Source: a virus. From it: a stretch of 64,000 bases of DNA. Below the pieces are notes generated by a model. It did no database searches and was not told where the DNA came from. It worked only from the letters and a program-made list of their open reading frames with translations. The stretch spans positions 1 through 64,000 of the IMG/VR virus record IMGVR_UViG_3300037420_000837; one strand, 5' to 3'. Below are positions 1 through 64,000 of this stretch, piece by piece (positions within the stretch are counted from its first letter, which is position 1; every line of letters starts with the position of its first letter). The position numbers were made by a program, and so were the translations under genes.

Positions 1-269
1 CGCGGATAGGCTCGAAGCTTGGGGGCTGCGGAGCGGCTACCGGAGCAGGTTCAGGCTGCGACACAACTTGTGGTTGGGGCGTCGGCTCAGGGGTGGAGGG
101 ACTTGTTACAGTCGTCGTTGGCTCAGCAGCGAATAAATCGTCAAAGCTCAACTCCCTACCGAAGTCTTTCATGAAGTCATTCGGAGGGTTATCGTTGTAG
201 GACATTGGGTTTCCTTGTGGGTAATACCAATGACTAGGGGGTCATTGCCTTAACTAGGGTTGTGGCTAG

Positions 270-647
270 TTAAATCTTGGGTTTGCCTACTTCTTCGTAG
301 GCGGCCATGGCTTCTTTGAAAGCCAGCTCCTCGGCGTGCGAGGCGTCTTGGTGGCGATTCAGGACGGACTGGGTTTCCTTCCGTACGAAATCTTCCAGCC
401 ATCCCAGCCAGTGGACTCCACCTTGTAGGTAGGCCACATCAGCGATGTCGGAATGGCGTTCCTTGACGAGCTTGGACTGAAGCACGGCGCGTTCAAACTT
501 GAGTTTAGCCATCAGGTAGCGGAAGCCGGGGTGGTGGGCGAGTGAGACCACTGCCTGACGGGAGTCTTCATCGAGGTCCGGGATGCGTCTTCCGGGTTCG
601 ACTTCGACTACGAGAATCTTGGTTTTTGCCCTGTCGAAAAGTTTCAT
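270..647 (-). CDS. hypothetical protein
   Basis: ORF co-oriented with virion gene block; no recognisable motif. Confidence 0.45.
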   Translation of the reverse strand: MKLFDRAKTKILVVEVEPGRRIPDLDEDSRQAVVSLAHHPGFRYLMAKLKFERAVLQSKLVKERHSDIADVAYLQGGVHWLGWLEDFVRKETQSVLNRHQDASHAEELAFKEAMAAYEEVGKPKI

Positions 648-1507
648 TGGGTGAAGTAGCCTAGGCGGTCGAAGGCCACGGCGAACGGGAGACCTTTGGA
701 ATTGGTTCCGATTTGGAGTTGGCAGTGGAGACCGTCGCCCCAGTTGGAAGTGAGGGCTGATTGGCTGGTGAACTCGCCTTGGGGGATGGGATAGCGGGTT
801 CCGTCAAAGGTGAAGGCCACGTAGCCGAAGGTCTTGGAGGAGAAGTCGAACCAGTACTCCCATTGGAAGTCGTGCCAGACATTCGCGAGGGGCTTGCCGA
901 GGACTATCGGAGTGTCCTCCCAGCCTCGGTCGCCGTCGGCGTCGTTGACAATTTGGAGCACTCCGCCTTTTTGGTAGTTGATTTGGGAGCTGAGGTTGTA
1001 CTTGAAGCCCGCCTTGGTGAGCAGGGTGTCGAACTCCAGAGCCTGCATCCCGTTGGAAGCGCGGTCGTCGTGGAAGAAGCGCCCCTTGAAGATGAGCTTG
1101 CCGGAGGTCTTGTCGATGGGCCGATGGATGGCTACCAGAAATCCCGAGTAGTCGCCCGGAATGGCCCTGTTGAAGAACAGCTCAATGGCCTGCGGGGGAT
1201 AGCCAGCTTTCGAGACTTGCTGACGATATCCGTAGTCGGTGCCTTTCACAAGGCTGGAGTTCATTGGAGCAACTCCCGAGCTGACTACGAGGTCCCAGTT
1301 GAGGTGGAGGTTGGCATCACCGGTCCCCGAAACCGGTACAAGCACTTGCCCCAAGAGGTTCTTGAGGTCTGTGATGGTGGCTGATTGCAGTGCAAGCTGG
1401 TCATTTGCCAGCTTGAGTGCAGCGGTGTTAGCTTCTACAATCCTGTCTACAGCGTCCGAAACAGGCTTAAAGACGGTCTCAAGGGCTTGCTGTACTGCTG
1501 AATCCAT
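644..1507 (-). CDS. hypothetical virion protein, beta-rich/aromatic-rich (possible receptor- or carbohydrate-binding)
   Basis: 287 aa, W/Y/F/G-rich composition typical of beta-sandwich tail proteins; repeat motif copy plus AGGAG SD directly upstream of ATG at 1507. Confidence 0.45.
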   Translation of the reverse strand: MDSAVQQALETVFKPVSDAVDRIVEANTAALKLANDQLALQSATITDLKNLLGQVLVPVSGTGDANLHLNWDLVVSSGVAPMNSSLVKGTDYGYRQQVSKAGYPPQAIELFFNRAIPGDYSGFLVAIHRPIDKTSGKLIFKGRFFHDDRASNGMQALEFDTLLTKAGFKYNLSSQINYQKGGVLQIVNDADGDRGWEDTPIVLGKPLANVWHDFQWEYWFDFSSKTFGYVAFTFDGTRYPIPQGEFTSQSALTSNWGDGLHCQLQIGTNSKGLPFAVAFDRLGYFTQ

Positions 1508-1513
1508 GGGCTC

Positions 1514-1538
1514 CTAAGGGGGCTTTTAAGTCTGATGG
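1514..1538 (-). repeat. 25-nt motif copy (CATCAGAC..AAAAGCCCCCTTAG), co-oriented with gene 644..1507
   Basis: read as rc: CCATCAGACTTAAAAGCCCCCTTAGGAGCCCATG. Confidence 0.85.
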
Positions 1539-3524
1539 TTATTTGCTTGGAACCTCGCCTAGCCCACCCAACCCTAGGTCTCGGGCTCCGGTCAGGTCGC
1601 TAGCCACGGAGCGAATCTCACTCGTGAGGCCTGCGCCCTTGAAGGGGCCTGCGGGGTTGGTGGTGCGGGGGCGTCCATCGGCTCCCTTGGAGGTCTGCGG
1701 CTTAGACTGCTGGAGGCGAGCCTTGGACTCGGTTGCCAGCATACTCTCCAGCATCATCAGCTCGACTTGCTCTTTCAAGTTGGCTTGGTGCTCGGCCTGC
1801 ATCTCGTCCGGGGTTTTGACGAACTGGTCGGCGTTCGGGACCTCGAAGGCCTTGAGGAGCGCCGTGATGGCCACGTCCTCGCGGATGTACGGGCTCTGGG
1901 CAAGCAGCCCAGCCAGATTCATCAGGTTCCGTTGGCGGATGATTTTGTTGTTGGAGTAATTGGCCGCGACGATGTCGAAGTCAACCGCTCCGAGGAGTTC
2001 CTCCGGCTGCACCCATGCGAGCTTCTTGATGCCCGAGGGAGCGTCCGTGATGGTGATTTCCTCTTGGTCGGTCATGAACTGCTGACACAGGGCCGCACAC
2101 TGCGAGAGCAGCGGCTGCACGAGGTCGAGTTCAAGGTTCCGAATGAACTGCTTGAAGCGGTAGTTACCTTCCGAGATGACCTGCGAGATACCGGTGGCGG
2201 TATCGTTGCCTCCCGAGGAGCCTACACCGTGGGTGTAGAAATCCGAGATACCTGAGGTCATTTCAATCAGGCCCTTGTAGAGGGGCAGGATTTGATAATC
2301 ACCTGAGGCAGGCGTGAACGCCGGAAGCGGGAAGATGACCTTGGTGGGGTCTCCGACAACTCCAACCTTTCCGCCGGGGATGTTGAGGTTGTTCAGGGCA
2401 TCGTGGTCGATGTCGGCTTGAGTGTCGTACGCGTACCGCTTGTTGATGTTGATGTTCCAGTTATCGGAAATCATGTTCAACATCATGTCGAAGGAGTCAG
2501 CGAGGGAGCTGATGGTCTCTACAGCGCCGATTCCAAAGATTTCATTAGGAAGTTTGACGTACGAGGTATGAAGTATCGGGGGCTGTTGGTGAAGGTAAGG
2601 ATTAGGCCCGTCCCAAAGAAGGATGGGGTCACCGGTGTATAGCGCCCGTTTGTAGGACGTGATGTTAGCTCCAGTTCGTATGGAGTAACGCTGGTCTTTG
2701 TAAGCAAGGTTTTCCTTGAAATCCGCCGAGAAGGTCAGCAGGGAGCAGGTCTTTTCGGGGACGTTCCAGATTTCTGCCAGCCTTACCAGTACCTCCATCG
2801 GGTCCACATCCGGCTTGCCGTTCATCTTGATGTTGTCGACAAGCTTCTGGAGGGCGTCCGGGTAGTAAAGCTGAGGATTGACCTCAGCCTCCCGGAGCAT
2901 CTGCCCGACAGTCTTTTCGGTAAGGTGAACAATCGTGTGCCCGTCTGGGTCAACCAGCAGGTCAAACACGTCGATGGCGGTGAACTTGGGACAGCTGCGA
3001 GGGACCTTGACCTGCGTCGGGATAATCTTGGCCGGAACCGGAGCGCCGGTCTGGGGGTCAATGACCGGTTGCCCTGTGGTCGGGTCCATCAGAGGAATCG
3101 CCTGCGGCTTGGTTACGACCTCGTAGTCGTAGTCCCAGTCAACCTTGATGGCGGCGTGGCCGTAGATGCAGATGTTCCGCACCACGTCCTCAAAAACCGA
3201 AGTGAACTTCGCCTTGCGGAGTTTGTACTTGAGCACCATGTCAAGTGACATGGCGGCAAGGGCGTCCTGCGCTCCCCGGGGCTTGCACTCAAACCAGTCT
3301 TCGTAAGCAAAGAAGGCATCGTGCACGCGGGAGACAAGCGCCTCGACGTTCGAGTACGCGTAGCGGGAGCTCACGGAGCTCCGAGCGGTGATTTTGTCCG
3401 GAAACAGCTTCGTGTCGCGCACGCCCACGTACTGCTTGTAGTACTTCAGACGATTCGCGTCGTATTGCCTCCGGAACGTCTGGAGCCTACGCAGGGTGGT
3501 TGTAAGCTGTTGAACTCTGTCCAT
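1539..3524 (-). CDS. portal (head-tail connector) protein, putative
   Basis: 661 aa, size and acidic/disordered C-terminus typical of portal proteins, same strand block as terminase; call is by size/position, not a diagnostic motif. Confidence 0.5.
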   Translation of the reverse strand: MDRVQQLTTTLRRLQTFRRQYDANRLKYYKQYVGVRDTKLFPDKITARSSVSSRYAYSNVEALVSRVHDAFFAYEDWFECKPRGAQDALAAMSLDMVLKYKLRKAKFTSVFEDVVRNICIYGHAAIKVDWDYDYEVVTKPQAIPLMDPTTGQPVIDPQTGAPVPAKIIPTQVKVPRSCPKFTAIDVFDLLVDPDGHTIVHLTEKTVGQMLREAEVNPQLYYPDALQKLVDNIKMNGKPDVDPMEVLVRLAEIWNVPEKTCSLLTFSADFKENLAYKDQRYSIRTGANITSYKRALYTGDPILLWDGPNPYLHQQPPILHTSYVKLPNEIFGIGAVETISSLADSFDMMLNMISDNWNININKRYAYDTQADIDHDALNNLNIPGGKVGVVGDPTKVIFPLPAFTPASGDYQILPLYKGLIEMTSGISDFYTHGVGSSGGNDTATGISQVISEGNYRFKQFIRNLELDLVQPLLSQCAALCQQFMTDQEEITITDAPSGIKKLAWVQPEELLGAVDFDIVAANYSNNKIIRQRNLMNLAGLLAQSPYIREDVAITALLKAFEVPNADQFVKTPDEMQAEHQANLKEQVELMMLESMLATESKARLQQSKPQTSKGADGRPRTTNPAGPFKGAGLTSEIRSVASDLTGARDLGLGGLGEVPSK

Positions 3525-3623
3525 TAACTTTTGAAGGATTTATGAATGTACATCCCGAAGGCGATGGCTCCGAGAAGATGAAAGCTCTGGGTGACTACGA
3601 AGGTGAGGGCAGCAAGAAGGGCG

Positions 3624-3923
3624 TCAGCCATTGATTTTGAAGTTTCCTATCTCTTTGGGGGCTCGGCAAGCAGAGCAGTTTAGGAAACGGTCTCCTACGA
3701 TGAAGCCTCCTGCCGCGATGGCAAGTGCCGGAATGAGACTCTGAGTTAGCCCCAAAGCCACCCAGAAACCCAAACACATCCGACAAGTGAGTAATTCATT
3801 TATCTTCGGGTGCAGTTTCTTCAACCATCCCCGAGGCTTCTCCAGAAGGCTGCTGTTCAGCAGCACCTCCGTGAGATAGGCCTGTGCCGCGCACAAAACC
3901 ACAACTCTCGACAGCTCTTGCAT
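3624..3923 (-). CDS. small membrane protein with CxxC pairs
   Basis: hydrophobic stretches and two CxxC motifs; overlaps 3796-3923 of next gene, so true start may be internal Met (about 3779). Confidence 0.3.
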   Translation of the reverse strand: MQELSRVVVLCAAQAYLTEVLLNSSLLEKPRGWLKKLHPKINELLTCRMCLGFWVALGLTQSLIPALAIAAGGFIVGDRFLNCSACRAPKEIGNFKING

Positions 3924-4143
3924 AATCGTCCTCCCTGAACCCGACAGTCACGCTACTATCTCTGAAGTTGACCAAGATGGGAAACTGAGCAGGCCGACCG
4001 GGAAACATAACCGCGAGCCCTGTACCAATCACGGGGTCGTTCTGAGGGATGACTTCCTCGTAAGGGACTCCGCTGTTGTCGAGGTAGCGTTTTGCCCGCA
4101 TGCAATGCTCGCACCCTACAATTGAATAAAGCCTCAAAAACAT
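3796..4143 (-). CDS. glutaredoxin/NrdH-like redoxin
   Basis: N-terminal CEHC (CxxC) active-site motif in about 115 aa thioredoxin-fold-sized protein. Confidence 0.5.
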   Translation of the reverse strand: MFLRLYSIVGCEHCMRAKRYLDNSGVPYEEVIPQNDPVIGTGLAVMFPGRPAQFPILVNFRDSSVTVGFREDDYARAVESCGFVRGTGLSHGGAAEQQPSGEASGMVEETAPEDK

Positions 4144-4155
4144 ACCGTCCTCCGT

Positions 4156-5949
4156 TTAGACAGTTGAGCGCTTGTGATTGACCTTGTTTCTGACGCTCTT
4201 AGCTGCAGGAGCCGAGCGCCATTTCATGTACTCAAAACTCCAGCGGTAACACTCGTTGAATTGTTTGCCATTCCAGCCACACCCTTGACCCGGAATGTCC
4301 ATCAACATCATGTTTTGGAGCAGTGTATCCCCGCGTACTTGGTAAGTTGAATCGCCCGTTCTGGCAAACAGCCAAGCGTACATTGGAGCAATTAACAGAT
4401 TCAGAGCCTTCAAGTCTGTTCCAGCACCCGGAGGGGTGTTATAGGAAGCTTGCTTCGAGTTGTAGTACATGGCTCCGGGATAGTTCGGCAGGTTATATGC
4501 GTTGGCCCAGAGATAATCTGCCATGCGCTTGATAACCGCTCCGATTCTGGGGTCATGATATCCGGGAGTACAAGCTGAATCCTCGTAGCAAGTAATCAAC
4601 GCTTGTGCCCACAAGCCCACCATGAATGGTTGAATCCAATCAAAGGGGTCGGGACTGTCTATCCACTGGTCGGCTTTAGCGATATTGACATCTAGAATCT
4701 TTGAAAGCTTGGCTAGGCGTGAGGTGTCTCCTGTGGCTTTTATGTAAAACAGCTCGGCATTAAGTCTATAGGCTCCCTCACGAACTAGGAATGTCGGAGT
4801 AAGACCAGACCGGTCTAGATTGCCGTACACTGCCTGAGAACCTATGGCCAAATTCGAGACCCCAGTCCTAGAGTCCACGCTCCCATTAATCATCCAATCA
4901 TGGTATAAGCCATGTGGAAACACACGCCAGCCCTGCGGAGCACCATTGTTGGTGACAGTGACATAGGGTTGATAAACGTCTCTAGCCTGAGTCGCGCAAG
5001 AGTCCCATTGAGAAGGGTTACCCGTAAGTCCCCTAGTTGCGTCATACTGCTTGATGCGATTGTAGGTATACTGGCCATCATAGTACCAAGTGCCAGTCTC
5101 CACGCCAATACTGCCCGGAGTATTACACTTCGCAGCTCCGTAGGTAACCATTACATCTTCCCAGTTGTATGTGCACGCGGAAGTGCCGTCCATCTGCTTC
5201 GAGGAAGCAGTCATACACGGAATAGGAGGATACGAGGTAGGAGTCCCCAGAGCGAAGGTCGCGGGAGGCTCTACCACAATCGTCCAAGGGATATTCTTAG
5301 TTCCCGGAACTCCCCCAACAGCATCCACCTTAATGTTCATGCTGTAAGTTCCTACGGGGGTGCTTCCAGTAGTCTGCAAGACTACGTTGAAAGTTCCGCA
5401 GTCTCGGAAGTAAAAAATAGTATTCGCGCCATTCACACCTGACCCGCCGCAACCTGTAGGGGTATCCGACAAGGTGGTATTCGGAGGCATGTTCTGGAGG
5501 GTTATATTAAGGTTTTGGTTACCGCTGTCCGTTGTATCTGAGATACGGACGGGGTCAAACGTCAGAACAAGGCTTGACCCTTGATATACGTGCTTAGGTC
5601 CAAAGACATTGAACACGTAATCGTAAGCGCCTGCCGCGATTGCCGCAGGGGCCATCGAGAATGGGTTCGAGAAGACCGCCTTCGTGGTATCCGCAGTTGA
5701 CCTAGAAATCGCTTGAGAGTACCAGCCACTGGGAAATAACCCTGTAACAGTTACAGAGTGGGAGGTAGTCCCCCCTGTGTCTGTGATGGGCGTTGAGTTT
5801 CCAAACCCATCGTCATTGGCATAGGAATAAACTACCCGAGAATCCGCATCACAGTCTGTAGTCCAGTCCACACGAACAGACGTAGACGACAAGGCCGTGG
5901 TAGTCGGCCCTGAAGTGATGTTCGGGGTAGCTGCGCCGCAAGATGCCAT
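4156..5949 (-). CDS. tail-associated protein: N-terminal fibronectin-III-like domain plus putative polysaccharide-degrading (alpha/alpha-toroid-like) domain
   Basis: N-terminus TTTALSSTSVRVDWT is FN3-like; C-terminal W/Y-rich helical region resembles six-hairpin glycosidase/lyase folds; adjacent to fiber-like gene. Confidence 0.4.
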   Translation of the reverse strand: MASCGAATPNITSGPTTTALSSTSVRVDWTTDCDADSRVVYSYANDDGFGNSTPITDTGGTTSHSVTVTGLFPSGWYSQAISRSTADTTKAVFSNPFSMAPAAIAAGAYDYVFNVFGPKHVYQGSSLVLTFDPVRISDTTDSGNQNLNITLQNMPPNTTLSDTPTGCGGSGVNGANTIFYFRDCGTFNVVLQTTGSTPVGTYSMNIKVDAVGGVPGTKNIPWTIVVEPPATFALGTPTSYPPIPCMTASSKQMDGTSACTYNWEDVMVTYGAAKCNTPGSIGVETGTWYYDGQYTYNRIKQYDATRGLTGNPSQWDSCATQARDVYQPYVTVTNNGAPQGWRVFPHGLYHDWMINGSVDSRTGVSNLAIGSQAVYGNLDRSGLTPTFLVREGAYRLNAELFYIKATGDTSRLAKLSKILDVNIAKADQWIDSPDPFDWIQPFMVGLWAQALITCYEDSACTPGYHDPRIGAVIKRMADYLWANAYNLPNYPGAMYYNSKQASYNTPPGAGTDLKALNLLIAPMYAWLFARTGDSTYQVRGDTLLQNMMLMDIPGQGCGWNGKQFNECYRWSFEYMKWRSAPAAKSVRNKVNHKRSTV

Positions 5950-5953
5950 TTAG

Positions 5954-6748
5954 TTACTGAATCCTCTCAACAAGGAAGCCTTTACCGGTAAAAGCCTCGG
6001 TAGCAGCCGCGTTGAAGATGAACGCGAGGGTTTGTGAACCGGAGGTATTGACTGCGGAGGTAGCATAGCCTCCAGCGTTATTGCCACTTGCACCAATAAA
6101 TAGCGGGTCCGCAAGGATAGTCTGAGCGTTCTGGACGCCCGGGTCGTTACAAATTCTGACTCCCGCAAAGTTGGGGTTGGTGGTGCTGTTGTTGGAGTTC
6201 GCGGTGTAGGTAAACACTACCGAACCTCCAAACGACCACTTGAAAACTTTGTTGGCAGCCGTCGCAGTTGAGTTCAACCAGTCCACTGACACCCGGATAC
6301 ACGCGCCTGCAGGAATCGAAGAGATGGTGGTTGAGTAAACTGTTTGGTCAGCGGCATTTCCCGTAACGGGAGAAGTGGCTTTTTGCCAGCTTATTAACGA
6401 GCCGGAACCCAACTCCACGTAGGAGGCGTTGTTATACGAGCACTTGATACGGTGCGTGGTGGAATCTGCGTAGCAAAAAGAAACTCCCGTTGCAGGTCCC
6501 GAGGCAGGTGTAGTGCCTTCCGTCAGCTTCAGCCATCCACCTTCAGCTCCACCCGCCGTTGAGGTGAAGCTCGGAGCACTCACACCACCGCTTCCGGTAT
6601 AAGTGAGAGTCGTAGCATCATCGCTTAGAAGCGAATCGTCGACAGTTGTTGCAGCTACATATTTGGGAATTGCGTTAGTAGCACCTGAACTTACAGTTCC
6701 GCTACCACTGCCTCCGCCAGACCCGCCGCCGCCTAGAAAATTGCTCAT
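5954..6748 (-). CDS. tail fiber-like protein (Gly-rich N-terminus)
   Basis: MSNFLGGGGSGGGSGSG N-terminus, T/S/A/G-rich beta composition. Confidence 0.45.
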   Translation of the reverse strand: MSNFLGGGGSGGGSGSGTVSSGATNAIPKYVAATTVDDSLLSDDATTLTYTGSGGVSAPSFTSTAGGAEGGWLKLTEGTTPASGPATGVSFCYADSTTHRIKCSYNNASYVELGSGSLISWQKATSPVTGNAADQTVYSTTISSIPAGACIRVSVDWLNSTATAANKVFKWSFGGSVVFTYTANSNNSTTNPNFAGVRICNDPGVQNAQTILADPLFIGASGNNAGGYATSAVNTSGSQTLAFIFNAAATEAFTGKGFLVERIQ

Positions 6749-6749
6749 G

Positions 6750-7058
6750 TTAGCTCTTGAATGCCGGTGTCAGGCAGTAGTTGATAGAACTCGCCCCGGG
6801 GTTATAGAGGCGGATGCGGTCGTTCCCACGGTTGAGGTAGACCCAGAAGAGAGTGTTTGCAGGAATCCGAGTATAGGAAGCCGAAGAGGCTCCAATCTGA
6901 CCTGCGTAGCCCACGCGAATATGAATATCTCCGGTGGCCGAAAGCAAGGTCACCGAGTCTCCACCGAGCACAATATCAGCCGTGCTTGTGGTAGCAGCTA
7001 AGGAAGCAGTCGTAGGGGCACCTGCATCCAGCGCAAAAACTGCGTCCATTATTGCCAT
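6750..7058 (-). CDS. hypothetical protein
   Basis: ORF in operon-like run, ATG overlaps upstream stop. Confidence 0.4.
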   Translation of the reverse strand: MAIMDAVFALDAGAPTTASLAATTSTADIVLGGDSVTLLSATGDIHIRVGYAGQIGASSASYTRIPANTLFWVYLNRGNDRIRLYNPGASSINYCLTPAFKS

Positions 7059-7406
7059 TTAACTATCCATCTCCTCTTTATCCGGCCAAGCGTCCTTTTC
7101 AATCTCGATTTCCGGATGTTCGTAGAGCTCGAAGCCTAGAGGATTCTTTTCGCCTTTCCGTCGTTCGACCGTCTCAACGAGCTTCCGAACCACCATCTCT
7201 AGTTCCTCCATGAACTGCTTGTGCTGGGAGGGTGGCGTGTTTGCGAGCTGGGTGAAGTAATACGCTTTCCAGCAGTTCGCACAGCCTTTGGTCGGCATGG
7301 CTTTGATGTCCCCAATGTAGAAGTGTTCTTCGCACATCACGGGAACCTTGGAGGGGTCTTCAGCGAGTTGAGCTAACAGCTCACGGTCTTTGTCGGAGTA
7401 GGCCAT
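7059..7406 (-). CDS. hypothetical protein (CxxC...CxxC)
   Basis: 115 aa with Cys pairs, acidic C-terminus. Confidence 0.4.
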   Translation of the reverse strand: MAYSDKDRELLAQLAEDPSKVPVMCEEHFYIGDIKAMPTKGCANCWKAYYFTQLANTPPSQHKQFMEELEMVVRKLVETVERRKGEKNPLGFELYEHPEIEIEKDAWPDKEEMDS

Positions 7407-7597
7407 TAGAGTAAATTTTTATTGAGAATGTCGTCAGAGGCGACGAAAGCGCCGTGGGTCTCGCAGTACACAGCTTTGTCGGCGTAAACCGTCAAGGTGT
7501 GTCCGGAGTGACCTGCCGCCGTGACGGCGTGGGAGCCTCCCGTTGAGGCTTTCACGTGGGTCCCGGGGTTCTCATTTGCGCGAACTGGGCGGGGCAT
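7406..7597 (-). CDS. hypothetical small protein
   Basis: 63 aa ORF, start overlaps downstream gene stop. Confidence 0.3.
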   Translation of the reverse strand: MPRPVRANENPGTHVKASTGGSHAVTAAGHSGHTLTVYADKAVYCETHGAFVASDDILNKNLL

Positions 7598-7656
7598 AGG
7601 AATCTCCTAGAAATTGCAGGGAGCCGCTCGGAGGACAGGGCGGGGTTAGCAGCCCC

Positions 7657-7953
7657 CTACACTTGTGGATTGCGCATAGAGTCAATTTGAAACACTGCCC
7701 AAAGCGTCCGAACGCCCAGCCAGAAGCTGATAACTCTATCGCAATGAAAAGCCGCGAGCAGGATTAACATCACCACCCACGGCGCAACCAAACCGAGGAG
7801 CATCCCCGGCAGGAGGCCGAATTTCTCGCAGGCTTTGCGTATAAGAGGGTTTCTCTCCGCGTCTACCCCGCGAGCCTTTAGTCTCTTCAAACTCAGCGCT
7901 CCGTCGAGCAGAACGCCAAGAAACACTAAACCTGCAAGAATCCAGCTTGTCAT
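7657..7953 (-). CDS. small membrane protein
   Basis: 98 aa, 2-3 predicted TM helices. Confidence 0.4.
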   Translation of the reverse strand: MTSWILAGLVFLGVLLDGALSLKRLKARGVDAERNPLIRKACEKFGLLPGMLLGLVAPWVVMLILLAAFHCDRVISFWLGVRTLWAVFQIDSMRNPQV

Positions 7954-8285
7954 TAGGTCAAATCAAAATACAGATAGCTCCAGCTCCGCGAAGCGCCGTC
8001 GATTGCACCGGCGGTCACGTTCGAGAGTCGGACTTGGATGGTGTTGGCAGCCGAGACGCGGACGCCGCTGAAGGCCAATCCCGCTTCAAGGGAAGCCGGG
8101 ACGTTCAGCATAATCACATCGCCTGACTCGATGCCCTGAAGGGTCACCTGAGTTTCTGCCGAGGTCTGCGCGGTCAAGTTGGCTGGGTCAACTGTGATGC
8201 TGCCCGAGCGAATGCCCTTGACCATCAGGTCGGAGTTCTGCACGACATCCTTGAAGTGCAGGGTTACGTCTTTGAAAGTGCTCAT
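7953..8285 (-). CDS. hypothetical beta-rich small virion protein
   Basis: 110 aa, S/T/V/A-rich beta composition. Confidence 0.4.
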   Translation of the reverse strand: MSTFKDVTLHFKDVVQNSDLMVKGIRSGSITVDPANLTAQTSAETQVTLQGIESGDVIMLNVPASLEAGLAFSGVRVSAANTIQVRLSNVTAGAIDGASRSWSYLYFDLT

Positions 8286-8471
8286 TTATTTGCTCTTTTC
8301 TTCTTTGAGTAGCCTTAGGGCGGCCTTTTCGTTTGAGACCTTGAAAGCATGACAGTTGGCGTAGTCACAGGAGGTACATACGGTGAGTACGTAGACCATC
8401 CCGGAGCTTTCCACTGCCACCACCTCGGCCACGAAAATCGTATGCTGCCCCGCGCATTTGGAAGTTTTCAT
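8286..8471 (-). CDS. small CxxC protein
   Basis: 61 aa with two Cys pairs. Confidence 0.3.
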   Translation of the reverse strand: MKTSKCAGQHTIFVAEVVAVESSGMVYVLTVCTSCDYANCHAFKVSNEKAALRLLKEEKSK

Positions 8472-8491
8472 GAGTCCTCCGAAGACCCCTT

Positions 8492-8851
8492 TTACGGACG
8501 GATTTCGACAGCCAGAATCACGGTCGCAGCGTTGGCTGGAGCCGCCGAGAAGGTCACAGCCGCCTTCGACGCATCGGTCACTGCGATGTTGGTCGCGGTG
8601 ATGGTCGCGGTCGCAGTGCCACCCGTACGGCTAAACAGAATCGAGCCCGGGGTGAAGGGCAGCGTCAAAGTGCCGTCGATGAAGTTGAGGTTTGCGGTTG
8701 AAGCAGCGCCGTCGCCCACGAAGGTCGCGGTGCCACGGATAATCTTGGCCTCGCCCCCGGTTGCGCCGGAGTTCACGACGACCACGTTCGAGCCGCCAGA
8801 CGGGATAGTGCCACCTGTAATTGCAGCAAGGTTTCCACCAGTAATTGCCAT
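8492..8851 (-). CDS. hypothetical beta-rich small virion protein (Ig-like?)
   Basis: 119 aa, G/T/A-rich; immediately downstream of terL. Confidence 0.4.
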   Translation of the reverse strand: MAITGGNLAAITGGTIPSGGSNVVVVNSGATGGEAKIIRGTATFVGDGAASTANLNFIDGTLTLPFTPGSILFSRTGGTATATITATNIAVTDASKAAVTFSAAPANAATVILAVEIRP

Positions 8852-8866
8852 TTTATTGTTTTTCCT

Positions 8867-10378
8867 TTATGTGTATGAGTTAAGCTGAGATTGTTCCCTA
8901 GCTTGCTTGAGGTCGGTGGAGATTTCTCCCTTTCCTCGGTACTTCCCGACGCACGCGTATTGAAACGCGTTCATCAGGTGGTCAGACCTCTTGCGAGGTT
9001 TGTCTTTGCTGAGCCCCTTCTGGTCTCCTTTGGAGAAGAAATCCCAGACGTAGTGCTCAATCTCTTGACGGAAGTTGTGAAGGTCGTTGAAGACGTAGAC
9101 CTTGGGGTGGCGGGAGCCTGCGGTTAGAGTCGCATTCATGTACTCTAGGCTCACATTGAGGCCGTAACTTTCGTCGAGCTCCGCGAGTCTCACGGGAATC
9201 CCCGCGTCTCGGTAGAGCATGAAATTCTGTTTGTGGTCGGCTGCGTTGCGCTGAGCGCCCCACTTGGGGTCAATTAGCCAGATATCGACTGGGTCCCCGA
9301 CATTGCGGAGCAGGATACTCTTGGCGTGCTCGGAAACCACCTTGTCCCGGTCGTAGTACTCCCGGTAGAGGTACATGTTGCCTTTGGGGTCAAAGGCGCA
9401 CCAGACAGCGGCTGTGGTGCCAGTGGCTGCAGGGTCAATCGAGACCACCCTTTTCCAGTCTTTCGGAATTGGGAAGGGCCGAATCATGTGGCGTTCTTTG
9501 TTCCACATGTTGTAGACCAACCCGGAGCGCTGTACGAAATCCCCGTAGAGGCGAGCTTTCTCCTCCGGATGACCTTTCCACTTCTCTAGGAGCTTTTCCT
9601 TTTCCGTGTCTGGGACGAAAGGGTTGTCCAGAACCGACAGGCTAACGAACTTAACGTCCTTTTTGCCTTCCTTGGCTTCCTCGTAGAGGTCGTAGACCCA
9701 AGGGATTCTAACGCCAGAGCTAATATCAGTAAGGGGCGTGAGAGTAAGCAGTAATTTGCCCGCGCAGTCGATGGTTCGCTGATAACACTCATCAAACACA
9801 TCCACTTCTGGCTCCTCGTCAATCCAGACGAGGTCTACTGAGGCACCCTGAAACTTCTCTCGACCGGAGTCAGCCGACTTGCCGGTGAGGATAGAGCCAT
9901 TGGTTGCGAAAACTTGATATTCCGAGTCCGAGACCTTCTTGATGACGGTGTCGTCTTTTGGGAGGAGGCCTGCGTGTTCACGGCCATGTCGGAGCTTTTC
10001 ACGCCAGATGACATCCCGAAGGGTGGGAAAGTCTAGTCCGACCACCCAGATGTTATTGGGTGGCTCCGGAACTGGGAGGTCTTTGACAAATTCCCAGAGG
10101 TCGGTGTTGCGGAAGTACTCTTTTCCGAGGAGCCATACGGTGGCAAGCACCGCTCCCAGCTCTGTTTTTCCGCTTCGGTTTCCTCCGAGCAGGGCAAATA
10201 TCTTGACATCCGGGGTAAATTGCTTAATTAGCGGCTTCTGCGCCTCGGTGGGCGTCCAATACTGCACATAGTTGTTGTCTTTGTGCTTTTTAGCGTGGTA
10301 TTTGATGAGCGCTGCCGCTTCTTTGTCACTGGAGGCTCGTTTTAGAAGTTCCCTCGCCTGTTCCAGTCTCTCGCTCAT
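8867..10378 (-). CDS. terL: terminase large subunit
   Basis: Walker A LLGGNRSGKTELG, Walker B VDLVWIDEEPE, C-terminal nuclease-like region; 503 aa. Confidence 0.85.
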   Translation of the reverse strand: MSERLEQARELLKRASSDKEAAALIKYHAKKHKDNNYVQYWTPTEAQKPLIKQFTPDVKIFALLGGNRSGKTELGAVLATVWLLGKEYFRNTDLWEFVKDLPVPEPPNNIWVVGLDFPTLRDVIWREKLRHGREHAGLLPKDDTVIKKVSDSEYQVFATNGSILTGKSADSGREKFQGASVDLVWIDEEPEVDVFDECYQRTIDCAGKLLLTLTPLTDISSGVRIPWVYDLYEEAKEGKKDVKFVSLSVLDNPFVPDTEKEKLLEKWKGHPEEKARLYGDFVQRSGLVYNMWNKERHMIRPFPIPKDWKRVVSIDPAATGTTAAVWCAFDPKGNMYLYREYYDRDKVVSEHAKSILLRNVGDPVDIWLIDPKWGAQRNAADHKQNFMLYRDAGIPVRLAELDESYGLNVSLEYMNATLTAGSRHPKVYVFNDLHNFRQEIEHYVWDFFSKGDQKGLSKDKPRKRSDHLMNAFQYACVGKYRGKGEISTDLKQAREQSQLNSYT

Positions 10379-10865
10379 CCGTATTCTCGACTTCCTTCAT
10401 CAGTTCGGCGTATTCCTTGGCCGAAAGCCCCGCAAAGACGTTGATATTGCCTTCTTGGCCCGTCCAGCCCTCGGCTTTCATGAGCTTCTCAAGGGCATTC
10501 ACGGCCTTTTCCCACTGCTTTTCCTCGATGAGTTTCTGAACTAGCAGGTAAAGAAGCCCGATAGCCGACTGTTTGTCTCGCCCGGGGGTGTTGGCGAGCT
10601 CCTTGGCGAACCTCATGCGCTCGACTTGGAGCACTTTTTGGAAGGCTTCCGACTTGTAGATGGCTTCCGCCTCGGAGCTGGTCACGTCAATCTTGAGTTC
10701 CGAGCAGGCGTGCCGAAGTGGGACCTCCTGACGCACGACAATTCTAGCGGCTCGTTGGAACCAACTCTCTTCTTGTCCGTCAATTGAGGCTTGCTTTTTG
10801 GCCATATACGCGTACGCGTATATATTAGACGTCTTGAGGCTCCAAAACATTACAGGAGGCTCCAA
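10326..10865 (-). CDS. terS: terminase small subunit, putative
   Basis: 179 aa helical protein immediately upstream of and overlapping terL; first gene of the leftward block. Confidence 0.5.
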   Translation of the reverse strand: MEPPVMFWSLKTSNIYAYAYMAKKQASIDGQEESWFQRAARIVVRQEVPLRHACSELKIDVTSSEAEAIYKSEAFQKVLQVERMRFAKELANTPGRDKQSAIGLLYLLVQKLIEEKQWEKAVNALEKLMKAEGWTGQEGNINVFAGLSAKEYAELMKEVENTDERETGTGEGTSKTSLQ

Positions 10866-10890
10866 ATATATTTGGGACCCTAACGTCCCT

Positions 10891-10915
10891 CAGGGGGCTT
10901 TTTTGTCTGATGGGG
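10891..10915 (-). repeat. 25-nt motif copy upstream of terS
   Basis: rc: CCCCATCAGACAAAAAAGCCCCCTGAGGGAC. Confidence 0.85.
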
Positions 10916-11022
10916 AATATCCCTCCCAAATGTCACCTTTGTCAGGCCCTTTATAAGTACATAACCTAGGGGGGTACTACCCTATAGGGGGATATTTTTG
11001 ACTTCCTATATAAGATGACTCT

Positions 11023-11049
11023 GGGGGGGGGAGGGGGGGGGGAGGGGGG
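11023..11049. repeat. homopurine G9-A-G10-A-G6 tract (G-quadruplex-capable / slippage-prone)
   Basis: seen directly in sequence. Confidence 0.9.
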
Positions 11050-11179
11050 TATTATTGATATTAGAGGCTGACAGCCTCATTTTGGCTAAGTGCTTTATTT
11101 GCACCAGATAGCCCAAAAAGTGTCACAAAACGGCTCGTAAGTCGTTGATTCTACGTAGACAACTTTCAGACATCTCTCC

Positions 11180-11208
11180 CATCAGACCTCAAAAGCCCCC
11201 TCTGGAGG
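11180..11208 (+). repeat. 25-nt motif copy facing rightward block
   Basis: CATCAGACCTCAAAAGCCCCCTCTGGAGG. Confidence 0.85.
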
Positions 11209-11607
11209 CTCCAGACCCCCATTTCAGGGACCCAAGGGAGGTTCAGAGGCACCCCTTTAGAATGAATGACTTAGCGAAAAGTCGATTTTTGATAATCCGT
11301 TAGGGGGCACCCATTTGACTGCCAAGTAAACGTACAAGAGGGTTGCGGAAACTACAGCGCGGTAAGATAATACACAACTTGCCGAGAATCCCCGGTTCTA
11401 GGGTACTGGTTTATTATCATGCACTTACGCTACACGTACGCGAGAAGCGATTTTTGTTTCGCCTTTTCTTCGCCTCGGCGCCCAAGTGCCCTGTTTTCAG
11501 CGACTTGCGCCGCTTGGCAGTCGAATTGCCCTTTAAGGCGGCGAGGAATTCGGCTGTTGAGTTACGATTCAAGAGTACAGTATTCCTCAACACAAAGGAG
11601 ATAACAC

Positions 11608-11964
11608 ATGTTTGACGAGATTTTGGTTGCTGAGATGACAGACAGCATTGACCCCAACACCTTGCCTTGGAAGACTTCCACCAATGGGAAAGCTTACAAG
11701 ACCACGAGAACCCAGCAGTACAATCTCTCCGAGGAAGGCCAGCTCATCGAGATGGCGAAGCCGGATGGGAGCAAGGGGAAGTTCCGTAGACAGGTCACTG
11801 TCAACGTGAACTACTTCGAGGTCGAAGCTGGTGCTGGCAACGCCAAAGAGCGTCGTGCTCTCAAGACCATCAACAAAGCCATCGAGAACCTGAGTCCGGA
11901 AGCCCAGAAGGCGGCCATCGCCGAGTGGGCCAAGAACGCGGGCATCGAACTCCCGACGGCTTAG
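11608..11964 (+). CDS. hypothetical protein (first rightward gene, own terminator)
   Basis: AAGGAG SD 7 nt before ATG; terminator follows. Confidence 0.6.
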   Translation: MFDEILVAEMTDSIDPNTLPWKTSTNGKAYKTTRTQQYNLSEEGQLIEMAKPDGSKGKFRRQVTVNVNYFEVEAGAGNAKERRALKTINKAIENLSPEAQKAAIAEWAKNAGIELPTA

Positions 11965-11976
11965 GGCCCTGTAGAA

Positions 11977-12010
11977 CCCGGGGGCTGATGCCCTCGGGTT
12001 TTTTGTTTTT
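11977..12010 (+). terminator. rho-independent terminator
   Basis: CCCGGGGGC-TGAT-GCCCTCGGG stem followed by TTTTTTGTTTTT. Confidence 0.7.
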
Positions 12011-12013
12011 CGT

Positions 12014-12439
12014 GTGGTAGGTACAGTGCGGGTGAGTGAGCGCTCTAGGAGCGTTGACTCATGCACACTGGGAGTGCATGGGAAAGGGAAAACGAACGTG
12101 ATAGTTCTAGAGACCACGCAAGAGACCTACGAGAAGCTGTTACAGGCTGACGCTGGGTTTTGGCACGCGGCATCCGAACGGGGAGGGATTGAGGCCCTGC
12201 CCGAGGGGACGAGTCCGTTTGAGTGCATCATGATGCTGGCTGTAGGAGCGTGTGATGTGGCGCTGATGGGGCTTGTCGAGCGCATGGGAGCGTGTGAGCA
12301 CGGGCAACCGATGATGCTTCTAGGGGATGCGAGCTTTTACCTAGAGGTGAACGTGTGGCCTGAGTATGGCACACGCTGTGAGATTTGTGTGGGGGCGATG
12401 CTGGCAGCCCTCGACACGAGCTCTTGGGGGCACGCATGA
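12014..12439 (+). CDS. hypothetical protein
   Basis: ORF, Cys/His-rich. Confidence 0.35.
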   Translation: MVGTVRVSERSRSVDSCTLGVHGKGKTNVIVLETTQETYEKLLQADAGFWHAASERGGIEALPEGTSPFECIMMLAVGACDVALMGLVERMGACEHGQPMMLLGDASFYLEVNVWPEYGTRCEICVGAMLAALDTSSWGHA

Positions 12440-12603
12440 GCTTAATTTGGTCAAGCGATACCCTCCAGAAGAGTGTGAGGCTGGCCGAGGCTGGCAGGCT
12501 CTTGAATGAGCTGAGGAAAGCGTATCAGTCGCTCCCAGCAGAGCATAAGAGCGCAGTCAAGGACGAGTTGTTACAAGTTGAGCAGGCCAAGGTATCGGCC
12601 TAG
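12436..12603 (+). CDS. hypothetical small protein
   Basis: ATG overlaps upstream stop (ATGA); helical 55 aa. Confidence 0.35.
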   Translation: MSLIWSSDTLQKSVRLAEAGRLLNELRKAYQSLPAEHKSAVKDELLQVEQAKVSA

Positions 12604-12751
12604 CACGACGCAAGCGCAGGGGTTTTGGCTCCTGCGTAGGGGGTAGGGAACGTCACAGATAGCGGCCTGTGAGTATGTCTGGGCTTAGCGAGTCACCCTG
12701 TCCTCTACGGAGCAGCCAAACAAGCTCCCAAAGGGGAACACGCAAGAAAAC

Positions 12752-13075
12752 ATGTCACAGAGAACCAACGAGCAACAGGGGAGTTGCAAGACCCTCAGTT
12801 GCAATGGTACTCCACGTAAGGGTGAGAGGTATTGCTACTCTTGCTCCAAGCGGGGTACTGAGTGGGCGAGGGGAGTGGTCACGAGGGTATTGAGCCACTA
12901 CACGCCCGAGGAGCGCAGGCTCATGGCCATCAAGGGCCAGAAGGCTTGGGCCCAAATGGAACGCCGCAAGCGCAACCAAGAGATTCTTCAGAGCAATCTG
13001 AAGGTCGTAGTCAATCAACCCGTAGACCTGAGCAGCCCTGTTCAGGAGGAGGAGCCCACCAATGCCGGTGCGTAA
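12752..13075 (+). CDS. small Cys-rich (zinc-ribbon-like) protein
   Basis: CxxxC...CxxC pattern. Confidence 0.4.
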   Translation: MSQRTNEQQGSCKTLSCNGTPRKGERYCYSCSKRGTEWARGVVTRVLSHYTPEERRLMAIKGQKAWAQMERRKRNQEILQSNLKVVVNQPVDLSSPVQEEEPTNAGA

Positions 13076-13370
13076 GAGATACGCTACTAGAGCACGGGAG
13101 GCGAAAGTTGACCTCTACGTGGCGATGCAACAGAAGCGAGCCCCGAGGAATGGAGATGGCCCTGAGGCCATTGACCGCTTTGTGGACGTGCTCATGAGGA
13201 AACACAAACTCGTGGGTGAGGCGAACGAGAGCTGGGACAGGCTCACGTTCCAGACCGTGCTCATGGGCAAGGCTGAATTGCTCGTGGGTGAGGACGAGGT
13301 CAAGAAGTACTACAAGAGCCGCAAGAAACCGCCCAAGCGGGTCTACAAGAACGAAAGGCAGGCAGCTTGA
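13062..13370 (+). CDS. hypothetical protein
   Basis: ORF, basic/helical. Confidence 0.4.
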   Translation: MPVRKRYATRAREAKVDLYVAMQQKRAPRNGDGPEAIDRFVDVLMRKHKLVGEANESWDRLTFQTVLMGKAELLVGEDEVKKYYKSRKKPPKRVYKNERQAA

Positions 13371-13371
13371 C

Positions 13372-13761
13372 ATGGCCGAGTACCTTTGGGCAACAGAACA
13401 CGAAAAACAAGGGTACGTGAAGGTCTTTGAGCTGGCGCTGGGGCATTTGTTGCAGTATGGACACAAGCGGGAGGGGTCGCTGAGCACGAAGGATTGCGGC
13501 CCCTACTGTGTTCAGCTCATGCTGACTCACATTGCGTATCATCATGGCGTGACTCTCGGGAGTCCTTGGAGGGTGCTGGAGTATCTCAAGCGCCAAGGGG
13601 AGTTCCGAGATTTGTCGCTCATGCCGGGGGACTCAGTAGGCGTGTGGAATGACAGTCACTATTCCTCGAAAGGGCGAGTGGCTGAGCTATACACACGCTG
13701 TATTAAGTTCCTTAAGGATTCACCGGAGGTGTTTACGATTCCTTCTGGGTTCCAGTGGTAG
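13372..13761 (+). CDS. hypothetical protein
   Basis: in-frame ATG right after upstream stop; protein-like composition. Confidence 0.4.
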   Translation: MAEYLWATEHEKQGYVKVFELALGHLLQYGHKREGSLSTKDCGPYCVQLMLTHIAYHHGVTLGSPWRVLEYLKRQGEFRDLSLMPGDSVGVWNDSHYSSKGRVAELYTRCIKFLKDSPEVFTIPSGFQW

Positions 13762-13822
13762 TCCAGAAGAGGGTGTAGAAACTGGGGTAGTTGCTGCACA
13801 CTTCAATTGAAAGGGAAATTCA

Positions 13823-13990
13823 ATGAACGAAAAAGTGCTGGGTGTCCTGTCGGACATTCATGGCAAAAACAGCACCTTGCTCGAAGACTTGTCAAACGGG
13901 CAAGTGAGCACCGAGCTGTTTACCGAGATGTTCAGAGCCAACCTGAAGGCCATGAGCGAGGCGCTTCCTACGGAGGCTGCCCATGGATGA
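13823..13990 (+). CDS. hypothetical small protein (55 aa)
   Basis: GAAAGGGAA SD then ATG; below ORF-track cutoff. Confidence 0.3.
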   Translation: MNEKVLGVLSDIHGKNSTLLEDLSNGQVSTELFTEMFRANLKAMSEALPTEAAHG

Positions 13991-14162
13991 GACCAACAGA
14001 TGGCAGCTCTACAGGTTCATGAACATGCTGGCTATGACGGATGGGAAGACGTTTGATACGCCTGCCATTACGTTGTACACCAAGAGTCTCTTGCAGATGG
14101 TCAAGCTCCAAGACCAGATGGCTCGGATCGAGCAGCTGAGGGCCGTAGGAGCGTGGCGATGA
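13983..14162 (+). CDS. hypothetical small protein (59 aa)
   Basis: overlapping start/stop with flanking genes. Confidence 0.3.
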   Translation: MDETNRWQLYRFMNMLAMTDGKTFDTPAITLYTKSLLQMVKLQDQMARIEQLRAVGAWR

Positions 14163-14401
14163 GACGCGTCCAGATGAAAGTGGCCATTCAGTATGACACG
14201 GAGATAGATGACCCTGTCACGATTCACAAGCAATGTGAGGTCTATCGGGACCTCATCAAGCAACAGGTTTTGTTGAGAGCTGTAGCGGTCGAGCTCAGGG
14301 ATGTGGAGAGCTGGCCGAAGAAAGGGGAACATGCGCAACACAGGACGGACGTGCACGGCGTGCAACCAGCCAAGCCCGTGCTTGTGCGAAAGGGGACGTA
14401 A
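14153..14401 (+). CDS. hypothetical protein
   Basis: ORF. Confidence 0.35.
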   Translation: MAMRRVQMKVAIQYDTEIDDPVTIHKQCEVYRDLIKQQVLLRAVAVELRDVESWPKKGEHAQHRTDVHGVQPAKPVLVRKGT

Positions 14402-14622
14402 TGGACGGTATTCACCCACTCGTAAGGCAACACGTCGCGGATACGCTCATCAAACGGCTGCCGAAAGGCTGGCAGGACTGGCGGATGAGCCAACTCAAAA
14501 CGTGGGTTCAACGGCAGCTACCGGGGAATCCTAATGCTGGGGAAATAGCCCAAACTATAGCGCTGTCTGAGCTAGCAGGGGGAGCTGCTGACGATGGCGA
14601 TTTACACGAGGTCTATGTTTGA
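14401..14622 (+). CDS. hypothetical protein
   Basis: ORF, ATG overlaps upstream stop. Confidence 0.35.
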   Translation: MDGIHPLVRQHVADTLIKRLPKGWQDWRMSQLKTWVQRQLPGNPNAGEIAQTIALSELAGGAADDGDLHEVYV

Positions 14623-15091
14623 AGAGGACATGATGCACCTAGACAGCGTCAGGGCTGAGCTGAATAGGTTGCTCGTGGCCAAGAAGATTGACGGGCTGAG
14701 ATATAACACGCTCCGCAATCAGTGTGATGATGTTGAAAGGAAATGCAAAGGGAAACTTCTACGTACGAGGTTAGACCTGCAAGACTTTGAGCACGCACGC
14801 AAGACATCAATCGTGGTGCAGGCAAGAGATGACGGCAAGATTTATCGGAGGTCTCAAGGGAAATGGCAGGAGACCTCTGAGGGTGAGCTGGTCAAGCTAG
14901 TGCAGAGCACCAAGCAAGGGCTTACAGAGGTTCCCTACAGGGGTAGACGCACAATGGTAGGGGGCTCAAACGAGGAGCCCGGAAGGCTGTTGAAGTGGAA
15001 GCAAACGAGCAGGGCCGAAGGCCGAGAGGCGCTGGCTCGTGGGGCCAATGTGAGATTCGGTGAAGGGGACAGTGCTGAAGTCCTCGAATAA
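14594..15091 (+). CDS. hypothetical protein
   Basis: 165 aa ORF, helical/charged. Confidence 0.45.
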   Translation: MAIYTRSMFEEDMMHLDSVRAELNRLLVAKKIDGLRYNTLRNQCDDVERKCKGKLLRTRLDLQDFEHARKTSIVVQARDDGKIYRRSQGKWQETSEGELVKLVQSTKQGLTEVPYRGRRTMVGGSNEEPGRLLKWKQTSRAEGREALARGANVRFGEGDSAEVLE

Positions 15092-15121
15092 CATCAGACC
15101 TTAACAAGCCCCCTTAGGGGC
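15092..15121 (+). repeat. 25-nt motif copy plus GCCCC-TTA-GGGGC hairpin, upstream of 15131 ORF
   Basis: CATCAGACCTTAACAAGCCCCCTTAGGGGCAAGGAGCCTATG. Confidence 0.85.
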
Positions 15122-15130
15122 AAGGAGCCT

Positions 15131-15307
15131 ATGGAACCACGCAAAGGCATCGGAGCAATCAAGGCGTTCTTCGAGTTGGATGGAGGACGTAAGGTGGAGA
15201 TGAGCGAGCTGACCACGTTCTGGAAGGCGCTCACTTCGGAAGAGAAGACAGCCTTCACACAGAGGGCTGAAGAGGTTGTAAACGCTCAAGCTGCGGTTGC
15301 GGCCTGA
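15131..15307 (+). CDS. hypothetical small protein (58 aa)
   Basis: 25-nt motif plus AAGGAG SD directly upstream; below ORF-track cutoff. Confidence 0.35.
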   Translation: MEPRKGIGAIKAFFELDGGRKVEMSELTTFWKALTSEEKTAFTQRAEEVVNAQAAVAA

Positions 15308-15333
15308 GATGGACGCGCAGCTCCTAGGGGCTG

Positions 15334-15413
15334 CGTAGGGCAATGTGGTGAAGCAGTCGGATACTTCTCGAAAAAGTAAACCCCCGGCTAGCGTTTGTTC
15401 CCATTGTCCTACG
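15334..15413 (+). ncRNA. structured RNA element, family copy A (candidate Y-RNA/YrlA-like)
   Basis: 12-bp closing stem CGTAGGGCAATG/CATTGTCCTACG; conserved 5' GGTG(A/T)AG..GGATACTTC and 3' CGTTTGTTCC shared with copies at 23034, 40418, 40497, 24953; internal TACTT-CTCGAAA-AAGTA hairpin. Confidence 0.5.
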
Positions 15414-15445
15414 GAGCCTCTAGAAAGCTCCATGAAAGGGAAACT

Positions 15446-15967
15446 ATGGAACACAAATTGACCGAAGCTCAAGAGGCGTGGTTGCAAGCTCTTGAGTCTG
15501 GGGAGTACGAGCGGGGCACAAGTGCGCTCGCTAGGCTTGACAGAAATACAAACAAGTTCCACTACTGCTGCCTCGGGGTAGGCTGCGAGGTGGCAATCGT
15601 GAAAGGTGTGGAGTTGAAGGTGGAAGAGAGTGAGGGGGCCACGTATAAGTGGCGGAAGGTGTTCGGCGGCGAAGCCTCATTCGCTCCTAAAAAAGTGCAG
15701 GAGTTTCTGGGGCTGAACTGCCAAGAAGGGCGGTTTGTAGACCAGACCAAAGTCGACCTGAACAAACACCTCTTCGGTGACACCCACATAGTCGTGCCGC
15801 AAGCCCGAATGCTTGTGCGGTACCAGCCAGATGCAACCATCAAGGGATTCAGAGTCTACTCTCTAGCGCAACTCAACGACGCCAGCGACTATACCTTCCC
15901 CGAGATTGCTAAGATTATCCGGGAGAACGCAGCTCTCGTGTTCAAACCGCAGGAGGTGAAAGCCTAA
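15446..15967 (+). CDS. hypothetical protein
   Basis: GAAAGGGAA SD then ATG; 173 aa. Confidence 0.45.
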   Translation: MEHKLTEAQEAWLQALESGEYERGTSALARLDRNTNKFHYCCLGVGCEVAIVKGVELKVEESEGATYKWRKVFGGEASFAPKKVQEFLGLNCQEGRFVDQTKVDLNKHLFGDTHIVVPQARMLVRYQPDATIKGFRVYSLAQLNDASDYTFPEIAKIIRENAALVFKPQEVKA

Positions 15968-15968
15968 G

Positions 15969-16319
15969 ATGTACACAGTAGTCGAAGCCAAACGCGAGAT
16001 GAACGGGGAGTTTCATGGGAAGAAGGAATTTGCCCTGAATCTTCCACGCAACGCCGTGCATCATGTCAAGGAGCGCTACAAAGCCGAGGTCACTCGGAGC
16101 CTTGAGGATGCCGACAAGGTGATTGCCATGCTCGAAAGGGCGTGCGAAAACGGCCAAGGCAAGCGAGCGCAGCTCATCTGGGAGAGCTACACGCAGCTCA
16201 GAGATTTGTTTGTGTTGTACGGGGTGAGTCCGTACCTGATTCCGTACAGCGTCGAGATTGTGCAGGAGTATTTCAAGGCCAAGATGGAGTTGGTCAAGGA
16301 GGCCTTGAAGGGGCTATGA
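15969..16319 (+). CDS. hypothetical protein
   Basis: 116 aa ORF. Confidence 0.45.
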   Translation: MYTVVEAKREMNGEFHGKKEFALNLPRNAVHHVKERYKAEVTRSLEDADKVIAMLERACENGQGKRAQLIWESYTQLRDLFVLYGVSPYLIPYSVEIVQEYFKAKMELVKEALKGL

Positions 16320-16347
16320 ACCTGATAGCACTGATTGTCGGGATTGT

Positions 16348-16614
16348 GTGCCTGTGCAATGGGGCCTTTGGTTGGGCTTTCTTTTGGGGGGTCATCTGGT
16401 TGATGACGAAAGACTGATGAGCAAGAGCATGTTTTGGTTTCTGGTAAGTTGTTTGTTCGTGGTGCTGTGTTTTAACCACTATCAGGCTGTGGCACTGGCC
16501 CGACAGACGGTTGAACTCAGGAAAGTAGCTAGAACGCATTGTGGGTGGGCTCCAGAGCAGATGCCTACCTACAAGGCAGAGCCCCAAGGGCCGGTACAAA
16601 TCCGTGAATACTGA
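16348..16614 (+). CDS. small membrane protein
   Basis: hydrophobic helices. Confidence 0.3.
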   Translation: MPVQWGLWLGFLLGGHLVDDERLMSKSMFWFLVSCLFVVLCFNHYQAVALARQTVELRKVARTHCGWAPEQMPTYKAEPQGPVQIREY

Positions 16615-16774
16615 GCACAGTGACGTTTTTGGGCTGGTGTTGTGGTTGAATTTCATCGTGGGGGTGATACTGCTCGTGTTGGGCGGTTATCACCTCTCGA
16701 TAGGCGATTGGGCGTTTGGGTTTATGCTGCTGGCTATTGGTGGCTTGAACATCTGGCTCGGTTGTCAGGACTAG
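16541..16774 (+). CDS. small membrane protein
   Basis: 77 aa, two hydrophobic helices. Confidence 0.3.
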   Translation: MGGLQSRCLPTRQSPKGRYKSVNTEHSDVFGLVLWLNFIVGVILLVLGGYHLSIGDWAFGFMLLAIGGLNIWLGCQD

Positions 16775-16926
16775 GGTTTCCCCCTAGTCGGGGTGGTACA
16801 GGTCTAGGCAAGCTCTGGCGATAGAGCGTTGCCGCTCCTCCGCGTTTGTTTCCCTTTCTCGGAGTTGAGCAACCCCAGTAGGCTTGTGCCACCCCGTGTG
16901 GGGGGAAACTTCTCACAGGAGGGAAC

Positions 16927-17670
16927 ATGAAAGAAAGTTTGACGATTGAGAGCGTGCGTAGCTCGAAGGTCAATCTGGCCACGGTGGCCTCAGACAGCAT
17001 CCTCCAGCTTCGTGCGGAGCTGATGAAGGACGCGAGGGAGCTGTTCAAGATTGACAAATACGGCAACATGCCGGGGCCGCTTCCCACGTACGGGACGCTC
17101 GCGGCTGTGCTCAAGAAGCTGGACATCCAGCCCTTGAATGAGAACAAGGTCAAGACCTACAAGGCGAGCAAGGAAAAGAGCTTTGTGCGTAAGAGCACGT
17201 ACTTTTACGCCGGGGTCTTTACCAATGCGGTCGTAGCGTGTGGGCTGGCTCTGGCAGGGCAGCTCATGGGCTTGTATGGTTTCTCGGCTGCGCTGGCGGG
17301 AACCTACATCGGCGCTACGGTGGTCTCGACCATCCTTGCGTTGTGCTTGTTGGTAGACAAGGTCTACTCCTACAAGCGAGAGCTGAGATGGCGGGAGGTG
17401 GGCTTGGTGGGATACACTGGGTTCATTCCGGAAACGGCCTTGAGCATGGCGGTGCAAATCAAGAAGGAATGTGCAGCGGCTGAGTTCGCGGTGGAGGAGC
17501 TGGGTGAGGTGCTCATCAAGCATGAGACCGGCTCTGAACGCAGGCGACGGGAAGCCGAGGAGCGTAGGGAATGGCTCCGCAGGCACGACCCGTTCTTGAT
17601 TGTCAAACTGGGAAGCGAGAAGTTTTACCTCGATGTCTGGGACGAGGACAACTTCGAGAGGTTTCAGTAA
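16927..17670 (+). CDS. hypothetical protein with central TM segment(s)
   Basis: 247 aa. Confidence 0.45.
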   Translation: MKESLTIESVRSSKVNLATVASDSILQLRAELMKDARELFKIDKYGNMPGPLPTYGTLAAVLKKLDIQPLNENKVKTYKASKEKSFVRKSTYFYAGVFTNAVVACGLALAGQLMGLYGFSAALAGTYIGATVVSTILALCLLVDKVYSYKRELRWREVGLVGYTGFIPETALSMAVQIKKECAAAEFAVEELGEVLIKHETGSERRRREAEERREWLRRHDPFLIVKLGSEKFYLDVWDEDNFERFQ

Positions 17671-17768
17671 AATCCTGAGCGTACGTTTGACTCAGCACAT
17701 GGGGGAGGAGGGCGACTTCCTCCTCATTGTGGTGCGTCTAGCTAGCGTGCCAGAAAGGGAAGTAATGA

Positions 17769-18149
17769 ATGTCAACAACAGAACAACCAGTCGTGTCGGT
17801 TGGAACCACCGGGGGGCTTGTCTGCGGCTACAAAGGGTGCACGTTTGTAGGCAAAGGCAAGAATCCCGCGTTCAGCCTGCACATGCACAAGCGACGCAAG
17901 GGCCACGGGATGCCGAAGTTCACTCCCAAGAAAACCGAGGCCATTCGCGGGGTGAGGTCTAATGCCCGTCAGGCGCAAGCTGAAGACAGCAAAGCGAAGA
18001 CCGCAATCAGCTATGCGTTCGGGCGGTGCGAGGAACTCATCAACGAATCAGCGCGAAGGAGTGGCTTACCTTACTCACTTGTTGCCGAGGGAGTTTCGGA
18101 ACTCCTTTCGTCCGCTGCGAGTAGGGCGGAGCTGGGGCTTGAGGAATGA
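17769..18149 (+). CDS. zinc-finger-like protein
   Basis: CGYKGC...HMHKRRKGH Cys2His2-like pattern. Confidence 0.4.
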   Translation: MSTTEQPVVSVGTTGGLVCGYKGCTFVGKGKNPAFSLHMHKRRKGHGMPKFTPKKTEAIRGVRSNARQAQAEDSKAKTAISYAFGRCEELINESARRSGLPYSLVAEGVSELLSSAASRAELGLEE

Positions 18150-18287
18150 GTGTCCACGGTGCCACATCAGGCCACCACGGGAGATTCCGTATTGGAATCG
18201 CTGGCGGTGGATGACGGTGCATGTGACTAGCTGCCGAGGTGAAGGGGGCGTGAGACGTATCCTCCAGATGCCTCAAAGGGGTTAGCG

Positions 18288-18608
18288 ATGCGATTGCTGA
18301 CCAAGGAACTCGAAGCGAAGCTCCGACAGCATCCGTTGTATTCGCATGAGAAGGATAAGCCAGAGAATGTGAAAGTTCTCGTGAAGTTCTTCTTTCCTGC
18401 GGGGAACTGGACGTGGTATGTCACGGAAGGGGAACCACAGAATAACGGGGACTGGCTGTTCTTTGGCTTTGTGCGGGGCTTTGAGAATGAGCTGGGGTAC
18501 TTTACCTTGAGTGAGCTGGAAGAGGTGACAGTGGGCGGGCTAGCCATAGAACGCGACCTGTACTTTGGAGAGCACACGCTCCAAGAGGTGATGGACAGAC
18601 AGCTCTGA
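18288..18608 (+). CDS. DUF2958-like protein
   Basis: LTKELEAKL...FFFPAGNWTWYVTE...ELGYFTLSELEE matches DUF2958 signature from memory. Confidence 0.5.
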   Translation: MRLLTKELEAKLRQHPLYSHEKDKPENVKVLVKFFFPAGNWTWYVTEGEPQNNGDWLFFGFVRGFENELGYFTLSELEEVTVGGLAIERDLYFGEHTLQEVMDRQL

Positions 18609-18634
18609 CAATTCAACAAACGCCGGAAACGGTA

Positions 18635-18667
18635 GGGGCAGCTCCTTCGGGGGCTGCCCTTTTTTGT
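18635..18667 (+). terminator. rho-independent terminator
   Basis: GGGGCAGCTCC-TTCG-GGGGCTGCCC then TTTTTTGTT. Confidence 0.7.
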
Positions 18668-18670
18668 TGG

Positions 18671-18913
18671 GTGGAGGGCTCTATGCCGTGTTATGACCCG
18701 AGAGTGGATGAGGACAACCGAGAGAATCGTGTCAAGGTACAGAAGCTCACGAGGCTCCTGTGTGAGTCGATGAAACTCCATGAGAGCTGTGGGACTTCTA
18801 GGAGCAACTTCTCGCAAGAGTTGTGGGACTGGTGGAGAGACCATCAAAAGGTTGACGAGAAACGCAAGGAAAGGGAAAAGAAGGGCAAGAACAAGTTCCT
18901 TCGGGTGAAATGA
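18671..18913 (+). CDS. hypothetical protein
   Basis: 80 aa ORF. Confidence 0.35.
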   Translation: MEGSMPCYDPRVDEDNRENRVKVQKLTRLLCESMKLHESCGTSRSNFSQELWDWWRDHQKVDEKRKEREKKGKNKFLRVK

Positions 18914-19251
18914 TGTTTGAAGCAACACTAGCGGCGATTGCTGCGTTCCGTAGGGTGCGCAAGCAAAAAGAACTCATCAAGCACGCGGGGCATGGTGGGG
19001 TGATTATCGTGGTTAAGAACCTCAAAGGGGAGCTGGTCAACAAAGACCCGCAGGCGCTGGCTCCGGTGGTCAAGGGCTTGAATGTTGCCACTACCGTGAT
19101 TCTCCCCGGGGAGATGCCGGTGGGGTGGAGATGTATTTGTAAGCCTGACGGGAAGGTGATGAAGTTCCCGATGGGTGAGGTGGGGTATACGCAGGTGCGT
19201 AAGATTCCCCCGCAACAGGGCGTTGAGCCAAAGAAGGACATGGTGAACTAG
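18910..19251 (+). CDS. hypothetical protein
   Basis: 113 aa ORF. Confidence 0.4.
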   Translation: MMFEATLAAIAAFRRVRKQKELIKHAGHGGVIIVVKNLKGELVNKDPQALAPVVKGLNVATTVILPGEMPVGWRCICKPDGKVMKFPMGEVGYTQVRKIPPQQGVEPKKDMVN

Positions 19252-20190
19252 GTGGCACAACAACAGCAAGAGAACATCGAGAAGGTACACACGAACAACT
19301 GGCGCAAGCTCGGGGAGATGTATGTGCCCACAGGGGATGTGGTGAAGCATATTCCGGCGGGGGTGTATACCAGTATGCTGCCTTACGGAGTGGGCCCATG
19401 CTTGGTGCCCCAGAAGCCGGTCAAGGATGTGCATCGCAGTATGCCGTCAGGGGTCACGAACAGGATTATTGAAGGCGTGGAGACGTGGCTGAAGCTGCGC
19501 GAGAAGTACACCACGCTGGGGATTCTCTACAAGAGGGGTGTGTTGGTGCATGGCGAGCCGGGGACAGGCAAGACGGTGACCTGCTATCAGATTGCCGATG
19601 CGTGTGTACAGAAGCACGATGCGGTGGTGTTCTCGGGACAGGACATGCACGCACGGTTCACGTTGATGAAGTTGCTCCGCAAGCAGTACCCCACGCGGTT
19701 GTTTGTCAACATCATGGAGGACCTTGAGGTGTTGCGCTATGCCACCTCGGATGACACGTTGTTGAGTGTGCTCGATGGCGCAGACCAAGTGGACGGGGTG
19801 ATTCATCTGGCCACGACCAATTACTTGAGTAAGCTGCCGCCAAGGTACATGAGCCGCCCGAGTCGGTTTGATGAGGTGCACGAGGTTGGAAAGCCGAGTG
19901 CGGATGCTCGTAGGGAGTATCTCAAGAGCTTCGGAGAACTGAGCGATGAGATGTTGGAGACGCTTACGACGGTCTCGGATGGCTTCACGCTCGCGTTCTT
20001 GAAGGAGCTGTTTATCAGTGTGGCTGTGATGAGACGCGGGGTCGATGAGACCGTGCAGAACCTCAAGGTCATGATTGAGAAAGGCAAGAAACAAGCGACT
20101 GACCAAGACTTCAAGAACAAGGCGAGCAAGCTCATGCAAGCCATGGAGAATGCGGTCTATGAGGTAGAGGAGAGCGTCGATGAAGCTTAG
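19252..20190 (+). CDS. AAA+ ATPase
   Basis: Walker A GEPGTGKT, Walker B hydrophobic-DE (VIHLATTN region), sensor region. Confidence 0.7.
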   Translation: MAQQQQENIEKVHTNNWRKLGEMYVPTGDVVKHIPAGVYTSMLPYGVGPCLVPQKPVKDVHRSMPSGVTNRIIEGVETWLKLREKYTTLGILYKRGVLVHGEPGTGKTVTCYQIADACVQKHDAVVFSGQDMHARFTLMKLLRKQYPTRLFVNIMEDLEVLRYATSDDTLLSVLDGADQVDGVIHLATTNYLSKLPPRYMSRPSRFDEVHEVGKPSADARREYLKSFGELSDEMLETLTTVSDGFTLAFLKELFISVAVMRRGVDETVQNLKVMIEKGKKQATDQDFKNKASKLMQAMENAVYEVEESVDEA

Positions 20191-20413
20191 TACGTGGATT
20201 TGGTTTGGCACAAAGATGTTGCTGCTTGTGCTGCTGGCGATGGTCATGCTGAACTATGCGTTCGGACTGATGAATCAGCCAGATACGGTTTTGTTCGCGT
20301 TGGGGCTGGGGTTGTTCATGGCAACCCCGCTCCTCGTGAGCAAGTTGGTTGAGTGGACTCTCAAGAGTCCTATCAAGAAAGAGGAAAGACATGAGAAAAC
20401 AGAAGCTGTTTAA
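20180..20413 (+). CDS. small membrane protein
   Basis: 77 aa, two TM helices; between AAA+ and SPFH genes. Confidence 0.35.
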   Translation: MKLSTWIWFGTKMLLLVLLAMVMLNYAFGLMNQPDTVLFALGLGLFMATPLLVSKLVEWTLKSPIKKEERHEKTEAV

Positions 20414-21320
20414 CTTTCTGGTGATGGTTGTTCTGCTGGTGGTGAGCGTGATGCTTACTGGCTGCGGAGCGACTCGTATCGGCCCCGGGCATGTGGGGTT
20501 GGAGGTCAAGCTGGCAGGCACGCAGCGCGGCGTGCAGGACATCCCGGTGCGTACCGGATGGGTGTTCTACAACCCGTTTGCCACGAGCATCTTGGAGTAT
20601 CCAACCTTCGTGCAGACCGCCAAGTGGACGGGCAGCAAGGAGAGCTCAGACGCGAATGAGGAGATGACCTTCAAGAGCAAGGAAGGCGTCATCATCAAGG
20701 CGGATGTGAGCTTGAGCTACTACATCCAACAGGACAAGGTGCCGCACTTCTACGTGAAGTATCGCTCCGATGACCTGAATCATTTCACGCATGGGATTCT
20801 GAGAAATATCGCCCGAGATGCGTTTAATGAGGTGGCTGCGAACTACGGCGTGGATGACATCAACGGCCCGAAGTTGAGCGACTTCTTACATGAGGTCAAG
20901 ACCAAGATAAACGAGCAAGTCACCAACGAAGGTGTGGTGATTGACCAGTTCGGGTTCTTGGAGACCCCACGGTTGCCTCAGAGTTATCAAGAGGCGATGC
21001 TGAACAAGCAGACCGCGATTCAGACGGCCCAGCAGAAAGAGAACGAGCTGCGGGCCACGCAAGCGGAGGCGGCCAAGCAGATAGCTGCTGCCGAAGGCGA
21101 GGCGAAAGCACGTGTTGCACGTGCGGAGGGTGAGGCGAAGGCGAATACCGTCTTGGCCAATAGCGTTACCGACAGGCTGTTGACCCTGAGGAAGTTGGAC
21201 ATTCAACAGCAAGCTGTTGACCGCTGGAACGGCTCAGTGCCCACGATACAGGGTGGGACAGGTAGTGGTTCCGGAGGGTTGAACATTGTCGTCCCGATGA
21301 ACCTGCAGAAGCAGGACTAA
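20391..21320 (+). CDS. SPFH/band-7 (stomatin/prohibitin/HflKC-like) membrane protein
   Basis: N-terminal TM helix, SPFH core and C-terminal AEAEA coiled-coil repeat (EGEAKARVARAEGEAKA); GAGGAA SD before ATG 20391. Confidence 0.65.
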   Translation: MRKQKLFNFLVMVVLLVVSVMLTGCGATRIGPGHVGLEVKLAGTQRGVQDIPVRTGWVFYNPFATSILEYPTFVQTAKWTGSKESSDANEEMTFKSKEGVIIKADVSLSYYIQQDKVPHFYVKYRSDDLNHFTHGILRNIARDAFNEVAANYGVDDINGPKLSDFLHEVKTKINEQVTNEGVVIDQFGFLETPRLPQSYQEAMLNKQTAIQTAQQKENELRATQAEAAKQIAAAEGEAKARVARAEGEAKANTVLANSVTDRLLTLRKLDIQQQAVDRWNGSVPTIQGGTGSGSGGLNIVVPMNLQKQD

Positions 21321-21387
21321 GCCTTGCAGGAAGGCCCCTGAGGGTGAACGACCTTGGGGGCTCTCTGGAGGGTTTAAGGAGCCGCGC

Positions 21388-22239
21388 ATGACCGCTAACA
21401 GAGAAGCTATTGCCAAGAAGCACGCCGAAGTATTTCCAGAATGGATGCGGCCAACGATTCAACGCGCCATCCTCGCCGCTCTCTCGGACGTAGACAAGCA
21501 GGAGCAGCCGAGCCGATTGCGTCACTTCATCACGCAGCTTACAAATCTGACCGCAAAGATTGCTCGCCGCGAATATCTGCCGAACCTAGAAAAGTGCCGA
21601 ACGATTCGAGATGCGCGTCGAGTCGTAATCCAGATGGAAGACAAGCAGATGGCACTCGTCCGCGATTTCAAGACGATCATCGACTGTATGCGCGAAGTCG
21701 AGGCCGCCCACCCCATCAGCTCCGTCGTGGAGGCCGCGCCCGCCGATGAGGTTTGTGATCGCTGTTTTGAAGTGAGCGACAAAGCTCTGGAGCTAGTCGG
21801 CATAGCCGAGAACGCCGATTTTGAGGAAGGCTGTGGAGCGGTGTTCGAGTTGCGCCAGCTTCTGCCGAATCTGGACAAGTACATCCGTTGGGAAGTGTCG
21901 GATGAGGTGGCGAAGTATTGCCCTGCTTGCTCTGGACAGCACGCTGCGCTGATTCATGTGGAATGCCATCGCTGTGAGAAGCATTGTCCGTGCAAGCCGA
22001 AGGCCGCCGCCCCGCAATCGGCGCAGCCGACGCAGCAGCTCTTTGAAGAGTGGTTCCGAAAGAACTGCCCGAACGTCGAACCCCTGATGTTCGTCGCACA
22101 ACCAAGCGGCAAGAAGCTCTACGTCTGGGATTTTGTAGAGCGATGGTTGGCCGCCGAGCGGAGCACGAGTTGCAAGAACTGTCATACCACCATTAAAAGC
22201 TACCCTTGTGTAGAGTGTGGGTTTGACGGAGGTTTATGA
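21388..22239 (+). CDS. hypothetical protein with Cys-rich C-terminus
   Basis: 283 aa; multiple CxxC in last 100 aa. Confidence 0.45.
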   Translation: MTANREAIAKKHAEVFPEWMRPTIQRAILAALSDVDKQEQPSRLRHFITQLTNLTAKIARREYLPNLEKCRTIRDARRVVIQMEDKQMALVRDFKTIIDCMREVEAAHPISSVVEAAPADEVCDRCFEVSDKALELVGIAENADFEEGCGAVFELRQLLPNLDKYIRWEVSDEVAKYCPACSGQHAALIHVECHRCEKHCPCKPKAAAPQSAQPTQQLFEEWFRKNCPNVEPLMFVAQPSGKKLYVWDFVERWLAAERSTSCKNCHTTIKSYPCVECGFDGGL

Positions 22240-22414
22240 TGAGCACCCCACTGAAGCCCTGTGATTGTGGACACACTTATGACGAACATGCCCATCATTG
22301 GAACCGATTTGCTTGCACCGTCCAAGGCTGTCCATGCACCCACTTCCACAATGCTCAAGCGCAGGTTTGTTGCAAGACTCAACGAGCAGGGAGCACCCCA
22401 AGGGTATAAGTACT
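22238..22414 (+). CDS. small Cys/His-rich zinc-finger protein (58 aa)
   Basis: CDCGHTYDEHAHHW...CPCTHFH; ATG overlaps upstream stop; alternative to overlapping 22261 ORF. Confidence 0.35.
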
Positions 22415-22644
22415 ACCCCGGAGGGCAGTGGAGTACGGTGGACTTAGCCACCGGACAGAAGTTCCCATTCTGTGAGTCTCAAGACGAGGAGTTTTACGGG
22501 TTGCCTTGCGAAGCCGGGGCCATCTATTGGGAGGACGGCACGCAGACGTTCTCTTGGAATTGTATTCACTGCGGTACGAGGATTCTAACGGAGGAGCAAT
22601 ATGAACGTCTCAACGCCCGAGGCCACCTCGGACAAGAAGAATGA
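22261..22644 (+). CDS. hypothetical protein (C-terminal CxxC)
   Basis: ORF-track call; N-terminal part conflicts with 22238-22414. Confidence 0.3.
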   Translation: MIVDTLMTNMPIIGTDLLAPSKAVHAPTSTMLKRRFVARLNEQGAPQGYKYYPGGQWSTVDLATGQKFPFCESQDEEFYGLPCEAGAIYWEDGTQTFSWNCIHCGTRILTEEQYERLNARGHLGQEE

Positions 22645-23011
22645 ACAGCGGGTGTTTTACATTCGCAACCAACACCGACAGCCACTGGCTTGTGTGGCTC
22701 CGAAGAGGTCTGAGGATGGCAAGAGCGTGAAGTTCGCGCTGTCTATCTGTAATCCCAAGGACACGTTCCTGCGACCCACGGCACGGGTCAAGGCGATTGC
22801 ACGGTTGCAAGCCAAGAACCCGCAGGACCTGAGGTTTGTGCAGGAGGTGGAGCTGGCGGAAAACGAGCCTCCCAAGCTTCAGATTCTGTCGGCCATCACG
22901 CACATGGACAGCGTGCCTCAGAGAGTGCGCAGGGCGGCATTCTATGAGTATGACAGCCTGCAGTTGGACATACAGTTGAAGGCGTTGTCGGCACAAGAAG
23001 AAGAACAGTAG
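22601..23011 (+). CDS. hypothetical protein
   Basis: 136 aa ORF. Confidence 0.45.
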   Translation: MNVSTPEATSDKKNEQRVFYIRNQHRQPLACVAPKRSEDGKSVKFALSICNPKDTFLRPTARVKAIARLQAKNPQDLRFVQEVELAENEPPKLQILSAITHMDSVPQRVRRAAFYEYDSLQLDIQLKALSAQEEEQ

Positions 23012-23033
23012 TTCTGTAGTACTTGAAGCCTCT

Positions 23034-23151
23034 GCGAGTGGTGTAGTAGACGGATACTTCTTTGGATAAGAAACCAGCGACGGCCTCCGAAAGGTGGCTG
23101 GCAAGGTAGGGGGTTCAAATCCCCCGCTTCCGTTTGCGCATGTTCCCTCGC
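23034..23151 (+). ncRNA. structured RNA element, family copy B with tRNA T-arm-like module (candidate Y-RNA/YrlA-like)
   Basis: closing GCGAG/CTCGC; conserved 5' TGGTGTAGTAGACGGATACTTC and 3' CGTTTGCGCATGTTCC; perfect T-arm GGGGG-TTCAAAT-CCCCC at 23109-23125. Confidence 0.5.
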
Positions 23152-23163
23152 ATTTGTTTTTTC

Positions 23164-23188
23164 CTAAGGGGGCTTTTGCTGTCTGATG
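23164..23188 (-). repeat. 25-nt motif copy (reverse orientation) abutting 3' end of RNA element B
   Basis: CTAAGGGGGCTTTTGCTGTCTGATG. Confidence 0.85.
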
Positions 23189-23204
23189 AGGGCAGCTTGG
23201 AGGG

Positions 23205-24545
23205 GTGATGAAAGTCGTCTCGTACAAAGGCGATATGTCGACGATGGCTCAGGTAGAGCCGGGGATGTCGATTGAGTTGTACCCGAGCAAGGAGCTTGCG
23301 CGGGTGGTGCATGTGGATGCGAGCCGGATGTTTCCGCGAGGGAAGCTGGTGAGCATGGATGTCTGGCAAGGCCAGAAGCTGAACTCGTGGCAGTGGAATG
23401 TCAGGGATTTTCCACCTGAGGCCCCGGTCAAGGTGCTCAACGGGAAGATGGTGGAACTTCTCCTTGAGCGAGTCGGTAAGCAGATGGCTGACCAGAACAG
23501 GGTGACCACAATTATCAATCATCTGGGCATGGGCGTGAGTTTGGGCACGGACCCAGAGGTCTTTGTACGCAAGGGAGATGGGAGTTTATTGCCTGCGTTT
23601 GAGTTTCTGGGGCCGAAGCAGGGGAGTAGTGGGTACGAGTCGCCCTTCTGGGATGGCTTTCAGGCGGAGTTTACTACCTACTCCGGAGGGTGTATCGACG
23701 GGCAGACCACCTCGTGCAGGGCAGGATTGATGGAGGTTCTGCGCAGGGCGCGGAATGTGGACCCCAAGGCCAAGCTGGTGCTGGAGCCGGTGATTGAGGT
23801 TCCTACCGAGACCCTGAAGAAGTACGACAAGAAGTTCACACAGTTTGGATGCAGTCCGAGCATGAATGTGCATGGACTGAGCACGGTGCTGCCGGATGAC
23901 CACACGGAGGTCACCATTCGGCCAGCAGGGTTTCATTTGCACTTCGGTAACCCGATGCTGCAGATTCCCTACCACGCACGCAATGTGGTGAGGGCCTTGG
24001 ATGTGCTTGTGGGGCTGCCGTTCGTGGCCTTGATGGAAGGAATTGATGACCCAAGACGGAGGGCGTTGTATGGACTTCCCGGAGAGTTCCGGATGCCAGC
24101 TCATGGACTTGAGTACCGAACCCTTAGCTCCGCAGGGCTGTGTCATCCTGCCATCTATCAACTTGCTTTTGAGCTGGGAAGAATCGCTTGCCGAGTGGGA
24201 ACGCGGGGAGTGCTTCCCGTGTTGTTCAAGTATGACCCCAAGGAAGTAGCGGAGATAATCACCCGCACGGATGCAGGAACAGCACGCAAGTTCATGGCCC
24301 AGCACAAAGAGGCCTACGAGAAATGCGTGACCTATCGGTTTCAGGGGATGTATCACGGGAGCCTTGAGAGCAACAAATTTTCGTTCTGGCGAGGCATTGA
24401 AGGGGGCGTGGGGGCCTTGGTGAAAGACCCTCATAACCTTGAAAGCAACTGGGACTTGGATAGGTCCCGCCACGACGCTATGAGGTGTTCGAGATGGTCG
24501 CAGTTGGCAGAAAGAGTGGCAAACAGCAAGCAGCCGGTCTCGTAG
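23205..24545 (+). CDS. amidoligase-like protein, paralog 1 (GS-like carboxylate-amine ligase family, putative)
   Basis: shares GTDPEVFV and HLHFG motifs with paralogs at 28920 and 34791 (GADPEFVL/GGHVHLG; GCDPEVVC/GGHVWLD). Confidence 0.45.
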   Translation: MMKVVSYKGDMSTMAQVEPGMSIELYPSKELARVVHVDASRMFPRGKLVSMDVWQGQKLNSWQWNVRDFPPEAPVKVLNGKMVELLLERVGKQMADQNRVTTIINHLGMGVSLGTDPEVFVRKGDGSLLPAFEFLGPKQGSSGYESPFWDGFQAEFTTYSGGCIDGQTTSCRAGLMEVLRRARNVDPKAKLVLEPVIEVPTETLKKYDKKFTQFGCSPSMNVHGLSTVLPDDHTEVTIRPAGFHLHFGNPMLQIPYHARNVVRALDVLVGLPFVALMEGIDDPRRRALYGLPGEFRMPAHGLEYRTLSSAGLCHPAIYQLAFELGRIACRVGTRGVLPVLFKYDPKEVAEIITRTDAGTARKFMAQHKEAYEKCVTYRFQGMYHGSLESNKFSFWRGIEGGVGALVKDPHNLESNWDLDRSRHDAMRCSRWSQLAERVANSKQPVS

Positions 24546-24844
24546 CTGGGACCCCAGAGGTTGTCAGGTGTCCGGCCTGTGCAGGACGGGGATTCCCGAC
24601 TCTCGTGCAGGCCAAGGTCATCGACCCGCCGTGTCAGGTGTGTCGAGGGCAAGGCGTGATTCCGCTGGAGATTTGTGCCTGCGGAAGGTGCGCGGCGATA
24701 GTTCATCCCAGCCTTGGGGTGAGCTATTGCGGGCAAGACAAGTGTGCCGAGCAGCGGATTGGAGAACCTGTCCAAGGTAATTCCGCTGACGACATAATGT
24801 ATCAATGGGCGGGAGCCCTGATGGGGGATTTCTCCATCAACTAG
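24485..24844 (+). CDS. DnaJ-type zinc-finger (CxxCxGxG repeats) protein
   Basis: CPACAGRG, CQVCRGQG, CACGRC motifs. Confidence 0.45.
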   Translation: MFEMVAVGRKSGKQQAAGLVAGTPEVVRCPACAGRGFPTLVQAKVIDPPCQVCRGQGVIPLEICACGRCAAIVHPSLGVSYCGQDKCAEQRIGEPVQGNSADDIMYQWAGALMGDFSIN

Positions 24845-24952
24845 CAAGTTTGTAAGGTTTCTCCCTGAGGAGTAACGGAACGGACGCACCCTGCGCAAGC
24901 CAATCGCAGGACTTCGAGGCTCTTAGGGCCTGAGGGTTGGAGTTTCGGCCTT

Positions 24953-25086
24953 CGGAAGACCTCCGGTGGTGTCTGTCAAAGGGACGTTGAGAACGTACAA
25001 AGCTTAGCCCCACTGTGGGCGGGGCATTGGGCTAGGTCTCGGACCTGAGGATACACATCTGTTCGCAGATTGATTGCCTTTCCGAG
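24953..25086 (+). ncRNA. structured RNA element, degenerate family copy E
   Basis: 5' CCGGTGGTGTCTGTC and 3' CGCAGATTGATTGCCTTTCC resemble family consensus; closing CGGAAG/CTTTCCG. Confidence 0.3.
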
Positions 25087-25233
25087 TCTAACTTAGTCTG
25101 AGGGCCCCCCGGATAAACAAGGCTGCTAAGGTGTCCGGTGGAGACGGACTGGAGGCAGGGCGGGATTTGGATACCGTTCTGCGATGCTCCGAAGGGGAGA
25201 AAGTTGTACAGGAAAGGGGCTTCGAGGTCTGGT

Positions 25234-25303
25234 GGGGCTGTAGCTCAGCGTTAGAGCACTCGATAATAATCGAGAGGTCGCCGGTTCAATTCCGGTCAGC
25301 CCA
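25234..25303 (+). tRNA. tRNA-like gene with canonical D- and T-arms but 6-nt anticodon loop (TAATAA) and G1-A72 mismatch; possibly pseudo-tRNA or tRNA-mimic
   Basis: GGGGCTG-TA-GCTCAGCGTTAGAGC-A-CTCGA-TAATAA-TCGAG-AGGTC-GCCGGTTCAATTCCGGT-CAGCCC-A; no encoded CCA. Confidence 0.5.
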
Positions 25304-25308
25304 TTGAG

Positions 25309-25333
25309 CATCAGACGGTAGAAGCCCCCTTAC
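25309..25333 (+). repeat. 25-nt motif copy immediately after tRNA-like gene
   Basis: CATCAGACGGTAGAAGCCCCCTTAC. Confidence 0.85.
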
Positions 25334-25354
25334 TGAATCATTCGGAGGGGATTC

Positions 25355-25633
25355 ATGAAACAGTTTAGACACGAAGGCTGCAGATGCAAGCGTTACAAGC
25401 ACTGCGCAGGGTGTGGTGACCACTTCACGTTGAGCACCGCACAAGACGAGAACAAATTCTGCTCGATTCGCTGCGAAGGGAAAGCGAAGACCAATGGTGA
25501 CAAGAGGGGACATCGTCCTGTTAAAAGATTCTCATCCGCTGGTGCAAAGAAATCCGCAACTGGCCAAGCTTACGTGGGTCGCAGTGGGGGACCAAGACGA
25601 GACCGAGGAAGTTTACCTGCACAGGTACGATGA
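25355..25633 (+). CDS. small Cys-rich protein
   Basis: CRCKRYKHCAGCGDHF; GGAGG SD. Confidence 0.35.
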   Translation: MKQFRHEGCRCKRYKHCAGCGDHFTLSTAQDENKFCSIRCEGKAKTNGDKRGHRPVKRFSSAGAKKSATGQAYVGRSGGPRRDRGSLPAQVR

Positions 25634-25677
25634 GGAGTCGGGCAAACTCAAGGAGCTGATGTTCTCAGATATCAAAC

Positions 25678-26022
25678 ATGTCGTTCAAACAGGTCGTAGT
25701 TATCAATTCGGGGGTGGGGATGCGCAAGGGCAAGGTCGCGGTCCAGTCGTGCCACGCCGTAGTGGGGGCAATCCTGAACACTCCGGAGGATACTCTAAAC
25801 CGGTGGTTAGGCGAAGGAATGCCCAAGGTGACCCTCAAGGTACAGTCAGCGAAGGAGCTGATTGACCTATTTGAACAGTGTCGCGGTGCGATGCTTAATG
25901 CGTATCTGGTGAAGGACGCGGGCAAGACGCAAGTCAAGCCCGGGACGGTCACGGCGCTGGCTATCGGCCCAGCCAAGGTTGAGGACATCGACAAGATTAC
26001 GGGAAAGCTGAAGCTGTTATGA
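25678..26022 (+). CDS. peptidyl-tRNA hydrolase, PTH2 family
   Basis: MSFKQVVVINS..GKVAVQSCHA...DAGKTQV..GTVTALAIGP...ITGKLKLL matches PTH2 core pattern. Confidence 0.65.
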   Translation: MSFKQVVVINSGVGMRKGKVAVQSCHAVVGAILNTPEDTLNRWLGEGMPKVTLKVQSAKELIDLFEQCRGAMLNAYLVKDAGKTQVKPGTVTALAIGPAKVEDIDKITGKLKLL

Positions 26023-26666
26023 CGAAGAAAGAGTTGGATGGGCTGAAAGAGCTGTTGGAGGCGGAGTGGATTCATTATGACGCCACTTACAACATGCTCT
26101 GGTGGGGTGCAGAGCCGACGAAGCGCACGAAGGAAGAAATCCGGGAGCTGAAGGGTGAGGGGTATGCGAATTACTTCAACGTCCCCGGACAGGGGTACTT
26201 GTACGAGAATGATGTTCGGGTTCAGTACAAGATAACCGCGAGGCAGCATTCAGCACGGCTTGCTCCCAGTGGCGGACTTTCGCAACTCCCGGGATGTTGT
26301 GGGGTGGGAGTAGTGAATACCGTTGAGAGCGTGTTGTCGGGTATCCCCAAGAAAGTCAAGGGCCCTTTCTTGAGGTATTTTATCGAACGAAGCGCTTATG
26401 ACTTGAACATCGTAGCGGTCACTTCTCGCCAGAAGGAAGAGAAAGCTGTTATCGAGGCTTCAGGGTGCTTTGAGTTGATTGCCGTAGGGAAATCGCGGAT
26501 GGGTAGCTATCCCATCTATCTCTACAAGTACAACCAGAAAGAACACAAAGGCTTTGAAAAGCTTCAGGAGAAAGTGAACAACTCTTCTCCGAAGGAGGCT
26601 CCTAAAAGTGAGCCAGTTAGGAAGGTGGCTCCGAAGCCGCTTCTCCGGAGGAGACAAGTAGGATGA
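26019..26666 (+). CDS. hypothetical protein
   Basis: 215 aa ORF, start overlaps PTH2 stop. Confidence 0.45.
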   Translation: MTKKELDGLKELLEAEWIHYDATYNMLWWGAEPTKRTKEEIRELKGEGYANYFNVPGQGYLYENDVRVQYKITARQHSARLAPSGGLSQLPGCCGVGVVNTVESVLSGIPKKVKGPFLRYFIERSAYDLNIVAVTSRQKEEKAVIEASGCFELIAVGKSRMGSYPIYLYKYNQKEHKGFEKLQEKVNNSSPKEAPKSEPVRKVAPKPLLRRRQVG

Positions 26667-26839
26667 TTTGGGTGTTTCGTGGAGTTGGGATGTTTATGCT
26701 GGTGGCGAGTCTGTGGGTACTGACTCTGCCCCCGCATTTCATCACGAACGGGCATTTCAATTTTATTGGGATGCTGTGTGACCTGCTCGCATTGGGAGCG
26801 GTCTATCTCTGGACACGTGTGTTGTTGAACACGTGGTAA
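26663..26839 (+). CDS. small membrane protein (59 aa)
   Basis: hydrophobic; below ORF-track cutoff. Confidence 0.3.
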   Translation: MIWVFRGVGMFMLVASLWVLTLPPHFITNGHFNFIGMLCDLLALGAVYLWTRVLLNTW

Positions 26840-27040
26840 GTTTCCCGAGCCCACGACAGGGCAGGGGCTGTAGGGGCAGCTAATCCCCTAGGAGGTCTTC
26901 ACGACTCCGACATGCCAAGGGAGGTTCCTAACCAACCGATGGCTTGAGGTGAAACCTTAGCGCATCTTAGGAGGCCTATAGGAGTGTTGGAACGCTGAGA
27001 GCGTACGACTCAGTCCTGACTAAAAAAGTTCCATCACGCA

Positions 27041-27080
27041 AACGGGGCAACTGGGAGACGGTCAGCTCTGTCCCGTTTTA
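27041..27080 (+). terminator. putative rho-independent terminator
   Basis: AACGGGG...CCCCGTTTTAAAATTTTT imperfect stem plus T-runs. Confidence 0.4.
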
Positions 27081-27103
27081 AAATTTTTCGAGAAAGGGAA
27101 GCT

Positions 27104-27310
27104 ATGTGGAGGATGGTTCGGAGCCCCAAGGGGTTGATAGTCCTCGGGTTGTGTGTACTCAATGCGTGGGCGATTAACCGCGTGTTTGAGGTGGACTTCG
27201 AGTTCGACCCGGATGTGTGGTTGATATTGTTCGCCATCCTGTTTGGATTGGAGACTGTGTCTCTCTGGGGGCTCTACCATCTTCTGTTTTGGCTGTTGAG
27301 GGGTTTATGA
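27104..27310 (+). CDS. small membrane protein
   Basis: GAAAGGGAA SD then ATG; 68 aa, two TM. Confidence 0.4.
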   Translation: MWRMVRSPKGLIVLGLCVLNAWAINRVFEVDFEFDPDVWLILFAILFGLETVSLWGLYHLLFWLLRGL

Positions 27311-27720
27311 GCGAGGAAAAGAAAGAACAAGAAACACGTTATCGAGTGTTTGTCTACGGCACACTCAAGCGCGGAGGCAGGCTTCACGGGTGTATGGACA
27401 TGGAGGGGCCTAAGGGTGGCACCACGCGTTTCATCGACGAGTACACGCTCGGAGATGTCGAGATGTATAACCTTGGCTGGTACCCCGGGATTAAACAGAG
27501 AGCCGGTGGCAAGGTGCACGGCGAGCTCTACAGCGTGACTGAGGATGTACTCAAACGCTTGGATAGGGTTGAGGGAGCGCCGTTTCTCTACTCCCGCAAG
27601 GTCTTCAACGTGCCGTATAAGGGTGTGAAGATGGACATTCATACTTATGTCTTCAACGGCGAGGTCAACCCGAAGAACTTGATTGTTGATGGGGTGTGGA
27701 GGCCAGACCATGCTCGGTAA
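27307..27720 (+). CDS. gamma-glutamyl cyclotransferase (GGCT/AIG2-like)
   Basis: VFVYGTLKRG...GWYPG...GELY...LDRVEG...Y.R motifs. Confidence 0.6.
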   Translation: MSEEKKEQETRYRVFVYGTLKRGGRLHGCMDMEGPKGGTTRFIDEYTLGDVEMYNLGWYPGIKQRAGGKVHGELYSVTEDVLKRLDRVEGAPFLYSRKVFNVPYKGVKMDIHTYVFNGEVNPKNLIVDGVWRPDHAR

Positions 27721-28300
27721 AATACCGATGTGGTATTTCAAGGTGGTCAATCGTCCTTACGGGGCGCGGATGCCCAAGCGTGAGACGAAGGTGATGGACA
27801 TCGCGACAAAGTCGATTGTACCTATTCGGAGCCTCCATCAAACTCCGATTGGTTTTGTCCAGCCGCAAGGTATGGAGTCCCGCAAGAGCCACCAGCATGA
27901 ACGCCTACGGAGGCGTGGCAAAAACAAAAACATCGAGACCGGGAATCTGGGGCTGAGCGAATATCAGTTCTGGGTGGGCGTGAAAGGAGCTTCCACGCAG
28001 TTTGCGAGATGTCGAGCTTGCAATCAGGATACCTTCGGACCCAACGAGCGCAAGATGCACCACACGCTCTCTGGGCGGGAGGACCTTAGTTGTGCAGGTA
28101 AGTGCGTTATTATCTGTAACTTACTGGCCAAGGACAAGCAGTGCATCATCTGCGGGGACGGTGTGCACAAGAAGCGCTGGGGAGTCCCGATGTGTGCGCG
28201 CAAGGAGTGTGTCGAGAGCTTTATGTTTTCGCTTAGCCCGATGCCTTCGATGTGGATTCACGCGAGAGCCTTGGGGGCTCAACGAGGTTGGCAGAAATGA
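27710..28300 (+). CDS. Cys-rich protein
   Basis: several CxxC pairs (CRACNQ, CIICGDGVHKKRWGVPMCARKEC). Confidence 0.4.
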   Translation: MLGKIPMWYFKVVNRPYGARMPKRETKVMDIATKSIVPIRSLHQTPIGFVQPQGMESRKSHQHERLRRRGKNKNIETGNLGLSEYQFWVGVKGASTQFARCRACNQDTFGPNERKMHHTLSGREDLSCAGKCVIICNLLAKDKQCIICGDGVHKKRWGVPMCARKECVESFMFSLSPMPSMWIHARALGAQRGWQK

Positions 28301-28944
28301 AGAAGCATACCATTGACGGGATTTTCAAGAAGGGTCGGGGAGGGGTGGCTGCAAACGTGACAGGCACCATGCCAGCCCCGTTTCCGGGCAAATATCCCAC
28401 ACGGGTGTGCTTCAGTATCAAGGTGCACGGCAGACCCGAACGGATTGAGTACATCGGCAAGCCGAATGTGCAGATGATGTTGCGGTTCCATCGGTTTGTC
28501 GAGAGGGCGAGGTTGGATGGGTTTTTCTACTACGAGTTCGACCGCAAGAATATCGTAGCCCGGATGACGATGAGTTCTCGGGCCAGTTGCGAGAGGCTTC
28601 GGAGATACTATCATCCGTGGGCAGGGGTCTATAGCACCTACGAGGACTTCCTCAAGCCTTTCTATCGCAAGAAGGTTGGGGGAGCCACCTGCTACAGTCA
28701 ACACAAAGTCAACAAGATTTCGCAGGTCAATGAGTTCAAGGAGTGGCTGGTGAGCCAAGGCTTGGCTCCGGGGCATATCCTAACCAAGAAGCCTGCTCCG
28801 AAGAAACCGAAGACTATTGAGTGGCGCTACAACTGCGGGAATTGTGGGCATTCCTACCAGAGATTGAGTAAGCCCGAAAGTCTGGTAGTTCGTTGTAGCC
28901 TCTGTGGAGCATTCACAAGTTGGACGGAAAAGAAATCTCTATGA
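28297..28944 (+). CDS. hypothetical protein with C-terminal zinc ribbon
   Basis: CGNCGH...CSLCG at C-terminus. Confidence 0.4.
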   Translation: MKKHTIDGIFKKGRGGVAANVTGTMPAPFPGKYPTRVCFSIKVHGRPERIEYIGKPNVQMMLRFHRFVERARLDGFFYYEFDRKNIVARMTMSSRASCERLRRYYHPWAGVYSTYEDFLKPFYRKKVGGATCYSQHKVNKISQVNEFKEWLVSQGLAPGHILTKKPAPKKPKTIEWRYNCGNCGHSYQRLSKPESLVVRCSLCGAFTSWTEKKSL

Positions 28945-30455
28945 TTTGCACCGAAGAACGGAAAAAGTTTTTCACTGAGGCTGTGGGCAAGGGCTGGCGG
29001 GAGTTGAGCGAGGTTCCGGTGAACTTCCTCCCGGAGGTGCCCGAGCATGTCAAGCTGAAGTGGCTGAAGATTCTAAAGACCAGCAGGGTACCGAAGTATC
29101 CGGTGAACCCTCGACTGGTCAATCATTTTACTCTCGGGGCCGACCCCGAGTTTGTGTTGTATGACCCAACGAGCGGGTCCAGAATGGACGGGAATCGGTT
29201 GGGGCTGCGGACTGGCATGGCCTATGGGGTGGATTCCAATGGTCGTTTGCTGGAAATCAGACCCTGTCCCAGTCGGTTTGCCTTAGAGGTTCTGGCTAGC
29301 ACGCTGGTGACTCTTAGATGGTTCGCTCTGACGGTGCCTCAAGCTCTTGATTTCCAGTGGCGTTCGGGGGCATTTGTCTTGCGAGATGGTCTGGGAGGGC
29401 ACGTGCATCTGGGTAGGAAGACCGCGAACCGTAAGGTTGAAGTGGAAGCTCTGGACAGGGTGTTCCACCTATTGAACGGTTTAGGGGTGTTCCCGCAAGA
29501 TGAGTGCCAAGCACGGAGGGCAGGCGACCAGTTCAATCAGCGGTACGGACTAGACGGAGACATACGACTCCAAAAGCACGGGTATGAGTATCGGACCTTG
29601 CCAAGTTGGCTGGATTCCCCGTGGACGGCATATCTTTGCCTTGTATTGTCCAAGCTGGTCGCCCATGACCCTGCGATTTTTCACAACCTGCACAAGGGTA
29701 CGGTCTCGAAAGGGGGACAGACGAGGATTCTCAATCTGTTCCGAAAGTATGCAGGGCTGGATGACGATGCGGCGATTGCCGCGAGTGTACTGGAAAGACA
29801 TGGGTTGCCGAGCTTTCAGGGTGGCGACTTCAAGACTCGCTGGGGGTTGACCTACGCGAAGGATGCCCTGAAGGATAGGAATATCCAGATTCCGGGCAAC
29901 ATCAAGCCGAGTGCTGAGGAGATGCGGGAGCTGTTTTGTAGCTTGATGAACAATACTCCCTTGCACGCCACCATGCCTAAGGCTTACTGGCCGACACATC
30001 TGCCGAGTGGGTATCAGACGGTGTTGAGCTACACGGATACCACGAGGGTTGCGGGGCTGGGGGAAGTGCTAGCTGAGATGGTGGTCGAGTCGAAGCACGC
30101 CTTTCAATTCACGCACTCTGAGAGCATCACGGATTATTTGAGGGTGAGCTTGGATGTGGTCAAGAGCTTGCCGAAGAACTGGCGACAGCTTTGCGCGAAG
30201 GCGAGTGGCTTGCCGGAAGAGAGGTTCCGGGCCTATGACCAAGGCAAGAACGCGATTTTTATCGGGCGAGACGCGAGAACAAGCACGCACTTGAGAGCCG
30301 TGCGGAGGGCCTTGTTGAGTGAGGCTTTCCCGATTTGGAAGTTTGACGAGGTGAAGTCTGAGAGTTATTCGTGGTGGGTGGAGAAGAATACCCGCGAAAA
30401 GAAAGAGAAGCCTCGGAAGTTTGCCTCGAAGGTAATCTACGAGCGAGGCAAGTAG
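28920..30455 (+). CDS. amidoligase-like protein, paralog 2
   Basis: LGADPEFVLYD, LLEIRPCP, LGGHVHLGRK motifs shared with 23205 and 34791. Confidence 0.5.
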   Translation: MDGKEISMICTEERKKFFTEAVGKGWRELSEVPVNFLPEVPEHVKLKWLKILKTSRVPKYPVNPRLVNHFTLGADPEFVLYDPTSGSRMDGNRLGLRTGMAYGVDSNGRLLEIRPCPSRFALEVLASTLVTLRWFALTVPQALDFQWRSGAFVLRDGLGGHVHLGRKTANRKVEVEALDRVFHLLNGLGVFPQDECQARRAGDQFNQRYGLDGDIRLQKHGYEYRTLPSWLDSPWTAYLCLVLSKLVAHDPAIFHNLHKGTVSKGGQTRILNLFRKYAGLDDDAAIAASVLERHGLPSFQGGDFKTRWGLTYAKDALKDRNIQIPGNIKPSAEEMRELFCSLMNNTPLHATMPKAYWPTHLPSGYQTVLSYTDTTRVAGLGEVLAEMVVESKHAFQFTHSESITDYLRVSLDVVKSLPKNWRQLCAKASGLPEERFRAYDQGKNAIFIGRDARTSTHLRAVRRALLSEAFPIWKFDEVKSESYSWWVEKNTREKKEKPRKFASKVIYERGK

Positions 30456-30465
30456 GAGGACGAGA

Positions 30466-31497
30466 ATGTGTGGAATCGGTGGGTTTTACCGTTATGGTGA
30501 CACGCCAATAGACATTGACCAAATCAAGGCGCTGTTGTGTCAGTTGGAGCGCCGAGGCAATCACGCAACCGGGATTGCGTTGCAGGACGAGAAGGGGGAA
30601 GTGTTTGTGTGTAAGGCCCCGACTCCTGCGTGGAACTTTGCCGCAGGCAAGGAGTTTGAGGTCTTCATGACGAAGTACTTCAACGAGCGCACGAGGATTG
30701 CGCTGCTCCATACGCGGGCTGCGACTATCGGGAACCCGAATAAGAACGAAAACAATCACCCGATGTTTGCCGGGAAGGCCGCGATTGTCCACAACGGGAG
30801 TATCAACAACCACTCCTACTGGTTCAGCCAGAACAAAGACTGGGAGCGCAAGGCCGAGACAGACAGCGATGTCATTCGGGCGGTGGTGGATGAGCTAGGG
30901 ATTACTCCGGAGGCCATCAGGTATTTGAGTCGGTTCTCGGGAAGTGCGGCCATCATGGCGGTCAGTCCGGAGTATCCGGGGAAGCTGTTGGTAGGCCGGT
31001 CAGGCAAGCCTCTCACGATGGGCTGGAACGAGAAGGAGCAGATGCTCGCGTTCGCCTCTGAGAAGGAGATGCTCTACCACGCGACCAAGCCGCTCAAGGT
31101 GGCGCTGGGGTTTGTCTTTGCTGGCAATCGGAATGATTACATGTACTTCACCATCCCGGCAGACACGATGTACATCGTGGGCGAGAAGGGTAAGGAGTTC
31201 CACGATAACCTGCGGATTGCCAGCTATACCACAGGGGAGATGGTCTATCGGTGCAATGAGACTTACCACGAGACCAAGAAGCGCTTTGACCGGGAGACAC
31301 CTCCGCCCAAGCGAGAAGTAGTGACGGTCGATGAAGGGCCGTTGTATGTGAACTCCAAGCTGGACGTGGTGAGATGTCGGAATACCAAGTGCAACAACCT
31401 CATGGAGCTGGACGAGAAGCTCAAGAAGGAGCCACTCTGGGAGTTGGCTTGTGACAAGTGTGGAACCTACCTGATGGAGGAGCCGAAGAAGGCTTAG
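30466..31497 (+). CDS. class-II (Ntn) glutamine amidotransferase domain protein
   Basis: MCGIGGF N-terminal nucleophile Cys2; AGGAGGA SD. Confidence 0.65.
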   Translation: MCGIGGFYRYGDTPIDIDQIKALLCQLERRGNHATGIALQDEKGEVFVCKAPTPAWNFAAGKEFEVFMTKYFNERTRIALLHTRAATIGNPNKNENNHPMFAGKAAIVHNGSINNHSYWFSQNKDWERKAETDSDVIRAVVDELGITPEAIRYLSRFSGSAAIMAVSPEYPGKLLVGRSGKPLTMGWNEKEQMLAFASEKEMLYHATKPLKVALGFVFAGNRNDYMYFTIPADTMYIVGEKGKEFHDNLRIASYTTGEMVYRCNETYHETKKRFDRETPPPKREVVTVDEGPLYVNSKLDVVRCRNTKCNNLMELDEKLKKEPLWELACDKCGTYLMEEPKKA

Positions 31498-31761
31498 GGG
31501 ATGAAGAAGAAGCATCGTGAGAAGGGTTTCACGGCGTTCGAGTGGGTGGGGCTGCCGTGTAAGCCGGTGCCGAAAACGAAACGAGAGAAACGTGAAAAAG
31601 CAGACGATTCCCGGCAAGGGACTGGGAAAGGTGTTCACTCTGTGCCTTATCGGGAGCAGGGTAAGTAAGCATAAGAGACGCAGGAGTTTCTGTGTCAGGT
31701 GTGGGCATTGTTTCAAGTGTGGCTGGGCACACCCTCACACGGGAAGGAACGGGCACGTAGG

Positions 31762-32214
31762 ATGAAAGAGCTTGTTGAGAAGTACAAGGAACAAATCACG
31801 GCCATTCTCGGGCACAACCGATGGCGGTTGGGAAATGTAGACTACAAAGTCAACTACAGCGACAAGCTTGACCTCGGGAAGTATGCCTTGTGGGTTCGGG
31901 TGAACTCAGTTGACCCGACAGAGACCAAGGTCGCAAGCTTTGAGCTGCACCCGATGATTAACTGCTGCGGGATTTGTGTGTCTTCGAGAGCTGAAGTGCA
32001 CAAGGATTTTCAAGGTAACGGTCTCGGGACGCTTCTCAACTCTTTTCGGGTGGATGTTGCACGCTATCTCGGGTACGGAGTCCTGCTTTGCACGGACGTG
32101 TCAACCAACGAACCTCAGCGCAAGATTCTTAAAGCCAACGGGTGGAAGGACGTGTATCAGTTCTTAAACCCGCGAACGAAGAACAGGGTATTCATCTCGG
32201 TAATAAATCTATGA
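31762..32214 (+). CDS. GNAT-fold N-acetyltransferase-like protein
   Basis: VHKDFQGNGLGTLL acetyl-CoA-binding-like motif. Confidence 0.5.
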   Translation: MKELVEKYKEQITAILGHNRWRLGNVDYKVNYSDKLDLGKYALWVRVNSVDPTETKVASFELHPMINCCGICVSSRAEVHKDFQGNGLGTLLNSFRVDVARYLGYGVLLCTDVSTNEPQRKILKANGWKDVYQFLNPRTKNRVFISVINL

Positions 32215-33044
32215 TTCGACTGGTAGTCGCAAAAGGCAGCAGACCCACGGGAAACACTCTCTCAAACCTGCTGAGAACCGAACACAACCTCCAGCTCGGA
32301 GAAGCTGGGCGAGGAGTCGTGAGTTATGGAGTTCCATACGGAGGAAATCTCCCAGCCCTCAACGCAAACGCAGGACGACTGGATAAGTTGGAACAAGGCC
32401 TGCGCTTGGCATCTGCTGGGGTTAGCGTTGTTCCACATCTCGATTCTGCTGCTGCTCTCCGCCACAATGGGGTTCTCTTGGCTCGCAAGCGCAATCATGT
32501 TGGCGGTCGGGACATTATGCTGGTACTTGAGCCTGAGGACATCCCGCACCGACTCCGAGCAGGAGCCCAGTTCTTTACTCCTTATATCCGAAGCCAAGCC
32601 GAGTATCGAGTCTGGACCTACCGAGGACAACATCTGGGAACTTATCAGAAGGTCCTAGCCCATCCGGAGAGATACAAGAAAGTGGGGCGGAACTATGACA
32701 ACGGCTTTGCGTTCCAGCTTGTCCGAGAGGCGCAGATACCACGAGCGGCGGTGGAACTGGCGAGTCAAGCCGTTGAGGCTTTGGCTCTCGATTTCGGCGC
32801 GGTCGATATCTTACACGGACGGGACGGAAGGTTCTACGTGTTGGAAGTTAACACTGCACCGGGGGTCGAAGGGGAAGGCAGGCAGGTCATTCAAGCGCTT
32901 GCTCGTAAAATCGCTCGCTGGGAAGAGTTAGGGTATCCGGCTAGGAATGGAAGCCCGGAGGCTGCGGCTAAGAAGGCTGCCAAGGAGAAGAGGCCCCTAA
33001 AGGACTTAGCAGGAGAGCGGAGGACACAACTCCGGAGGTGGTGA
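32211..33044 (+). CDS. ATP-grasp ligase (RimK-like)
   Basis: GAVDILHGRDGRFYVLEVNTAPG ATP-grasp C-terminal signature; ATG overlaps upstream TGA. Confidence 0.65.
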   Translation: MIRLVVAKGSRPTGNTLSNLLRTEHNLQLGEAGRGVVSYGVPYGGNLPALNANAGRLDKLEQGLRLASAGVSVVPHLDSAAALRHNGVLLARKRNHVGGRDIMLVLEPEDIPHRLRAGAQFFTPYIRSQAEYRVWTYRGQHLGTYQKVLAHPERYKKVGRNYDNGFAFQLVREAQIPRAAVELASQAVEALALDFGAVDILHGRDGRFYVLEVNTAPGVEGEGRQVIQALARKIARWEELGYPARNGSPEAAAKKAAKEKRPLKDLAGERRTQLRRW

Positions 33045-33047
33045 GAG

Positions 33048-33686
33048 TTGAGTACTAAAGTTCGCATGATTTACCGAGACGCCCGGGGAGGCATAACCTC
33101 CGGGCGTTTTGCTGTGAATGCCATTAGGACGGAAGCATCGAGGAATGGCTTGATGCTGCCGGATGCTTTGGCGAGGACAGCGCCTGTCTGGAGACAGATG
33201 CAGTGGCTTGTAGAGCACATGCCAGACAGAGGGGTGATTGTCACTCCAGCGTTGAAGATTTGGCGCGAGGCTCGGAGGATTCCGGGCTATCGCAGTGAGT
33301 ATATCCAAGGGTGTAAGCGGAGTGGACTGAGCCAGAAGCTCCGGACAGCTGAGGAACAACAGAGATACATTGAAGCCCGAGAGCGCAGGGACAGGGTGAG
33401 ATTGGGGCTGAGGTTTGAGACTCCGGCTCCTAGGTTGCGAATTGACCCCTTGAATGGGCGGGTGGTGCTTGGGAATACCCGTAGGGCGCAACCGCCAAGG
33501 CAAGTGCAAACGGTATTGGAGCGTAACGCCGAGAGAGCAAGACGTGAGCAAGTTCGGTTTACAACCCCTGATGCTGCTGCGACGCTAACTGCCGAGCAAA
33601 TCAGGCGGATGCAAATTGTGCAAGACGCGTTGAATACCGCAACAGGTTCTCCAACATGGACAGTCCCCAGAACCGAGGAATTATAA
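33048..33686 (+). CDS. hypothetical basic protein
   Basis: 212 aa, Arg-rich. Confidence 0.4.
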   Translation: MSTKVRMIYRDARGGITSGRFAVNAIRTEASRNGLMLPDALARTAPVWRQMQWLVEHMPDRGVIVTPALKIWREARRIPGYRSEYIQGCKRSGLSQKLRTAEEQQRYIEARERRDRVRLGLRFETPAPRLRIDPLNGRVVLGNTRRAQPPRQVQTVLERNAERARREQVRFTTPDAAATLTAEQIRRMQIVQDALNTATGSPTWTVPRTEEL

Positions 33687-34271
33687 ATGGAAACCCCGGA
33701 GGCATATATCACACAGGTGGTACGGAGGATAACCCCTCAAGGTCCCATTTGGAAGTGTAAGGTTCACGGGGATATTCCGGAAGCTTACATGCTCAGGGGT
33801 GGAGTGGTGGTGCCGTATTGTGGACAGTGCCTGCTCCAGACCCCTGAGGTGAGCTTTGGCAAGGTGGTGTTAAAGAAACGCTGGAGACCGTTTGGAGGTA
33901 GCTCCCGAGGCTACATGTTTCGGGACGGCAAATACCACTGCAGACAGTGTTTCGAGGCCTTTGAGTACATCACCGCTTACGACAACCATCTCGAAGGATG
34001 TGTCGGCAGAGGAATCGGGAGCTTTCGAGTCAACGACAGACGCAGGGTTTCAGCTGACCCAAGCACAGCAAGCCGAATCACCTCGCAAGAAGGTGACCAC
34101 TACTGCACCCTCAGAAACTGCTGGAAGGTCTCCTGCCTGTTCCCGTGTGCAAGCTGCAACCAACACTTTTGCATTGCTCACATGGCTCATTATGCAGTTG
34201 ACACTCCGCTCACAAATCTCTGCGAAGTCTGCGCCAGTGTTGAAGAGTACGCAACCAAGGTCACCCCATGA
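33687..34271 (+). CDS. Cys-rich zinc-binding protein (possible anti-sigma/regulator)
   Basis: multiple CxxC; stop overlaps sigma-factor start. Confidence 0.4.
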   Translation: METPEAYITQVVRRITPQGPIWKCKVHGDIPEAYMLRGGVVVPYCGQCLLQTPEVSFGKVVLKKRWRPFGGSSRGYMFRDGKYHCRQCFEAFEYITAYDNHLEGCVGRGIGSFRVNDRRRVSADPSTASRITSQEGDHYCTLRNCWKVSCLFPCASCNQHFCIAHMAHYAVDTPLTNLCEVCASVEEYATKVTP

Positions 34272-34837
34272 GTGAACAGAATAAGGCGTTTGAAACATGG
34301 AAGCAAGCCAAGGGAACTGAAACCGAGAAAGCAGCCGAGGAGAGGCTGATTAAAGCCCTGAGGAGATATGCCACAAAAATCTGTTGGAACATTCTCAAAG
34401 AAGCCAATCAAGACGTTGTCTCAGCTTCGGTCTTTCAAGCCCTTCAATTCGCTGATGGATTCCGAGGAGACGGAAAATTCTCTACGTGGTTCTATTCTGT
34501 CGTTAAACGGAATTGTCTCTCTGCCATTAGGAAGCGTAAGCGCAGGGCTGAGATTGGAATTGATGACCTGTCTGGGGCGCAGGTCAAACAGCTACCTGTA
34601 CGAGAGGTATCAGACGACGCCATCGCCCTCCGAGAGGTTACCGGAAGGCTGGCTGCTCACGAGCGTGAGTTTCTTGAGTTGAAGGCACACGGGGCGAGCG
34701 ACGAGGAGATTGCTCGGGCGTTGAACATCAAAGAAGGGACTGTGAGGGTGCGGTGGAGTAGGCTTCGGAAGAAGTTGCGAGGGGCGTTGAATGGCGAGGA
34801 AATCAAACTTTCTGAACGCGTTTCTGGTGGGATGTGA
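34268..34837 (+). CDS. sigma-70 family (ECF-like) sigma factor
   Basis: region 2 (FSTWFYSVVKRNCLSAIRKRKR) and region 4 HTH (EEIARALNIKEGTVRVRWSRLRKKLR). Confidence 0.7.
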   Translation: MSEQNKAFETWKQAKGTETEKAAEERLIKALRRYATKICWNILKEANQDVVSASVFQALQFADGFRGDGKFSTWFYSVVKRNCLSAIRKRKRRAEIGIDDLSGAQVKQLPVREVSDDAIALREVTGRLAAHEREFLELKAHGASDEEIARALNIKEGTVRVRWSRLRKKLRGALNGEEIKLSERVSGGM

Positions 34838-35558
34838 CCCAGAGGTCGTGTGTGTGGATGCAGCGGGGAATCAGGTGCATGTGGACAGGACTATCACCAA
34901 GGATGGGCAGATAGGCTGGGACCACGGCGGAAGGGTGATGGAGTTTAGACCGACCCCGCACAAGGGTACCTACACCTTGGTCAAGGATATCAAGGAGCTG
35001 ATTACAGGAGCTCCGGCGGGCATCCGCAAGTATCGTTGGTTGTCGGGAGCTTATGTCAAGTTCCCCAACGAAGCAGGAGAGAGTCTCGGCGGCCATGTCT
35101 GGTTGGACTTGAACCCGAACTCGGCTATCCAGTCCACCAGAGTCAAGGCGTTAGACCGACTGACCGAGAGCCTTGAGAGACTGGATATCCTGCCTCGGCA
35201 GGAGTGCATTGTCAGGCGGAGAGGAAAGTACGGGAAGTTTGCAGACGTGCGCACGGTGCAGGGGGACAGGCCGAGGTTTGAGTATCGCACGATGGCGAGT
35301 TGGATGTATAACCCCGCGACTGCGTTCCTGTGCCTGACGGCTGCCAAGATGGCTGCGTATGACCCCGAAGGGGCAGCTAAAGCTCTCAAGCCTGAAGAGG
35401 CGAGCTGGAAGGGTTTGACGGAGTGGTTGGAGGGTTATGCCGAAGACTGCAACGTAGCGAGGTTGAGCGAGAAAGTATTTCCAAAAGGTCTCAAGAAAGT
35501 TCAGTACCACCCGGATGTGGATGTCAAAGAGGCGTGGGCTGGGAAACTGGGGTTCTAG
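34791..35558 (+). CDS. amidoligase-like protein, paralog 3 (short)
   Basis: VGCDPEVVCVD, VMEFRPTP, LGGHVWLDLN motifs. Confidence 0.5.
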   Translation: MARKSNFLNAFLVGCDPEVVCVDAAGNQVHVDRTITKDGQIGWDHGGRVMEFRPTPHKGTYTLVKDIKELITGAPAGIRKYRWLSGAYVKFPNEAGESLGGHVWLDLNPNSAIQSTRVKALDRLTESLERLDILPRQECIVRRRGKYGKFADVRTVQGDRPRFEYRTMASWMYNPATAFLCLTAAKMAAYDPEGAAKALKPEEASWKGLTEWLEGYAEDCNVARLSEKVFPKGLKKVQYHPDVDVKEAWAGKLGF

Positions 35559-35716
35559 TGGAGTGCAAGCACGCGAACATTGTTTCAAGCCTCCTCACGA
35601 AAGAAAAAGAGGGGGAGTTGTATTTACGCATGGTTCATACTTGTCAGAGTTGTGAGAAGGAAGTCTCTGACGAACATTTTCAAATGCTGATGAAGAAAGG
35701 CCATGTCTTGCCATGA
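35558..35716 (+). CDS. small CxxC protein (52 aa, GTG start)
   Basis: HTCQSCEKE motif; overlaps upstream stop by 1 nt. Confidence 0.3.
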   Translation: MECKHANIVSSLLTKEKEGELYLRMVHTCQSCEKEVSDEHFQMLMKKGHVLP

Positions 35717-35895
35717 CTCTTTGTAGTAAGTGTGGGGACGAAATCGTACCCGGATTCGGATGCAGGTGCACGTTCTTAGCGGTTCCCAAAGGGGAGCAGT
35801 TATTGAGCCAGCCTGTCCGGCGTCCTCGAACCATCAACCGCACTCGTGAGTTCGGGTATCACGAGGTTCACGATGAAGGAGTAGACACATGTTGA
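35713..35895 (+). CDS. small CxxC zinc-ribbon protein
   Basis: CSKCGDE...CRC. Confidence 0.35.
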   Translation: MTLCSKCGDEIVPGFGCRCTFLAVPKGEQLLSQPVRRPRTINRTREFGYHEVHDEGVDTC

Positions 35896-36269
35896 AGCAT
35901 ATTCGCGTTGGGCATTTTGTCCTACCGGTGATTCTAGGGGGCATCATTACCTTGATTGCGGTCGGGGCAGTTATGCCGAACATCGCGTTTCATAAGAATC
36001 CCCCCCAGACCTTGGACCTGAAGTTCCATGTGCTGGCGGTGGATGAGTGCGCAGGGTGTGTTGCGGGGGCGAGCCACGAGAAGTACGAGCTGAAGGTGCT
36101 GTATGACAACCGAGCAGTATCACAGTTCCCCGTCTGCCGCACGAAGAACAAGGAAATTCACGAGCCTATCCGGACAACCGGCGGGGCTTGGCACGTCACC
36201 ATGCGGGGTTGGGTGGCTTCTCCCTACGGGGATGATTGCTACACGATTCTGAGCGCGGAGAAGTTGTAA
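35889..36269 (+). CDS. membrane-anchored Cys-rich protein
   Basis: N-terminal TM helix then Cys-containing domain. Confidence 0.45.
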   Translation: MLKHIRVGHFVLPVILGGIITLIAVGAVMPNIAFHKNPPQTLDLKFHVLAVDECAGCVAGASHEKYELKVLYDNRAVSQFPVCRTKNKEIHEPIRTTGGAWHVTMRGWVASPYGDDCYTILSAEKL

Positions 36270-37084
36270 TGGGCTATTGGTACAAGCATTTGCCGAGTTG
36301 CTTCTGTCCTCCAAACAAGGAGGATACCTTGAAGTGGCACAGCAACTGGGGGAAGGCCATTGAGCTTCACCCCCGGCTTGTACCGCCAGTCCCTAGGCGC
36401 TCTGGGGAAATTATCGACGGCTTCTGTCCGAGATGCGGCAAGCAGTTGGTGGAGCTGGCAAGTTGGGATAGAGGCCCGGGTATGAGCTACAGAAAGACTT
36501 CTGAGGATGTCACGGTGTCACACTCTAAACCTATACATAAACCCCGCCCCACCGTAAGGGAGAGGGATAATTTTGAGACCTTCACGCAAGGGGGGGCTCC
36601 CCCCCACCCCGGGGGTTTATTGATAGATAAAGGGGCTGACATCGTGACACTTTCTGAGGAAGAAGCCAAGGCCTACGAGAGGGCCAAGACCTCGTTCTAC
36701 CATGCGCAGGGGGTTCTGATACCCCGGATGGTGCGACGGACAGTCGCCGGGGAGAAGGTTCTAAACCACTCAGAGATTGACGCGTTCAATCTGCTGGGGC
36801 AGGCGGCCCAGGACATCGACAAGTTCTACGCCAAGCGCTGGGGGCTGGGGAACACTATGCCCTACTACGCCATTGCCAAGATGCGTTGGGAGAGGGACAC
36901 AAAGCTGTGCGAGCCATGTCAAATGAGATATCACGTCCCGTCAGGGTCATACGAACGGCACCTGAGTCAACACCCGTCCGCCCGTACTACCACGGACTCA
37001 TCACCCAAGCCCAGTGGGAATTTCTTGAGACGGTGGCTGCTGAGCGCGGGCTCGCGGTTGATGAACTCCTTCGTAGACTTATAG
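36236..37084 (+). CDS. hypothetical ORF, probably composite (two genes or gene plus structured spacer)
   Basis: continuous 282-aa frame but contains G7-CT-C7 hairpin plus CCCCGGGGG palindrome at 36590-36615 and SD-like AAAGGGG before GTG 36644; C-terminal part overlaps better-looking ORF 36886. Confidence 0.3.
   Translation: MLHDSERGEVVMGYWYKHLPSCFCPPNKEDTLKWHSNWGKAIELHPRLVPPVPRRSGEIIDGFCPRCGKQLVELASWDRGPGMSYRKTSEDVTVSHSKPIHKPRPTVRERDNFETFTQGGAPPHPGGLLIDKGADIVTLSEEEAKAYERAKTSFYHAQGVLIPRMVRRTVAGEKVLNHSEIDAFNLLGQAAQDIDKFYAKRWGLGNTMPYYAIAKMRWERDTKLCEPCQMRYHVPSGSYERHLSQHPSARTTTDSSPKPSGNFLRRWLLSAGSRLMNSFVDL
36590..36615. repeat. perfect G7-CT-C7 hairpin followed by CCCCGGGGG palindrome
   Basis: seen directly. 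Confidence 0.9.
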
Positions 37085-37362
37085 ATGAGGGAGTGGAGAA
37101 GCTAGAGCATCTGGAGAGGTCGAAGCCGAGGGCTCGAAAGCCTGCCGGGAGACCGTTTGATAGCCCAGAAACAGGCCGGTTCAAAGAGCTGGTGCACATG
37201 CTTCAGCCCATCTATGTGAAGCTGCGGGAGAGCTTTGGCGAGGATTTCGAGCGGGTGCACGGGGAGGATGAGAAGAAGCTAGAGGCGCTCATTCAGGCCA
37301 AGGACCTAGAGGGACTTGAGGAGTTCGAGAAGAAGAAGCCGTGGATAAAAAGGAAGTGGTAG
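36886..37362 (+). CDS. hypothetical helical protein (ribbon-helix-helix-like N-region?)
   Basis: AQWEFLETVAAERGLAVDELLRRLIDEG resembles RHH/antitoxin-like DNA-binding segment; Glu/Lys-rich tail. Confidence 0.4.
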   Translation: MGEGHKAVRAMSNEISRPVRVIRTAPESTPVRPYYHGLITQAQWEFLETVAAERGLAVDELLRRLIDEGVEKLEHLERSKPRARKPAGRPFDSPETGRFKELVHMLQPIYVKLRESFGEDFERVHGEDEKKLEALIQAKDLEGLEEFEKKKPWIKRKW

Positions 37363-37538
37363 ATGAGGTGGATAAACGCGAAGCCCGCCAAGACTTGTCA
37401 ACGATGTGGGAGTACTTTCCTGAGCGGCTCGTGTCGGACTTGTGGGTGTTTGAACGGGTCGAGAACTCTACTGACCATAAGACAGGGGCCGCCGTCAAGT
37501 ACAAGGTACGCAAAGCCCGTGCACAGGCCAAAACATGA
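37341..37538 (+). CDS. hypothetical small acidic protein
   Basis: 65 aa ORF; alternative overlapping frame 37363-37659 is Cys-rich. Confidence 0.3.
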   Translation: MDKKEVVDEVDKREARQDLSTMWEYFPERLVSDLWVFERVENSTDHKTGAAVKYKVRKARAQAKT

Positions 37539-37747
37539 TTTTCTCAATGAACCAATATCGGAAGGGGTGCAAGGGCAAGGAGCCTCACCTGAGCCTCGGC
37601 AAGGCGAGGAGCCACGCAAGGCAGCTGACCCAGAAGGCCCGCGAGGACGGTTCGAGTAAGGTTTGGACGGCTTATGTCTGCATCTTCTGTAGGAAGCGGA
37701 AGGGCGTGGATGTCTGGCATGTCGGGCATGACAGGAGGAAGAAGTGA
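37535..37747 (+). CDS. small zinc-ribbon protein
   Basis: CKGKEPH...CIFCRKRKG. Confidence 0.35.
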   Translation: MIFSMNQYRKGCKGKEPHLSLGKARSHARQLTQKAREDGSSKVWTAYVCIFCRKRKGVDVWHVGHDRRKK

Positions 37748-37950
37748 AACATCTGGAGCGATTGTGGGCGGGAATGAAGATTGTCTCGCCGTTTCTTGTA
37801 GCAAGTCTAGGGGCCGCTTTATGGGTCGCATTCGCTGCATGGATTGACCACCTCTGGAAAGCGTGGGGGTTTTTGACGTTTGTTGGGGCAACCATTCTGG
37901 CAATGCTGGGTTGCGTAGTCTACATGGCTGGAAAGGACGAAATCGGATGA
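37744..37950 (+). CDS. small membrane protein (2 TM)
   Basis: 68 aa hydrophobic. Confidence 0.4.
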   Translation: MKHLERLWAGMKIVSPFLVASLGAALWVAFAAWIDHLWKAWGFLTFVGATILAMLGCVVYMAGKDEIG

Positions 37951-38216
37951 TTGTCTACTATTTTCTCTGGGGGCTGTTACAACTTGCCTTCTGGATGACT
38001 CTTATAACCGTGGCCCCGTATTGGGTTGGGAAGTATAGCTATGCGCTAATTGCTTACCTCCAAGACGGGCGACGGAAAACCTTGAGAGAGCAGGTGGCTG
38101 ACCTCAACGCGGACAACGAGAGCATCAAGTACCTTGCGTTGTGGATGGTAGGGATGGTGTCAAGCTTTGTGCTTGGCATCCTCTTAGTTACAGCCTACTT
38201 TCTCGGAAGACCCTAA
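37947..38216 (+). CDS. small membrane protein (2-3 TM)
   Basis: 89 aa; stop TAA is inside motif copy 38213-38238. Confidence 0.4.
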   Translation: MIVYYFLWGLLQLAFWMTLITVAPYWVGKYSYALIAYLQDGRRKTLREQVADLNADNESIKYLALWMVGMVSSFVLGILLVTAYFLGRP

Positions 38217-38238
38217 GGGGGCCTTCTAAGGTCTGATG
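38213..38238 (-). repeat. 25-nt motif copy (reverse), left arm of inverted pair
   Basis: CTAAGGGGGCCTTCTAAGGTCTGATG; contains stop codon of 37947..38216. Confidence 0.85.
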
Positions 38239-38427
38239 ATTGATGCGGTGCGGGTGGGTATTGTTTAAATCTGACAAACAGGGACGTACCGGAGAGTGGA
38301 ACACACCAGTTCTTCTCTTCCTTGGCGACAACCCTGTGGCAACGTCTGCTAGGGGGCTTGACGACCCAGTGTCTGATGCCCTCCAACAAACGCATCTAGA
38401 GGAGAATATCCCTCTAGGCAACTCACT

Positions 38428-38453
38428 CATCAGACCTTAAAAGTCCCCTTTGG
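38428..38453 (+). repeat. 25-nt motif copy, right arm of inverted pair, upstream of rsr
   Basis: CATCAGACCTTAAAAGTCCCCTTTGG. Confidence 0.85.
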
Positions 38454-38459
38454 ACTCAA

Positions 38460-38487
38460 CCCCCTCTTCGGAGGGGGATTTTTATTT
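38460..38487 (+). terminator. rho-independent terminator or 5'-UTR stabilising hairpin
   Basis: CCCCCTC-TTCG-GAGGGGG then ATTTTTATTT; sits between motif copy and rsr SD. Confidence 0.55.
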
Positions 38488-38499
38488 GGAGGAGAAACT

Positions 38500-39894
38500 A
38501 TGGCGAGTATAAACAAACAAGTGCCTAGCAATCTGCCTAAGACGTACGAAGGTACGCCTGCGCAGCGGCTGGACACTGAGCAGACCTTGCAGCGGTTGGT
38601 CTTAGCCAACATGCTGTGGGAGGACCAGTTTTACATCGACGGCAAGGCGACGGCTGGGATGATTTCGGAGTTGGTTCCGAAGGTCAGCCCGAAGTTCGTG
38701 GCGGCTCTGGCGGTCTATGCCCGGGAGAAGATGAAGCTCCGGCATGTGCCCCTGTTGCTTGTGCGAGAGATGGCCCGGGCCTCGACGGAGCATAAGCTCC
38801 TCGTGGCTGACACCCTCTCGAAGGTTGTCCAACGTCCGGATGAGATGACTGAGTTTCTGGCCATCTACTGGAAGGAAAAGAAACAGCCTCTCAGTGCGCA
38901 GGTCAAGAAGGGGCTGGCGCAGGCTTTCATGAAGTTTGACGAGTTCCAGCTGAGTCGGTATGACAAGGACGGAGCGGTCAAGCTGCGGGACGTGATGTTC
39001 CTTACCCACCCCAAGCCCAAGGGCAAGTTCGAGACGGTCTACAAGAAGATTGCGGAGCGGAAGACCCAGACCGTCGACACGTGGGAGACCAACCTCAGCG
39101 CTGGCAAGGACAAGAAAGAATCCTTCGAGCGCCTGATGAGCGAGGGCAAGATGGGCGCTCTGGCCGTGCTGCGCAACCTGCGGAACATGCAGGAGGCGGG
39201 CGTGGAGCTGGACAAGATGCGCGAGGCCATCAAGACCATGAAGGTCGAGAGGGTCCTCCCGTTCCGGTTCATTGCGGCCTCACGATATGCTCCGAAGCTG
39301 GAGCCTGAGCTTGAAGAGGCGATGTTTAAGTGCCTCGGAGATGCGCCGAAGTTGAAGGGGCGCACGGCTCTGGTGATTGATACCAGCCCGAGCATGTGGA
39401 TGGCGAACATCTCCATGAAGTCTGAGATGAATCGGGCAGACGCTGCGGCGGCTCTGGCCATGCTCCTGCGGGAGATTTGCGAGAGTTGCAACATCTACAC
39501 GTTCAACCACGAGGCCAAGGCGATTCCGGCACGGCGAGGGTTTGCGCTGCGGGACGCCATCTTTCAGACCAAAGGGGATTACTCCTGCGGCGGTCTGGGC
39601 GTGCACATGGCCAACAAGGACGGCTACGACCGCATTGTCGTGCTGACGGACGGGCAGTGGCATTACTCGAACTATGAGGCCAACTCCGTAGGTACACGGC
39701 ACTCGATGGAGAACTCGGGACACGCGGGCGTCTGTCCGAAGCCCTTGACTCCACTGGCCTACATGCTCAACGTAGCGGCTTACAGGAACGGCGTAGGTTC
39801 CGGAAGCTGGGTCACCATCGACGGATGGTCTGAAGCGGTTGTGGATTACATCCGTGCGTGCGAGGAGGGCTTCGATGTTGAGGCACGTGGATGA
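38500..39894 (+). CDS. rsr: Ro60/Rsr-like protein (TROVE module plus C-terminal vWA domain)
   Basis: N-terminal TYEGTPAQRLDTEQTLQRLVLANMLWEDQFYI (TROVE-like start), helical repeat region, C-terminal vWA with MIDAS LVIDTSPSMWM and DRIVVLTDGQ; GGAGG SD. Confidence 0.6.
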   Translation: MASINKQVPSNLPKTYEGTPAQRLDTEQTLQRLVLANMLWEDQFYIDGKATAGMISELVPKVSPKFVAALAVYAREKMKLRHVPLLLVREMARASTEHKLLVADTLSKVVQRPDEMTEFLAIYWKEKKQPLSAQVKKGLAQAFMKFDEFQLSRYDKDGAVKLRDVMFLTHPKPKGKFETVYKKIAERKTQTVDTWETNLSAGKDKKESFERLMSEGKMGALAVLRNLRNMQEAGVELDKMREAIKTMKVERVLPFRFIAASRYAPKLEPELEEAMFKCLGDAPKLKGRTALVIDTSPSMWMANISMKSEMNRADAAAALAMLLREICESCNIYTFNHEAKAIPARRGFALRDAIFQTKGDYSCGGLGVHMANKDGYDRIVVLTDGQWHYSNYEANSVGTRHSMENSGHAGVCPKPLTPLAYMLNVAAYRNGVGSGSWVTIDGWSEAVVDYIRACEEGFDVEARG

Positions 39895-40411
39895 GATTGC
39901 TCCCGAGGCAATCAAGTACATGAACTCCCGCATGGGGACCTTCGAGTTCCGGGCCAAGACGCGGTACATGAAGGCGTACTGTGCGCTGGTAAGTATCGGC
40001 CTGAAGAGTGAGCATGTGCTCTTGGACATCGGCGCAGGCAGTTGTCAGTTCGACCACTTCATGCGTACGAGGTTCCGTTGGATGGGGAGATACCTTCCGG
40101 TGGATGCAACGCTGGACGGTACGAACCTGAACAACTGGAAGCCCAAGGCGAAAGTGGACTTCGTGGTTTGTCTGGAGACCTTGGAGCACTTGAAGGTTCC
40201 CGACAGAATGCTCAGGCACATCCGCAGCGCGGCGAAGTACGGGGCAGTAGTGACCGTGCCGAATCCGGACGTAGTTGATGTGTTGAGGTGTGACCCTACA
40301 CACGTGAGTGTAGTGGACCCGGGGATGCTGTTACGTCACGGCTTTGAGGTCACGCCGGTCAATTGCTTCGGCAAGAAGGATGACACCTTGCTTGGAGTGC
40401 TGAGCAGATAG
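39875..40411 (+). CDS. SAM-dependent methyltransferase (class I)
   Basis: motif I VLLDIGAGSCQ, later VDFVVCLETLEHL; start overlaps rsr stop. Confidence 0.55.
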   Translation: MLRHVDEIAPEAIKYMNSRMGTFEFRAKTRYMKAYCALVSIGLKSEHVLLDIGAGSCQFDHFMRTRFRWMGRYLPVDATLDGTNLNNWKPKAKVDFVVCLETLEHLKVPDRMLRHIRSAAKYGAVVTVPNPDVVDVLRCDPTHVSVVDPGMLLRHGFEVTPVNCFGKKDDTLLGVLSR

Positions 40412-40417
40412 GTTTTC

Positions 40418-40487
40418 GCAGGGATGGTGTAGAGAACGGTTACTTCTGACTCTTAAACCCGTACCGTTTTCGTTTGTTCCTCCCTGC
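40418..40487 (+). ncRNA. structured RNA element, family copy C1 (candidate Y-RNA-like), 7 nt after methyltransferase stop
   Basis: closing GCAGGGA/TCCCTGC; conserved 5' TGGTGTAGAGAACGGTTACTTC and 3' CGTTTGTTCC; inner AACGGT/ACCGTT stem. Confidence 0.5.
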
Positions 40488-40496
40488 AAAAGATTC

Positions 40497-40625
40497 GGGA
40501 GTGGTGTAGTAGACAGTTACTTCCCTTATAAGGACGATGGCGTTGGTTCGAGTCCAACCAGAGACGAGAGTCTCTGTAGCTCAGTGGTAGAGCACGACCG
40601 TTACTGTTTGCGATTGTTCCCTCCC
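40497..40625 (+). ncRNA. structured RNA element, family copy C2 with tRNA T-arm-like and D-arm-like modules (candidate YrlA-like)
   Basis: closing GGGAG/CTCCC; 5' GTGGTGTAGTAGACAGTTACTTC, 3' GTTTGCGATTGTTCC; T-arm GTTGG-TTCGAGT-CCAAC (40542-40558); canonical D-arm TAGCTCAGTGGTAGAGC (40577-40593); hairpins CCTTATAAGG and AGAGAC-GAGA-GTCTCT. Confidence 0.55.
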
Positions 40626-40704
40626 GAAACACTGTAACAAAAACCCACCCGAGGGCGTCTTATAGACGCCCGCTCCGGGGAGTCCTTTCCCGGAATGGAG
40701 CATA

Positions 40705-41007
40705 ATGCAGTACAAATCCTACGACTACGGCTCTGCCGTACGTGTCTTCTGGTACGACTCCGCCGCCATCCAAGGATGGCAATACTCAAAGAATGTTGGG
40801 CAGGTAGGACGGATTACCAGCTTGGGATATGTAGTTTCTTCCAAGCCGGAATGTCTGACCCTGTCGACAAGTCTGGATACCACGGGGGCATCTATTGACC
40901 CGCTCAGTATCCCGTGGGGCGCGATTGTTAAGTGTGAGAGTCTCCCCGACCTCGACTTGATGAGCAAGCCGGTATCGAAGCCCCGTAAGAAAGACTCCTC
41001 TGGATAG
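40705..41007 (+). CDS. hypothetical protein
   Basis: GGAG SD then ATG; 100 aa; frame-1 ORF ending just inside the protein-like open frame of the nuclease gene. Confidence 0.4.
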   Translation: MQYKSYDYGSAVRVFWYDSAAIQGWQYSKNVGQVGRITSLGYVVSSKPECLTLSTSLDTTGASIDPLSIPWGAIVKCESLPDLDLMSKPVSKPRKKDSSG

Positions 41008-41197
41008 TCATCTCTACAACGGCCAAGTCATCCTGCGCTTCAACGTCGCACGGCACACCTACGAGATAATTGACCCGCAATTCTCGGACGAGCCTTTCAC
41101 CGTCCCTTCGGTTACTACCGTACTCAAGGTCATCTCGAAAGGTGATGCGCTCACGCAATGGGCCTCCAATCAAGCCATTGAGTGCGTCAAGGAGAAG

Positions 41198-41797
41198 TTG
41201 CAAGATGGCAATTCGTATACAGCTGAAGAAGTCCACAAGTTCTGCGAAGAATGTAAGTACGCCTTCAAACGAAAACGAGACCAAGCAGCCGACATCGGCT
41301 CAGCTGCCCATGAAGTTATCGAAGGAAGAGTCAACACCGCAATTGCTGGAGGTGAACTGCGAGTTGATACTTCCGAGATACACGGAGACAGTGGGCTTGC
41401 AAATGAAGACCTACGCCTTGTTGAGAACTGTGTCAATGCGGCCACCGAGTGGTTACTCAGCCACAATGTTGTACCAATTGTTGCTGAAAGAAGGATTTAC
41501 TCCCGTCGCTGGCACTTCTCCGGGACTGCTGACCTTATTGCAAGAGTAGATGACAAACTTGCTCTTGTTGATTGGAAATCTTCTAAGGGGCTCTATCCCG
41601 AGTATGCTCTCCAGACTGCTGCGTACGTTAAAGCTTATCAAGAAGAGACTGGCGAGAAAATACAGACCCGTTGGCTTATTCGTCTAGGGAAAGAGGACGG
41701 GGCCTTTGAAGCGAAGCAACTCACCAACCTAAGCGGCGACTGGAAAGCCTTCAAGGCCGCGCTAACCCTGCACAATTGGCAAAAATATTCCAAATGA
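41198..41797 (+). CDS. PD-(D/E)xK nuclease (RecB/Cas4/YqaJ-like exonuclease); annotated from TTG 41198 but protein-like frame is open back to 40964
   Basis: GTADLIARVDD...LVDWKSSKG...YALQTAAYVKAY (D...D/ExK...Y); upstream in-frame segment YNGQVILRF..PSVTTVLKVISKGDALTQWA has no ATG/GTG/TTG. Confidence 0.55.
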   Translation: MQDGNSYTAEEVHKFCEECKYAFKRKRDQAADIGSAAHEVIEGRVNTAIAGGELRVDTSEIHGDSGLANEDLRLVENCVNAATEWLLSHNVVPIVAERRIYSRRWHFSGTADLIARVDDKLALVDWKSSKGLYPEYALQTAAYVKAYQEETGEKIQTRWLIRLGKEDGAFEAKQLTNLSGDWKAFKAALTLHNWQKYSK

Positions 41798-42000
41798 AAT
41801 CCCGAGTACCGTACAAGGTAGTCGTTGTGAAGACCGTGGAGGAGCACTTCTATGTGCCCTCGGCACGGAGTCCAGAGGAGGCAACAGAGGTTGCCCTGTC
41901 TGGGGATATTGAACCTACGTACATTGACGTAGAGGTCTTGGATGCGTTCGCAGAAGAGACCGAACCGGAGGATGAATCAGATGTCGACCCAGAGTGTTGA
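41776..42000 (+). CDS. hypothetical small acidic protein
   Basis: 74 aa ORF. Confidence 0.35.
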   Translation: MAKIFQMKSRVPYKVVVVKTVEEHFYVPSARSPEEATEVALSGDIEPTYIDVEVLDAFAEETEPEDESDVDPEC

Positions 42001-42244
42001 AGCACTTTACGAAGTGACCCAACTTTCGAAGCAATTTGTTTATGAAGGTAGTACTCGTGTAGAGCGCCTGTATGTGACTTTGCAGGAGGCCACGGAGACT
42101 GCGAATCTGGGAGACAACGGACGCATTGACCAAGTCCCAACTCGCTATAACAATCATTTCTTTAACATCTATCGTCCGATGAGTGAAACCGAGCGCTGGA
42201 AGTTAGGCACTCGCCACAAGCTGACGATTAACCAGATAAGCTAG
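41972..42244 (+). CDS. hypothetical protein
   Basis: ORF. Confidence 0.4.
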   Translation: MNQMSTQSVEALYEVTQLSKQFVYEGSTRVERLYVTLQEATETANLGDNGRIDQVPTRYNNHFFNIYRPMSETERWKLGTRHKLTINQIS

Positions 42245-42322
42245 TCAGAGCGTAACAGGCGTGTCTACGCAGCGGGAATACCTGCGCGAAAGATTAAAGG
42301 CACTGGAGGGTCTGCCTCTGGG

Positions 42323-43210
42323 TTGGGCGAAAATCCCTACCTGACTAGCCACACATTGACGGGGGCCCTCGCTCCTCCACTCCTCCGCCCCCGTCAACCC
42401 TTTCCTAAATTGGCACTTACAATTAAATCCACTCAAAATCTAGTTACTCCGGGGAACTTTCATTGGAAGGTTCTAGTGTATGGTCTTCCCGGAACCGGCA
42501 AGACAAAATGGGCTGCCGGTGCCCCGAACCCGGGAATCATTGCGTGTGAGACCGGCCATGGAAAGGGACTGCTGACGTTGGCAGACCAGACCATCGAGTT
42601 CGTAGAACCCACGACCTTGCAGGACTTTGACGAGGTCGCCTCGGGCAAGGTCTTCAAGGACAAAGAGACCTTGGTGTTTGATAGTTTGTCGTACTTCGTC
42701 AAGACGGTTGTCAAAGACGAAGCTCTCAAGATGCCTAGGAAGTTCGGGGAAAGCGCCAAGCGTAGAGCTGGGGTGCCGGAACTGGACGACTACGGAGTCA
42801 TGGGGGAACTCACCCGGAAGTATGTGGAGAAATTGCTACTGCTTCCTAAGAATGTAGTGGTTCTCGCAACAGAGAAGTACAGCGGGGGCAACGAGGACAA
42901 TCCAGAGATTGTGATTGGCCCCGACCTTCCCGGAGCGATGTTTTTAGGCTCGACTGCTATGTTCGATGCGGTTCTCCGACTCCGCACTAGGCCGAAGTTG
43001 AGAGACCCCAAGGATGCGAAGAGTAAGTATACCGAGAGGTATTTTCTCACGCAGCCCGATGGGGCAGGCACGATTGCGAAATGTAGGAGCACCCTGAATG
43101 GAAAAGCGATTCTGGATAAGGAAGAGGTTTTCGACCTTGAAACGGGAGCTGGAAGTTTTCAGGCGTTGTATGACAAACTTCTGGCGGCTTACAGCCAGAA
43201 CAAGGGGTGA
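42323..43210 (+). CDS. RecA-superfamily ATPase (AAA_24/Sak4-like), start uncertain
   Basis: KVLVYGLPGTGKT Walker A, ETGHGKG; next to nuclease gene as in phage recombination modules; no ATG near P-loop. Confidence 0.45.
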   Translation: MGENPYLTSHTLTGALAPPLLRPRQPFPKLALTIKSTQNLVTPGNFHWKVLVYGLPGTGKTKWAAGAPNPGIIACETGHGKGLLTLADQTIEFVEPTTLQDFDEVASGKVFKDKETLVFDSLSYFVKTVVKDEALKMPRKFGESAKRRAGVPELDDYGVMGELTRKYVEKLLLLPKNVVVLATEKYSGGNEDNPEIVIGPDLPGAMFLGSTAMFDAVLRLRTRPKLRDPKDAKSKYTERYFLTQPDGAGTIAKCRSTLNGKAILDKEEVFDLETGAGSFQALYDKLLAAYSQNKG

Positions 43211-43476
43211 CAGCATGGGGGCGAGGAGTTTCTATGGGGATTTGGGATAAGCACCCGAGCAAGCATAACGCTGATGCGCCTGTGTACCACGACCTCATAG
43301 AAAAGGTCGCCTTAGAGATGTATGACACGTGTTACATAGGGCACATCCCTTGGAACAAGTGGCGTCAGTTTGCAAAGTTTGCAATTGAATACAAGAAGAG
43401 GGAGGAGCGTATGGCAACCAAGAAAAAGACTCTGAAGAAAACTGCTAAGAAGACTGCCAAGAAGTCGAGCAAGTAG
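43207..43476 (+). CDS. hypothetical protein with Lys-rich (KKTAKKTAKK) C-terminal tail, possible DNA-binding
   Basis: histone-H1-like tail repeats. Confidence 0.4.
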   Translation: MTAWGRGVSMGIWDKHPSKHNADAPVYHDLIEKVALEMYDTCYIGHIPWNKWRQFAKFAIEYKKREERMATKKKTLKKTAKKTAKKSSK

Positions 43477-43495
43477 TTGCGAGGCTGCTGCAACC

Positions 43496-43520
43496 CTAAG
43501 GGGGCTTCTTAGGTCTGATG
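43496..43520 (-). repeat. 25-nt motif copy (reverse), left arm of inverted pair
   Basis: CTAAGGGGGCTTCTTAGGTCTGATG. Confidence 0.85.
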
Positions 43521-43577
43521 GTACAGGGCGTGGTAGCTGATACTCAAAGTACACGAGTCGCTAAATGCAGCTTCTAT

Positions 43578-43605
43578 CATCAGGCCGTAGAAGCCCCCTT
43601 GGAGG
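43578..43605 (+). repeat. 25-nt motif copy, right arm of inverted pair, upstream of 43610 ORF
   Basis: CATCAGGCCGTAGAAGCCCCCTTGGAGG. Confidence 0.85.
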
Positions 43606-43609
43606 GCCT

Positions 43610-43786
43610 ATGTACCCCGGATGGAAATGTAAGTGTAACTGCCACCCAGACAAGCCGTGTTGTGTTGAATGCTACGTTTGGCACGGAGTCTCTTATCGGA
43701 GGTGGAAAAACGAACTTGAGCCAGCCCAAGGAAACACAAGAGAGGCTGTTCCAAAAAGGACTCGAAGACGTGGTGCGAGGGGCTAA
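43610..43786 (+). CDS. small Cys-rich protein
   Basis: CKCNCHPDKPCCVECYVWH; motif copy plus GGAGG SD directly upstream. Confidence 0.4.
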   Translation: MYPGWKCKCNCHPDKPCCVECYVWHGVSYRRWKNELEPAQGNTREAVPKRTRRRGARG

Positions 43787-43913
43787 GCTGCTAGGCTATT
43801 CCCTGAACGACCTGATTCAGTATCTTCGATACCTTTACCCTACCCTGTAACATCCTGCGACGCGCCAGCGTCTTATATCATGCAGGACACAATCCCAAGG
43901 AAATAAACAATAA

Positions 43914-44315
43914 ATGAGTTGGAACGTAAAACTTTCAGAAGTCACTACGCAGCTTGAGGTCATTCCGGAGGGTAAGTATACCTTCCAAGTGGCCGGTGCA
44001 AACTGGGACGAGCGTGACAATAGCCGCTTGAACGTGCGTGCAGTCATCGTCTCGGAGGGCACCCAGCAGGGCCGTAAGGTCATGTTTAGTCTGCCGGATG
44101 CGGAGCGCTACAAGTGGGTAGCCGTCTCGATGAAGCGTCTGGAGCAGGCTCTGGGCGTCGAGAAGTCGGATGACGAAGACCCAGCGGCATATCTCAATCG
44201 TGCGGTCGGCAACAAGTTCATCACGAACATGCAACACCGCAAGTACACCCCCGAGGGTGGAAGTGAGATTGTTCGCTCCGAGGTGAACATCTTCAATTTT
44301 GACCCAGCGGTGTAA
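43914..44315 (+). CDS. hypothetical protein (possible ssDNA-binding/accessory replication protein)
   Basis: 133 aa; strong terminator follows; sits in replication/recombination module. Confidence 0.4.
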   Translation: MSWNVKLSEVTTQLEVIPEGKYTFQVAGANWDERDNSRLNVRAVIVSEGTQQGRKVMFSLPDAERYKWVAVSMKRLEQALGVEKSDDEDPAAYLNRAVGNKFITNMQHRKYTPEGGSEIVRSEVNIFNFDPAV

Positions 44316-44330
44316 TTGCACTGTGACAGG

Positions 44331-44360
44331 AGAGGGGGCTACGGCCCCCTCTAATTTTTT
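44331..44360 (+). terminator. rho-independent terminator
   Basis: AGAGGGGGC-TACG-GCCCCCTCT then AATTTTTT. Confidence 0.75.
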
Positions 44361-44408
44361 CCAATATATCGCTCAATTGATTGAAACGATTTTACGAGAA
44401 CTCTCTAC

Positions 44409-44906
44409 TTGGCCTCAAGAAGCTTTTACAAAACAGAATGTCCTAACATACTTACGGCGGCTCGTCGCGCACGACAAGACGAGATTGAAGAAGTTGTAGT
44501 GGACAAGAAGGTGCTGGCGGCGTTCAAGCGACGGGCGCTCAAGGCGTTCCCTAATGAGTACATTGAGACGATTTGGGGATATATTCGAGGGAGCACCGCT
44601 TACATAGTCGTCTTTCATGCCATGGAGCATGAAGGCAAGAAGGACCGAATCCTTGTCGAGGATGGCTACGAGCACTCCGAGGATGAAGTCTTTCACGACA
44701 AACTGCAGCTCCTAGGCACCATCCATACCCACCCGGGGACTGATTCTATTCCCTTCCCCAGCGAGACCGACTGGGATACCCACCAAGACGAACAAGAGCA
44801 CCTCATGGGAATCCTCGCGATTAACAAGCGAGGGCAGCGGAGATTCACCTCCGTCAATTTCTTCGGCTCAACGAAGACCCCAGTAGCTCTGACGATAGCA
44901 GAGTAG
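44409..44906 (+). CDS. JAB/MPN (JAMM) metallopeptidase domain protein
   Basis: HAMEHEG...IHTHPGTDSIPFPSETD = E..HxH(x7)S(x2)D JAMM motif; true start may be downstream (about 44499). Confidence 0.55.
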   Translation: MASRSFYKTECPNILTAARRARQDEIEEVVVDKKVLAAFKRRALKAFPNEYIETIWGYIRGSTAYIVVFHAMEHEGKKDRILVEDGYEHSEDEVFHDKLQLLGTIHTHPGTDSIPFPSETDWDTHQDEQEHLMGILAINKRGQRRFTSVNFFGSTKTPVALTIAE

Positions 44907-44907
44907 A

Positions 44908-47364
44908 TTGCCCAAGACAGTTAAAGACACCCCCGGTTGTGAAGGTTGTCCAATGGCTCGGAAGTTTCCGGGCAATACCTTTGTTGCGCCTACGGTGCCC
45001 GTCAAGAGTGAGCTGATTGTGATTGCAGAGGCTCCGGGCGAAGAGGAGCAGCTCCAAGGGGCTCCGCTAGTGGGGGGCTCCGGACGAACCTTCGATGCGC
45101 TGGCCAAGAAGGCTGGCCTCAAACGCGAGGAGATGACGGTTGTTAACTGTATCAACTGTCGCCCTCCGAACAACATCTTTCCTACAGACCCAGATGCCAA
45201 GAGCTACATCTCCAAGGCCGAGGCTGACCAAGCAGTTAGCCAGTGCCTCAAGAACCACGTCGAGCCAGTTCTCAAAGGGCGGAAGTACAAGAAAGCTATC
45301 CTCCTCGGAGACAAAGCGCTTCGTTATATTGCTGGGAAGGAGGGCATCGGCACGTGGAGGGGGAGTCCTCTTCCCATCCCATCTCTTGGCCCCAAGCCCT
45401 TGGCTGTCCCCACGCTACACCCAGCTTACTTGATGCGTGAGCAGGAGATGATTCCTGTGGTCATCAATGACCTTGGGAAGAGTCTAGACGTAACTCCAGA
45501 AAGGTACAACCTCTACCCTACGGTAGAGGATGTGGCGGCTTTCACAGCGCAGGAGTTCACCTTTGACATTGAGACTACCATTCCGAAATCTCGTGACGAA
45601 GCCCCGATTGTACTTCTTGTTGGGCTTACCGCGAAGGATTGTGAAGGAATCGTGGTTCCTTTTCGCGGTGCTTATGTACGCGAGCTGCGTCGTATCTTTG
45701 GACAAGCTAAAGCTGTCACAGGTCACAATTGTATCCAGTTCGACCTGCCAATACTGCGACACTATGGAATCTTCCCTGACGACGACTGTGTCGTCTGGGA
45801 TACGATGTTGCTGCACCACCTGCGGTTCCCCAATCTCCCTCACGACTTGGAGTTCGTCGGGAGTCAATTCTGTCACAAGCCCGCATGGAAACATGACAAG
45901 GTCTCTTTTGAAACATATTGTGCTAGGGACGTTGACGTCACCCATCAGGCTGCTAAGGAACTGCGTCAGCTCATCCGCGAAGAAGGGCTTGAGAGACTCT
46001 ACCATCGTGTCCAAGTACCTCTAGCGAAGATATGTAAGTTGATGGAGGAGACGGGCTTCGCTATCAATGGAAGCCGGATTGAAAAGGTTCGAGAAGCGCT
46101 GCTGACTGAACAACAGGCCCTAGAGCAGAAGCTTCCCGTGCAGCTCAGGAGCTACGACAAGGAAGTCAAGAGGCGTGTGCTTGCACCGCCGGGAACGCTT
46201 GGTAAGAGTGGAAAGCCCGTCAAGTACACTACTGAACCTGCCGTTGAGCGTGTGACTCCTTGGCGTAGCCCTGAGATGAAGAAGAAGTTTCTCTACGGGC
46301 ACGAGGAACCTTGGCAGCTGGGTCTGGATGAGATTCTGGATGTCAAGACCGGACGAGTTACCACCGGCAAGATTGCCCTAGACAAACTCTTCCGCAAGTC
46401 CAAGAACTTTGCCATCCCCGCCCTCAAGAGGCTCAACGCAGTTGATGAACTTCTCACTACCTTCTGTTCCGAAGAGATGGCGACGACCGTCTCAAAGATG
46501 CACCCCCACTTCAATGTCCACGGCACTGCATCTGGACGCCTCTCGTCATCTGACCCTAATCTCCAGAACATTCCTGAATCCGCACGGTTCATCTATGTTC
46601 CTTCACGTCCGGGTTGGAAGATTATTGATGTCGACTACTCTCAAATCGAGAATCGCATCACGGCTTTTCTGGCTGGCGACAAGGAGCGGCTTAGAAGGTT
46701 TGAGGAGAATCCAGACTTTTCTGAGCACCGTTATGCGGCTTCCTTGTTTCTTGGAATACCGTACGAAGAAGTCGAGAAGGATAACGACAAAGACGCTCCG
46801 TACGGAAAGGCCAAGCGTATCGTTCACGGTACAAACTATGGCATGGGAGCCCTGAAGATTTCTAAGCTCTATGACATGGACTTGAAGGACACCAAGAACC
46901 TGCAGGCCACTTGGAAGGGAGCCATTCGGGAGACCATCAAATGGGGCGAGAGGACAGCACAGAGAGCCTACGACGACGGCGTGTTAGTGACCCCCTTCGG
47001 ACGCAAGAGGTGGTTCTATACGAATTCGTACTACACGGAATCGCTCTCGTTTATTCCACAATCCACCGCTGCCGACATTATCTATCGCGCTATGCTTGCG
47101 CTTATGCACGAGCGTATCGGGTGGCCCAAAGAGCGGCTCGCAGGGATTGTGAATGTTGTCGAGCCCTTGCCGGAGCCCGCGAGGTTACTGATTCAGGTGC
47201 ACGACTCGTTGGTTTTCGAGTGTCCGAATGAGATGGTGGACAAGGTTTGTCTGACCATCAAGACGGTCATGGAGCAGCCGTGGCCGGAGTTGAAAGGCTT
47301 CAAGATTCCGATTGGTATCAAGGTCGGAGAATCTTGGGGCGAAGCGGAGAAGTATGTCGTCTAG
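44908..47364 (+). CDS. DNA polymerase, family A, with N-terminal family-4 UDG-like domain and 3'-5' exonuclease domain
   Basis: UDG-like: CEGC, IVIAEAPGEEE, LVGGSGRTFD, NCINCRPPNN; exo: FTFDIETT, GHNCIQFDLPIL, YCARDV; pol motifs A DYSQIENR, B KRIVHGTNYGMG, C QVHDSLVFE; TTG start. Confidence 0.85.
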   Translation: MPKTVKDTPGCEGCPMARKFPGNTFVAPTVPVKSELIVIAEAPGEEEQLQGAPLVGGSGRTFDALAKKAGLKREEMTVVNCINCRPPNNIFPTDPDAKSYISKAEADQAVSQCLKNHVEPVLKGRKYKKAILLGDKALRYIAGKEGIGTWRGSPLPIPSLGPKPLAVPTLHPAYLMREQEMIPVVINDLGKSLDVTPERYNLYPTVEDVAAFTAQEFTFDIETTIPKSRDEAPIVLLVGLTAKDCEGIVVPFRGAYVRELRRIFGQAKAVTGHNCIQFDLPILRHYGIFPDDDCVVWDTMLLHHLRFPNLPHDLEFVGSQFCHKPAWKHDKVSFETYCARDVDVTHQAAKELRQLIREEGLERLYHRVQVPLAKICKLMEETGFAINGSRIEKVREALLTEQQALEQKLPVQLRSYDKEVKRRVLAPPGTLGKSGKPVKYTTEPAVERVTPWRSPEMKKKFLYGHEEPWQLGLDEILDVKTGRVTTGKIALDKLFRKSKNFAIPALKRLNAVDELLTTFCSEEMATTVSKMHPHFNVHGTASGRLSSSDPNLQNIPESARFIYVPSRPGWKIIDVDYSQIENRITAFLAGDKERLRRFEENPDFSEHRYAASLFLGIPYEEVEKDNDKDAPYGKAKRIVHGTNYGMGALKISKLYDMDLKDTKNLQATWKGAIRETIKWGERTAQRAYDDGVLVTPFGRKRWFYTNSYYTESLSFIPQSTAADIIYRAMLALMHERIGWPKERLAGIVNVVEPLPEPARLLIQVHDSLVFECPNEMVDKVCLTIKTVMEQPWPELKGFKIPIGIKVGESWGEAEKYVV

Positions 47365-47722
47365 GAAAGACCACAACGCGGATTGTCAAAAGATTCTCGG
47401 GCAGGAGTGTAACGAGGTAAACGCGTGGTTGGATGACGCGTTTAGGAAGTTCGGCCCTCGTCACAGATTTGTGAAGCATCACTGGGAAGGCGTGGCCAAG
47501 GCTGAGGAGTTGTTTGGTGAGACCGGCAAACAAGCGGCCATCATCCACATCCTCCGAGACTGCGGCCACATCCCCAGCGCAAAGGACTACGAGGATGGGA
47601 CGGTAGATGTCCTCGGGTTCAAGCAAGATGACGGGGAGTATTTCATCGGCCACTGGGATGCAATTGCGTTCCGAAAAGCCGTGAGCGAACACATCCCGTC
47701 CCTAGAAATTAAGTCCGTATAG
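47354..47722 (+). CDS. hypothetical protein
   Basis: ATG overlaps pol stop; stop TAG lies inside motif copy 47720-47741. Confidence 0.4.
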   Translation: MSSRKDHNADCQKILGQECNEVNAWLDDAFRKFGPRHRFVKHHWEGVAKAEELFGETGKQAAIIHILRDCGHIPSAKDYEDGTVDVLGFKQDDGEYFIGHWDAIAFRKAVSEHIPSLEIKSV

Positions 47723-47741
47723 GGGGCTTTTATGTCTGATG
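47720..47741 (-). repeat. 25-nt motif copy (reverse), left arm of inverted pair
   Basis: TAGGGGGCTTTTATGTCTGATG. Confidence 0.85.
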
Positions 47742-47872
47742 CCAAAGTGAGTGAGACCCAGATTTATCCCTGCCCAGCTTGTGGGCAGGATGCCTTTGTG
47801 CTCTTGGAGACCTCCGAGACGCACGAGAAGATTCTCGGGTGCCATCATTGCGGGTATCAGGAGGCCCTCTAA
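47732..47872 (+). CDS. mini zinc-ribbon protein (46 aa) enclosed by inverted motif pair
   Basis: CPACG...CHHCG; ATG is part of the motif copy (GGGGGCTTTTATGTCTGATG). Confidence 0.4.
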   Translation: MSDAKVSETQIYPCPACGQDAFVLLETSETHEKILGCHHCGYQEAL

Positions 47873-47897
47873 CATCAGACCTTAATAGCCCCCTTAG
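47873..47897 (+). repeat. 25-nt motif copy, right arm of inverted pair
   Basis: CATCAGACCTTAATAGCCCCCTTAG. Confidence 0.85.
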
Positions 47898-47956
47898 TGT
47901 TACAATCCCTCCCTTTTGCACGTCCTATATCCCACAGGAGTACCCACCTAAATAAA

Positions 47957-48280
47957 ATGAATATCAAAGCGGGCGATTTAATGTTTGTCAAAACCTCAGA
48001 GGAACTTGGGCAGGTCATGTCAGTTGACGAGACCGACAAGCCCACCAGCGGCTTTAGTGCGTATCGAGTGATGCTGAAGGTTCCGAAGATGACCCACGAG
48101 AACGGCATCCAGTATCAATCTGACTTCTTCTATCCCGAGGAGCTGGAGACCCGTCAGGAACGGGCCAAGCGGTTCTACGAGGAGATGTTCGAGGAGCCCA
48201 CGCCCACGAAGCTGAAAGCCTCCGAGACCATCGACAAGATGTTTGGCACACCTGTCAAGAAGGAAGACCTGAAGAACTAA
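47957..48280 (+). CDS. hypothetical protein
   Basis: 108 aa from internal ATG 47957 of ORF 47897. Confidence 0.45.
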   Translation: MNIKAGDLMFVKTSEELGQVMSVDETDKPTSGFSAYRVMLKVPKMTHENGIQYQSDFFYPEELETRQERAKRFYEEMFEEPTPTKLKASETIDKMFGTPVKKEDLKN

Positions 48281-49423
48281 GTGAAAATCGAGAACCTTCT
48301 CCCGAAGGAGTCTTGGTTCCGCAAGTACATGCAGCTTTGGCCGACCAGCGAGCCCCCTGAGAGTTTCATTCTGTTCGCAGCAATGAGTGTCTTTGGGGCT
48401 TGCCTCGGCAGGCGAGTCTGGTTCGACCAAGACGTTCACACTATCTATCCCATGATGAGCACCCTGCTCATCGGGCCCTCCGGCACCGGCAAGTCCACCT
48501 CCGCCAAGATGGCCTTCAAGCTCGTCAAGAGTCTCCCTAAAGAAGAACAGCCCCAGATTATCGCTGGGGCTGCAACGCCTGAGAAGCTTCACGATGACCT
48601 GAGGATGAACCCTCATGCCATTCTGTTTGCCTCGGAGCTGGCGAACTTCTTCACGAGGCAGAAGTACATGGAGGGAATGATTCCGTATGTCACGCAACTC
48701 CTCGACTACGAAGACAAGCTTGAGCGGAGAACCATCGGCGGGGGTATTGTCGAGATTGAACGACCTAGCGTCACAGTTCTCGGATGCTCTACTTCAGAGT
48801 GGCTACAAGACCAACTCCCTGACACAGCAACTTCCGGAGGCTTTCTGGCAAGGTTTCTTATTGTTCATGAAGAACATAAGAGTAAGTCTGTTGCCCTGCC
48901 CGGACGAGCCCTCAGTGTCAAGCAACGCGAGAAGTTAGAAGACAAACGCAAGGAGGCCTTCGATGAGTTCAGGGCACTGGTTACACAGAATGTCGGAAGC
49001 TGTGTGTTCGACAATCGAGAGGTGGATGACACCTACACCCAGTGGTACGACTCTCACAAGCCTGCCTCCGGACACCTTGCTCCGTTCGCTGCACGAGCAG
49101 GTGAGTATGTCTTACGACTGGCCGTCATCCTCGCTGTCTCCTGTGACCGGACCATCATCACTGCAGACGACATCAAGTCAGCCATCGCCCTCTACAAGCT
49201 CACGGAACGAAAGCTCCAAGAAGTAATCGTGCCAATGAGCCCGCAGGGCAAGCTGCTGGCGAAGGTGTTGGAGGCCGTAGGAACCGATGCAGTCACGGAC
49301 ACCCAAGTCCGCAGGGCCATGCGGAATCACTGCACAGCTCAGGATGCCGACCGGCTCATCGAGTCCCTCCTCAAATCAGGAGACCTCAGACGTGGTGTCG
49401 ACCAAAAACTCTACAAAGTGTAA
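48281..49423 (+). CDS. P-loop NTPase (DUF3987-like / primase-helicase-associated ATPase, putative)
   Basis: LLIGPSGTGKSTS Walker A, GGFLARFLIV; GTG start abuts upstream stop. Confidence 0.5.
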   Translation: MKIENLLPKESWFRKYMQLWPTSEPPESFILFAAMSVFGACLGRRVWFDQDVHTIYPMMSTLLIGPSGTGKSTSAKMAFKLVKSLPKEEQPQIIAGAATPEKLHDDLRMNPHAILFASELANFFTRQKYMEGMIPYVTQLLDYEDKLERRTIGGGIVEIERPSVTVLGCSTSEWLQDQLPDTATSGGFLARFLIVHEEHKSKSVALPGRALSVKQREKLEDKRKEAFDEFRALVTQNVGSCVFDNREVDDTYTQWYDSHKPASGHLAPFAARAGEYVLRLAVILAVSCDRTIITADDIKSAIALYKLTERKLQEVIVPMSPQGKLLAKVLEAVGTDAVTDTQVRRAMRNHCTAQDADRLIESLLKSGDLRRGVDQKLYKV

Positions 49424-49522
49424 GGAGTGCGGGAGGAGCTATCCTCCCCACCCTTACGGAAACCTCTGCAAGGGATGCTACAAAAAGATTGTCGCTCCCC
49501 TGTTCAGGGCGAAAGGAATAAA

Positions 49523-49816
49523 GTGAGCATCATCTGGAGCCTTTTAGTAGTGGCTGTAGTGTCCTACCTCCAGAGCATACTCTTCACTTGGCAATCGCGG
49601 GCGCGGAATCAGAATGACGTAGACTTCTTCGTCAAGGCTAATATCTGCGCCAACATTGCGTGGTACATCAATCAGGTTACGGTAATCTCAACCATCTTCC
49701 ACGCGTTGACAACCGGCAGCCTCTGGCAAGTAGTCCTGACAGGTGTGGTCTACATCGTCTCTACAAGCCACTCAGCGACCGTCACGATGAAATACCTCAT
49801 CAAGCACGGACGCTAA
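49523..49816 (+). CDS. small membrane protein
   Basis: 3 TM helices; GTG start after AAAGGAATAAA. Confidence 0.4.
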   Translation: MSIIWSLLVVAVVSYLQSILFTWQSRARNQNDVDFFVKANICANIAWYINQVTVISTIFHALTTGSLWQVVLTGVVYIVSTSHSATVTMKYLIKHGR

Positions 49817-49842
49817 TCCCACCTCAAGGTAGCACCCAAAGA

Positions 49843-50619
49843 TTGAAAATTCTTTTCTTAGATATTGAAACTCTCCCGAACCTTGGCTGGACATGGGCGA
49901 AGTATGAGCAGGATGTCATCAGATTCAAGCAGGAGACCTGCATTGCGACCTATGCCGCCAAGTGGCTCGGCGGTCCTGTGTTTGCCAAGGCGCTTCCGGA
50001 CTACAAGGGCTACAAGCCCGGGAGCTATGACGACAAGGCTTTGGTTCAAGACCTGCATAAGTTGTTGGAGGAAGCGGATGTGGTTGTGGCCCACAACGGC
50101 GTGGACTTCGACATGAAGGTTATCAACAGCCGCTTTCTGTTCCACGGCATCAAGCCACCGGCCCCCTACAAGGTGGTTGATACCAAACGCGAGGCCAAGA
50201 AGGTCGCACGCTTTAACTCGAACAAGCTCGATGACCTCGGGGGATTGCTCGGAGAAGGCAAGAAAATCAAGACCGACTTCGACCTCTGGCTGGGCTGTAT
50301 CAACGGTGACAAGGCCTCGTGGAACAAGATGGTCAAGTACAACAAGCAGGATGTGTTGCTGCTTGAGAAGGTCTACATGCGCCTCAGGCCGTGGATGAAC
50401 AGCCACCCGAATCTGGCCTTGACGAATCCCAAGGCCAAGTGTGGCAAGTGCGGAAGTGCGCATATTCAGTGGCGGGGGACTGCAGTTACGACCACCCGGA
50501 GCTACGCAAGGTTCCAGTGTCAGGACTGTGGAGGTTGGGGGAGAGCAACCAAGGCAACAGGCAAGCAGCAGGAGCTGGCTCCTAGCGTGCCCAAGAAAGT
50601 GAAGAGACGTGGAAAGTAG
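49843..50619 (+). CDS. DnaQ-like (DEDDh) 3'-5' exonuclease with C-terminal zinc ribbon
   Basis: FLDIET (exo I), HNGVDFDMKVI (exo II), YNKQDVLLLEKVY (exo III), CGKCGS...CQDCGG; TTG start. Confidence 0.65.
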   Translation: MKILFLDIETLPNLGWTWAKYEQDVIRFKQETCIATYAAKWLGGPVFAKALPDYKGYKPGSYDDKALVQDLHKLLEEADVVVAHNGVDFDMKVINSRFLFHGIKPPAPYKVVDTKREAKKVARFNSNKLDDLGGLLGEGKKIKTDFDLWLGCINGDKASWNKMVKYNKQDVLLLEKVYMRLRPWMNSHPNLALTNPKAKCGKCGSAHIQWRGTAVTTTRSYARFQCQDCGGWGRATKATGKQQELAPSVPKKVKRRGK

Positions 50620-50935
50620 AGACCTCCAAGCGGAGGAGAAGACAGTCTATGAAGGCGGTTCGACAAGAACCAAGCTGGATGTCCGATACGAACTCATCCC
50701 CAAGGAAGCCATTGATGCGCTGGCCCGCAGGCTTACCCTTGGAGCCGCCAAACACGGCGACCACAACTGGAAGGGCGGGGGCGAGGAGTTCCGCAAGGCG
50801 ACCATCAACCACCTGATGAAGCATCTCCTAGAGTACATGGAGAGCGGGAACCTGAAGGACGCCAACACAGATGCACTCATCTGTAACGCTGCGTTCCTTG
50901 CGTACTTCGAGGCTCAGAAACCTTACAAGCAATAA
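50609..50935 (+). CDS. dATP/dGTP pyrophosphohydrolase-like (MazG/DUF550-like) protein, putative
   Basis: DALARRLTLGAAKHGDHNWKGG resembles DUF550 N-terminal signature. Confidence 0.4.
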   Translation: MESRDLQAEEKTVYEGGSTRTKLDVRYELIPKEAIDALARRLTLGAAKHGDHNWKGGGEEFRKATINHLMKHLLEYMESGNLKDANTDALICNAAFLAYFEAQKPYKQ

Positions 50936-50940
50936 GAAAA

Positions 50941-50958
50941 GGCTCCCAATCGGGAGCC
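50941..50958. terminator. bidirectional hairpin between convergent genes
   Basis: GGCTCCC-AATC-GGGAGCC between 50935 (+ end) and 50963 (- end). Confidence 0.6.
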
Positions 50959-50962
50959 TAAT

Positions 50963-51796
50963 CTATTTCGGAAGCTTGTCTAGTTTACTTCGGACGGAGT
51001 CGTTGTCCGCAGGTGTTAAGTACAAAGCCGTTGTCTTCATATCCTTGTGGCCGAGTAGAGACTGCACCGTCCGCAGGTCAACCCCATTACGGAGCAACAA
51101 AGTCGCGTATGTATGACGCAGAGCGTGAAGCCCAATCCCATGAAAGCCAGCCAGATGCAACAGGCGCTTCCAGCGAGCCCGAAGAGTTCTCTCTGACGAG
51201 GTTCGCAGGATTGTATCCGGCGATTCCGCCTTTATCTGGCGCAGCAGCTCAAGCAAATCCGAGCGCAGCGGAACCGAGCGACCAACCTGAGTCTTCGATT
51301 GGTCTGCATCCAAAGTCAGAATCCCTGCATCCAAATCAAAGTTCCCCCAAGTAAGACGCACCATCTCCTTTGTGCGCAACCCCGTGGTCAGGCCGAGAAG
51401 TACTAAGGCCCTGTCTGCGGGGTTTTTTGCTGCCCCAAGAACCGCTTGGATAACCCTCTCGGGGATGGCCTTGCGCGGAGCTTGAGGCTCACGGAGCTTG
51501 CGGATGGAGCTCGCGGGGTTGAACGGGATATCCGGGTCGCGGTCTATCATCCAGTTCCAGAAGGCGCGAACTACGGTCACCTCGAAGTTGATGGTGCGGG
51601 TGGCAGCGCCGTCCCGCAAGCGGAGGATTTTGTAGTCCTCGATGTCCACGCGGAAGAAGTCCGCGACCCAGCGCTTCTCAGGGAAGCGAGAGAAGAAGTT
51701 GTCAAGGGCATCTGCATAGCGACGGGCAGTTGCTTTGGAGCTCGTCAGTTTGACGAAGTCCTCGTACTTGACGCGCATGTCATAAACTTTATTCAT
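50963..51796 (-). CDS. int: tyrosine recombinase/integrase
   Basis: C-terminal catalytic region LRHTYATLLLRNGVDLRTVQSLLGHKDMKTTALYLTPADND (R..HxxR...Y). Confidence 0.8.
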   Translation of the reverse strand: MNKVYDMRVKYEDFVKLTSSKATARRYADALDNFFSRFPEKRWVADFFRVDIEDYKILRLRDGAATRTINFEVTVVRAFWNWMIDRDPDIPFNPASSIRKLREPQAPRKAIPERVIQAVLGAAKNPADRALVLLGLTTGLRTKEMVRLTWGNFDLDAGILTLDADQSKTQVGRSVPLRSDLLELLRQIKAESPDTILRTSSERTLRARWKRLLHLAGFHGIGLHALRHTYATLLLRNGVDLRTVQSLLGHKDMKTTALYLTPADNDSVRSKLDKLPK

Positions 51797-52008
51797 AAGA
51801 AATCCGAACAGCTCAAGAAGAAACCACAGACTTCACAGTGAAGTTTGCAATGGCGTTCTTGGAGGGTGCCACACCCCGTTGGGCAGAAAAGGATGGCCGG
51901 GGGTGAGAGCCTTTCCTCTCGGCGTATTTCTGGAGATTCCATTTGCGGCGTTTGGGGAGTTTCTTGAGAGCTTCGCGACATTCTTTTATCAACGCTTTCT
52001 CCGGGCAA
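51793..52008 (-). CDS. small Cys-rich protein
   Basis: CPTGCG...HCKLHCEVCG. Confidence 0.3.
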   Translation of the reverse strand: MPGESVDKRMSRSSQETPQTPQMESPEIRREERLSPPAILFCPTGCGTLQERHCKLHCEVCGFFLSCSDFL

Positions 52009-52174
52009 TTGCCTTGTCTATGTCTTGACAGTGCCTGCCTAGCAAGAGGCCCGCACGCTCCATTAGCTTTTCGTTAGGCTCCAAGACGCGGATGACAACT
52101 TTCCTCTTTCGATATTCTAGCGTTATCTTAGCTTCTTCCAACTGTCCTCCCAAAAAGCAGAACCCCCCATCCAC
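51989..52174 (-). CDS. small basic protein (possible excisionase/regulator)
   Basis: 61 aa, upstream of integrase. Confidence 0.3.
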   Translation of the reverse strand: MDGGFCFLGGQLEEAKITLEYRKRKVVIRVLEPNEKLMERAGLLLGRHCQDIDKAIARRKR

Positions 52175-52291
52175 TGGGGACTGAGGGGTTCTTGACGGTC
52201 TAAGGCACCGAGATTCCTTGTCGGGTTTTAGATGCGTTCGACTCGAAGTACAAGCTGCTTGGCTTGTCTGATTATAAGACGCGCCGGTAGC

Positions 52292-55200
52292 TTATTTTGT
52301 TTCAAGTTCAGGTCGAATATCTTCGTGGAAGAACCGAAGAATCTCAAGCTTCTGTTCGTGCAGGTCTTTGATTTGCTGCATCTTCTCTTCGGGCTTGAGG
52401 TCGTTGTCCTGCGCCACGCGTTTCATCTCTTCGCGAATGGCTCCAAGGTCCTTCTCCATCTGCGCGACTGCCTCGTGAGCTTCGACAAGTCGCTGCCTGC
52501 GAGGGTCTTCCAAGTACTGGTCCGCACGGTCAAAGTCCGTGGCGGCGAGATGGTTGAAAGTCCGGTTGAAGATTCGCGAGGATTCTGCCGTGCGGTAGAA
52601 CTCCTGCTCAAGGTTGACTTCCACTTGGTCGAGCTGAGAGCCGACAAAGCGGCGAGCAATCGGGCCGACTACCGGAGCCTTGGCCCACTCCTCGTTGCCG
52701 GAGAGCGGGATGCCTCCAGTGTCGTTGCGGTTTTGCCCTTGGAGGGAGTCTGCCATGTTCTTAGCAAAGCCTCCAACGCCGGTTGTGAAGGAATCGTAGG
52801 CGTGCTCGAAGCGCTTGGGTGAGGTGAGCATGTCACCGACCACAGGCATCTTGGCGAGGCCCTGCTCTTGCCCGGAGTTGTCGTAGATGACCTTCGTAAC
52901 CTTCTGAGCCGTGACCGAGGTGTTCGGGTCGGATTTCTCTGGGTTCTCAAGGTCTTCCATTCCCTTGCCTTCGATGGGGATACCACGGTAGGAATCGTAG
53001 TTGGCCGCCTGCTCGATGGGCTCTTTGAGGATGGGATTGAGAGAGCTGAGAGCTCCGCGTCCGAGACCTTCCCATGGGTTGGACGCCCGGATGTTGAACT
53101 GTCCCGGGACTACGTTTGAGACAAAGTCCAAGGTCGTCTGCTTCCAGTCGATGTTCTTGCGGTAGGTGTCTTCGACCGCAACCTCGATGGGGTTGTAAAT
53201 GACCTTCGCCCAGTGAGGCTTGGGGACCTTGACGTAGTTCATGCGGGTCTGGCCAGTGGTGGTATCGTAGACCGAGCCCAGCATGACGTACCAGTAGTTC
53301 GTCTTGTCCGTGTCGGAGACGTGGTCGATTTCGAGCGAGCCATCATCCCTGACGTATTGCGAGTTCCATTGGAACTGCGCCATCGCCATCAGGGTTGAGA
53401 CTCCGAGCAGACCTCCGGCCATCTTCGGGTCAGATATCATGCGCCCAATAGTTCGTCCGGTTCCCTGCAGGTTCGCATTGAAGAACATGTAGACGAGGTT
53501 GATGGCTGGGGAGAGAGTGCCCGAGGAGCCGAAGTCCGGAGAGCCTCCGAAGTTGCGGGTCTCCCAAGCAGCTTCCTTGGGTGACATCCCGATGCGCTGG
53601 TTGCGCTTGAAGGACATCAGCTTGGTGCTCTGCTCGACGAGGTCGTTGAAGTCCTCAACGGTCTCGATGGTGCGGATGACGTTGCCTGCGGTAGCTTCAG
53701 CGGCTGCCTTGCCGTAGCGGCCTTGGGAGGCCATCTCGATAGGCTTGGCGACCATCTGCTTGAGCGGGTCAACCACCGGACGGTGGAACTCCCGCACGGG
53801 TGAGAGGTTGCGTTGGAGCGTGGAGAAGCCTGCTCTGGAGCGCAGGAAGTCGAGGTACTGCTGGTCCTGTGAGGCCACAGACTTGAAGGCTGAGAGCCAA
53901 TCGGGGACGAAGGTAGCAATGCCTCGGAGGCTCCGAGCGCCGGATTTCGAGAGCCCAGCGTAATCGCCTGCGTCACGCACAAGGTTGGGCACCGAGAACG
54001 CGAGGTTGGCGAGGGTTGCGCCGGTACGGAAGACTGAGGCAGTCGCCCGCAAGAGAGTGCCGCCCACGACAGCGGTTGAAGCGGTCGAGGCGTTCTCGAT
54101 GGTCGAGGCGACGAACTCAGGGACTGCGTATTCGGTCTTGACGCCATCATGCCACGCCACAATGATACCCTCGTTGGGAGCGAGAGTGTGGCGAGTGGCA
54201 GGCTGGATGAGTTGGCCCCAGCCGTTGGGGTCGATGCCAGCAAGGTTTAGAACCGAGCGCACCACGTTGTTCTTCTGGACTTCCTTGTTGGCAATCTCAA
54301 TCTGACGGAGCGCTGCCTCAAAGGGGTCCTGGTTGTAGAGCGGGGAGCCCTCAAGTTCTTGGAGAGCCCTGCGGGTTTTGACCTCCAGAGACTTCGAGGA
54401 GTAGCGAATCTCCGCCTTCTGCATCTCGTCAAGGATACGCTGGAGCGGGATGTAACCTCGGCCTAGTTCAAGGCCTTTGTTGTAGATGCCTTCGGAGATG
54501 AGACCCGAGGCGTGGAGGCTGTCCCACGAGGTCTCAAGCTCTTGGTAGACTTGGTCTGCCCAGCGGTTAACGCGGTCCCAGTTCTCGGGTCCGAGAGACT
54601 CTCGGGTGAGCTGTAGGTCGCGAGCCACCTTGGCGCGGGTGTAGCCCTCGGGGACCACCGTGCTCTGGCGGAGTTTGTTGAGATATTCCCGAGCGTCGGC
54701 GCGGGCCATACGGGCCTTGCGCTTGAGCTCGACTACCTCTCGCATCTTCGAGCTGGATTCCACACGGTCTTGGATATCCATGGTGAGGTCCTTGGCTTGC
54801 TGCTTGTATTGCGCAGCCTCGTTCATCAGCTTGGACATCTTGCCTTGGACGTTGCGGATAGCGCGGTCGTAGGCACGGAGGTTGAGCGTGTCCTTGAGAG
54901 GACCAAGCAGACCTGAGTCTGCGGCCTCGCGGGAGATTTTGCCCAACACAATCCGAGACGCGTAGGAGACTCCAGCACCGCCTCCGTAGGCCATGCGGGA
55001 TTCTTTCCACGGGTCTTGGTCGATGTGAAGCTCGCGGATACCGGTGCGGTTCTGGAAGTCCTTGATGACATCCGGTGCGAACATTCGCAGGAAGCGATTG
55101 GGATTCTGGTTGAGGTAGACGAATTTGTCGTAGAGTTTTTGGAGAGCGTTGTAGGGGAGAGTCCGAAGGGTCTCGACTCGCTGCGGCTCTCGGGTCATGC

Positions 55201-58200
55201 CCTGCTCGTTACGGATGCGGGTGAGCTCAGCTGAGACTGCCGGGATTTGCTCGGCATCTTGCTTGGCGAGGGTCTCGACCACGGAGCCTAGGCCGAAGAA
55301 GTCTGCCTTGAGCGTGGACTTGTTGTCTACGTTGCGGACGAACTCCCGGGCTTTGGCCAAGGCCATCGGGTCGTTGGCCCCAAGGCCGTCCTTGTAGAGC
55401 TGCATGGCTTTTTCTAGAACAAAGGCCTTGCGCTCTTGAGACAGGTCTCTGAGGGCCAGTTGGCGCGAAATAACATCTGTACCGGCAGCCGGTAAACTAT
55501 CGCTGAGCGTCTTGGCGTTGACAAGCGCTTTGACGGCATCGTCGGAGAGCGGAGGCTTAGCGGCAGACTTCTGCTCCATTGCCCGGAACAGTTCGTTGTT
55601 GATGTCGATGAGTTGCTGGTGGGCGACGCCAGACTCCTCCATGACGTGCATCAAACGATTGATGGTCTTGAAGAGAGCAGGGTCGTCGGATTCTTTGAGA
55701 CCAGCAAATTTTTGGTAATGACGAGCTTGGAGCTGCTGGGCGATGCGGTCTCTGTACAAGGCCAGCAACGCCATGTGGGTGTCGGGCTTGTCCTTGAACG
55801 CACGGTCAATGTCGGCGGACTTGAGGCCGGTTTCGAGGAGCCTGACCTTCATCTTCTCACGCGGGTCGGTGATTTGAAGCTGGTCGCCCTCGGCACGCCA
55901 CGTGGAGAGCGGCGGAGCGCCCTCACGGGCCATGTCGTACATGGCCTTCATGCTAGCAGGTCCGGGCTCCCCGATGTACTTGTCGGCAAGTTTTTCTGCA
56001 AGGGCACGCTTGGCCGCCCCGTCGAGGTCCGGGCGTTCCTTGACGAAGTCGAGGATTTTCTCTACAACTATCTTGCCCGTCTCTGGGTCGAACTGGGTGA
56101 TATGGTTGAGCTTGTCGAGGAGGTTGGCGTTGGGGGAGAGCGCCTTGACATCAGACACAGAAGCCCCCTTAGGAGCTTCGGGCTTAGGGGCCTCAACCTT
56201 AGGCGCAGGACTTGCCGTGACGTTCTTGGCTTCCTCCACCTTGACGGTGTTTTGAGGAGTCGGCTTGCGTGCCTCGTCGATGGGCTTCGGAGCGACAACT
56301 TGCTCCCGCTGCTCAGGCCCTTCGGCCATGATGCGGTCGACCGGCTGCACATATTTCTTCGAGCCCGACCGGAACTTGACTTTCTCGCCGTCGATGCTCT
56401 CGATAATGCCACGCAGCACGGTGCCGGTGGGCAACTTGACAGCCACACTGTCCCCGGGCTTGCGTTCCACTAAGGGGGCTTTTTGGTCTGATGATACAGA
56501 GCTTACAAGCTTCTCCGGAGCCACAGCCTTGAGCCTTGCCGCCACCTTCTCCAGCACCGTCTCAACTGTGTGCGTCGCCTGCCCGAGCTGCTCAAGCCGC
56601 TTGTTGTAAGCGTTCATGAGCGCGATGTTCGGATTGTTCTCTGGGTTGATGAGCTTCGAGTTGTCGGCCTTGGCAATCTTCTTAGCCAGCGCGGGCATAG
56701 CCTTGCGGATTTCAGCGCCGGTCATCGAAGCAATCTTGGTGTCGAACTTCGTGAAGGTATCCTTGAGACCTTCTTGGTAGAAGTAATCCGAGAAGTACCG
56801 GCCCTGCGGGAGGGCTTTGGAGGGACTAAGGTCCGGCTCACGCTCCGGCAGGAGCACTTCCTTGGCCTGCACGGCCTTGCGCACGGCGTCCGTAGCCACG
56901 GCTGCGAGGCGCTTGTTGCGCTCGTCCGCGAGGCGTTTTTGGACGGCCTCGACACCTTTGTAACCAAATTTTTCGCGCAGGAGTCCCGTGTCCCTGTAGA
57001 GATGGCCGAGCTCGTCAGAGGAAAGATGCTCAAGCTGGCGCTTGCCAGAGACTAGGTCGGTCAAGACCTCGCGATTGATTTTCTCTTGCACCCCTGAGAC
57101 CTTGGACAGATTCTCAATGGAGCGGTTGATGACCTCAGCTTTCTGTTGGAGCTTGTCGGCAGCGGCTCGGATTGGCTCGCGGTTCTGCTCGCGGATGAGT
57201 TCCTTGGCGGCCTTAGGGTCGACGGCCTTGAGCTCGCGTAGTTGCTCACGCGCAGCACGGTCCTCAGGAGACAAGCTACGCTCGTCCCCAATGAGCGTTC
57301 GCGGTTTCTTGCCGGTGATGGTCTGCAAGGTGCGGAGAGAAATCTCCGGAAGGATGCTCTTACCTTGGCCCTTCCGGAAGGGGTAATTGATTATGACCGG
57401 AGTCTTGTTCTCAAGGATGCTCTCGTACTGAGAAATGATTTCCGGATTGATGGCAGGGATGACACCACTGTCAACGTCTGCCTTGATTTTCTGAAGCTCC
57501 TTGCGGATGAACTCGTGGGCCTCTTCGACCTGAGCCTTCTGACGAGGAGTGGTGTAGCGTTGCAAGCGCTGGATGTAGGGCTTGCTCTGGTCTTGAACAT
57601 CCCCGAGGGCTTGATGGATGGCCCGCTTCTCCGCCTTGATGGAGGTTGGAAGCTGGTCACGGAGCTCCTTAGCTACGGTGTCTGAGGCGACTAGGTTGTC
57701 AAGGAACTGCTTGCCTTTGAGGGTAGTGTCCCGAGCGGTCTTGAGGTCGCCCAGCAGAGTCCGAGCATCGGCGTCGCCGAGAGCTGCGTGATACTCCGTC
57801 TGGGTGGCTTTGATTTGTTTCTCAAGCCTCGCATTGTCTTTGTTGAGGAACGCGACCTGATTGTCTCTGAGCAGCCCTCGTTCATGCCCCTTGGCCACCG
57901 CTTGGTCGTGCTTGGCCAACATCTTCTTGTTGGTCAGGTAGCGCTCTTGAAGGTCTCCGAGCTTGGCTTGGAGTTCAGTGGCTTTGGCTTGGTCTGTCTG
58001 CTTGACAGGCTCAATGCCTTTCGCCATATCTTCGCCTGTGCCGGGGCCGACTTTCTCCGCCCGAATGACACTCGCTAACTTCCGTGAGTACTTGTTGAGC
58101 GTAGCGGGGTTGCTTCCCTGATAGGGCTCAAAGCTCCCGTCAGAGAATACCCGAGCAACGCTCCCGCCACGCTTCTCAAGCGCAGGAGAGATGTCGGGCT

Positions 58201-60007
58201 GCTTGCCTAGGAATGTGATGTCTCCGCTAGGAGAGACGTGATAGAACTGCCCCGGACGGCTTATTTCTTCCGAGCTGAGCGCTCCATTGCCCCCTGCAGC
58301 GACGGTCTGTTCCGCTGTAGGTTGTGCTCCTGACGCTTCAGGCTTCGCCGCTGGGCTCGGGCGCGGGCCTTGGACTTGGGCTCCAGCAGGTTTCTGGCGC
58401 TTCTCCTTTTGCGCGTCCAAGATTCCCGCCAACGCGTCCGCTGCGGCGGTGTCACCAAGTTCTCTGGCTTTATCCAGTTGCTTCGAGAGTTTCGCAAACT
58501 CGTAGTCCGTGAGGGGTTCCCCGGGTTTAGATAATTGTCTATCGTCGCGCTGAGAGGTCTGTCGTTGCGGAAGTGGGATAGGTAAGCGCAGGCGGTCAAA
58601 CGCATCGAGATGTTTCGTCATCAAGTCGCCACGTCCCCGAGCGTAAGCAATACGCCCCTCCGAGTCGGCTACAACGAATAGTTTCTCGGGATTGGAGCCC
58701 AAGAATTTATTGAAACGTGAAGGTGGGATGGAAGACTTAACCTCCCGGACGCCTCGGTCATCAAACTCAAAGAAACGCGACTTCGCCAGCGTGCTGCCGA
58801 ATCCCGGAGCCGTCTCGGAGGGCGCGACCCCCTCGTTCTTCGGGAATAGGGTTTCTCCGTGCTCTGCATTGAACTTGACCATGAACTCTGCAAAAGCTTG
58901 GGGCCCTGCTTGCATGGCCTGTTCAAAACCTTCTTTGAAGCCCGGGACGACCTCCGCACGTTTAATGAAATCACGTGCAGCATCCAGCTCCATACGCATC
59001 CGACGGAGACGCCGCTCGCCCATCTGCTCCACCTCCGCCATGCTCTGAGCGAAAGTTTCAGTTTTAGGGGAGATTGGCGTAGGAGCCGGTTTAACGGCCT
59101 GCTGCGCCTTCGATGGGGGTTGGGCCGTTCCAGCTTGCTCTTGCGGCACTGCGCCCGATTCTGCCACACTGGCAGGGGTTTCCGCAACCAGCTTACCTTG
59201 AATCGGGGCTGTGGATTTCTGCTTTGCCTCCTCCAATTTAGGGGAGCGGAAAGCCTCGACGCCGTGTAGGATGGGGTCGGTAAGCGGGAGCATCCCGGCG
59301 AAGTTACCGCCGAACTCTTGGGCCTCAGGGGAGAAGCCCCGGGCCTTGAGCTCTTGGACGGTTGTCTCAGAGGCTACTCCAGAGGCTGTCAGAGCTACTG
59401 CAGTCCGGATAGGCTGGGTGACAAATGACCCTGCAATCAGCGGGGTAGCCATCCCACCGGCACCCGAGAGCACCTCGGAACCAGCCTTGAGCTTTTCTTT
59501 CTTATACTCCGGAAGGTTTTGGGTGGCCTTGCCTTGGAAGGTCGCCGCAAGCTGCTTGGCGTCCGCTTTGGCCGAGCGGCCTACACCTTTCGTGAAGCGG
59601 ATAGCGCCCGGGACTCCGGTCTGTTCCAGCTCCTCTCCGAGGTGTTGTTCGGTGGAGGCTGTGGCCAGTTGGTCTCGATAAGCCCCGAGGTCTTTGCGGG
59701 TGATGGTGTTTGCGTCCGTCAGGTCAAAGGCATCGAGGTCAGCTTGGGAGGCGTTCTGGTAGTAGAGATGCCCGTAAGCCTGCCCGTACTCCGGAGTTTC
59801 CGAGAGCTTGCTCAAGCCGAGAGGCATGGGAGCCCGAGGGGCAGGCGGGACGAAGTCCTTATCAAAACCCCCAAAACGCTCAATCGCGACCCGAGCGTTA
59901 GCTTCCTGCTGGGCATTGAGTTTGCCAGAGGAGACCAGCGTTTGGAGTCGCGACCTAAGCATCTCCCGGTCATCCGGGTGAAGTGTATCTACGATATTGT
60001 CAGCCAA
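52292..60007 (-). CDS. giant virion-type protein (2571 aa), mostly helical/coiled-coil; candidate internal/ejection or tape-measure-like protein
   Basis: single uninterrupted ORF; N-terminal half rich in KAEL coiled-coil heptads; no polymerase, SLT or other catalytic motif recognised. Confidence 0.65.
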   Translation of the reverse strand: MADNIVDTLHPDDREMLRSRLQTLVSSGKLNAQQEANARVAIERFGGFDKDFVPPAPRAPMPLGLSKLSETPEYGQAYGHLYYQNASQADLDAFDLTDANTITRKDLGAYRDQLATASTEQHLGEELEQTGVPGAIRFTKGVGRSAKADAKQLAATFQGKATQNLPEYKKEKLKAGSEVLSGAGGMATPLIAGSFVTQPIRTAVALTASGVASETTVQELKARGFSPEAQEFGGNFAGMLPLTDPILHGVEAFRSPKLEEAKQKSTAPIQGKLVAETPASVAESGAVPQEQAGTAQPPSKAQQAVKPAPTPISPKTETFAQSMAEVEQMGERRLRRMRMELDAARDFIKRAEVVPGFKEGFEQAMQAGPQAFAEFMVKFNAEHGETLFPKNEGVAPSETAPGFGSTLAKSRFFEFDDRGVREVKSSIPPSRFNKFLGSNPEKLFVVADSEGRIAYARGRGDLMTKHLDAFDRLRLPIPLPQRQTSQRDDRQLSKPGEPLTDYEFAKLSKQLDKARELGDTAAADALAGILDAQKEKRQKPAGAQVQGPRPSPAAKPEASGAQPTAEQTVAAGGNGALSSEEISRPGQFYHVSPSGDITFLGKQPDISPALEKRGGSVARVFSDGSFEPYQGSNPATLNKYSRKLASVIRAEKVGPGTGEDMAKGIEPVKQTDQAKATELQAKLGDLQERYLTNKKMLAKHDQAVAKGHERGLLRDNQVAFLNKDNARLEKQIKATQTEYHAALGDADARTLLGDLKTARDTTLKGKQFLDNLVASDTVAKELRDQLPTSIKAEKRAIHQALGDVQDQSKPYIQRLQRYTTPRQKAQVEEAHEFIRKELQKIKADVDSGVIPAINPEIISQYESILENKTPVIINYPFRKGQGKSILPEISLRTLQTITGKKPRTLIGDERSLSPEDRAAREQLRELKAVDPKAAKELIREQNREPIRAAADKLQQKAEVINRSIENLSKVSGVQEKINREVLTDLVSGKRQLEHLSSDELGHLYRDTGLLREKFGYKGVEAVQKRLADERNKRLAAVATDAVRKAVQAKEVLLPEREPDLSPSKALPQGRYFSDYFYQEGLKDTFTKFDTKIASMTGAEIRKAMPALAKKIAKADNSKLINPENNPNIALMNAYNKRLEQLGQATHTVETVLEKVAARLKAVAPEKLVSSVSSDQKAPLVERKPGDSVAVKLPTGTVLRGIIESIDGEKVKFRSGSKKYVQPVDRIMAEGPEQREQVVAPKPIDEARKPTPQNTVKVEEAKNVTASPAPKVEAPKPEAPKGASVSDVKALSPNANLLDKLNHITQFDPETGKIVVEKILDFVKERPDLDGAAKRALAEKLADKYIGEPGPASMKAMYDMAREGAPPLSTWRAEGDQLQITDPREKMKVRLLETGLKSADIDRAFKDKPDTHMALLALYRDRIAQQLQARHYQKFAGLKESDDPALFKTINRLMHVMEESGVAHQQLIDINNELFRAMEQKSAAKPPLSDDAVKALVNAKTLSDSLPAAGTDVISRQLALRDLSQERKAFVLEKAMQLYKDGLGANDPMALAKAREFVRNVDNKSTLKADFFGLGSVVETLAKQDAEQIPAVSAELTRIRNEQGMTREPQRVETLRTLPYNALQKLYDKFVYLNQNPNRFLRMFAPDVIKDFQNRTGIRELHIDQDPWKESRMAYGGGAGVSYASRIVLGKISREAADSGLLGPLKDTLNLRAYDRAIRNVQGKMSKLMNEAAQYKQQAKDLTMDIQDRVESSSKMREVVELKRKARMARADAREYLNKLRQSTVVPEGYTRAKVARDLQLTRESLGPENWDRVNRWADQVYQELETSWDSLHASGLISEGIYNKGLELGRGYIPLQRILDEMQKAEIRYSSKSLEVKTRRALQELEGSPLYNQDPFEAALRQIEIANKEVQKNNVVRSVLNLAGIDPNGWGQLIQPATRHTLAPNEGIIVAWHDGVKTEYAVPEFVASTIENASTASTAVVGGTLLRATASVFRTGATLANLAFSVPNLVRDAGDYAGLSKSGARSLRGIATFVPDWLSAFKSVASQDQQYLDFLRSRAGFSTLQRNLSPVREFHRPVVDPLKQMVAKPIEMASQGRYGKAAAEATAGNVIRTIETVEDFNDLVEQSTKLMSFKRNQRIGMSPKEAAWETRNFGGSPDFGSSGTLSPAINLVYMFFNANLQGTGRTIGRMISDPKMAGGLLGVSTLMAMAQFQWNSQYVRDDGSLEIDHVSDTDKTNYWYVMLGSVYDTTTGQTRMNYVKVPKPHWAKVIYNPIEVAVEDTYRKNIDWKQTTLDFVSNVVPGQFNIRASNPWEGLGRGALSSLNPILKEPIEQAANYDSYRGIPIEGKGMEDLENPEKSDPNTSVTAQKVTKVIYDNSGQEQGLAKMPVVGDMLTSPKRFEHAYDSFTTGVGGFAKNMADSLQGQNRNDTGGIPLSGNEEWAKAPVVGPIARRFVGSQLDQVEVNLEQEFYRTAESSRIFNRTFNHLAATDFDRADQYLEDPRRQRLVEAHEAVAQMEKDLGAIREEMKRVAQDNDLKPEEKMQQIKDLHEQKLEILRFFHEDIRPELETK
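56470..56493 (-). repeat. 25-nt motif copy inside giant gene, co-oriented, translated as SSDQKAPL
   Basis: CTAAGGGGGCTTTTTGGTCTGATG on plus strand. Confidence 0.85.
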
Positions 60008-60009
60008 GG

Positions 60010-61176
60010 TTAATTACCTATTGCGTTCTTGATGATGTTGTCGACTTGCTCTGGCGTCAATCGTGGGGCTGCACTTGGCGCTGACGGAGAAGGTGCGACA
60101 GCTTTGCTGGGCGTCTTCTTGCCAGAGGATTTAGAGAAGGCTCCCCCTGAGGGGTCGACTCCTTGGTGGGATTCCTTGAAGGTGTCTACGATACCTTGGT
60201 TGTACTTCTCCCATTCACTGGGATTCTTGTAGTCCTTGATGCCGAGACGTTTGGCTTGGAGGGCGGTTTTGTAACCTCCCTTGGGGTCGAGGAGTTGGTT
60301 CTTGGCGAGCTCCCAATCAGCGGTGATTATGCGCTGGTCGGTGTCGGAAAGGCCGCCGTTCCTGCGGTCGACTGCGGTGGTGGCTCCGGCTCGGCTGCCT
60401 GCCTGCTGGCCTGCCATCACAGAAGCAAGACGCTGGGTTTCAGTTGCGAATCCCGTGGGGTCTTCCTCTGGGTCGAAGCCGTTGGCAAACGCGAGACGCT
60501 CCGGGAGAGTCTTGAGACCTCCACCGTATGCTAAGCCCTTTCCGGGAATTCCCGGAATCTTAACTGCGGCTCCGTCTGCGGTGATGCCATACAAGCCATC
60601 AGTGCGGTTCTCGTAGTGTTGGTAGGCTTTGCCTTGGTTGGCCAAGGCTCTCCCACCATTCATGAAGTACGCCGCGTGACCAAGCTTGTAGTAGGAATCC
60701 GCGAGTTTGTCTTCCAAGCCAATCTTCTGCATCTCGATATTGAGAGGCATCTGGGCTCGGGCAATATACTCTTGGCGCTGTTGCTGAGCGCCCCCTACAA
60801 GTCCCCGGGCTACGTTAGCGATGTTGTCGCCAGCGTTCATGGAGCTGGGCCCCATGTTGCTCAAGGCAAAGAGGCCGTTCTCGATTCCCCGCGAGAGCGC
60901 GGGATGGTCAGCGAAGTACCCGTTGTTGGGGAGAATCAGATTCGGACCAGAGCGAGGCAGGTTCGCCTGCATCTGGTTGAAGACATTTTCGTACGGGGAC
61001 ATGCGCTGTTTGACAGCGTCCATCAGGTCGATGTAGGTGTCGCCGTAGCGGGCGTTGACAAAGTCGCCGCCTCCGTAATCCCCGCTGAGAGGAGCCTGTT
61101 GCTGGACAGGCATTCTGTAACCGCTGGCGGGATTGAAGAGGTTGGCAAGGCCAGAAAATACGTTTGAGAAACCCAT
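60010..61176 (-). CDS. hypothetical virion protein (Gly/Gln/Asn-rich)
   Basis: 388 aa, low-complexity C-terminus. Confidence 0.45.
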   Translation of the reverse strand: MGFSNVFSGLANLFNPASGYRMPVQQQAPLSGDYGGGDFVNARYGDTYIDLMDAVKQRMSPYENVFNQMQANLPRSGPNLILPNNGYFADHPALSRGIENGLFALSNMGPSSMNAGDNIANVARGLVGGAQQQRQEYIARAQMPLNIEMQKIGLEDKLADSYYKLGHAAYFMNGGRALANQGKAYQHYENRTDGLYGITADGAAVKIPGIPGKGLAYGGGLKTLPERLAFANGFDPEEDPTGFATETQRLASVMAGQQAGSRAGATTAVDRRNGGLSDTDQRIITADWELAKNQLLDPKGGYKTALQAKRLGIKDYKNPSEWEKYNQGIVDTFKESHQGVDPSGGAFSKSSGKKTPSKAVAPSPSAPSAAPRLTPEQVDNIIKNAIGN

Positions 61177-61179
61177 GGT

Positions 61180-61872
61180 TTAACCTCTGAATCCCGGCCC
61201 GAATAGGTTGGAGTAACTGGAAGGTTGCGCGACGAAGGAACGGGAGAAGCTGCCGCCCATGTAGGGCTGCGAGGCGTAACTTGTCGAGAACGGATTCCCC
61301 CAGAGGTTGCCGCCAATGTTGCTTGCAATACCTGCGCCTGTGGCCGCAATCTTGCCGCCCAACGAACCGGCCTGTGCCGCCATAGAAGCTCCGCCCGTCA
61401 TGATACCGGTGGCAACTCCGAGGCCAGCGCCTACGACCTGCGGGAGCCACGTGCCAAGACCTGAGGTTTTCTCAACTGACTCTTGTCCGGTCTGGAGAGG
61501 CTTGTAGTTCATTGCCTGACCGCTGGCCGCCATGCGGCGGTTCTCGGCGTCGAAGAGTCCATTGAGGAAGATGTTGGATTCGCTCGCGGAGTTCGCTCGG
61601 TCCTGCGCGGCAGCAAGCTGCTGCATCGCTCCGGAGTTATTTGCGGTGCCCATCATCTGCCCACGTTGGAACAGGTTCTGCATCCCGCGCTGGTTAATCT
61701 TTTGCTGTTGACCAAGTGCCATCTGCAAGTTCTGGTTAAAGTAACTTGCCGTGAGGGGGTCCTTCATATAATCAGTCAGAGTGTTCTGAATCGGAGTCTG
61801 CAGAGTATTGAAGGTGTTCATACTCGGCTGATTATATGTATTGGTTGTCTTGGTCTCTTTTTTGCTTCCCAT
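61180..61872 (-). CDS. hypothetical virion protein, Gln/Asn-rich with glycine-zipper C-terminus
   Basis: GAGLGVATGIMTGGASMAAQAGSLGGKIAATGAGIASNIGG. Confidence 0.45.
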   Translation of the reverse strand: MGSKKETKTTNTYNQPSMNTFNTLQTPIQNTLTDYMKDPLTASYFNQNLQMALGQQQKINQRGMQNLFQRGQMMGTANNSGAMQQLAAAQDRANSASESNIFLNGLFDAENRRMAASGQAMNYKPLQTGQESVEKTSGLGTWLPQVVGAGLGVATGIMTGGASMAAQAGSLGGKIAATGAGIASNIGGNLWGNPFSTSYASQPYMGGSFSRSFVAQPSSYSNLFGPGFRG

Positions 61873-61881
61873 CGGGAGTCC

Positions 61882-62232
61882 TTAGAGATTCTTCTTGAAG
61901 CGGTATTCAGCGGTTGGGCTGGTTTGTTCCCCGCCCCAGTTCTTGATAACCTTCTGCCACTTCTCGTCAGCGGTGTCGACGTTGAAGTAATAGAAAGGAA
62001 CTCCTTGGAACCTGAGCATGTTTTCTAAGCCCCAGATGAACAGGGCCTTTCGCGAGTCGGGAGCCGAGGCGTCGAAGAACACAGGGTCAATCTCCGTGAC
62101 TGTTCGGATGACTGCGTAGTCTGTCTTCCCGTCGCGTCCGTCCATGGCCACTACAATACATCCCGGGCCAAGGTCAGACTTCCCTTTCAGATTCTCAACT
62201 TCTTCAGGTTTCGCAAGGCGGATTGGTTCCAT
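61882..62232 (-). CDS. hypothetical protein
   Basis: 116 aa ORF. Confidence 0.4.
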   Translation of the reverse strand: MEPIRLAKPEEVENLKGKSDLGPGCIVVAMDGRDGKTDYAVIRTVTEIDPVFFDASAPDSRKALFIWGLENMLRFQGVPFYYFNVDTADEKWQKVIKNWGGEQTSPTAEYRFKKNL

Positions 62233-62501
62233 TATCTGTCCTCTAACTTGATAAACTCAATCGGCGGGGTAGGCTCGTCGAGGACGATACCTAGCTTCTC
62301 GCAGATACGTTGCTGCGCATGGTAGATATGGGGAAGGTGGTTTGTCGCCATGCTCTCGACAAACTGCCTAGAAATCTCGTTTGCAACTGATTGCCGGATA
62401 AACCAACGTACGACTTGGATACAGTACTTCGTTAGGGTGGCAGCTCCAACGAGTATGGCTACTCCAGAGCTGGTTGCAAGGACGAGGGACGTGGTTGACA
62501 T
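62232..62501 (-). CDS. small membrane protein
   Basis: 89 aa, C-terminal TM helices; motif copy immediately upstream of ATG. Confidence 0.4.
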   Translation of the reverse strand: MSTTSLVLATSSGVAILVGAATLTKYCIQVVRWFIRQSVANEISRQFVESMATNHLPHIYHAQQRICEKLGIVLDEPTPPIEFIKLEDR

Positions 62502-62821
62502 TAAGGGTTTGAGGGGGCTTTTGTGTCTGATAGAACCCCGGCTGCAGCCAAGCTTGCCTTGACCGCCTCCACTTGAGCCTTCACATTCAGCAAGGCCGTG
62601 TGGGTTTCTTCAGACTTCGCCACCTGCTCCATGATTAAGGTTTGAACATCGGTTTCAAAACCAACTGCAGTGGTTCCAGCATCCTCAACAGCCTTGTCGA
62701 GTGCCATGACATTGAGGGTGTGGATGTTGTCCGTGGAGGGGTCATCGCAGCACCGCAGGGTGACTGCGATTTCTCCATTGGACAGGTCTTTGATTTCAAT
62801 TACTTTAGTAACACATGCCAT
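62501..62821 (-). CDS. hypothetical protein
   Basis: 106 aa ORF. Confidence 0.4.
   Translation of the reverse strand: MACVTKVIEIKDLSNGEIAVTLRCCDDPSTDNIHTLNVMALDKAVEDAGTTAVGFETDVQTLIMEQVAKSEETHTALLNVKAQVEAVKASLAAAGVLSDTKAPSNP
62511..62533 (-). repeat. 25-nt motif copy about 10 nt upstream of start of 62232..62501
   Basis: GAGGGGGCTTTTGTGTCTGATAG on plus strand. Confidence 0.8.
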
Positions 62822-62824
62822 AAA

Positions 62825-63955
62825 TTAGACAGGCTTCAGGTTGTGCACGCGAACGCCCCGGGCGAAGTAGGTGTGCCAAGGTTCTACGAGGCGCTTGACT
62901 TTCATCGAAGGGCGATGGGTGCAGGTCGGAGGAGACCTGAGTTCATACCACCTACCACCTTCGAGCTCGACGAGGTCGCCAGCTTGGAGGGTGTCGGCGC
63001 GTTTGAAGACGGAGACTAGAGTCCCCGGAGCCATGGCTAGACGCCCGTTGGGGGTGTCGATTTCTACCCACTCAGAGTTTGAGACAAGGGTCTCAACCAC
63101 TTCGGAGTCGGGGTAGTAGGAGACTGGAGTGCCTTCCTCGACACATGCTGAGCCACCCCCTGAGCCACCTGAACCTGCAGAAGTTGTAATCTTCCCGAGG
63201 TAGATACGTCCTTCAGCTGCGGTGAGAGTAGTGGTTGTCAGTGTCGCTTGGTAGGTGACTGCGCCTCCGGTGTAATTCGGGTCATCTACGTAGACGTAGT
63301 AAGTGCCGAAGGCCCCCGGGTTCACGGAACCTGAGTTGTAGCTTACTGTTCCGAAGCCGTACTGAAGGGTGAAGGCCGCGACGTTGATGGTTGTAGAGCC
63401 TGCTACGGAACTGAGCTGCGCGATGTTGGCAAAGCCGTTGGAATTAACGGGAGCATTTTCCTGCGTGTTGCTCTGCTTGACTATCGACCACGAATCGTAC
63501 CGGACATCCCACTCAAGGCTGTTGGTGATGGTGATGGGTGCGCCAGTGGTGTTGGTCGCATCGGCGTAGGCTAGAAGTTTTGCATATGCCCACGGATTCG
63601 CGCCAGCGGCAGGGATAGTGACAACCTTCCTAGTCAGGAAGTAAGGAAACCCGCCAGTGGTACTAGAAAAAACGGTTAGCTGTGAAACAATGGTATCGGT
63701 GTTGTCGTAGAGATTGAGGACAGCTCCCATACTATAGGTGATGCCTGCAGTAGGTCCCGACAGGCGCTGAGAGTTTGCGTAGAAAGAAACTACGTACTGC
63801 TGTCCTGCCACAATGGGAATTTTGGTTTGCTGTTCTACGTCTGCATAGTAGCGAGTGCCTGCTGGGATAGTACTACTTGGAGCGATTGAGAAATATAAGT
63901 TAGCATTTCCTGTATGGCTCTGAGCGGCGGTAGTGTCCCGCTGTGCAGTAAACAC
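62825..63955 (-). CDS. beta-rich tail-fiber-like protein with Gly/Ser linker and C-terminal Hint (intein/BIL-like) domain; frame stays open upstream to window edge
   Basis: SGGSGGGS linker then Cys-initiated about 100-aa module ending GVRVHN-LKPV (Cys1...His-Asn terminus typical of Hint domains); in-frame ATG also at 63982. Confidence 0.5.
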   Translation of the reverse strand: MFTAQRDTTAAQSHTGNANLYFSIAPSSTIPAGTRYYADVEQQTKIPIVAGQQYVVSFYANSQRLSGPTAGITYSMGAVLNLYDNTDTIVSQLTVFSSTTGGFPYFLTRKVVTIPAAGANPWAYAKLLAYADATNTTGAPITITNSLEWDVRYDSWSIVKQSNTQENAPVNSNGFANIAQLSSVAGSTTINVAAFTLQYGFGTVSYNSGSVNPGAFGTYYVYVDDPNYTGGAVTYQATLTTTTLTAAEGRIYLGKITTSAGSGGSGGGSACVEEGTPVSYYPDSEVVETLVSNSEWVEIDTPNGRLAMAPGTLVSVFKRADTLQAGDLVELEGGRWYELRSPPTCTHRPSMKVKRLVEPWHTYFARGVRVHNLKPV

Positions 63956-64000
63956 ACCTCCTACATTGCTACCCGGTTTCCATTGATAGGCGATATGTCC

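Follow-up and report, generated by a model that had tools for sequence, protein, structure and literature searches.

The last gene of the structural operon in the window (the whole 64,000-nt stretch of viral DNA analyzed here) encodes a giant protein of 2571 aa, which is probably (at roughly 0.6) a virion-internal ejection protein of a temperate short-tailed phage, that is, a divergent member of the LPD38 class with no recognisable effector enzyme. The preliminary description of this DNA had suggested an internal/ejection or a scaffold protein. The former is favored by the LPD38 module, the virion proteomics on JC1 gp69 and phi24B gp47, the position at the end of the operon, the synteny with relatives and the absence of cysteine; no support was found for a scaffold. 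In addition, the gene carries an inverted pair of a 24-nt motif that is dispersed over the window, for which a role as an RNA stem or in RNA processing is tentatively favored.

Results

The giant gene closes the late operon

The coordinates and the start of the giant ORF were confirmed (Table 1). The gene starts with a TTG at 60007, two bases past the TAA of the upstream gene (60010..61176), and through this TTG the start is coupled to the upstream stop. Its homologue in L009, a locus of a related metagenomic phage, also starts with a TTG directly after its own upstream gene. A metagenomic protein of 2265 aa (P0009) is collinear with the giant protein from aa ~500 to the C-terminus, with 37% identity, and therefore the ORF is not an assembly artefact, an origin that the preliminary description had kept in play.

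The giant gene is on the same strand as the portal, terminase and integrase genes, as had been described, and lies among the virion genes of a phage with portal and terminase, the setting expected of a polyvalent protein. It is the largest and last of a gene run ending the structural operon, which corresponds to T7 gp16 by position only. Three small genes precede it, none with a database match, and the 388-aa and 230-aa products next to it matched no PDB sequence in phmmer and profile searches. The 388-aa gene is homologous to the gene preceding the giant ORF in L009 and in a second relative, L013, and the 230-aa protein also has homologues in both. The gene order in the two relatives is adaptor, 638, 543, small genes and giant gene, followed in L009 by the integrase; the identities of the small genes, the giant gene and the integrase to those of the window range from 28 to 52%. 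The region of the terminator-like hairpin is also kept in L009. The gene of a more divergent homologue, P0002, lies after SU10-type adaptors, two large and three small proteins, and before a lysis gene. We regard the phage as temperate because it encodes an integrase. A megablast search with 24 kb against known phages gave no match, and a search for related loci in viral, genome and metagenome collections, with a single protein or an alignment, returned no relatives.

Table 1 Features of the giant gene, its neighborhood and the dispersed 24-nt motif (M and M', inverted partners)
Feature	Position	Strand	Remark
M' copy	1514..1537	minus	fills the 31-nt gap from the portal gene to the next; 3' end provides the Shine-Dalgarno sequence
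Pair M...M' (10889-10912, 11180-11202)	10889..11202		divergent late (minus)/early (plus) region
Single M' copy	15092..15115	plus	16 nt before a predicted gene start
Single M copy	23163..23188	plus	points against the flanking plus-strand genes
Pair M...M'	25214..25331	plus	stem carries a tRNA-like gene, 25234-25304
Pair M...M'	38215..38450	plus	directly upstream of the Ro60/TROVE gene; long stem, z = -5.9
Pair M...M'	43498..43600	plus	103-nt hairpin, z = -7.2
Pair M...M'	47718..47895	plus	flanked by a small gene that lies past the DNA polymerase gene and by the genes running up to the primase gene
Tyrosine recombinase (integrase), 277 aa	50963..51796	minus	52% identical to the L009 integrase after the giant gene
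Terminator-like hairpin and T-run	52161..52182	minus	~110 nt downstream of the giant ORF stop
Giant ORF, 2571 aa, 7.7 kb	52292..60007	minus	last gene of the late (structural) operon
Conserved C-terminal module, aa 1679-2560	52328..54973	minus	common to giant proteins of other phages
LPD38 domain, aa 2228-2425	52733..53326	minus	Pfam, 66.9 bits vs cut-off 27
In-gene arm M	56149..56172	minus	coding strand CTAAGGGGGCTTCTGTGTCTGATG; in frame, encodes PKGASVSD; inverted partner
Segment between the arms, 297 nt, 99 codons	56173..56469	minus	GDSVAVKLPTGTVLRGIIESIDGEKVKF...VQP block and Pro/Lys-rich linker
In-gene arm M'	56470..56493	minus	coding strand CATCAGACCAAAAAGCCCCCTTAG; in frame, encodes SSDQKAPL; motif of the preliminary description
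Central module, aa ~700-1170	56498..57910	minus	defined by homology
Unannotated ~95-aa domain, aa ~549-640	58088..58363	minus	TVAAGGxGAxSSEExxRP..F..S.SG...LGK.PD
Gly/Ala-rich, moderately hydrophobic segment, aa ~166-240	59288..59512	minus	candidate membrane-active region
388-aa Gly/Gln/Asn-rich protein, 0 Cys	60010..61176	minus	candidate internal/ejection protein
230-aa protein with Gly/Ala-rich hydrophobic stretch, 0 Cys	61180..61872	minus	candidate internal/ejection protein
116-aa protein	61882..62232	minus	42-43% identity to its syntenic counterparts in L009 and L013
M' copy	62509..62532	minus	overlaps the 3'-terminal codons of gene 62501..62821; the ATG of gene 62232..62501 follows after ~8 nt

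A conserved C-terminal module follows nearly unexplored sequence

We ran Pfam on the whole giant protein and on ten overlapping 400-aa windows. LPD38 (PF18857; E=3.2e-18) was the sole domain above threshold, and neither the whole protein nor any window yielded another Pfam domain or a known enzyme. The domain occupies the same C-terminal place in P0001, P0003-P0006 and P0009, and the identity of the C-terminal module is ~46% to P0009, 27% to P0001 and 22% to P0002. Among the PHROGs, one family of unknown function (PHROG 9854) matched, at aa 1851-2558. LPD38 itself is a non-catalytic domain of unknown function that marks phage 'polyvalent' giant virion proteins.

All tblastn matches of the giant protein were confined to its C-terminus. 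They included the Bacillus podophages Page, Pony and PK1, about 100 Vibrio phages, a 'putative virion structural protein' of Aeromonas phiARM81mr, and the 'DarB-like' giant protein of Burkholderia DC1, whose last ~460 aa align with aa 2096-2558 (22.9% identity, E=1e-6). A word-based homologue search gave two matches with the full-length query and five with a three-sequence profile; the C-terminal 921 aa alone gave none.

The N-terminal ~1650 aa have almost no relatives. For the N-terminal two thirds we found three among 1.84 billion representative proteins, and the central module is common only to P0008, P0009 and P0010 in the same set; judged by sequence comparison, this part of the protein is essentially unexplored sequence space. 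The unannotated ~95-aa domain is shared with small proteins at 34-44% identity over the aligned region, rising to 50-60% over the best 50-60 residues, and one of these proteins also carries ART-PolyVal. An AlphaFold model of this domain (pLDDT 67) had no fold match.

The giant protein contains no cysteine in 2571 aa, compared with 1.51% in the other proteins of the window (P~1e-17), and all homologues contain 0-2. The composition is of low complexity and rich in linkers. The 'lysine-rich central repeats' described earlier did not hold up: Tandem Repeats Finder detected no tandem repeats in the gene, and the region concerned is a low-complexity Pro/Lys linker at aa ~1230-1285. Segments resembling the Gly/Ala-rich one were seen by eye in P0009, P0010 and P0015. 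No strong transmembrane helix was predicted in the giant protein, the top 19-residue hydropathy being 1.28.

Searches for an enzyme in the giant protein

Besides Pfam and PHROGs, we searched NCBIfam, which gave nothing but one meaningless 17-bit match, and all PDB sequences by phmmer and profile search, which gave no match. The strings DxDxD, HExxH, Walker A, HDS and RxxxKxxxxxxxYG do not occur in the protein. The earlier reading that it has no recognisable catalytic motifs was thus borne out, as was the absence of T7/N4 RNA polymerase and SLT signatures. More specifically, neither a motif nor a domain of a T7-like single-subunit polymerase of the N4 type was detected (Pfam, PDB, strings), nor an SLT domain or sequence similarity to T7 gp16 (Pfam windows, PDB searches), nor DarB-type methyltransferase and helicase domains, Walker A being absent as well. 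Pfam, NCBIfam and the motif strings revealed no second recognisable effector or enzymatic domain, and unannotated modules only. As for a two-barrel RNA polymerase of the crAss-like type, the DxDxD string is missing and the all-helical model covers the C-terminal module only.

This model, an AlphaFold prediction for aa 1651-2571 from eight sequences, is almost all helix at low confidence (pLDDT 59.7, pTM 0.34). The previous description of the protein as predominantly helical thus applies, with that confidence, to aa 1651-2571 only. A Foldseek search of the PDB with the model returned only generic long-helix matches with E>1. With the poor model and no Foldseek match, the analysis thus provided no structural link to any solved ejection protein.

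Alternatively, the main role of the giant protein could be that of a cryptic enzyme that enters the cell with the DNA, such as a virion RNA polymerase of an unrecognised fold or a DarB-like anti-restriction protein, with the LPD38 module as a packaging handle only. The N-termini of the metagenomic homologues do vary, comprising a Sno-type helicase with DUF6884, a PBECR1 nuclease, a weak GNAT or nothing known, and in three members of the class an effector precedes the same C-terminal module (the helicase in P0001, the nuclease in P0004 and the weak GNAT match in P0008, a close relative). The annotation of the DC1 homologue likewise lists SLT, helicase and methylase. Within the N-terminal 1650 aa, an enzyme whose fold is unknown may have escaped notice, as was reportedly once the case for the virion RNA polymerase of crAss-like phages. 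However, the domain, family and PDB searches, on the whole protein and in 400-aa windows, and the polymerase and other catalytic strings yielded no enzyme, the composition is that of linkers, and the conserved small modules amount to the short block between the motif arms described below and the ~95-aa domain without a fold match. We consider a cryptic enzyme unlikely.

A candidate route from the capsid to the cell envelope

In phi24B, proteomics showed virions to be rich in the LPD38-class protein gp47 (2811 aa), which the cryo-EM map does not reveal and for which a role as an ejection protein was proposed (bioRxiv 10.64898/2026.04.10.717836). JC1 gp69 was found to be virion-associated by mass spectrometry (PMC9144972). 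JC1 gp69 is the counterpart, in the same phage group, of the DC1 protein matched by the giant protein, and within the LPD38-type comparison set packaging into the virion has been shown only for these two proteins, phi24B gp47 and JC1 gp69. By analogy, virion association may be transferred to the giant protein from proteins that share its C-terminal module (22-24% identity) or the Pfam domain only.

As an ejection protein, the giant protein would be packed in the capsid at low copy number, where the conserved C-terminal module may deal with the head or the portal. At infection it would be pushed unfolded through the tail, and together with the 388-aa and 230-aa proteins it could extend or line a channel across the cell envelope and escort the DNA, with the Gly/Ala-rich segment as the putative membrane-active part.

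An inverted motif pair lies inside the giant gene

The preliminary description had noted a motif in frame within the giant gene (56469/56470-56493) and read it as an internal transcription start or a recombination scar. The motif is real and in frame, but a second, inverted copy 297 nt away (56149-56172) had been missed. The GDSVAVKLPTGTVLRGIIESIDGEKVKF...VQP block between the two arms is common to P0008 and P0009 and, as read from its sequence, may be a small beta-rich domain. Since P0008 and P0009 contain the segment between the arms, it is ancestral and not an insertion.

The pair is also present at aligned codons in L009 (10801-10822 on the plus and 11083-11102 on the minus strand) and in L013 (13459-13480 on the plus and 14053-14072 on the minus strand). 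These relatives have their own version of the first block of the motif, CACCAACC in place of CATCAGAC, and L009 has a third motif copy elsewhere. Because the pair is held at homologous codons in both relatives in their own variants, it is functional and not a scar; the motif itself is a true member of a genome-wide family. Nothing comparable was found in the more distant LPD38 genes of loci L010 and L001. The in-gene stem forms in both the minimum-energy and the centroid folds of the mRNA.

Two further origins of the pair were rejected. A MITE or other mobile insertion conflicts with the ancestral in-gene segment and with the internal segments of the motif pairs, which are unrelated to one another, and a coding shufflon was excluded since the inverted segment hits a stop after 27 codons.

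The motif is a dispersed, phage-specific family

The motif is a bipartite 24-nt element consisting of CATCAGAC, a spacer of 5-7 nt and AGCCCCCTTAGG. About 16 copies occur in the window, nearly all between genes. The motif is far beyond chance: with at most three mismatches we obtained three matches against 0.00 expected, and with a looser pattern nine against 0.23. Five intergenic pairs are all arranged M...M' and form ~24-bp stems around a tRNA-like gene or short spacers, with folding z-scores from -4.7 to -7.2. In silico folding gave ~20 bp or more of double-stranded RNA from the flanking arms, as expected of RNase III-type substrates. The arrangement of the in-gene pair is opposite to this in all three phages. 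The spacers of paired arms are not kept complementary, and single copies without a partner also occur. Strand-specific G-U wobble, looked for as a mark of selection at the RNA level, gave mixed evidence: in the pairs of the window, four deviations keep a wobble on the sense strand, but the sense-strand stem of L009 and L013 contains an A-C mismatch.

The motif was not enriched in 185,579 species' genomes or in IMG/VR. The scans gave six single matches in IMG/VR and 59 loci in the species genomes, which either do not exceed the chance expectation or represent unrelated families of repeats (Acutalibacteraceae, Acidocella), and none of these loci was related to the window by tblastn. These scans of public collections rule out a host REP-type element as the identity of the motif. 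No hammerhead, Y-RNA or other Rfam family was detected at the motif; elsewhere in the window, Rfam matched a tRNA and, weakly, a YrlA-like RNA only.

Readings of the motif

We tentatively propose that a single 24-nt family builds ~24-bp stems genome-wide, which would excise the tRNA-like and short RNAs and couple or gate cistrons. In the giant gene, the stem would cut or throttle the mRNA, thereby setting the dose of the giant protein or releasing a C-terminal product, perhaps with the Ro60/Y-RNA system of the phage. The in-gene pair would then act in cis on the giant mRNA, whose long stem may be processed or may throttle or divide expression, and it would be neither a promoter nor a scar.

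Alternatively, the copies may be DNA sites for a phage protein, a 'stoperator'-type repressor or another regulator, and the in-gene sites would silence or modulate transcription of the giant late gene. Two strictly conserved blocks around a non-conserved spacer of variable length are consistent with such sites, as are the single copies beside the pairs. The first block also differs by lineage in all copies at once (CATCAGAC versus CACCAACC), which is expected if the motif co-evolves with a trans-acting protein. The phage is temperate, with two sites in the divergent early/late control region, and the unpaired copies, the non-complementary spacers and the A-C mismatch are explained by a sequence-specific protein-binding site no less well than by an RNA stem. 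On the other hand, the fixed M...M' order of the five intergenic pairs and its opposite in the gene in three phages are unexpected for orientation-free operators, the positions hug stop codons and Shine-Dalgarno sequences and not promoter-like sequences, and no candidate binding protein was found. DNA sites are thus a possible explanation, which we hold to be doubtful.

Promoters, from which the arm at 56470-56493 would start an internal transcript for a shorter C-terminal protein, appear improbable to us. Ten copies in the CATCAGAC...AGCCCCCTTAGG orientation do sit upstream of a co-oriented gene: in six (1537, 10912, 15092, 38428, 47873 and 62532) a predicted gene start follows 7-61 nt on, and in two (25309 and 43578) a close ATG has a Shine-Dalgarno-like sequence. 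The 3' end of the motif often provides the Shine-Dalgarno sequence, the arm at 56470-56493 is oriented like the giant gene, and the second arm has AAGGGGG with an in-frame GTG 5 nt later. This GTG is, however, absent in L009, and six copies, about a third of the family, run against the surrounding genes, including all intergenic left-hand arms and the arm at 56149. The motif has no sigma-70 -35/-10 hexamers at 16-18 nt spacing, a promoter scan found none at 56149-56493, and the window has no detectable gene for a phage RNA polymerase. Moreover, a spacer as variable as that between the two blocks (5-7 nt) is uncommon in promoters of single-subunit polymerases.

Least probable is a site-specific recombination or cassette boundary. 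In this reading, the 297-nt segment would be inverted or exchanged by the neighboring tyrosine recombinase or by general recombination between dispersed copies, with the result that the C-terminal half is switched off or domains are swapped. In its favor, the 277-aa recombinase has a conserved counterpart immediately after the giant gene in L009, P0008 (locus L013) has an extra ~100-aa segment exactly between the arms, and the stop reached after 27 codons upon inversion could serve as an off switch. Against it, recombination among ~16 copies dispersed in both orientations would scramble the genome, the motif lacks the dyad symmetry that the core sites of tyrosine recombinases have, inversion leaves the segment closed in the frame that would be needed, and the contigs show a single orientation only.

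Discussion

Giant virion proteins make up 10-20% of some podovirus genomes. The giant protein of the window is a stripped-down case, in which the LPD38 C-terminal module is kept with no known effector domain, and it may reveal the basic, non-enzymatic function of the class, namely packaging, ejection and channel building. The inverted pair within its gene is an example of a candidate regulatory nucleic-acid signal held in a coding region. Both arms can be recoded synonymously, so that effects on the protein are separable from those on DNA or RNA.

T7 gp14/gp15/gp16 and P22 gp7/gp20/gp16 travel inside the head and, once ejected, span the cell envelope. The window protein resembles them in the small-to-large gene run ending a podovirus structural operon, in helical character and in membrane-active segments (candidate only in the window protein). 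In contrast, it resembles no solved chain in sequence, exceeds them in size by a factor of two to four and is without the SLT domain of T7 gp16. N4 gp50, the virion RNA polymerase, is likewise a giant that is packaged in a podovirus head and injected, and a terminal region is needed for its encapsidation; unlike N4 gp50, the window protein lacks motifs of T7-like polymerases and matches no polymerase in Pfam or the PDB.

Like phi24B gp47 and the polyvalent proteins of Iyer et al. 2017, the window protein is giant, has LPD38 near the C-terminus and is encoded in the morphogenesis region of a short-tailed temperate phage. It differs from phi24B gp47, which also has LPD5, LPD1 and a MuF-C metallopeptidase, and the two are linked by the Pfam family only and not directly by tblastn. 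The Lessievirus 'DarB-like' giants (Bcep22 gp75, DC1, JC1 gp69) likewise have their gene at the end of the morphogenesis module. However, they are 4500-4600 aa long, and the SLT, helicase and methylase regions annotated in them are not detectable in the window protein.

The motif family, for its part, can be compared with other elements dispersed between genes: the RNase III stems of T7 and of rRNA operons, the PeSL cassettes of T4 and the stoperators of mycobacteriophages. As in these systems, the motif is dispersed, phage-specific, intergenic, asymmetric and tied to gene boundaries, and here long stems with internal loops flank a tRNA-like RNA. The motif differs from them in that one sequence family provides both arms, that single arms occur, and that one pair lies in a coding region, at a position kept between lineages.

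Genomic context of the giant gene

A simple gene map based on codon usage gave the giant ORF a coding score far above that of any other ORF in the window, and showed a plus-strand early block bordered on both sides by minus-strand blocks. The giant gene, the virion genes and the integrase all lie in the latter, confirming the co-orientation noted from the sequence. The ORF begins with TTG, two bases past the TAA of the upstream gene, and a TTG start directly after the upstream gene was also found in the giant gene of a related contig, L009. The metagenomic protein encoded there, P0009 (2265 aa), is collinear with the giant protein from about aa 500 to the end (37% identity overall and ~46% over the C-terminal 1071 aa), which rules out an assembly artefact or a two-gene fusion.

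The layout was alike in three related contigs, those encoding P0002, P0009 (L009) and P0008 (L013), the last being a truncated close relative of P0009. Upstream of P0002 are two SU10-type adaptor genes and the genes for two large (1066 and 930 aa) and three small (129, 257 and 434 aa) proteins, and a cell-wall hydrolase gene lies downstream. The order in L009 is adaptor-like 375, 638, 543, 109, 113, 237, 374, giant 2265 and integrase 284 (sizes in aa), and that in L013 is similar. BLAST placed L009 homologues of the window genes in the same order: 116-aa (43% identity), 230-aa (40%), 388-aa (32%), giant (46%) and integrase (52%). A terminator-like hairpin lies ~110 nt past the giant gene stop, in a region conserved in L009, and a perfect bidirectional one separates the integrase from the convergent plus-strand block. 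The giant gene thus closes a series of genes that lack database matches, and is the largest of them; the series ends a podovirus structural operon, a position occupied in T7 and P22 by the internal core/ejection proteins.

Several further features were observed in these blocks. DNA blocks in the spacer that separates the giant gene from the integrase are conserved in that of L009, in two phages whose proteins share only 30-50% identity; this spacer also contains a small conserved ORF (GSHPRPSF...FTVKSV) and may be an attP or regulatory region. The C-terminus of a 376-aa protein resembles a Hint/intein-type autoprocessing domain and ends in ...VHN, and in L013 a faint match to Intein_splicing was obtained for a 538-aa protein whose gene lies a few genes before the giant one. 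The nearest known relatives of the portal are those of the freshwater cyanobacterial podophages A-4L, Pf-WMP3, PP, LPP-2 and CHP58, at only 21-24% identity, and the window contains no HIP1 sites.

Coordinates of features in the window and in the related contigs L009 and L013
Feature	Position	Strand	Remark
Large terminase and portal block	1.5-10.4 kb	-	gene map
Portal	1539-3524	-	
Early/replication block	11.6-50.9 kb	+	Sak4-like annealing protein, DNA polymerase, primase, exonuclease
Second dispersed repeat family, 25 nt	15343-15367, 23036-23060, 40422-40446, 40499-40523		GAGTGGTGTAGTAGACGGATACTTC
Ligase/amidotransferase/AAA/SPFH genes	23208-24545, 28920-31497, 19252-21320	+	in early block
Long motif-arm stem	25214-25331	+	z=-4.7
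tRNA-like gene	25234-25304		atop the stem
18-nt inverted repeat	35098-35115 / 40545-40562		GGTTCGAGTCCAACCAGA
Motif pair	38215/38428		directly upstream of Ro60 gene
Ro60/TROVE + vWA gene	38500-39894	+	Pfam TROVE 4e-16
Methyltransferase gene	39875-40411	+	follows Ro60/TROVE gene
YrlA-like element	40535-40596	+	35.5 bits, E=5e-4
Bidirectional terminator-like hairpin	50940-50959		AGGCTCCCAATCGGGAGCCT
Small genes, giant gene, tyrosine integrase block	51-64 kb	-	gene map
Giant gene-integrase spacer	51797-52291	-	
Giant ORF	52292..60007	-	2571 codons, single open reading frame
In-gene arm M	56149-56172	-	
In-gene arm M'	56470-56493	-	
Gene upstream of giant gene	60010..61176		
388-aa and 230-aa protein genes	60010-61872	-	
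376-aa protein gene	62825-63955	-	
L009 inverted pair	10801-10822, 11083-11102	+, -	
L009 giant gene-integrase spacer	14693-15044		
L013 gene of P0008	10001-14872		
L013 inverted pair	13459-13480, 14053-14072	+, -	

Domains and relatives of the giant protein

The domain search in windows proposed in the preliminary description was run with Pfam, both over the full-length protein and over ten overlapping windows of 400 aa. LPD38 (PF18857), at aa 2228-2425, was the sole domain above threshold (66.9 bits; cut-off 27 bits). PHROGs gave one family of unknown function (aa 1851-2558), NCBIfam gave nothing meaningful, and phmmer and profile searches against every PDB sequence gave no match. The strings DxDxD, HExxH, Walker A, HDS and RxxxKxxxxxxxYG were all absent from the protein. 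Taken together, these searches recognised no enzyme, and thus no well-known one such as a vRNAP. The ORF contains no tandem repeats, and what had been described as lysine-rich repeats is a Pro/Lys-rich low-complexity linker at ~aa 1230-1285.

Relatives in known phages match only the C-terminal third, at 22-24% identity: the Bacillus megaterium podophages Page, Pony and PK1, Aeromonas phiARM81mr p69 (annotated 'putative virion structural protein'), the giant 'DarB-like' protein of Burkholderia DC1 and about 100 Vibrio phages. In the metagenomic proteins, a C-terminal module of ~900 aa with equally placed LPD38 follows very different N-termini, namely a Strawberry-notch-type helicase with DUF6884 in P0001, a PBECR1 nuclease in P0004 and no known domain in P0002, P0003, P0005 and P0006. 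Of 1.84 billion representative proteins searched exhaustively with HMMER, only 12 matched aa 1-1200: three large ones, P0008 and P0009 among them, and nine small ones. Eight of the nine small ones share an unannotated domain of ~95 aa (aa ~549-640 of the giant protein), at 34-44% identity over the whole alignment, rising to 50-60% in the best-matching stretch of 50-60 residues; an ART-PolyVal ADP-ribosyltransferase is present in one of the eight. The AlphaFold model of this domain (pLDDT 67) matched no PDB fold. The ninth, P0015, aligns instead with a Gly/Ala-rich, moderately hydrophobic segment at aa ~166-240, and segments of this kind can be made out by eye in P0009, P0010 and P0015. P0008 has an extra GNAT acetyltransferase-like insert in its N-terminal part (weak, E=8.5e-4) and a second of ~100 aa precisely between both motif arms, indicating that modules are gained and lost at fixed sites in the linkers.

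Not one of the 2571 residues of the giant protein is cysteine, versus 1.51% in the other predicted window proteins (P about 1e-17). Cysteine is likewise missing from the 388-aa and 230-aa proteins encoded upstream, and every retrieved homologue has 0-2. This would be consistent with proteins that have to traverse a narrow channel in unfolded form and work in the envelope. A comparable Gly/Ala-rich hydrophobic stretch occurs in the 230-aa neighbour, and no strong transmembrane helix was predicted. The AlphaFold model of aa 1651-2571 was almost wholly helical with two beta-hairpins, at low confidence (pLDDT 59.7), and had no match in the PDB.

A dispersed motif and its conserved in-gene pair

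The motif copy noticed earlier within the gene was confirmed; it is part of a family with ~16 members across the window, in two orientations, M and M'. Its inverted partner in the same gene, 297 nt (exactly 99 codons) away, had been missed. The M' consensus is CATCAGAC, 5-7 variable bases and AGCCCCCTTAGG. In this mostly coding genome, nearly all copies are intergenic or overlap stop codons. Ten M' copies have a co-oriented gene downstream, with the predicted start 7-61 nt after the motif in six, and the motif 3' end often supplies the Shine-Dalgarno sequence. Five intergenic loci carry inverted pairs in the order M...M', with arms 51-267 nt apart, which fold into ~24-bp stems with an internal loop at the variable spacer (z-scores -4.7 to -7.2 for the three folded). 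The in-gene pair has the opposite order on the coding strand, M'...M, and its stem is present in both the minimum-energy and centroid folds of the mRNA (z=-2.1).

CATCAGAC is absent altogether from L009 and L013. At the codons aligned with the window arms, both contigs have an inverted pair of CACCAACC, 5-8 bases and AGCCCCC[A/G]TAGG, and L009 has a third copy in another gene. Therefore, the second block is common to the lineages, the first differs, and the copies within a genome agree. The encoded peptides differ (SSDQKAPL and PKGASVSD in the window, ITNPQEAPI and PTGASRVG in L009/L013), indicating that the DNA or RNA signal is what is kept. No motif enrichment was found in IMG/VR contigs or the genomes of 185,579 species, where matches were at chance level or unrelated repeats, and more distant LPD38 genes contained no comparable in-gene pair.

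The window's only tRNA-like gene sits atop the long stem formed by the two motif arms of one of these intergenic pairs. It scored 50.7 bits against the Rfam tRNA model and was called 'tRNA-???' with an abnormal anticodon loop by ARAGORN, and may represent either a tRNA released by processing or a tRNA mimic resembling Y RNA. The window also encodes a Ro60/TROVE protein, and a nearby element matches the YrlA-like (Y RNA, tRNA-mimic) Rfam model below the gathering score. The 5' strand of the stem around this element is the 40499-40523 copy of a second dispersed repeat, and within the YrlA-like element itself lies the second arm of an 18-nt inverted repeat of tRNA T-arm-like sequence. Two COOH-NH2 ligase-like proteins, a glutamine amidotransferase, an AAA ATPase and an SPFH/Band-7 protein are encoded in the early block, and may form a DNA or metabolite modification module.

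Possible roles of the in-gene pair

The arrangement of the motif pairs is strictly non-random. We provisionally favour an RNA-level role for the in-gene pair, since the same family builds stems around the tRNA-like RNA and between cistrons, resembling the RNase III processing stems of T7 and rRNA operons. A serious rival is a site recognised by a sequence-specific protein that binds DNA or RNA, because the blocks are conserved but complementarity between the spacers is not maintained, some arms occur singly, and the sense-strand stem of L009 and L013 has an A-C mismatch. A promoter is less likely, given the lack of sigma-70 hexamers, the absence of a detectable phage RNA polymerase gene in the window, the varying spacing between blocks and the third or so of copies that point against local genes. 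Conservation and co-variation of the pair at aligned codons in L009 and L013 exclude both chance and the 'recombination scar' suggested in the preliminary description; the inter-arm segment is not an insertion, since it encodes a block found in the giant protein, P0008 and P0009, nor a coding shufflon, since its inversion gives a stop after 27 codons.

Comparison with known giant virion proteins

The giant protein would work like the giant virion proteins of the LPD38 class, to which it most probably belongs. Polyvalent proteins were predicted to be packaged into the head and injected (Iyer et al., PMC5512222). In the Stx phage phi24B, gp47 (2811 aa; LPD5, LPD1, LPD38 and MuF-C peptidase) is abundant in virions by proteomics and absent from the cryo-EM map, and was proposed to be an ejection protein forming a trans-periplasmic conduit (2026 preprint, bioRxiv 10.64898/2026.04.10.717836). 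JC1 gp69 (4515 aa), virion-associated by mass spectrometry (PMC9144972), is the counterpart, in the same phage group, of the DC1 protein matched here. This class assignment would not surprise a phage specialist; what merits following is the in-gene element, which is conserved, and the first 1650 aa of the protein, which are largely unexplored. The protein has no detectable similarity to T7 gp16, N4 vRNAP or P1 DarB, and it lacks the several effector domains that gave polyvalent proteins their name. Compared with these systems, it is a nearly orphan LPD38 protein with no recognisable effector, and within its gene lies a conserved pair of copies of the phage's own dispersed signal.

Follow-up and report, generated by a model that had tools for sequence, protein, structure and literature searches.

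A compact BIL-like Hint module near the C-terminal end of a putative phage tail protein

What would a Hint domain do at the very end of a phage tail protein, four residues before the stop codon? The question arises from a 64,000-nucleotide stretch of viral DNA (positions 1 to 64,000 of IMG/VR record IMGVR_UViG_3300037420_000837; hereafter, the window), in which an earlier note had described a minus-strand open reading frame (ORF) with a linker, a Cys-initiated module of about 100 aa, and a VRVHN-LKPV end. The translation reads as claimed. The ORF (62825..63955, minus strand) encodes 376 aa counted from the first in-window GTG, and its frame is open up to base 64000, giving 391 codons and then a TAA stop. 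In order, the gene encodes a CBM-like jelly roll, a conserved segment that we call domain X, the linker SAGSGGSGGGSA, and a 102-aa module with Cys1 as its first residue and His101-Asn102 as its last two; LKPV and the stop codon follow (Table 1). The junctions in the translation are ...GRIYLGKITT-SAGSGGSGGGSA-CVEEGTPV...FARGVRVHN-LKPV-stop.

The gene certainly extends past the window edge, as the earlier note had suspected. P0002 (499 aa) and P0003 (641 aa) are relatives of full length; their alignments reach fragment residues 6 and 2, and their N termini are longer than the fragment by 115 and 222 residues, respectively. Wrap-around of the gene to the window start was ruled out; the frame, if continued there (bases 1-600, minus strand), runs into numerous stop codons. 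We found 74 database proteins that match the window fragment, among them a 301-aa fragment from a 1.5-kb contig that is 100% identical (P0001). A search of IMG/VR returned no relatives, and among JGI metagenome contigs only L008, a domain-X fragment, was found. The Hint-like pattern is not a chance resemblance, because 74 proteins match and the module alone defines a family with invariant residues.

Table 1. Positions of the gene, its domains, and the residues discussed in the text, numbered along the window
Feature	Position	Strand	Basis or remark
3' part of gene, 391 codons and TAA	62825..64000	-	5' end beyond window
CBM-like beta jelly roll, fragment residues 33-175	63476..63904	-	AF2, Foldseek, weak Pfam
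Domain X (~80 aa), fragment residues 195-273, ends GRIYLGKITT	63182..63418	-	Conservation in relatives
Gly/Ser linker SAGSGGSGGGSA, residues 274-285; Ala285 is the -1 residue	63146..63181	-	Translation
Mini-Hint module, Cys1 (63143-63145) to Asn102 (62840-62842)	62840..63145	-	AF2, Foldseek, profile
Block-B equivalent, A39-P-G-T42	63020..63031	-	HMM alignments to RadA/RecA inteins and hedgehog TPAHLVSVW
His91, block-F His position (EPWHTYFA vs ETHNFIA)	62873..62875	-	RadA intein alignment
Block-G His101-Asn102	62840..62845	-	His 58/58, Asn 57/58
C-terminal tail Leu-Lys-Pro-Val (62828-62839) and TAA (62825-62827)	62825..62839	-	+2 Lys is a family signature (HNxK)
106-aa ORF, 3 nt downstream, possible partner	62501..62821	-	Homologs in L004 and L005

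We modeled the module with AlphaFold2 from 13 window-type sequences without templates and obtained a pLDDT of 95.2. The best 50 PDB matches to this model by Foldseek were all inteins, BIL domains, or hedgehog Hint domains, with TMq values of 0.46-0.76. The lowest E value was 1.1e-4, to a RecA mini-intein, and the highest TMq values were 0.76, to a Clostridium BIL domain (2lwy), and 0.74, to Tetrahymena BIL2 (6y75). Structural matches in BFVD were phage inteins and Hint proteins. At the sequence level, a profile of all 21 modules found at the site matched the RadA intein among PDB sequences (E = 7.6e-6), as well as RecA, BIL2 (E ~ 5e-4), and hedgehog; members of this set match Pfam Hint_2, Vint, PT-HINT, Intein_splicing, and Hint, and the Hint_2 matches of other subtypes at the same site reach 2e-9. 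The window-type profile alone was not significant against PDB sequences (hedgehog, E = 0.09, with spurious WW-domain matches). A match of the window copy to a Pfam Hint family, set out beforehand as a check, stayed below threshold, with PT-HINT the best model (E = 0.19; 12.4 bits, cut-off 27.7). Alignment of window-type to Hint_2-type modules by hhalign gave a 40% probability and a shifted register; we regard this result as uninformative because the shift can be read as the internal pseudo-twofold symmetry of the Hint fold. Based on the predicted structure, the 21-module profile, and the Hint_2 or Vint domains that relatives carry at the same place, the C-terminal module is a genuine Hint fold, as had been proposed from the sequence.

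To see which parts of the fold are conserved, we counted residues in 58 extracted modules, whose mutual identity is ~40-60%, taking the register relative to known Hint domains from HMM alignments. Cys1, Trp26, Tyr93, and His101 are invariant, and Asn102 and Thr42 (57/58 each) and Lys104 and Glu3 (56/58 each) are nearly so. Cys1, which is Cys286 of the fragment, directly follows a flexible poly-Gly linker in all 58 modules. Across the family, Gly makes up 57% of the 12 residues preceding it, and position -1 holds Gly in 49 modules and Ala, as in the window copy, in 2. The tail that follows Asn102 is 3-10 aa long in 57 of the 58. Conservation of the terminal residues at this level of overall identity therefore suggests selection on terminal chemistry.

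The HMM alignments place Thr42 at the canonical block-B His position and Ala39 at the canonical Thr position. The block-B Thr-x-x-His motif is absent; the window copy reads A-P-G-T and has no block-B His of any kind. Position 39 is His in 31 of the 58 modules and Ala in 20, for a family pattern of [H/A]-x-x-T. His is found at position 90/91 in 18 modules, anti-correlated with His39. The block-F Asp is also absent, with Lys84 aligned to the Asp of the RadA intein. At the +1 position, the window copy has Leu and no Cys, Ser, or Thr; this position is variable in the family, most commonly Leu (14), Ala (11), or Met (9), with Ser or Thr in 7 of 58 and Cys never. Because the block-B His and block-F Asp are replaced, by Thr and Lys, respectively, N-terminal activation would need an unconventional catalytic set, and activity, like all of the chemistry discussed here, is something that we infer.

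These replacements at two catalytic positions, found family-wide, could also mean that the Hint fold is catalytically dead and serves as a permanent structural or receptor-contacting tip, with Cys1 and His-Asn kept for folding, metal, or a disulfide. Cys23, present in 40 of the 58 modules, and a CPGG motif, present in about half of the family, could then form part of a structural Cys network. We consider a dead Hint unlikely. If the module served only as a scaffold, there would be no evident reason for Cys1 to stay directly after poly-Gly and His-Asn 3-10 residues before the stop, which is the geometry that autoprocessing needs, and the window copy has retained Cys1 although both Cys23 and CPGG are missing from it. 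In addition, functional inteins without the block-B His are documented (reference 67 of PMC8616854).

Upstream of the module, a beta-rich region of ~270 aa had been described. The region is beta-rich, but it is not single, consisting of the CBM-like jelly roll and the separate, conserved domain X of ~80 aa. The AlphaFold2 model of the jelly roll has pLDDT values mostly of 81-93, with ~66 and ~70 at the two ends. Foldseek matched it to CBM16, CBM4, CBM22, and CBM61 (E ~ 1e-5 to 2e-4), and the Pfam match to CBM_4_9 is weak (E = 0.33). Domain X is common to ~60 proteins at 45-67% identity, many of them 215-300 aa long and many on phage-like contigs of ~40-45 kb. Searches of Pfam, PDB, and PHROG gave no identity for domain X, and its profile matched only four short proteins in a set of 5.8 billion, which was uninformative. 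We also considered a frameshift isoform at the G5 run of the linker and found no support for it; in the other frames, no short tail is conserved.

The assignment to a phage tail is indirect. The window protein, P0004, and P0008 have no PHROG match and no Pfam match above threshold. A tblastn search of INPHARED found no cultured-phage homologs of the window protein or P0025, and for P0012 it returned only intein-like matches in Gordonia phage capsid-associated genes. P0003 has an FN3 region that matches tail-fiber PHROGs (3e-7). The neighbors of relatives include adaptor/nozzle-like genes. Relatives in L005-L007 adjoin SU10-type adaptor genes, which are followed by genes for ~620-650-aa proteins, and the L004 relative comes after a P22 gp10-like gene. 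Homologs of the 106-aa ORF lie directly downstream of the domain-X genes in L004 and L005 and also occur after Hint-less genes; a family search with this ORF gave no match. The description tail-fiber-like draws on the CBM-like fold, on FN3 in relatives, and on gene position, not on a named homolog.

The module is inserted between poly-Gly and a short tail, and it is exchanged at this site as a cassette. Its family is small and metagenomic, with ~60 clusters (50% identity) among 1.84 billion representatives; one contig that carries it, L009, is from Edaphobacter. In an exhaustive search, the module ended within a few residues of the protein end in every full-length match and was usually preceded by poly-Gly. 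Two kinds of end are found in domain-X proteins, poly-Gly joined directly to a short tail and poly-Gly separated from such a tail by a Hint module, and at least five different Hint subtypes, including Pfam Hint_2/Vint domains in relatives of the same fiber, occupy this one place. The tails behind other subtypes (PVT, FLTG, ISPGL) contain no Lys. P0003 is 46% identical to the window protein over the CBM-like region and domain X and has a Hint module of a different subtype, 24% identical. The Hint modules of P0004 and P0008 are 60% and 59% identical to the window copy; outside the module, BLAST found no similarity in P0004 and only ~15 linker-adjacent residues in P0008. The GC content of the module is 58.9%, versus 52.1% in the rest of the gene.

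A selfish, mini-intein-like passenger, useless to the phage and excising so that the fiber works, would account for a module that is present or absent among related fibers, for several Hint lineages at one site, and for a module phylogeny decoupled from that of the host protein, with its different GC content. However, the module has no homing endonuclease, no room for one in 102 aa, and no +1 nucleophile. It also lies four residues from the C terminus of a variable protein, where one nonsense mutation would delete it at almost no cost. Persistence and diversification at the site argue for a benefit, and we consider a passenger very improbable.

The location at the protein end likewise bears on a pre-toxin HINT that would release a C-terminal toxin in the style of polymorphic toxins, which combine tail-fiber repeats, HINT, and toxin (PMC3482391). 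PT-HINT is the best Pfam model for the window copy, at its sub-threshold score, and tail-fiber repeats can precede HINT in such proteins. Yet the phage module has no downstream toxin domain, only the 3-10 residues after Asn in 57 of 58 modules. We detected neither a toxin gene nor an immunity gene, and homologs of the next ORF also follow genes without Hint. The architecture rules out the toxin reading, to which we assign a negligible probability.

Auto-annotated Hint proteins from uncultured phages are already present in UniProt, and in the literature searched we found no phage tail fiber described as bearing a Hint or BIL domain. A Hint domain on a phage tail protein is known from uncultured phages only. 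The earlier note called the arrangement rare and uncharacterized; the second term stands, and the first applies in a relative sense, given the number of clusters, the other subtypes at the site, and the UniProt entries.

Which of the known Hint systems does the module resemble? It is BIL-like rather than a splicing intein, because of the block-B Thr, the block-F Lys, and the lack of a +1 nucleophile. BIL domains have no +1 nucleophile and mostly cleave (PMC7664689). Our assignment follows the definition of BIL domains (PMC7765530, PMC7664689) and structural similarity to 2LWY. On this basis, the BIL-type call made from the sequence holds, for a Hint domain with no +1 nucleophile, variable host proteins, and a terminal His-Asn (A-type). 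The A-type BIL domain of Clostridium thermocellum (2LWY; TM-score 0.76, the best) shares the Hint fold, Cys1, the C-terminal His-Asn, and the lack of a +1 nucleophile. As with BIL domains generally, the hosts are variable, nonconserved, surface-type proteins and not conserved enzymes, and cleavage is expected over splicing (PMC7765530; PMC7664689). Unlike 2LWY, the module has ~102 aa rather than 138, with Thr where block B normally has His and Lys aligned to the block-F Asp, and it sits in phage tail proteins at the extreme C terminus, with a 3-10-aa flank and a conserved HNxK.

Class 1 mini-inteins (Mtu RecA, Pho RadA, gp41-1) gave the best Foldseek E value (1e-4) and the best profile match (7.6e-6). 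Like the module, they have the Hint fold, Cys1, a block-F His (present in the window copy), and the block-G His-Asn. In contrast to them, the module has neither the block-B His nor the block-F Asp and lacks the +1 Cys/Ser/Thr. It also does not interrupt a conserved site in an essential protein; its C-flank is 4 aa, and its host proteins are variable. Hedgehog Hog/Hint domains resemble it in the block-B neighborhood (TPAHLVSVW in hedgehog versus HPDTLVSVF in the family) and in being C-terminal autoprocessing domains on an N-terminal cargo, a role that is predicted for the phage module. The module differs in its swapped block-B His and Thr, in having no sterol-recognition region (only LKPV follows), and in its terminal His-Asn, which hedgehog does not use. 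It is also shorter than every Hint structure among the best 50 matches (118-249 residues).

BIL2 of Tetrahymena BUBL (6Y75/6TMM; TMq 0.74, profile E ~ 5e-4) is similar in its N-flank ending in Gly, and it forms a Lys isopeptide in which a C-flank Lys is the nucleophile (PMC8616854); the phage module has a C-flank Lys too. BIL2 differs in being eukaryotic, in lying between two ubiquitin-like domains, and in its use of block-B His69 and its activation by Zn, whereas the phage module has a four-residue peptide as its C-flank and no block-B His. By analogy, the thioester might be a conjugation device that joins the Gly-rich C terminus of the fiber to a lysine of another subunit, a virion protein, or a host surface molecule, in an ATP-independent cross-link. 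Consistent with such a device, the Gly-rich N-flank ends at Cys1, like Ub-GG, and the +2 Lys is present in 56 of 58 modules. BIL2, moreover, ranks high among the matches in both structure and sequence, and it forms Lys isopeptides with several different substrates (PMC8616854). We nevertheless consider a conjugation device quite improbable; we identified no partner, tails of other Hint subtypes at the site have no Lys, and the conserved Lys belongs to the tail of the module itself, which suggests that the reaction is intramolecular. A related proposal is that the module is a new Hint lineage, the shortest seen here, with HxxT/AxxT for TxxH and HNxK, that uses its thioester for lysine-directed ligation. 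The product would be an isopeptide-capped Gly-rich C terminus or a fiber cross-linked to a subunit, a virion protein, or a host-surface amine. We think this proposal unlikely.

The explanation that we favor, and hold to be probable, is a distal tail protein with a BIL-kind Hint domain that autoprocesses and leaves the protein. The function is most likely autoprocessing that would remove the module and possibly re-join the tail. The gene product would belong to the distal tail of a temperate, podovirus-like phage, in the position of a fiber or needle-knob protein. Its predicted layout is a carbohydrate-binding-type jelly roll followed by domain X as a conserved tip and by a flexible Gly-rich tail, with the 102-residue Hint domain inserted between this tail and the last four residues. 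After folding, Cys1 would attack the Ala285-Cys286 bond in an N-S acyl shift, giving a thioester, and cyclization of Asn102, aided by His101 and His91, would break the bond to the LKPV tail. The thioester could be resolved by water, resulting in plain cleavage, or by attack of a tail amine, whether the tail has been released or is still attached; the amine would be the alpha-amine, as in the Clostridium BIL domain, or that of the +2 Lys, as in Tetrahymena BIL2. By either route, the Hint domain would be lost, as a fragment of ~11.5 kDa, and the mature fiber would resemble its Hint-less relatives in ending with the Gly-rich segment, to which the short peptide might or might not be joined.

C-terminal intramolecular chaperone (Peptidase_S74) domains of tailspikes and fibers, such as those of K1F endosialidase and T5 pb1, remove themselves after assembly. 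The module may play the role of these auto-cleaving domains, as a self-removing C-terminal appendage of a receptor-binding protein. The likeness is one of proposed role; Peptidase_S74 domains use a Ser-Lys dyad rather than a Cys thioester and Asn cyclization, and we found no similarity in sequence or fold.

If the module is inactive, it would amount to a tip domain with a Hint fold, and its recognition would add a modest annotation to metagenomic dark matter. If it is active, it would represent a second, chemically unrelated route of self-maturation for phage receptor-binding proteins, beside the serine-type auto-cleaving chaperones. At ~102 residues, it would be a very compact self-cleaving or self-ligating tag, and a module without the block-B His and block-F Asp is a useful test of which residues Hint chemistry needs. 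Lysine-directed ligation, if true, would amount to ATP-free, ubiquitin-like conjugation in phage tail assembly or adsorption. The purpose of BIL domains has been in question since their first description, and a single site that holds Hint modules of several lineages, but none in close relatives, provides a natural system for asking it.

The gene is a minus-strand open reading frame that ends in TAA and remains open for 391 codons up to base 64000; the GTG at 63955 is only its first in-window start codon. The product ends ...EGRIYLGKITT-SAGSGGSGGGSA-CVEEGTPVSYYPDSEVVETLVSNSEWVEIDTPNGRLAMAPGTLVSVFKRADTLQAGDLVELEGGRWYELRSPPTCTHRPSMKVKRLVEPWHTYFARGVRVHN-LKPV*, so the earlier note's description of a linker, a Cys-to-His-Asn module, and an LKPV end was accurate. 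That note also held that the gene may extend upstream, as borne out by two full-length relatives: P0002 (499 aa) aligns from residue 6 of the in-window fragment and has 115 more N-terminal residues, and P0003 (641 aa) aligns from residue 2 and has 222 more. These additional residues resemble FN3 domains, and the FN3-like region of P0003 matches tail-fiber PHROGs (E = 3e-7). We rejected the opposite end of the window as the location of the missing 5' part.

When 74 database relatives were compared with the fragment by BLAST, it fell into independently distributed modules (see table). The first is a beta jelly roll resembling CBM16, CBM4, CBM22, and CBM61, based on an AlphaFold2 model (mean pLDDT 77; 81-93 across most of the domain) and Foldseek matches (E about 1e-5 to 2e-4); the weak Pfam match to CBM_4_9 (E = 0.33) is consistent with these. 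Next is a conserved domain, here domain X, common to ~60 proteins at 45-67% identity, many of them just 215-300 aa long and on contigs of ~40-45 kb. Searches of PDB, Pfam, and PHROG gave no identity for domain X. A Gly/Ser linker then leads to the Cys-to-Asn module. We excluded a pre-toxin HINT domain because nothing follows the Hint domain.

Features of the window and of the Hint-gene fragment (residues numbered within the fragment)
Feature	Nucleotides	Residues	Strand	Basis or remark
Portal	1539-3524		minus	
Terminase large subunit	8867-10378		minus	
COOH-NH2 ligase-like genes (two) and glutamine amidotransferase-like gene	23205-24545, 28920-30455, 30466-31497		plus	PHROG
Tyrosine integrase	50963-51796		minus	phrog_1, E = 3e-49
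2571-aa ORF	52292-60007		minus	LPD38 domain, Pfam E = 3e-18; phrog_9854 match
106-aa ORF	62501-62821		minus	Start 3 nt past Hint-gene stop, same frame (TAA TTT ATG)
Hint-gene stop codon	62825-62827		minus	TAA
Hint part of gene	62825-63145		minus	GC 58.9%, GC3 67%
Rest of gene	63182-64000		minus	GC 52.1%, GC3 55%
CBM-like beta jelly roll		33-175	minus	AlphaFold2, Foldseek, weak Pfam
Domain X		195-273	minus	Common to ~60 proteins
Gly/Ser linker		274-285	minus	
Cys-to-Asn module	62840-63145	286-387	minus	Followed by LKPV
Module Ala39	63029-63031		minus	
Module His91	62873-62875		minus	

The Pfam Hint match that the earlier note had set as a check was sub-threshold (PT-HINT, E = 0.19, 12.4 bits against a cut-off of 27.7), and Pfam alone would leave the Hint identity of the module "not proven." The single module sequence likewise had no match in PHROGs or PDB. 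Three independent lines, namely predicted structure, sequence, and position, nevertheless settle the question in favor of a Hint domain, as had been proposed. An AlphaFold2 model built without templates, from an alignment of 13 modules of the window's own Hint subtype (window-type), had a mean pLDDT of 95.2 and a pTM of 0.85. All of its 50 best PDB matches by Foldseek were inteins, bacterial intein-like (BIL) domains, or hedgehog Hint domains, with the best E-value to a RecA mini-intein (1.1e-4) and the top TM-scores to a Clostridium thermocellum BIL (2LWY, 0.76) and Tetrahymena BIL2 (6Y75, 0.74). Among viral models, it matched phage inteins and auto-annotated Hint proteins. A profile of 21 same-position modules from relatives matched the Pho RadA intein (7.6e-6), as well as the RecA intein, BIL2, hedgehog, and the Clostridium BIL. 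A profile of window-type modules only gave nothing significant against PDB sequences (hedgehog, E = 0.09), and thus the sequence link to Hint runs via intermediate subtypes. Finally, relatives of the same fiber carry textbook Hint domains in the same place, behind domain X and poly-Gly; these start with CFSxNT, contain VTPxH, end in AHN, and match Pfam Hint_2 (2e-9) and Vint.

With the window-type profile, an exhaustive HMMER search across 1.84 billion representative proteins returned 70 proteins at E<=1e-3, 51 of them at E<=1e-10; about ten of the weakest were long and multi-stretch, with a different architecture. Every full-length window-type match has the module stopping within a few residues of the C terminus. 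We aligned 58 modules, found by a pattern search over all fetched proteins (BLAST relatives and HMMER matches). Cys1, Trp26, Tyr93, and His101 are each present in 58/58; Asn102, Thr42, and Lys82 in 57/58 each; and Glu3, Gly5, and Lys104 (the +2 residue) in 56/58 each. The -1 residue is Gly in 49/58 and Ala in the window copy. Cys1-to-Asn length is 99-111 residues (median, 102), shorter in the window copy than in all of the top 50 PDB Hint structures (118-249 residues). The tail past Asn has 3-10 residues in 57/58, with the pattern x-K-x...; the lone exception, with 1 residue, is apparently truncated.

Catalytic positions were provisionally assigned by aligning HMMs with the RadA and RecA inteins and, for window-type sequences only, with hedgehog (family lsmHPDTLVSVF aligned to hedgehog LTVTPAHLVSVW). 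In this register, block B reads [His/Ala]-x-x-Thr in place of the canonical Thr-x-x-His, with the conserved Thr42 where the canonical His would be. Of the 58 modules, 31 have His and 20 have Ala at position 39; the window copy has Ala (A-P-G-T). Lys84 lies at the block-F Asp position and, in the window copy, His91 at the block-F His position (EPWHTYFA aligned to ETHNFIA). Block G retains its His-Asn. The +1 residue, Leu in the window copy, is variable, being Ser/Thr in 7/58 and Cys in 0/58. His39 and His90/91 are anti-correlated among the 58 modules (counts 4, 27, 14, and 13, the last having neither; Fisher p=0.002, not phylogeny-corrected), and the alignment hints that one His usually comes from position 39 or from 90/91. 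The module thus appears, from its residues, to have conserved terminal chemistry with the usual helper residues replaced. The main rival reading, a dead Hint fold kept as a permanent tip domain, fits the missing helper residues, but Cys1 and His-Asn are kept at the exact domain boundaries.

The evidence best supports a module that processes itself in the BIL manner. A thioester would arise from Cys1 at Ala285-Cys286, the LKPV tail would be detached through Asn102 cyclization, and water or an amine of the tail would then resolve the thioester. Each of these outcomes has a published precedent. In BIL domains, which have no +1 nucleophile, cleaved products predominate, yet ligation "without nucleophilic side chains" can occur (PMC7664689 and its reference 16). 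Loss of the block-B His can be compensated for (reference 67 in PMC8616854). In Tetrahymena BIL2, the Gly-ended N-flank becomes joined by an isopeptide to the epsilon-amine of a Lys, located either in the C-flank or in another protein (PMC8616854). The near-invariant +2 Lys may have a role in the chemistry, either acting as nucleophile or pairing with Glu3 in catalysis. Alternatively, it may belong to a tail that the mature protein retains; in that case the module would ligate the tail, and the tail would not simply be lost.

Domain-X proteins end in three ways: in poly-Gly and a short tail (...GGGGGRGYVQV, ...GGPRGKALLA, ...GGGRFLQ), with Lys or Arg directly behind the Gly run in about 22 of the 26 listed endings; in a ~75-aa domain (Pfam E1_FCCH match), poly-Gly, and a short tail; or in poly-Gly, Hint, and a short tail, the Hint-bearing endings spanning at least five different Hint subtypes. 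In the second group (P0042-P0074, about 258-302 aa), the ~75-aa domain reads ISAATSANPI...HGW..GD.V...LPGDFGTNLNG, and the C termini have motifs such as GGGGGWVDDPYYV or GGGGGGxLP. Thus a conserved run rich in Gly precedes Hint and a short peptide at the end of the protein follows it; just ahead of poly-Gly, almost every carrier reads ...G-x-[IV]-T-T. This insertion topology is intein- or BIL-like, and excision with re-ligation would recreate a C terminus resembling those of the Hint-less relatives.

Sequence comparisons also indicate that the module's history is decoupled from that of its host protein. P0003 is 46% identical to the window copy over CBM and X, yet has a different, 132-aa Hint (24% identical); P0002 is 37% identical over CBM and X and 46% over Hint. 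Two other relatives share Hint at 60% (P0004) and 59% (P0008), with no BLAST similarity elsewhere in P0004 and just ~15 linker-adjacent residues in P0008. GC and GC3 are higher in the Hint part than in the rest of the gene (whole-window GC, 54.9%), which would fit acquisition as a cassette but does not prove it. The module is unlikely to be a purely selfish element: it has no endonuclease, and it could be lost at near-zero cost through a single nonsense change in the linker.

The carriers lie in several tail-gene contexts. P0025, a Hint-less domain-X protein (236 aa), is encoded within a P22-like module, where coat is followed a few genes on by a gp10-like 'Phage_stabilise' gene (480 aa), P0025, and an 85-aa gene, with a 1275-aa LPD38 gene four genes past the latter. 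We take the P0025 slot to be the P22 tail-needle slot. In the window, the 85-aa gene has its homolog in the 106-aa ORF and the LPD38 gene in the 2571-aa ORF. Hint-bearing relatives on four contigs (L005, L006, L007, and L009) come after a ~620-650-aa gene, itself preceded in L005-L007 by an SU10-type adaptor gene (one or two extra genes between in L005). The window's mini-Hint type occurs on the 342-aa P0008 (contigs L002/L003, 10001-11029), which lies two genes past a probable tape-measure gene of 837 aa in a siphovirus-like prophage with bacterial genes around it, and on a 634-aa ORF (L009, 8414-10318) of an Edaphobacter (Acidobacteriota) MAG contig. The carriers therefore appear to be distal tail proteins of several tail types, and the presence of the mini-Hint in both the L002/L003 prophage and L009 means that the cassette crosses them. 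Calling the protein tail-fiber-like is reasonable, on indirect support. The Edaphobacter contig and a Terriglobia annotation on P0023, another relative, point to Acidobacteria as possible hosts.

The window is a phage genome segment, with DNA polymerase and primase genes besides terminase and portal; the phage is probably temperate, given the tyrosine integrase, which immediately follows the 2571-aa gene. The Hint gene is followed on its strand by tightly packed ORFs of 106, 89, 116, 230, and 388 aa and then by the 2571-aa protein, a homolog of the 1275-aa LPD38 protein of P22-like contig L004. The 2571-aa 'large polyvalent protein' is unusually large and may be an internal or ejected component of the virion. 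The 106-aa ORF, without a Pfam or PHROG family match, has homologs directly 3' of domain-X genes (L004, 10708-10965; L005, 11906-12199) and could be a conserved partner or assembly factor. Separately, the ligase-like and amidotransferase-like trio sits in the early or replication region and may be a nucleotide or DNA hypermodification cluster.

Our literature searches found no paper on phage tail fibers bearing a Hint or BIL domain, and we found no homologs in cultured phages; UniProt holds auto-annotated Hint-fold proteins from uncultured phages, some FN3-annotated. Compared with class 1 inteins, the module is without a +1 nucleophile, block-B His, block-F Asp, and conserved insertion site; compared with hedgehog Hog domains, it is without a sterol-recognition region; and against Pfam Hint models it scores below threshold. 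It is best filed beside A-type BIL domains and is predicted to work like them, in keeping with the BIL-type assignment first suggested. The module is real and well delimited, and its predicted activity would be mechanistically atypical.
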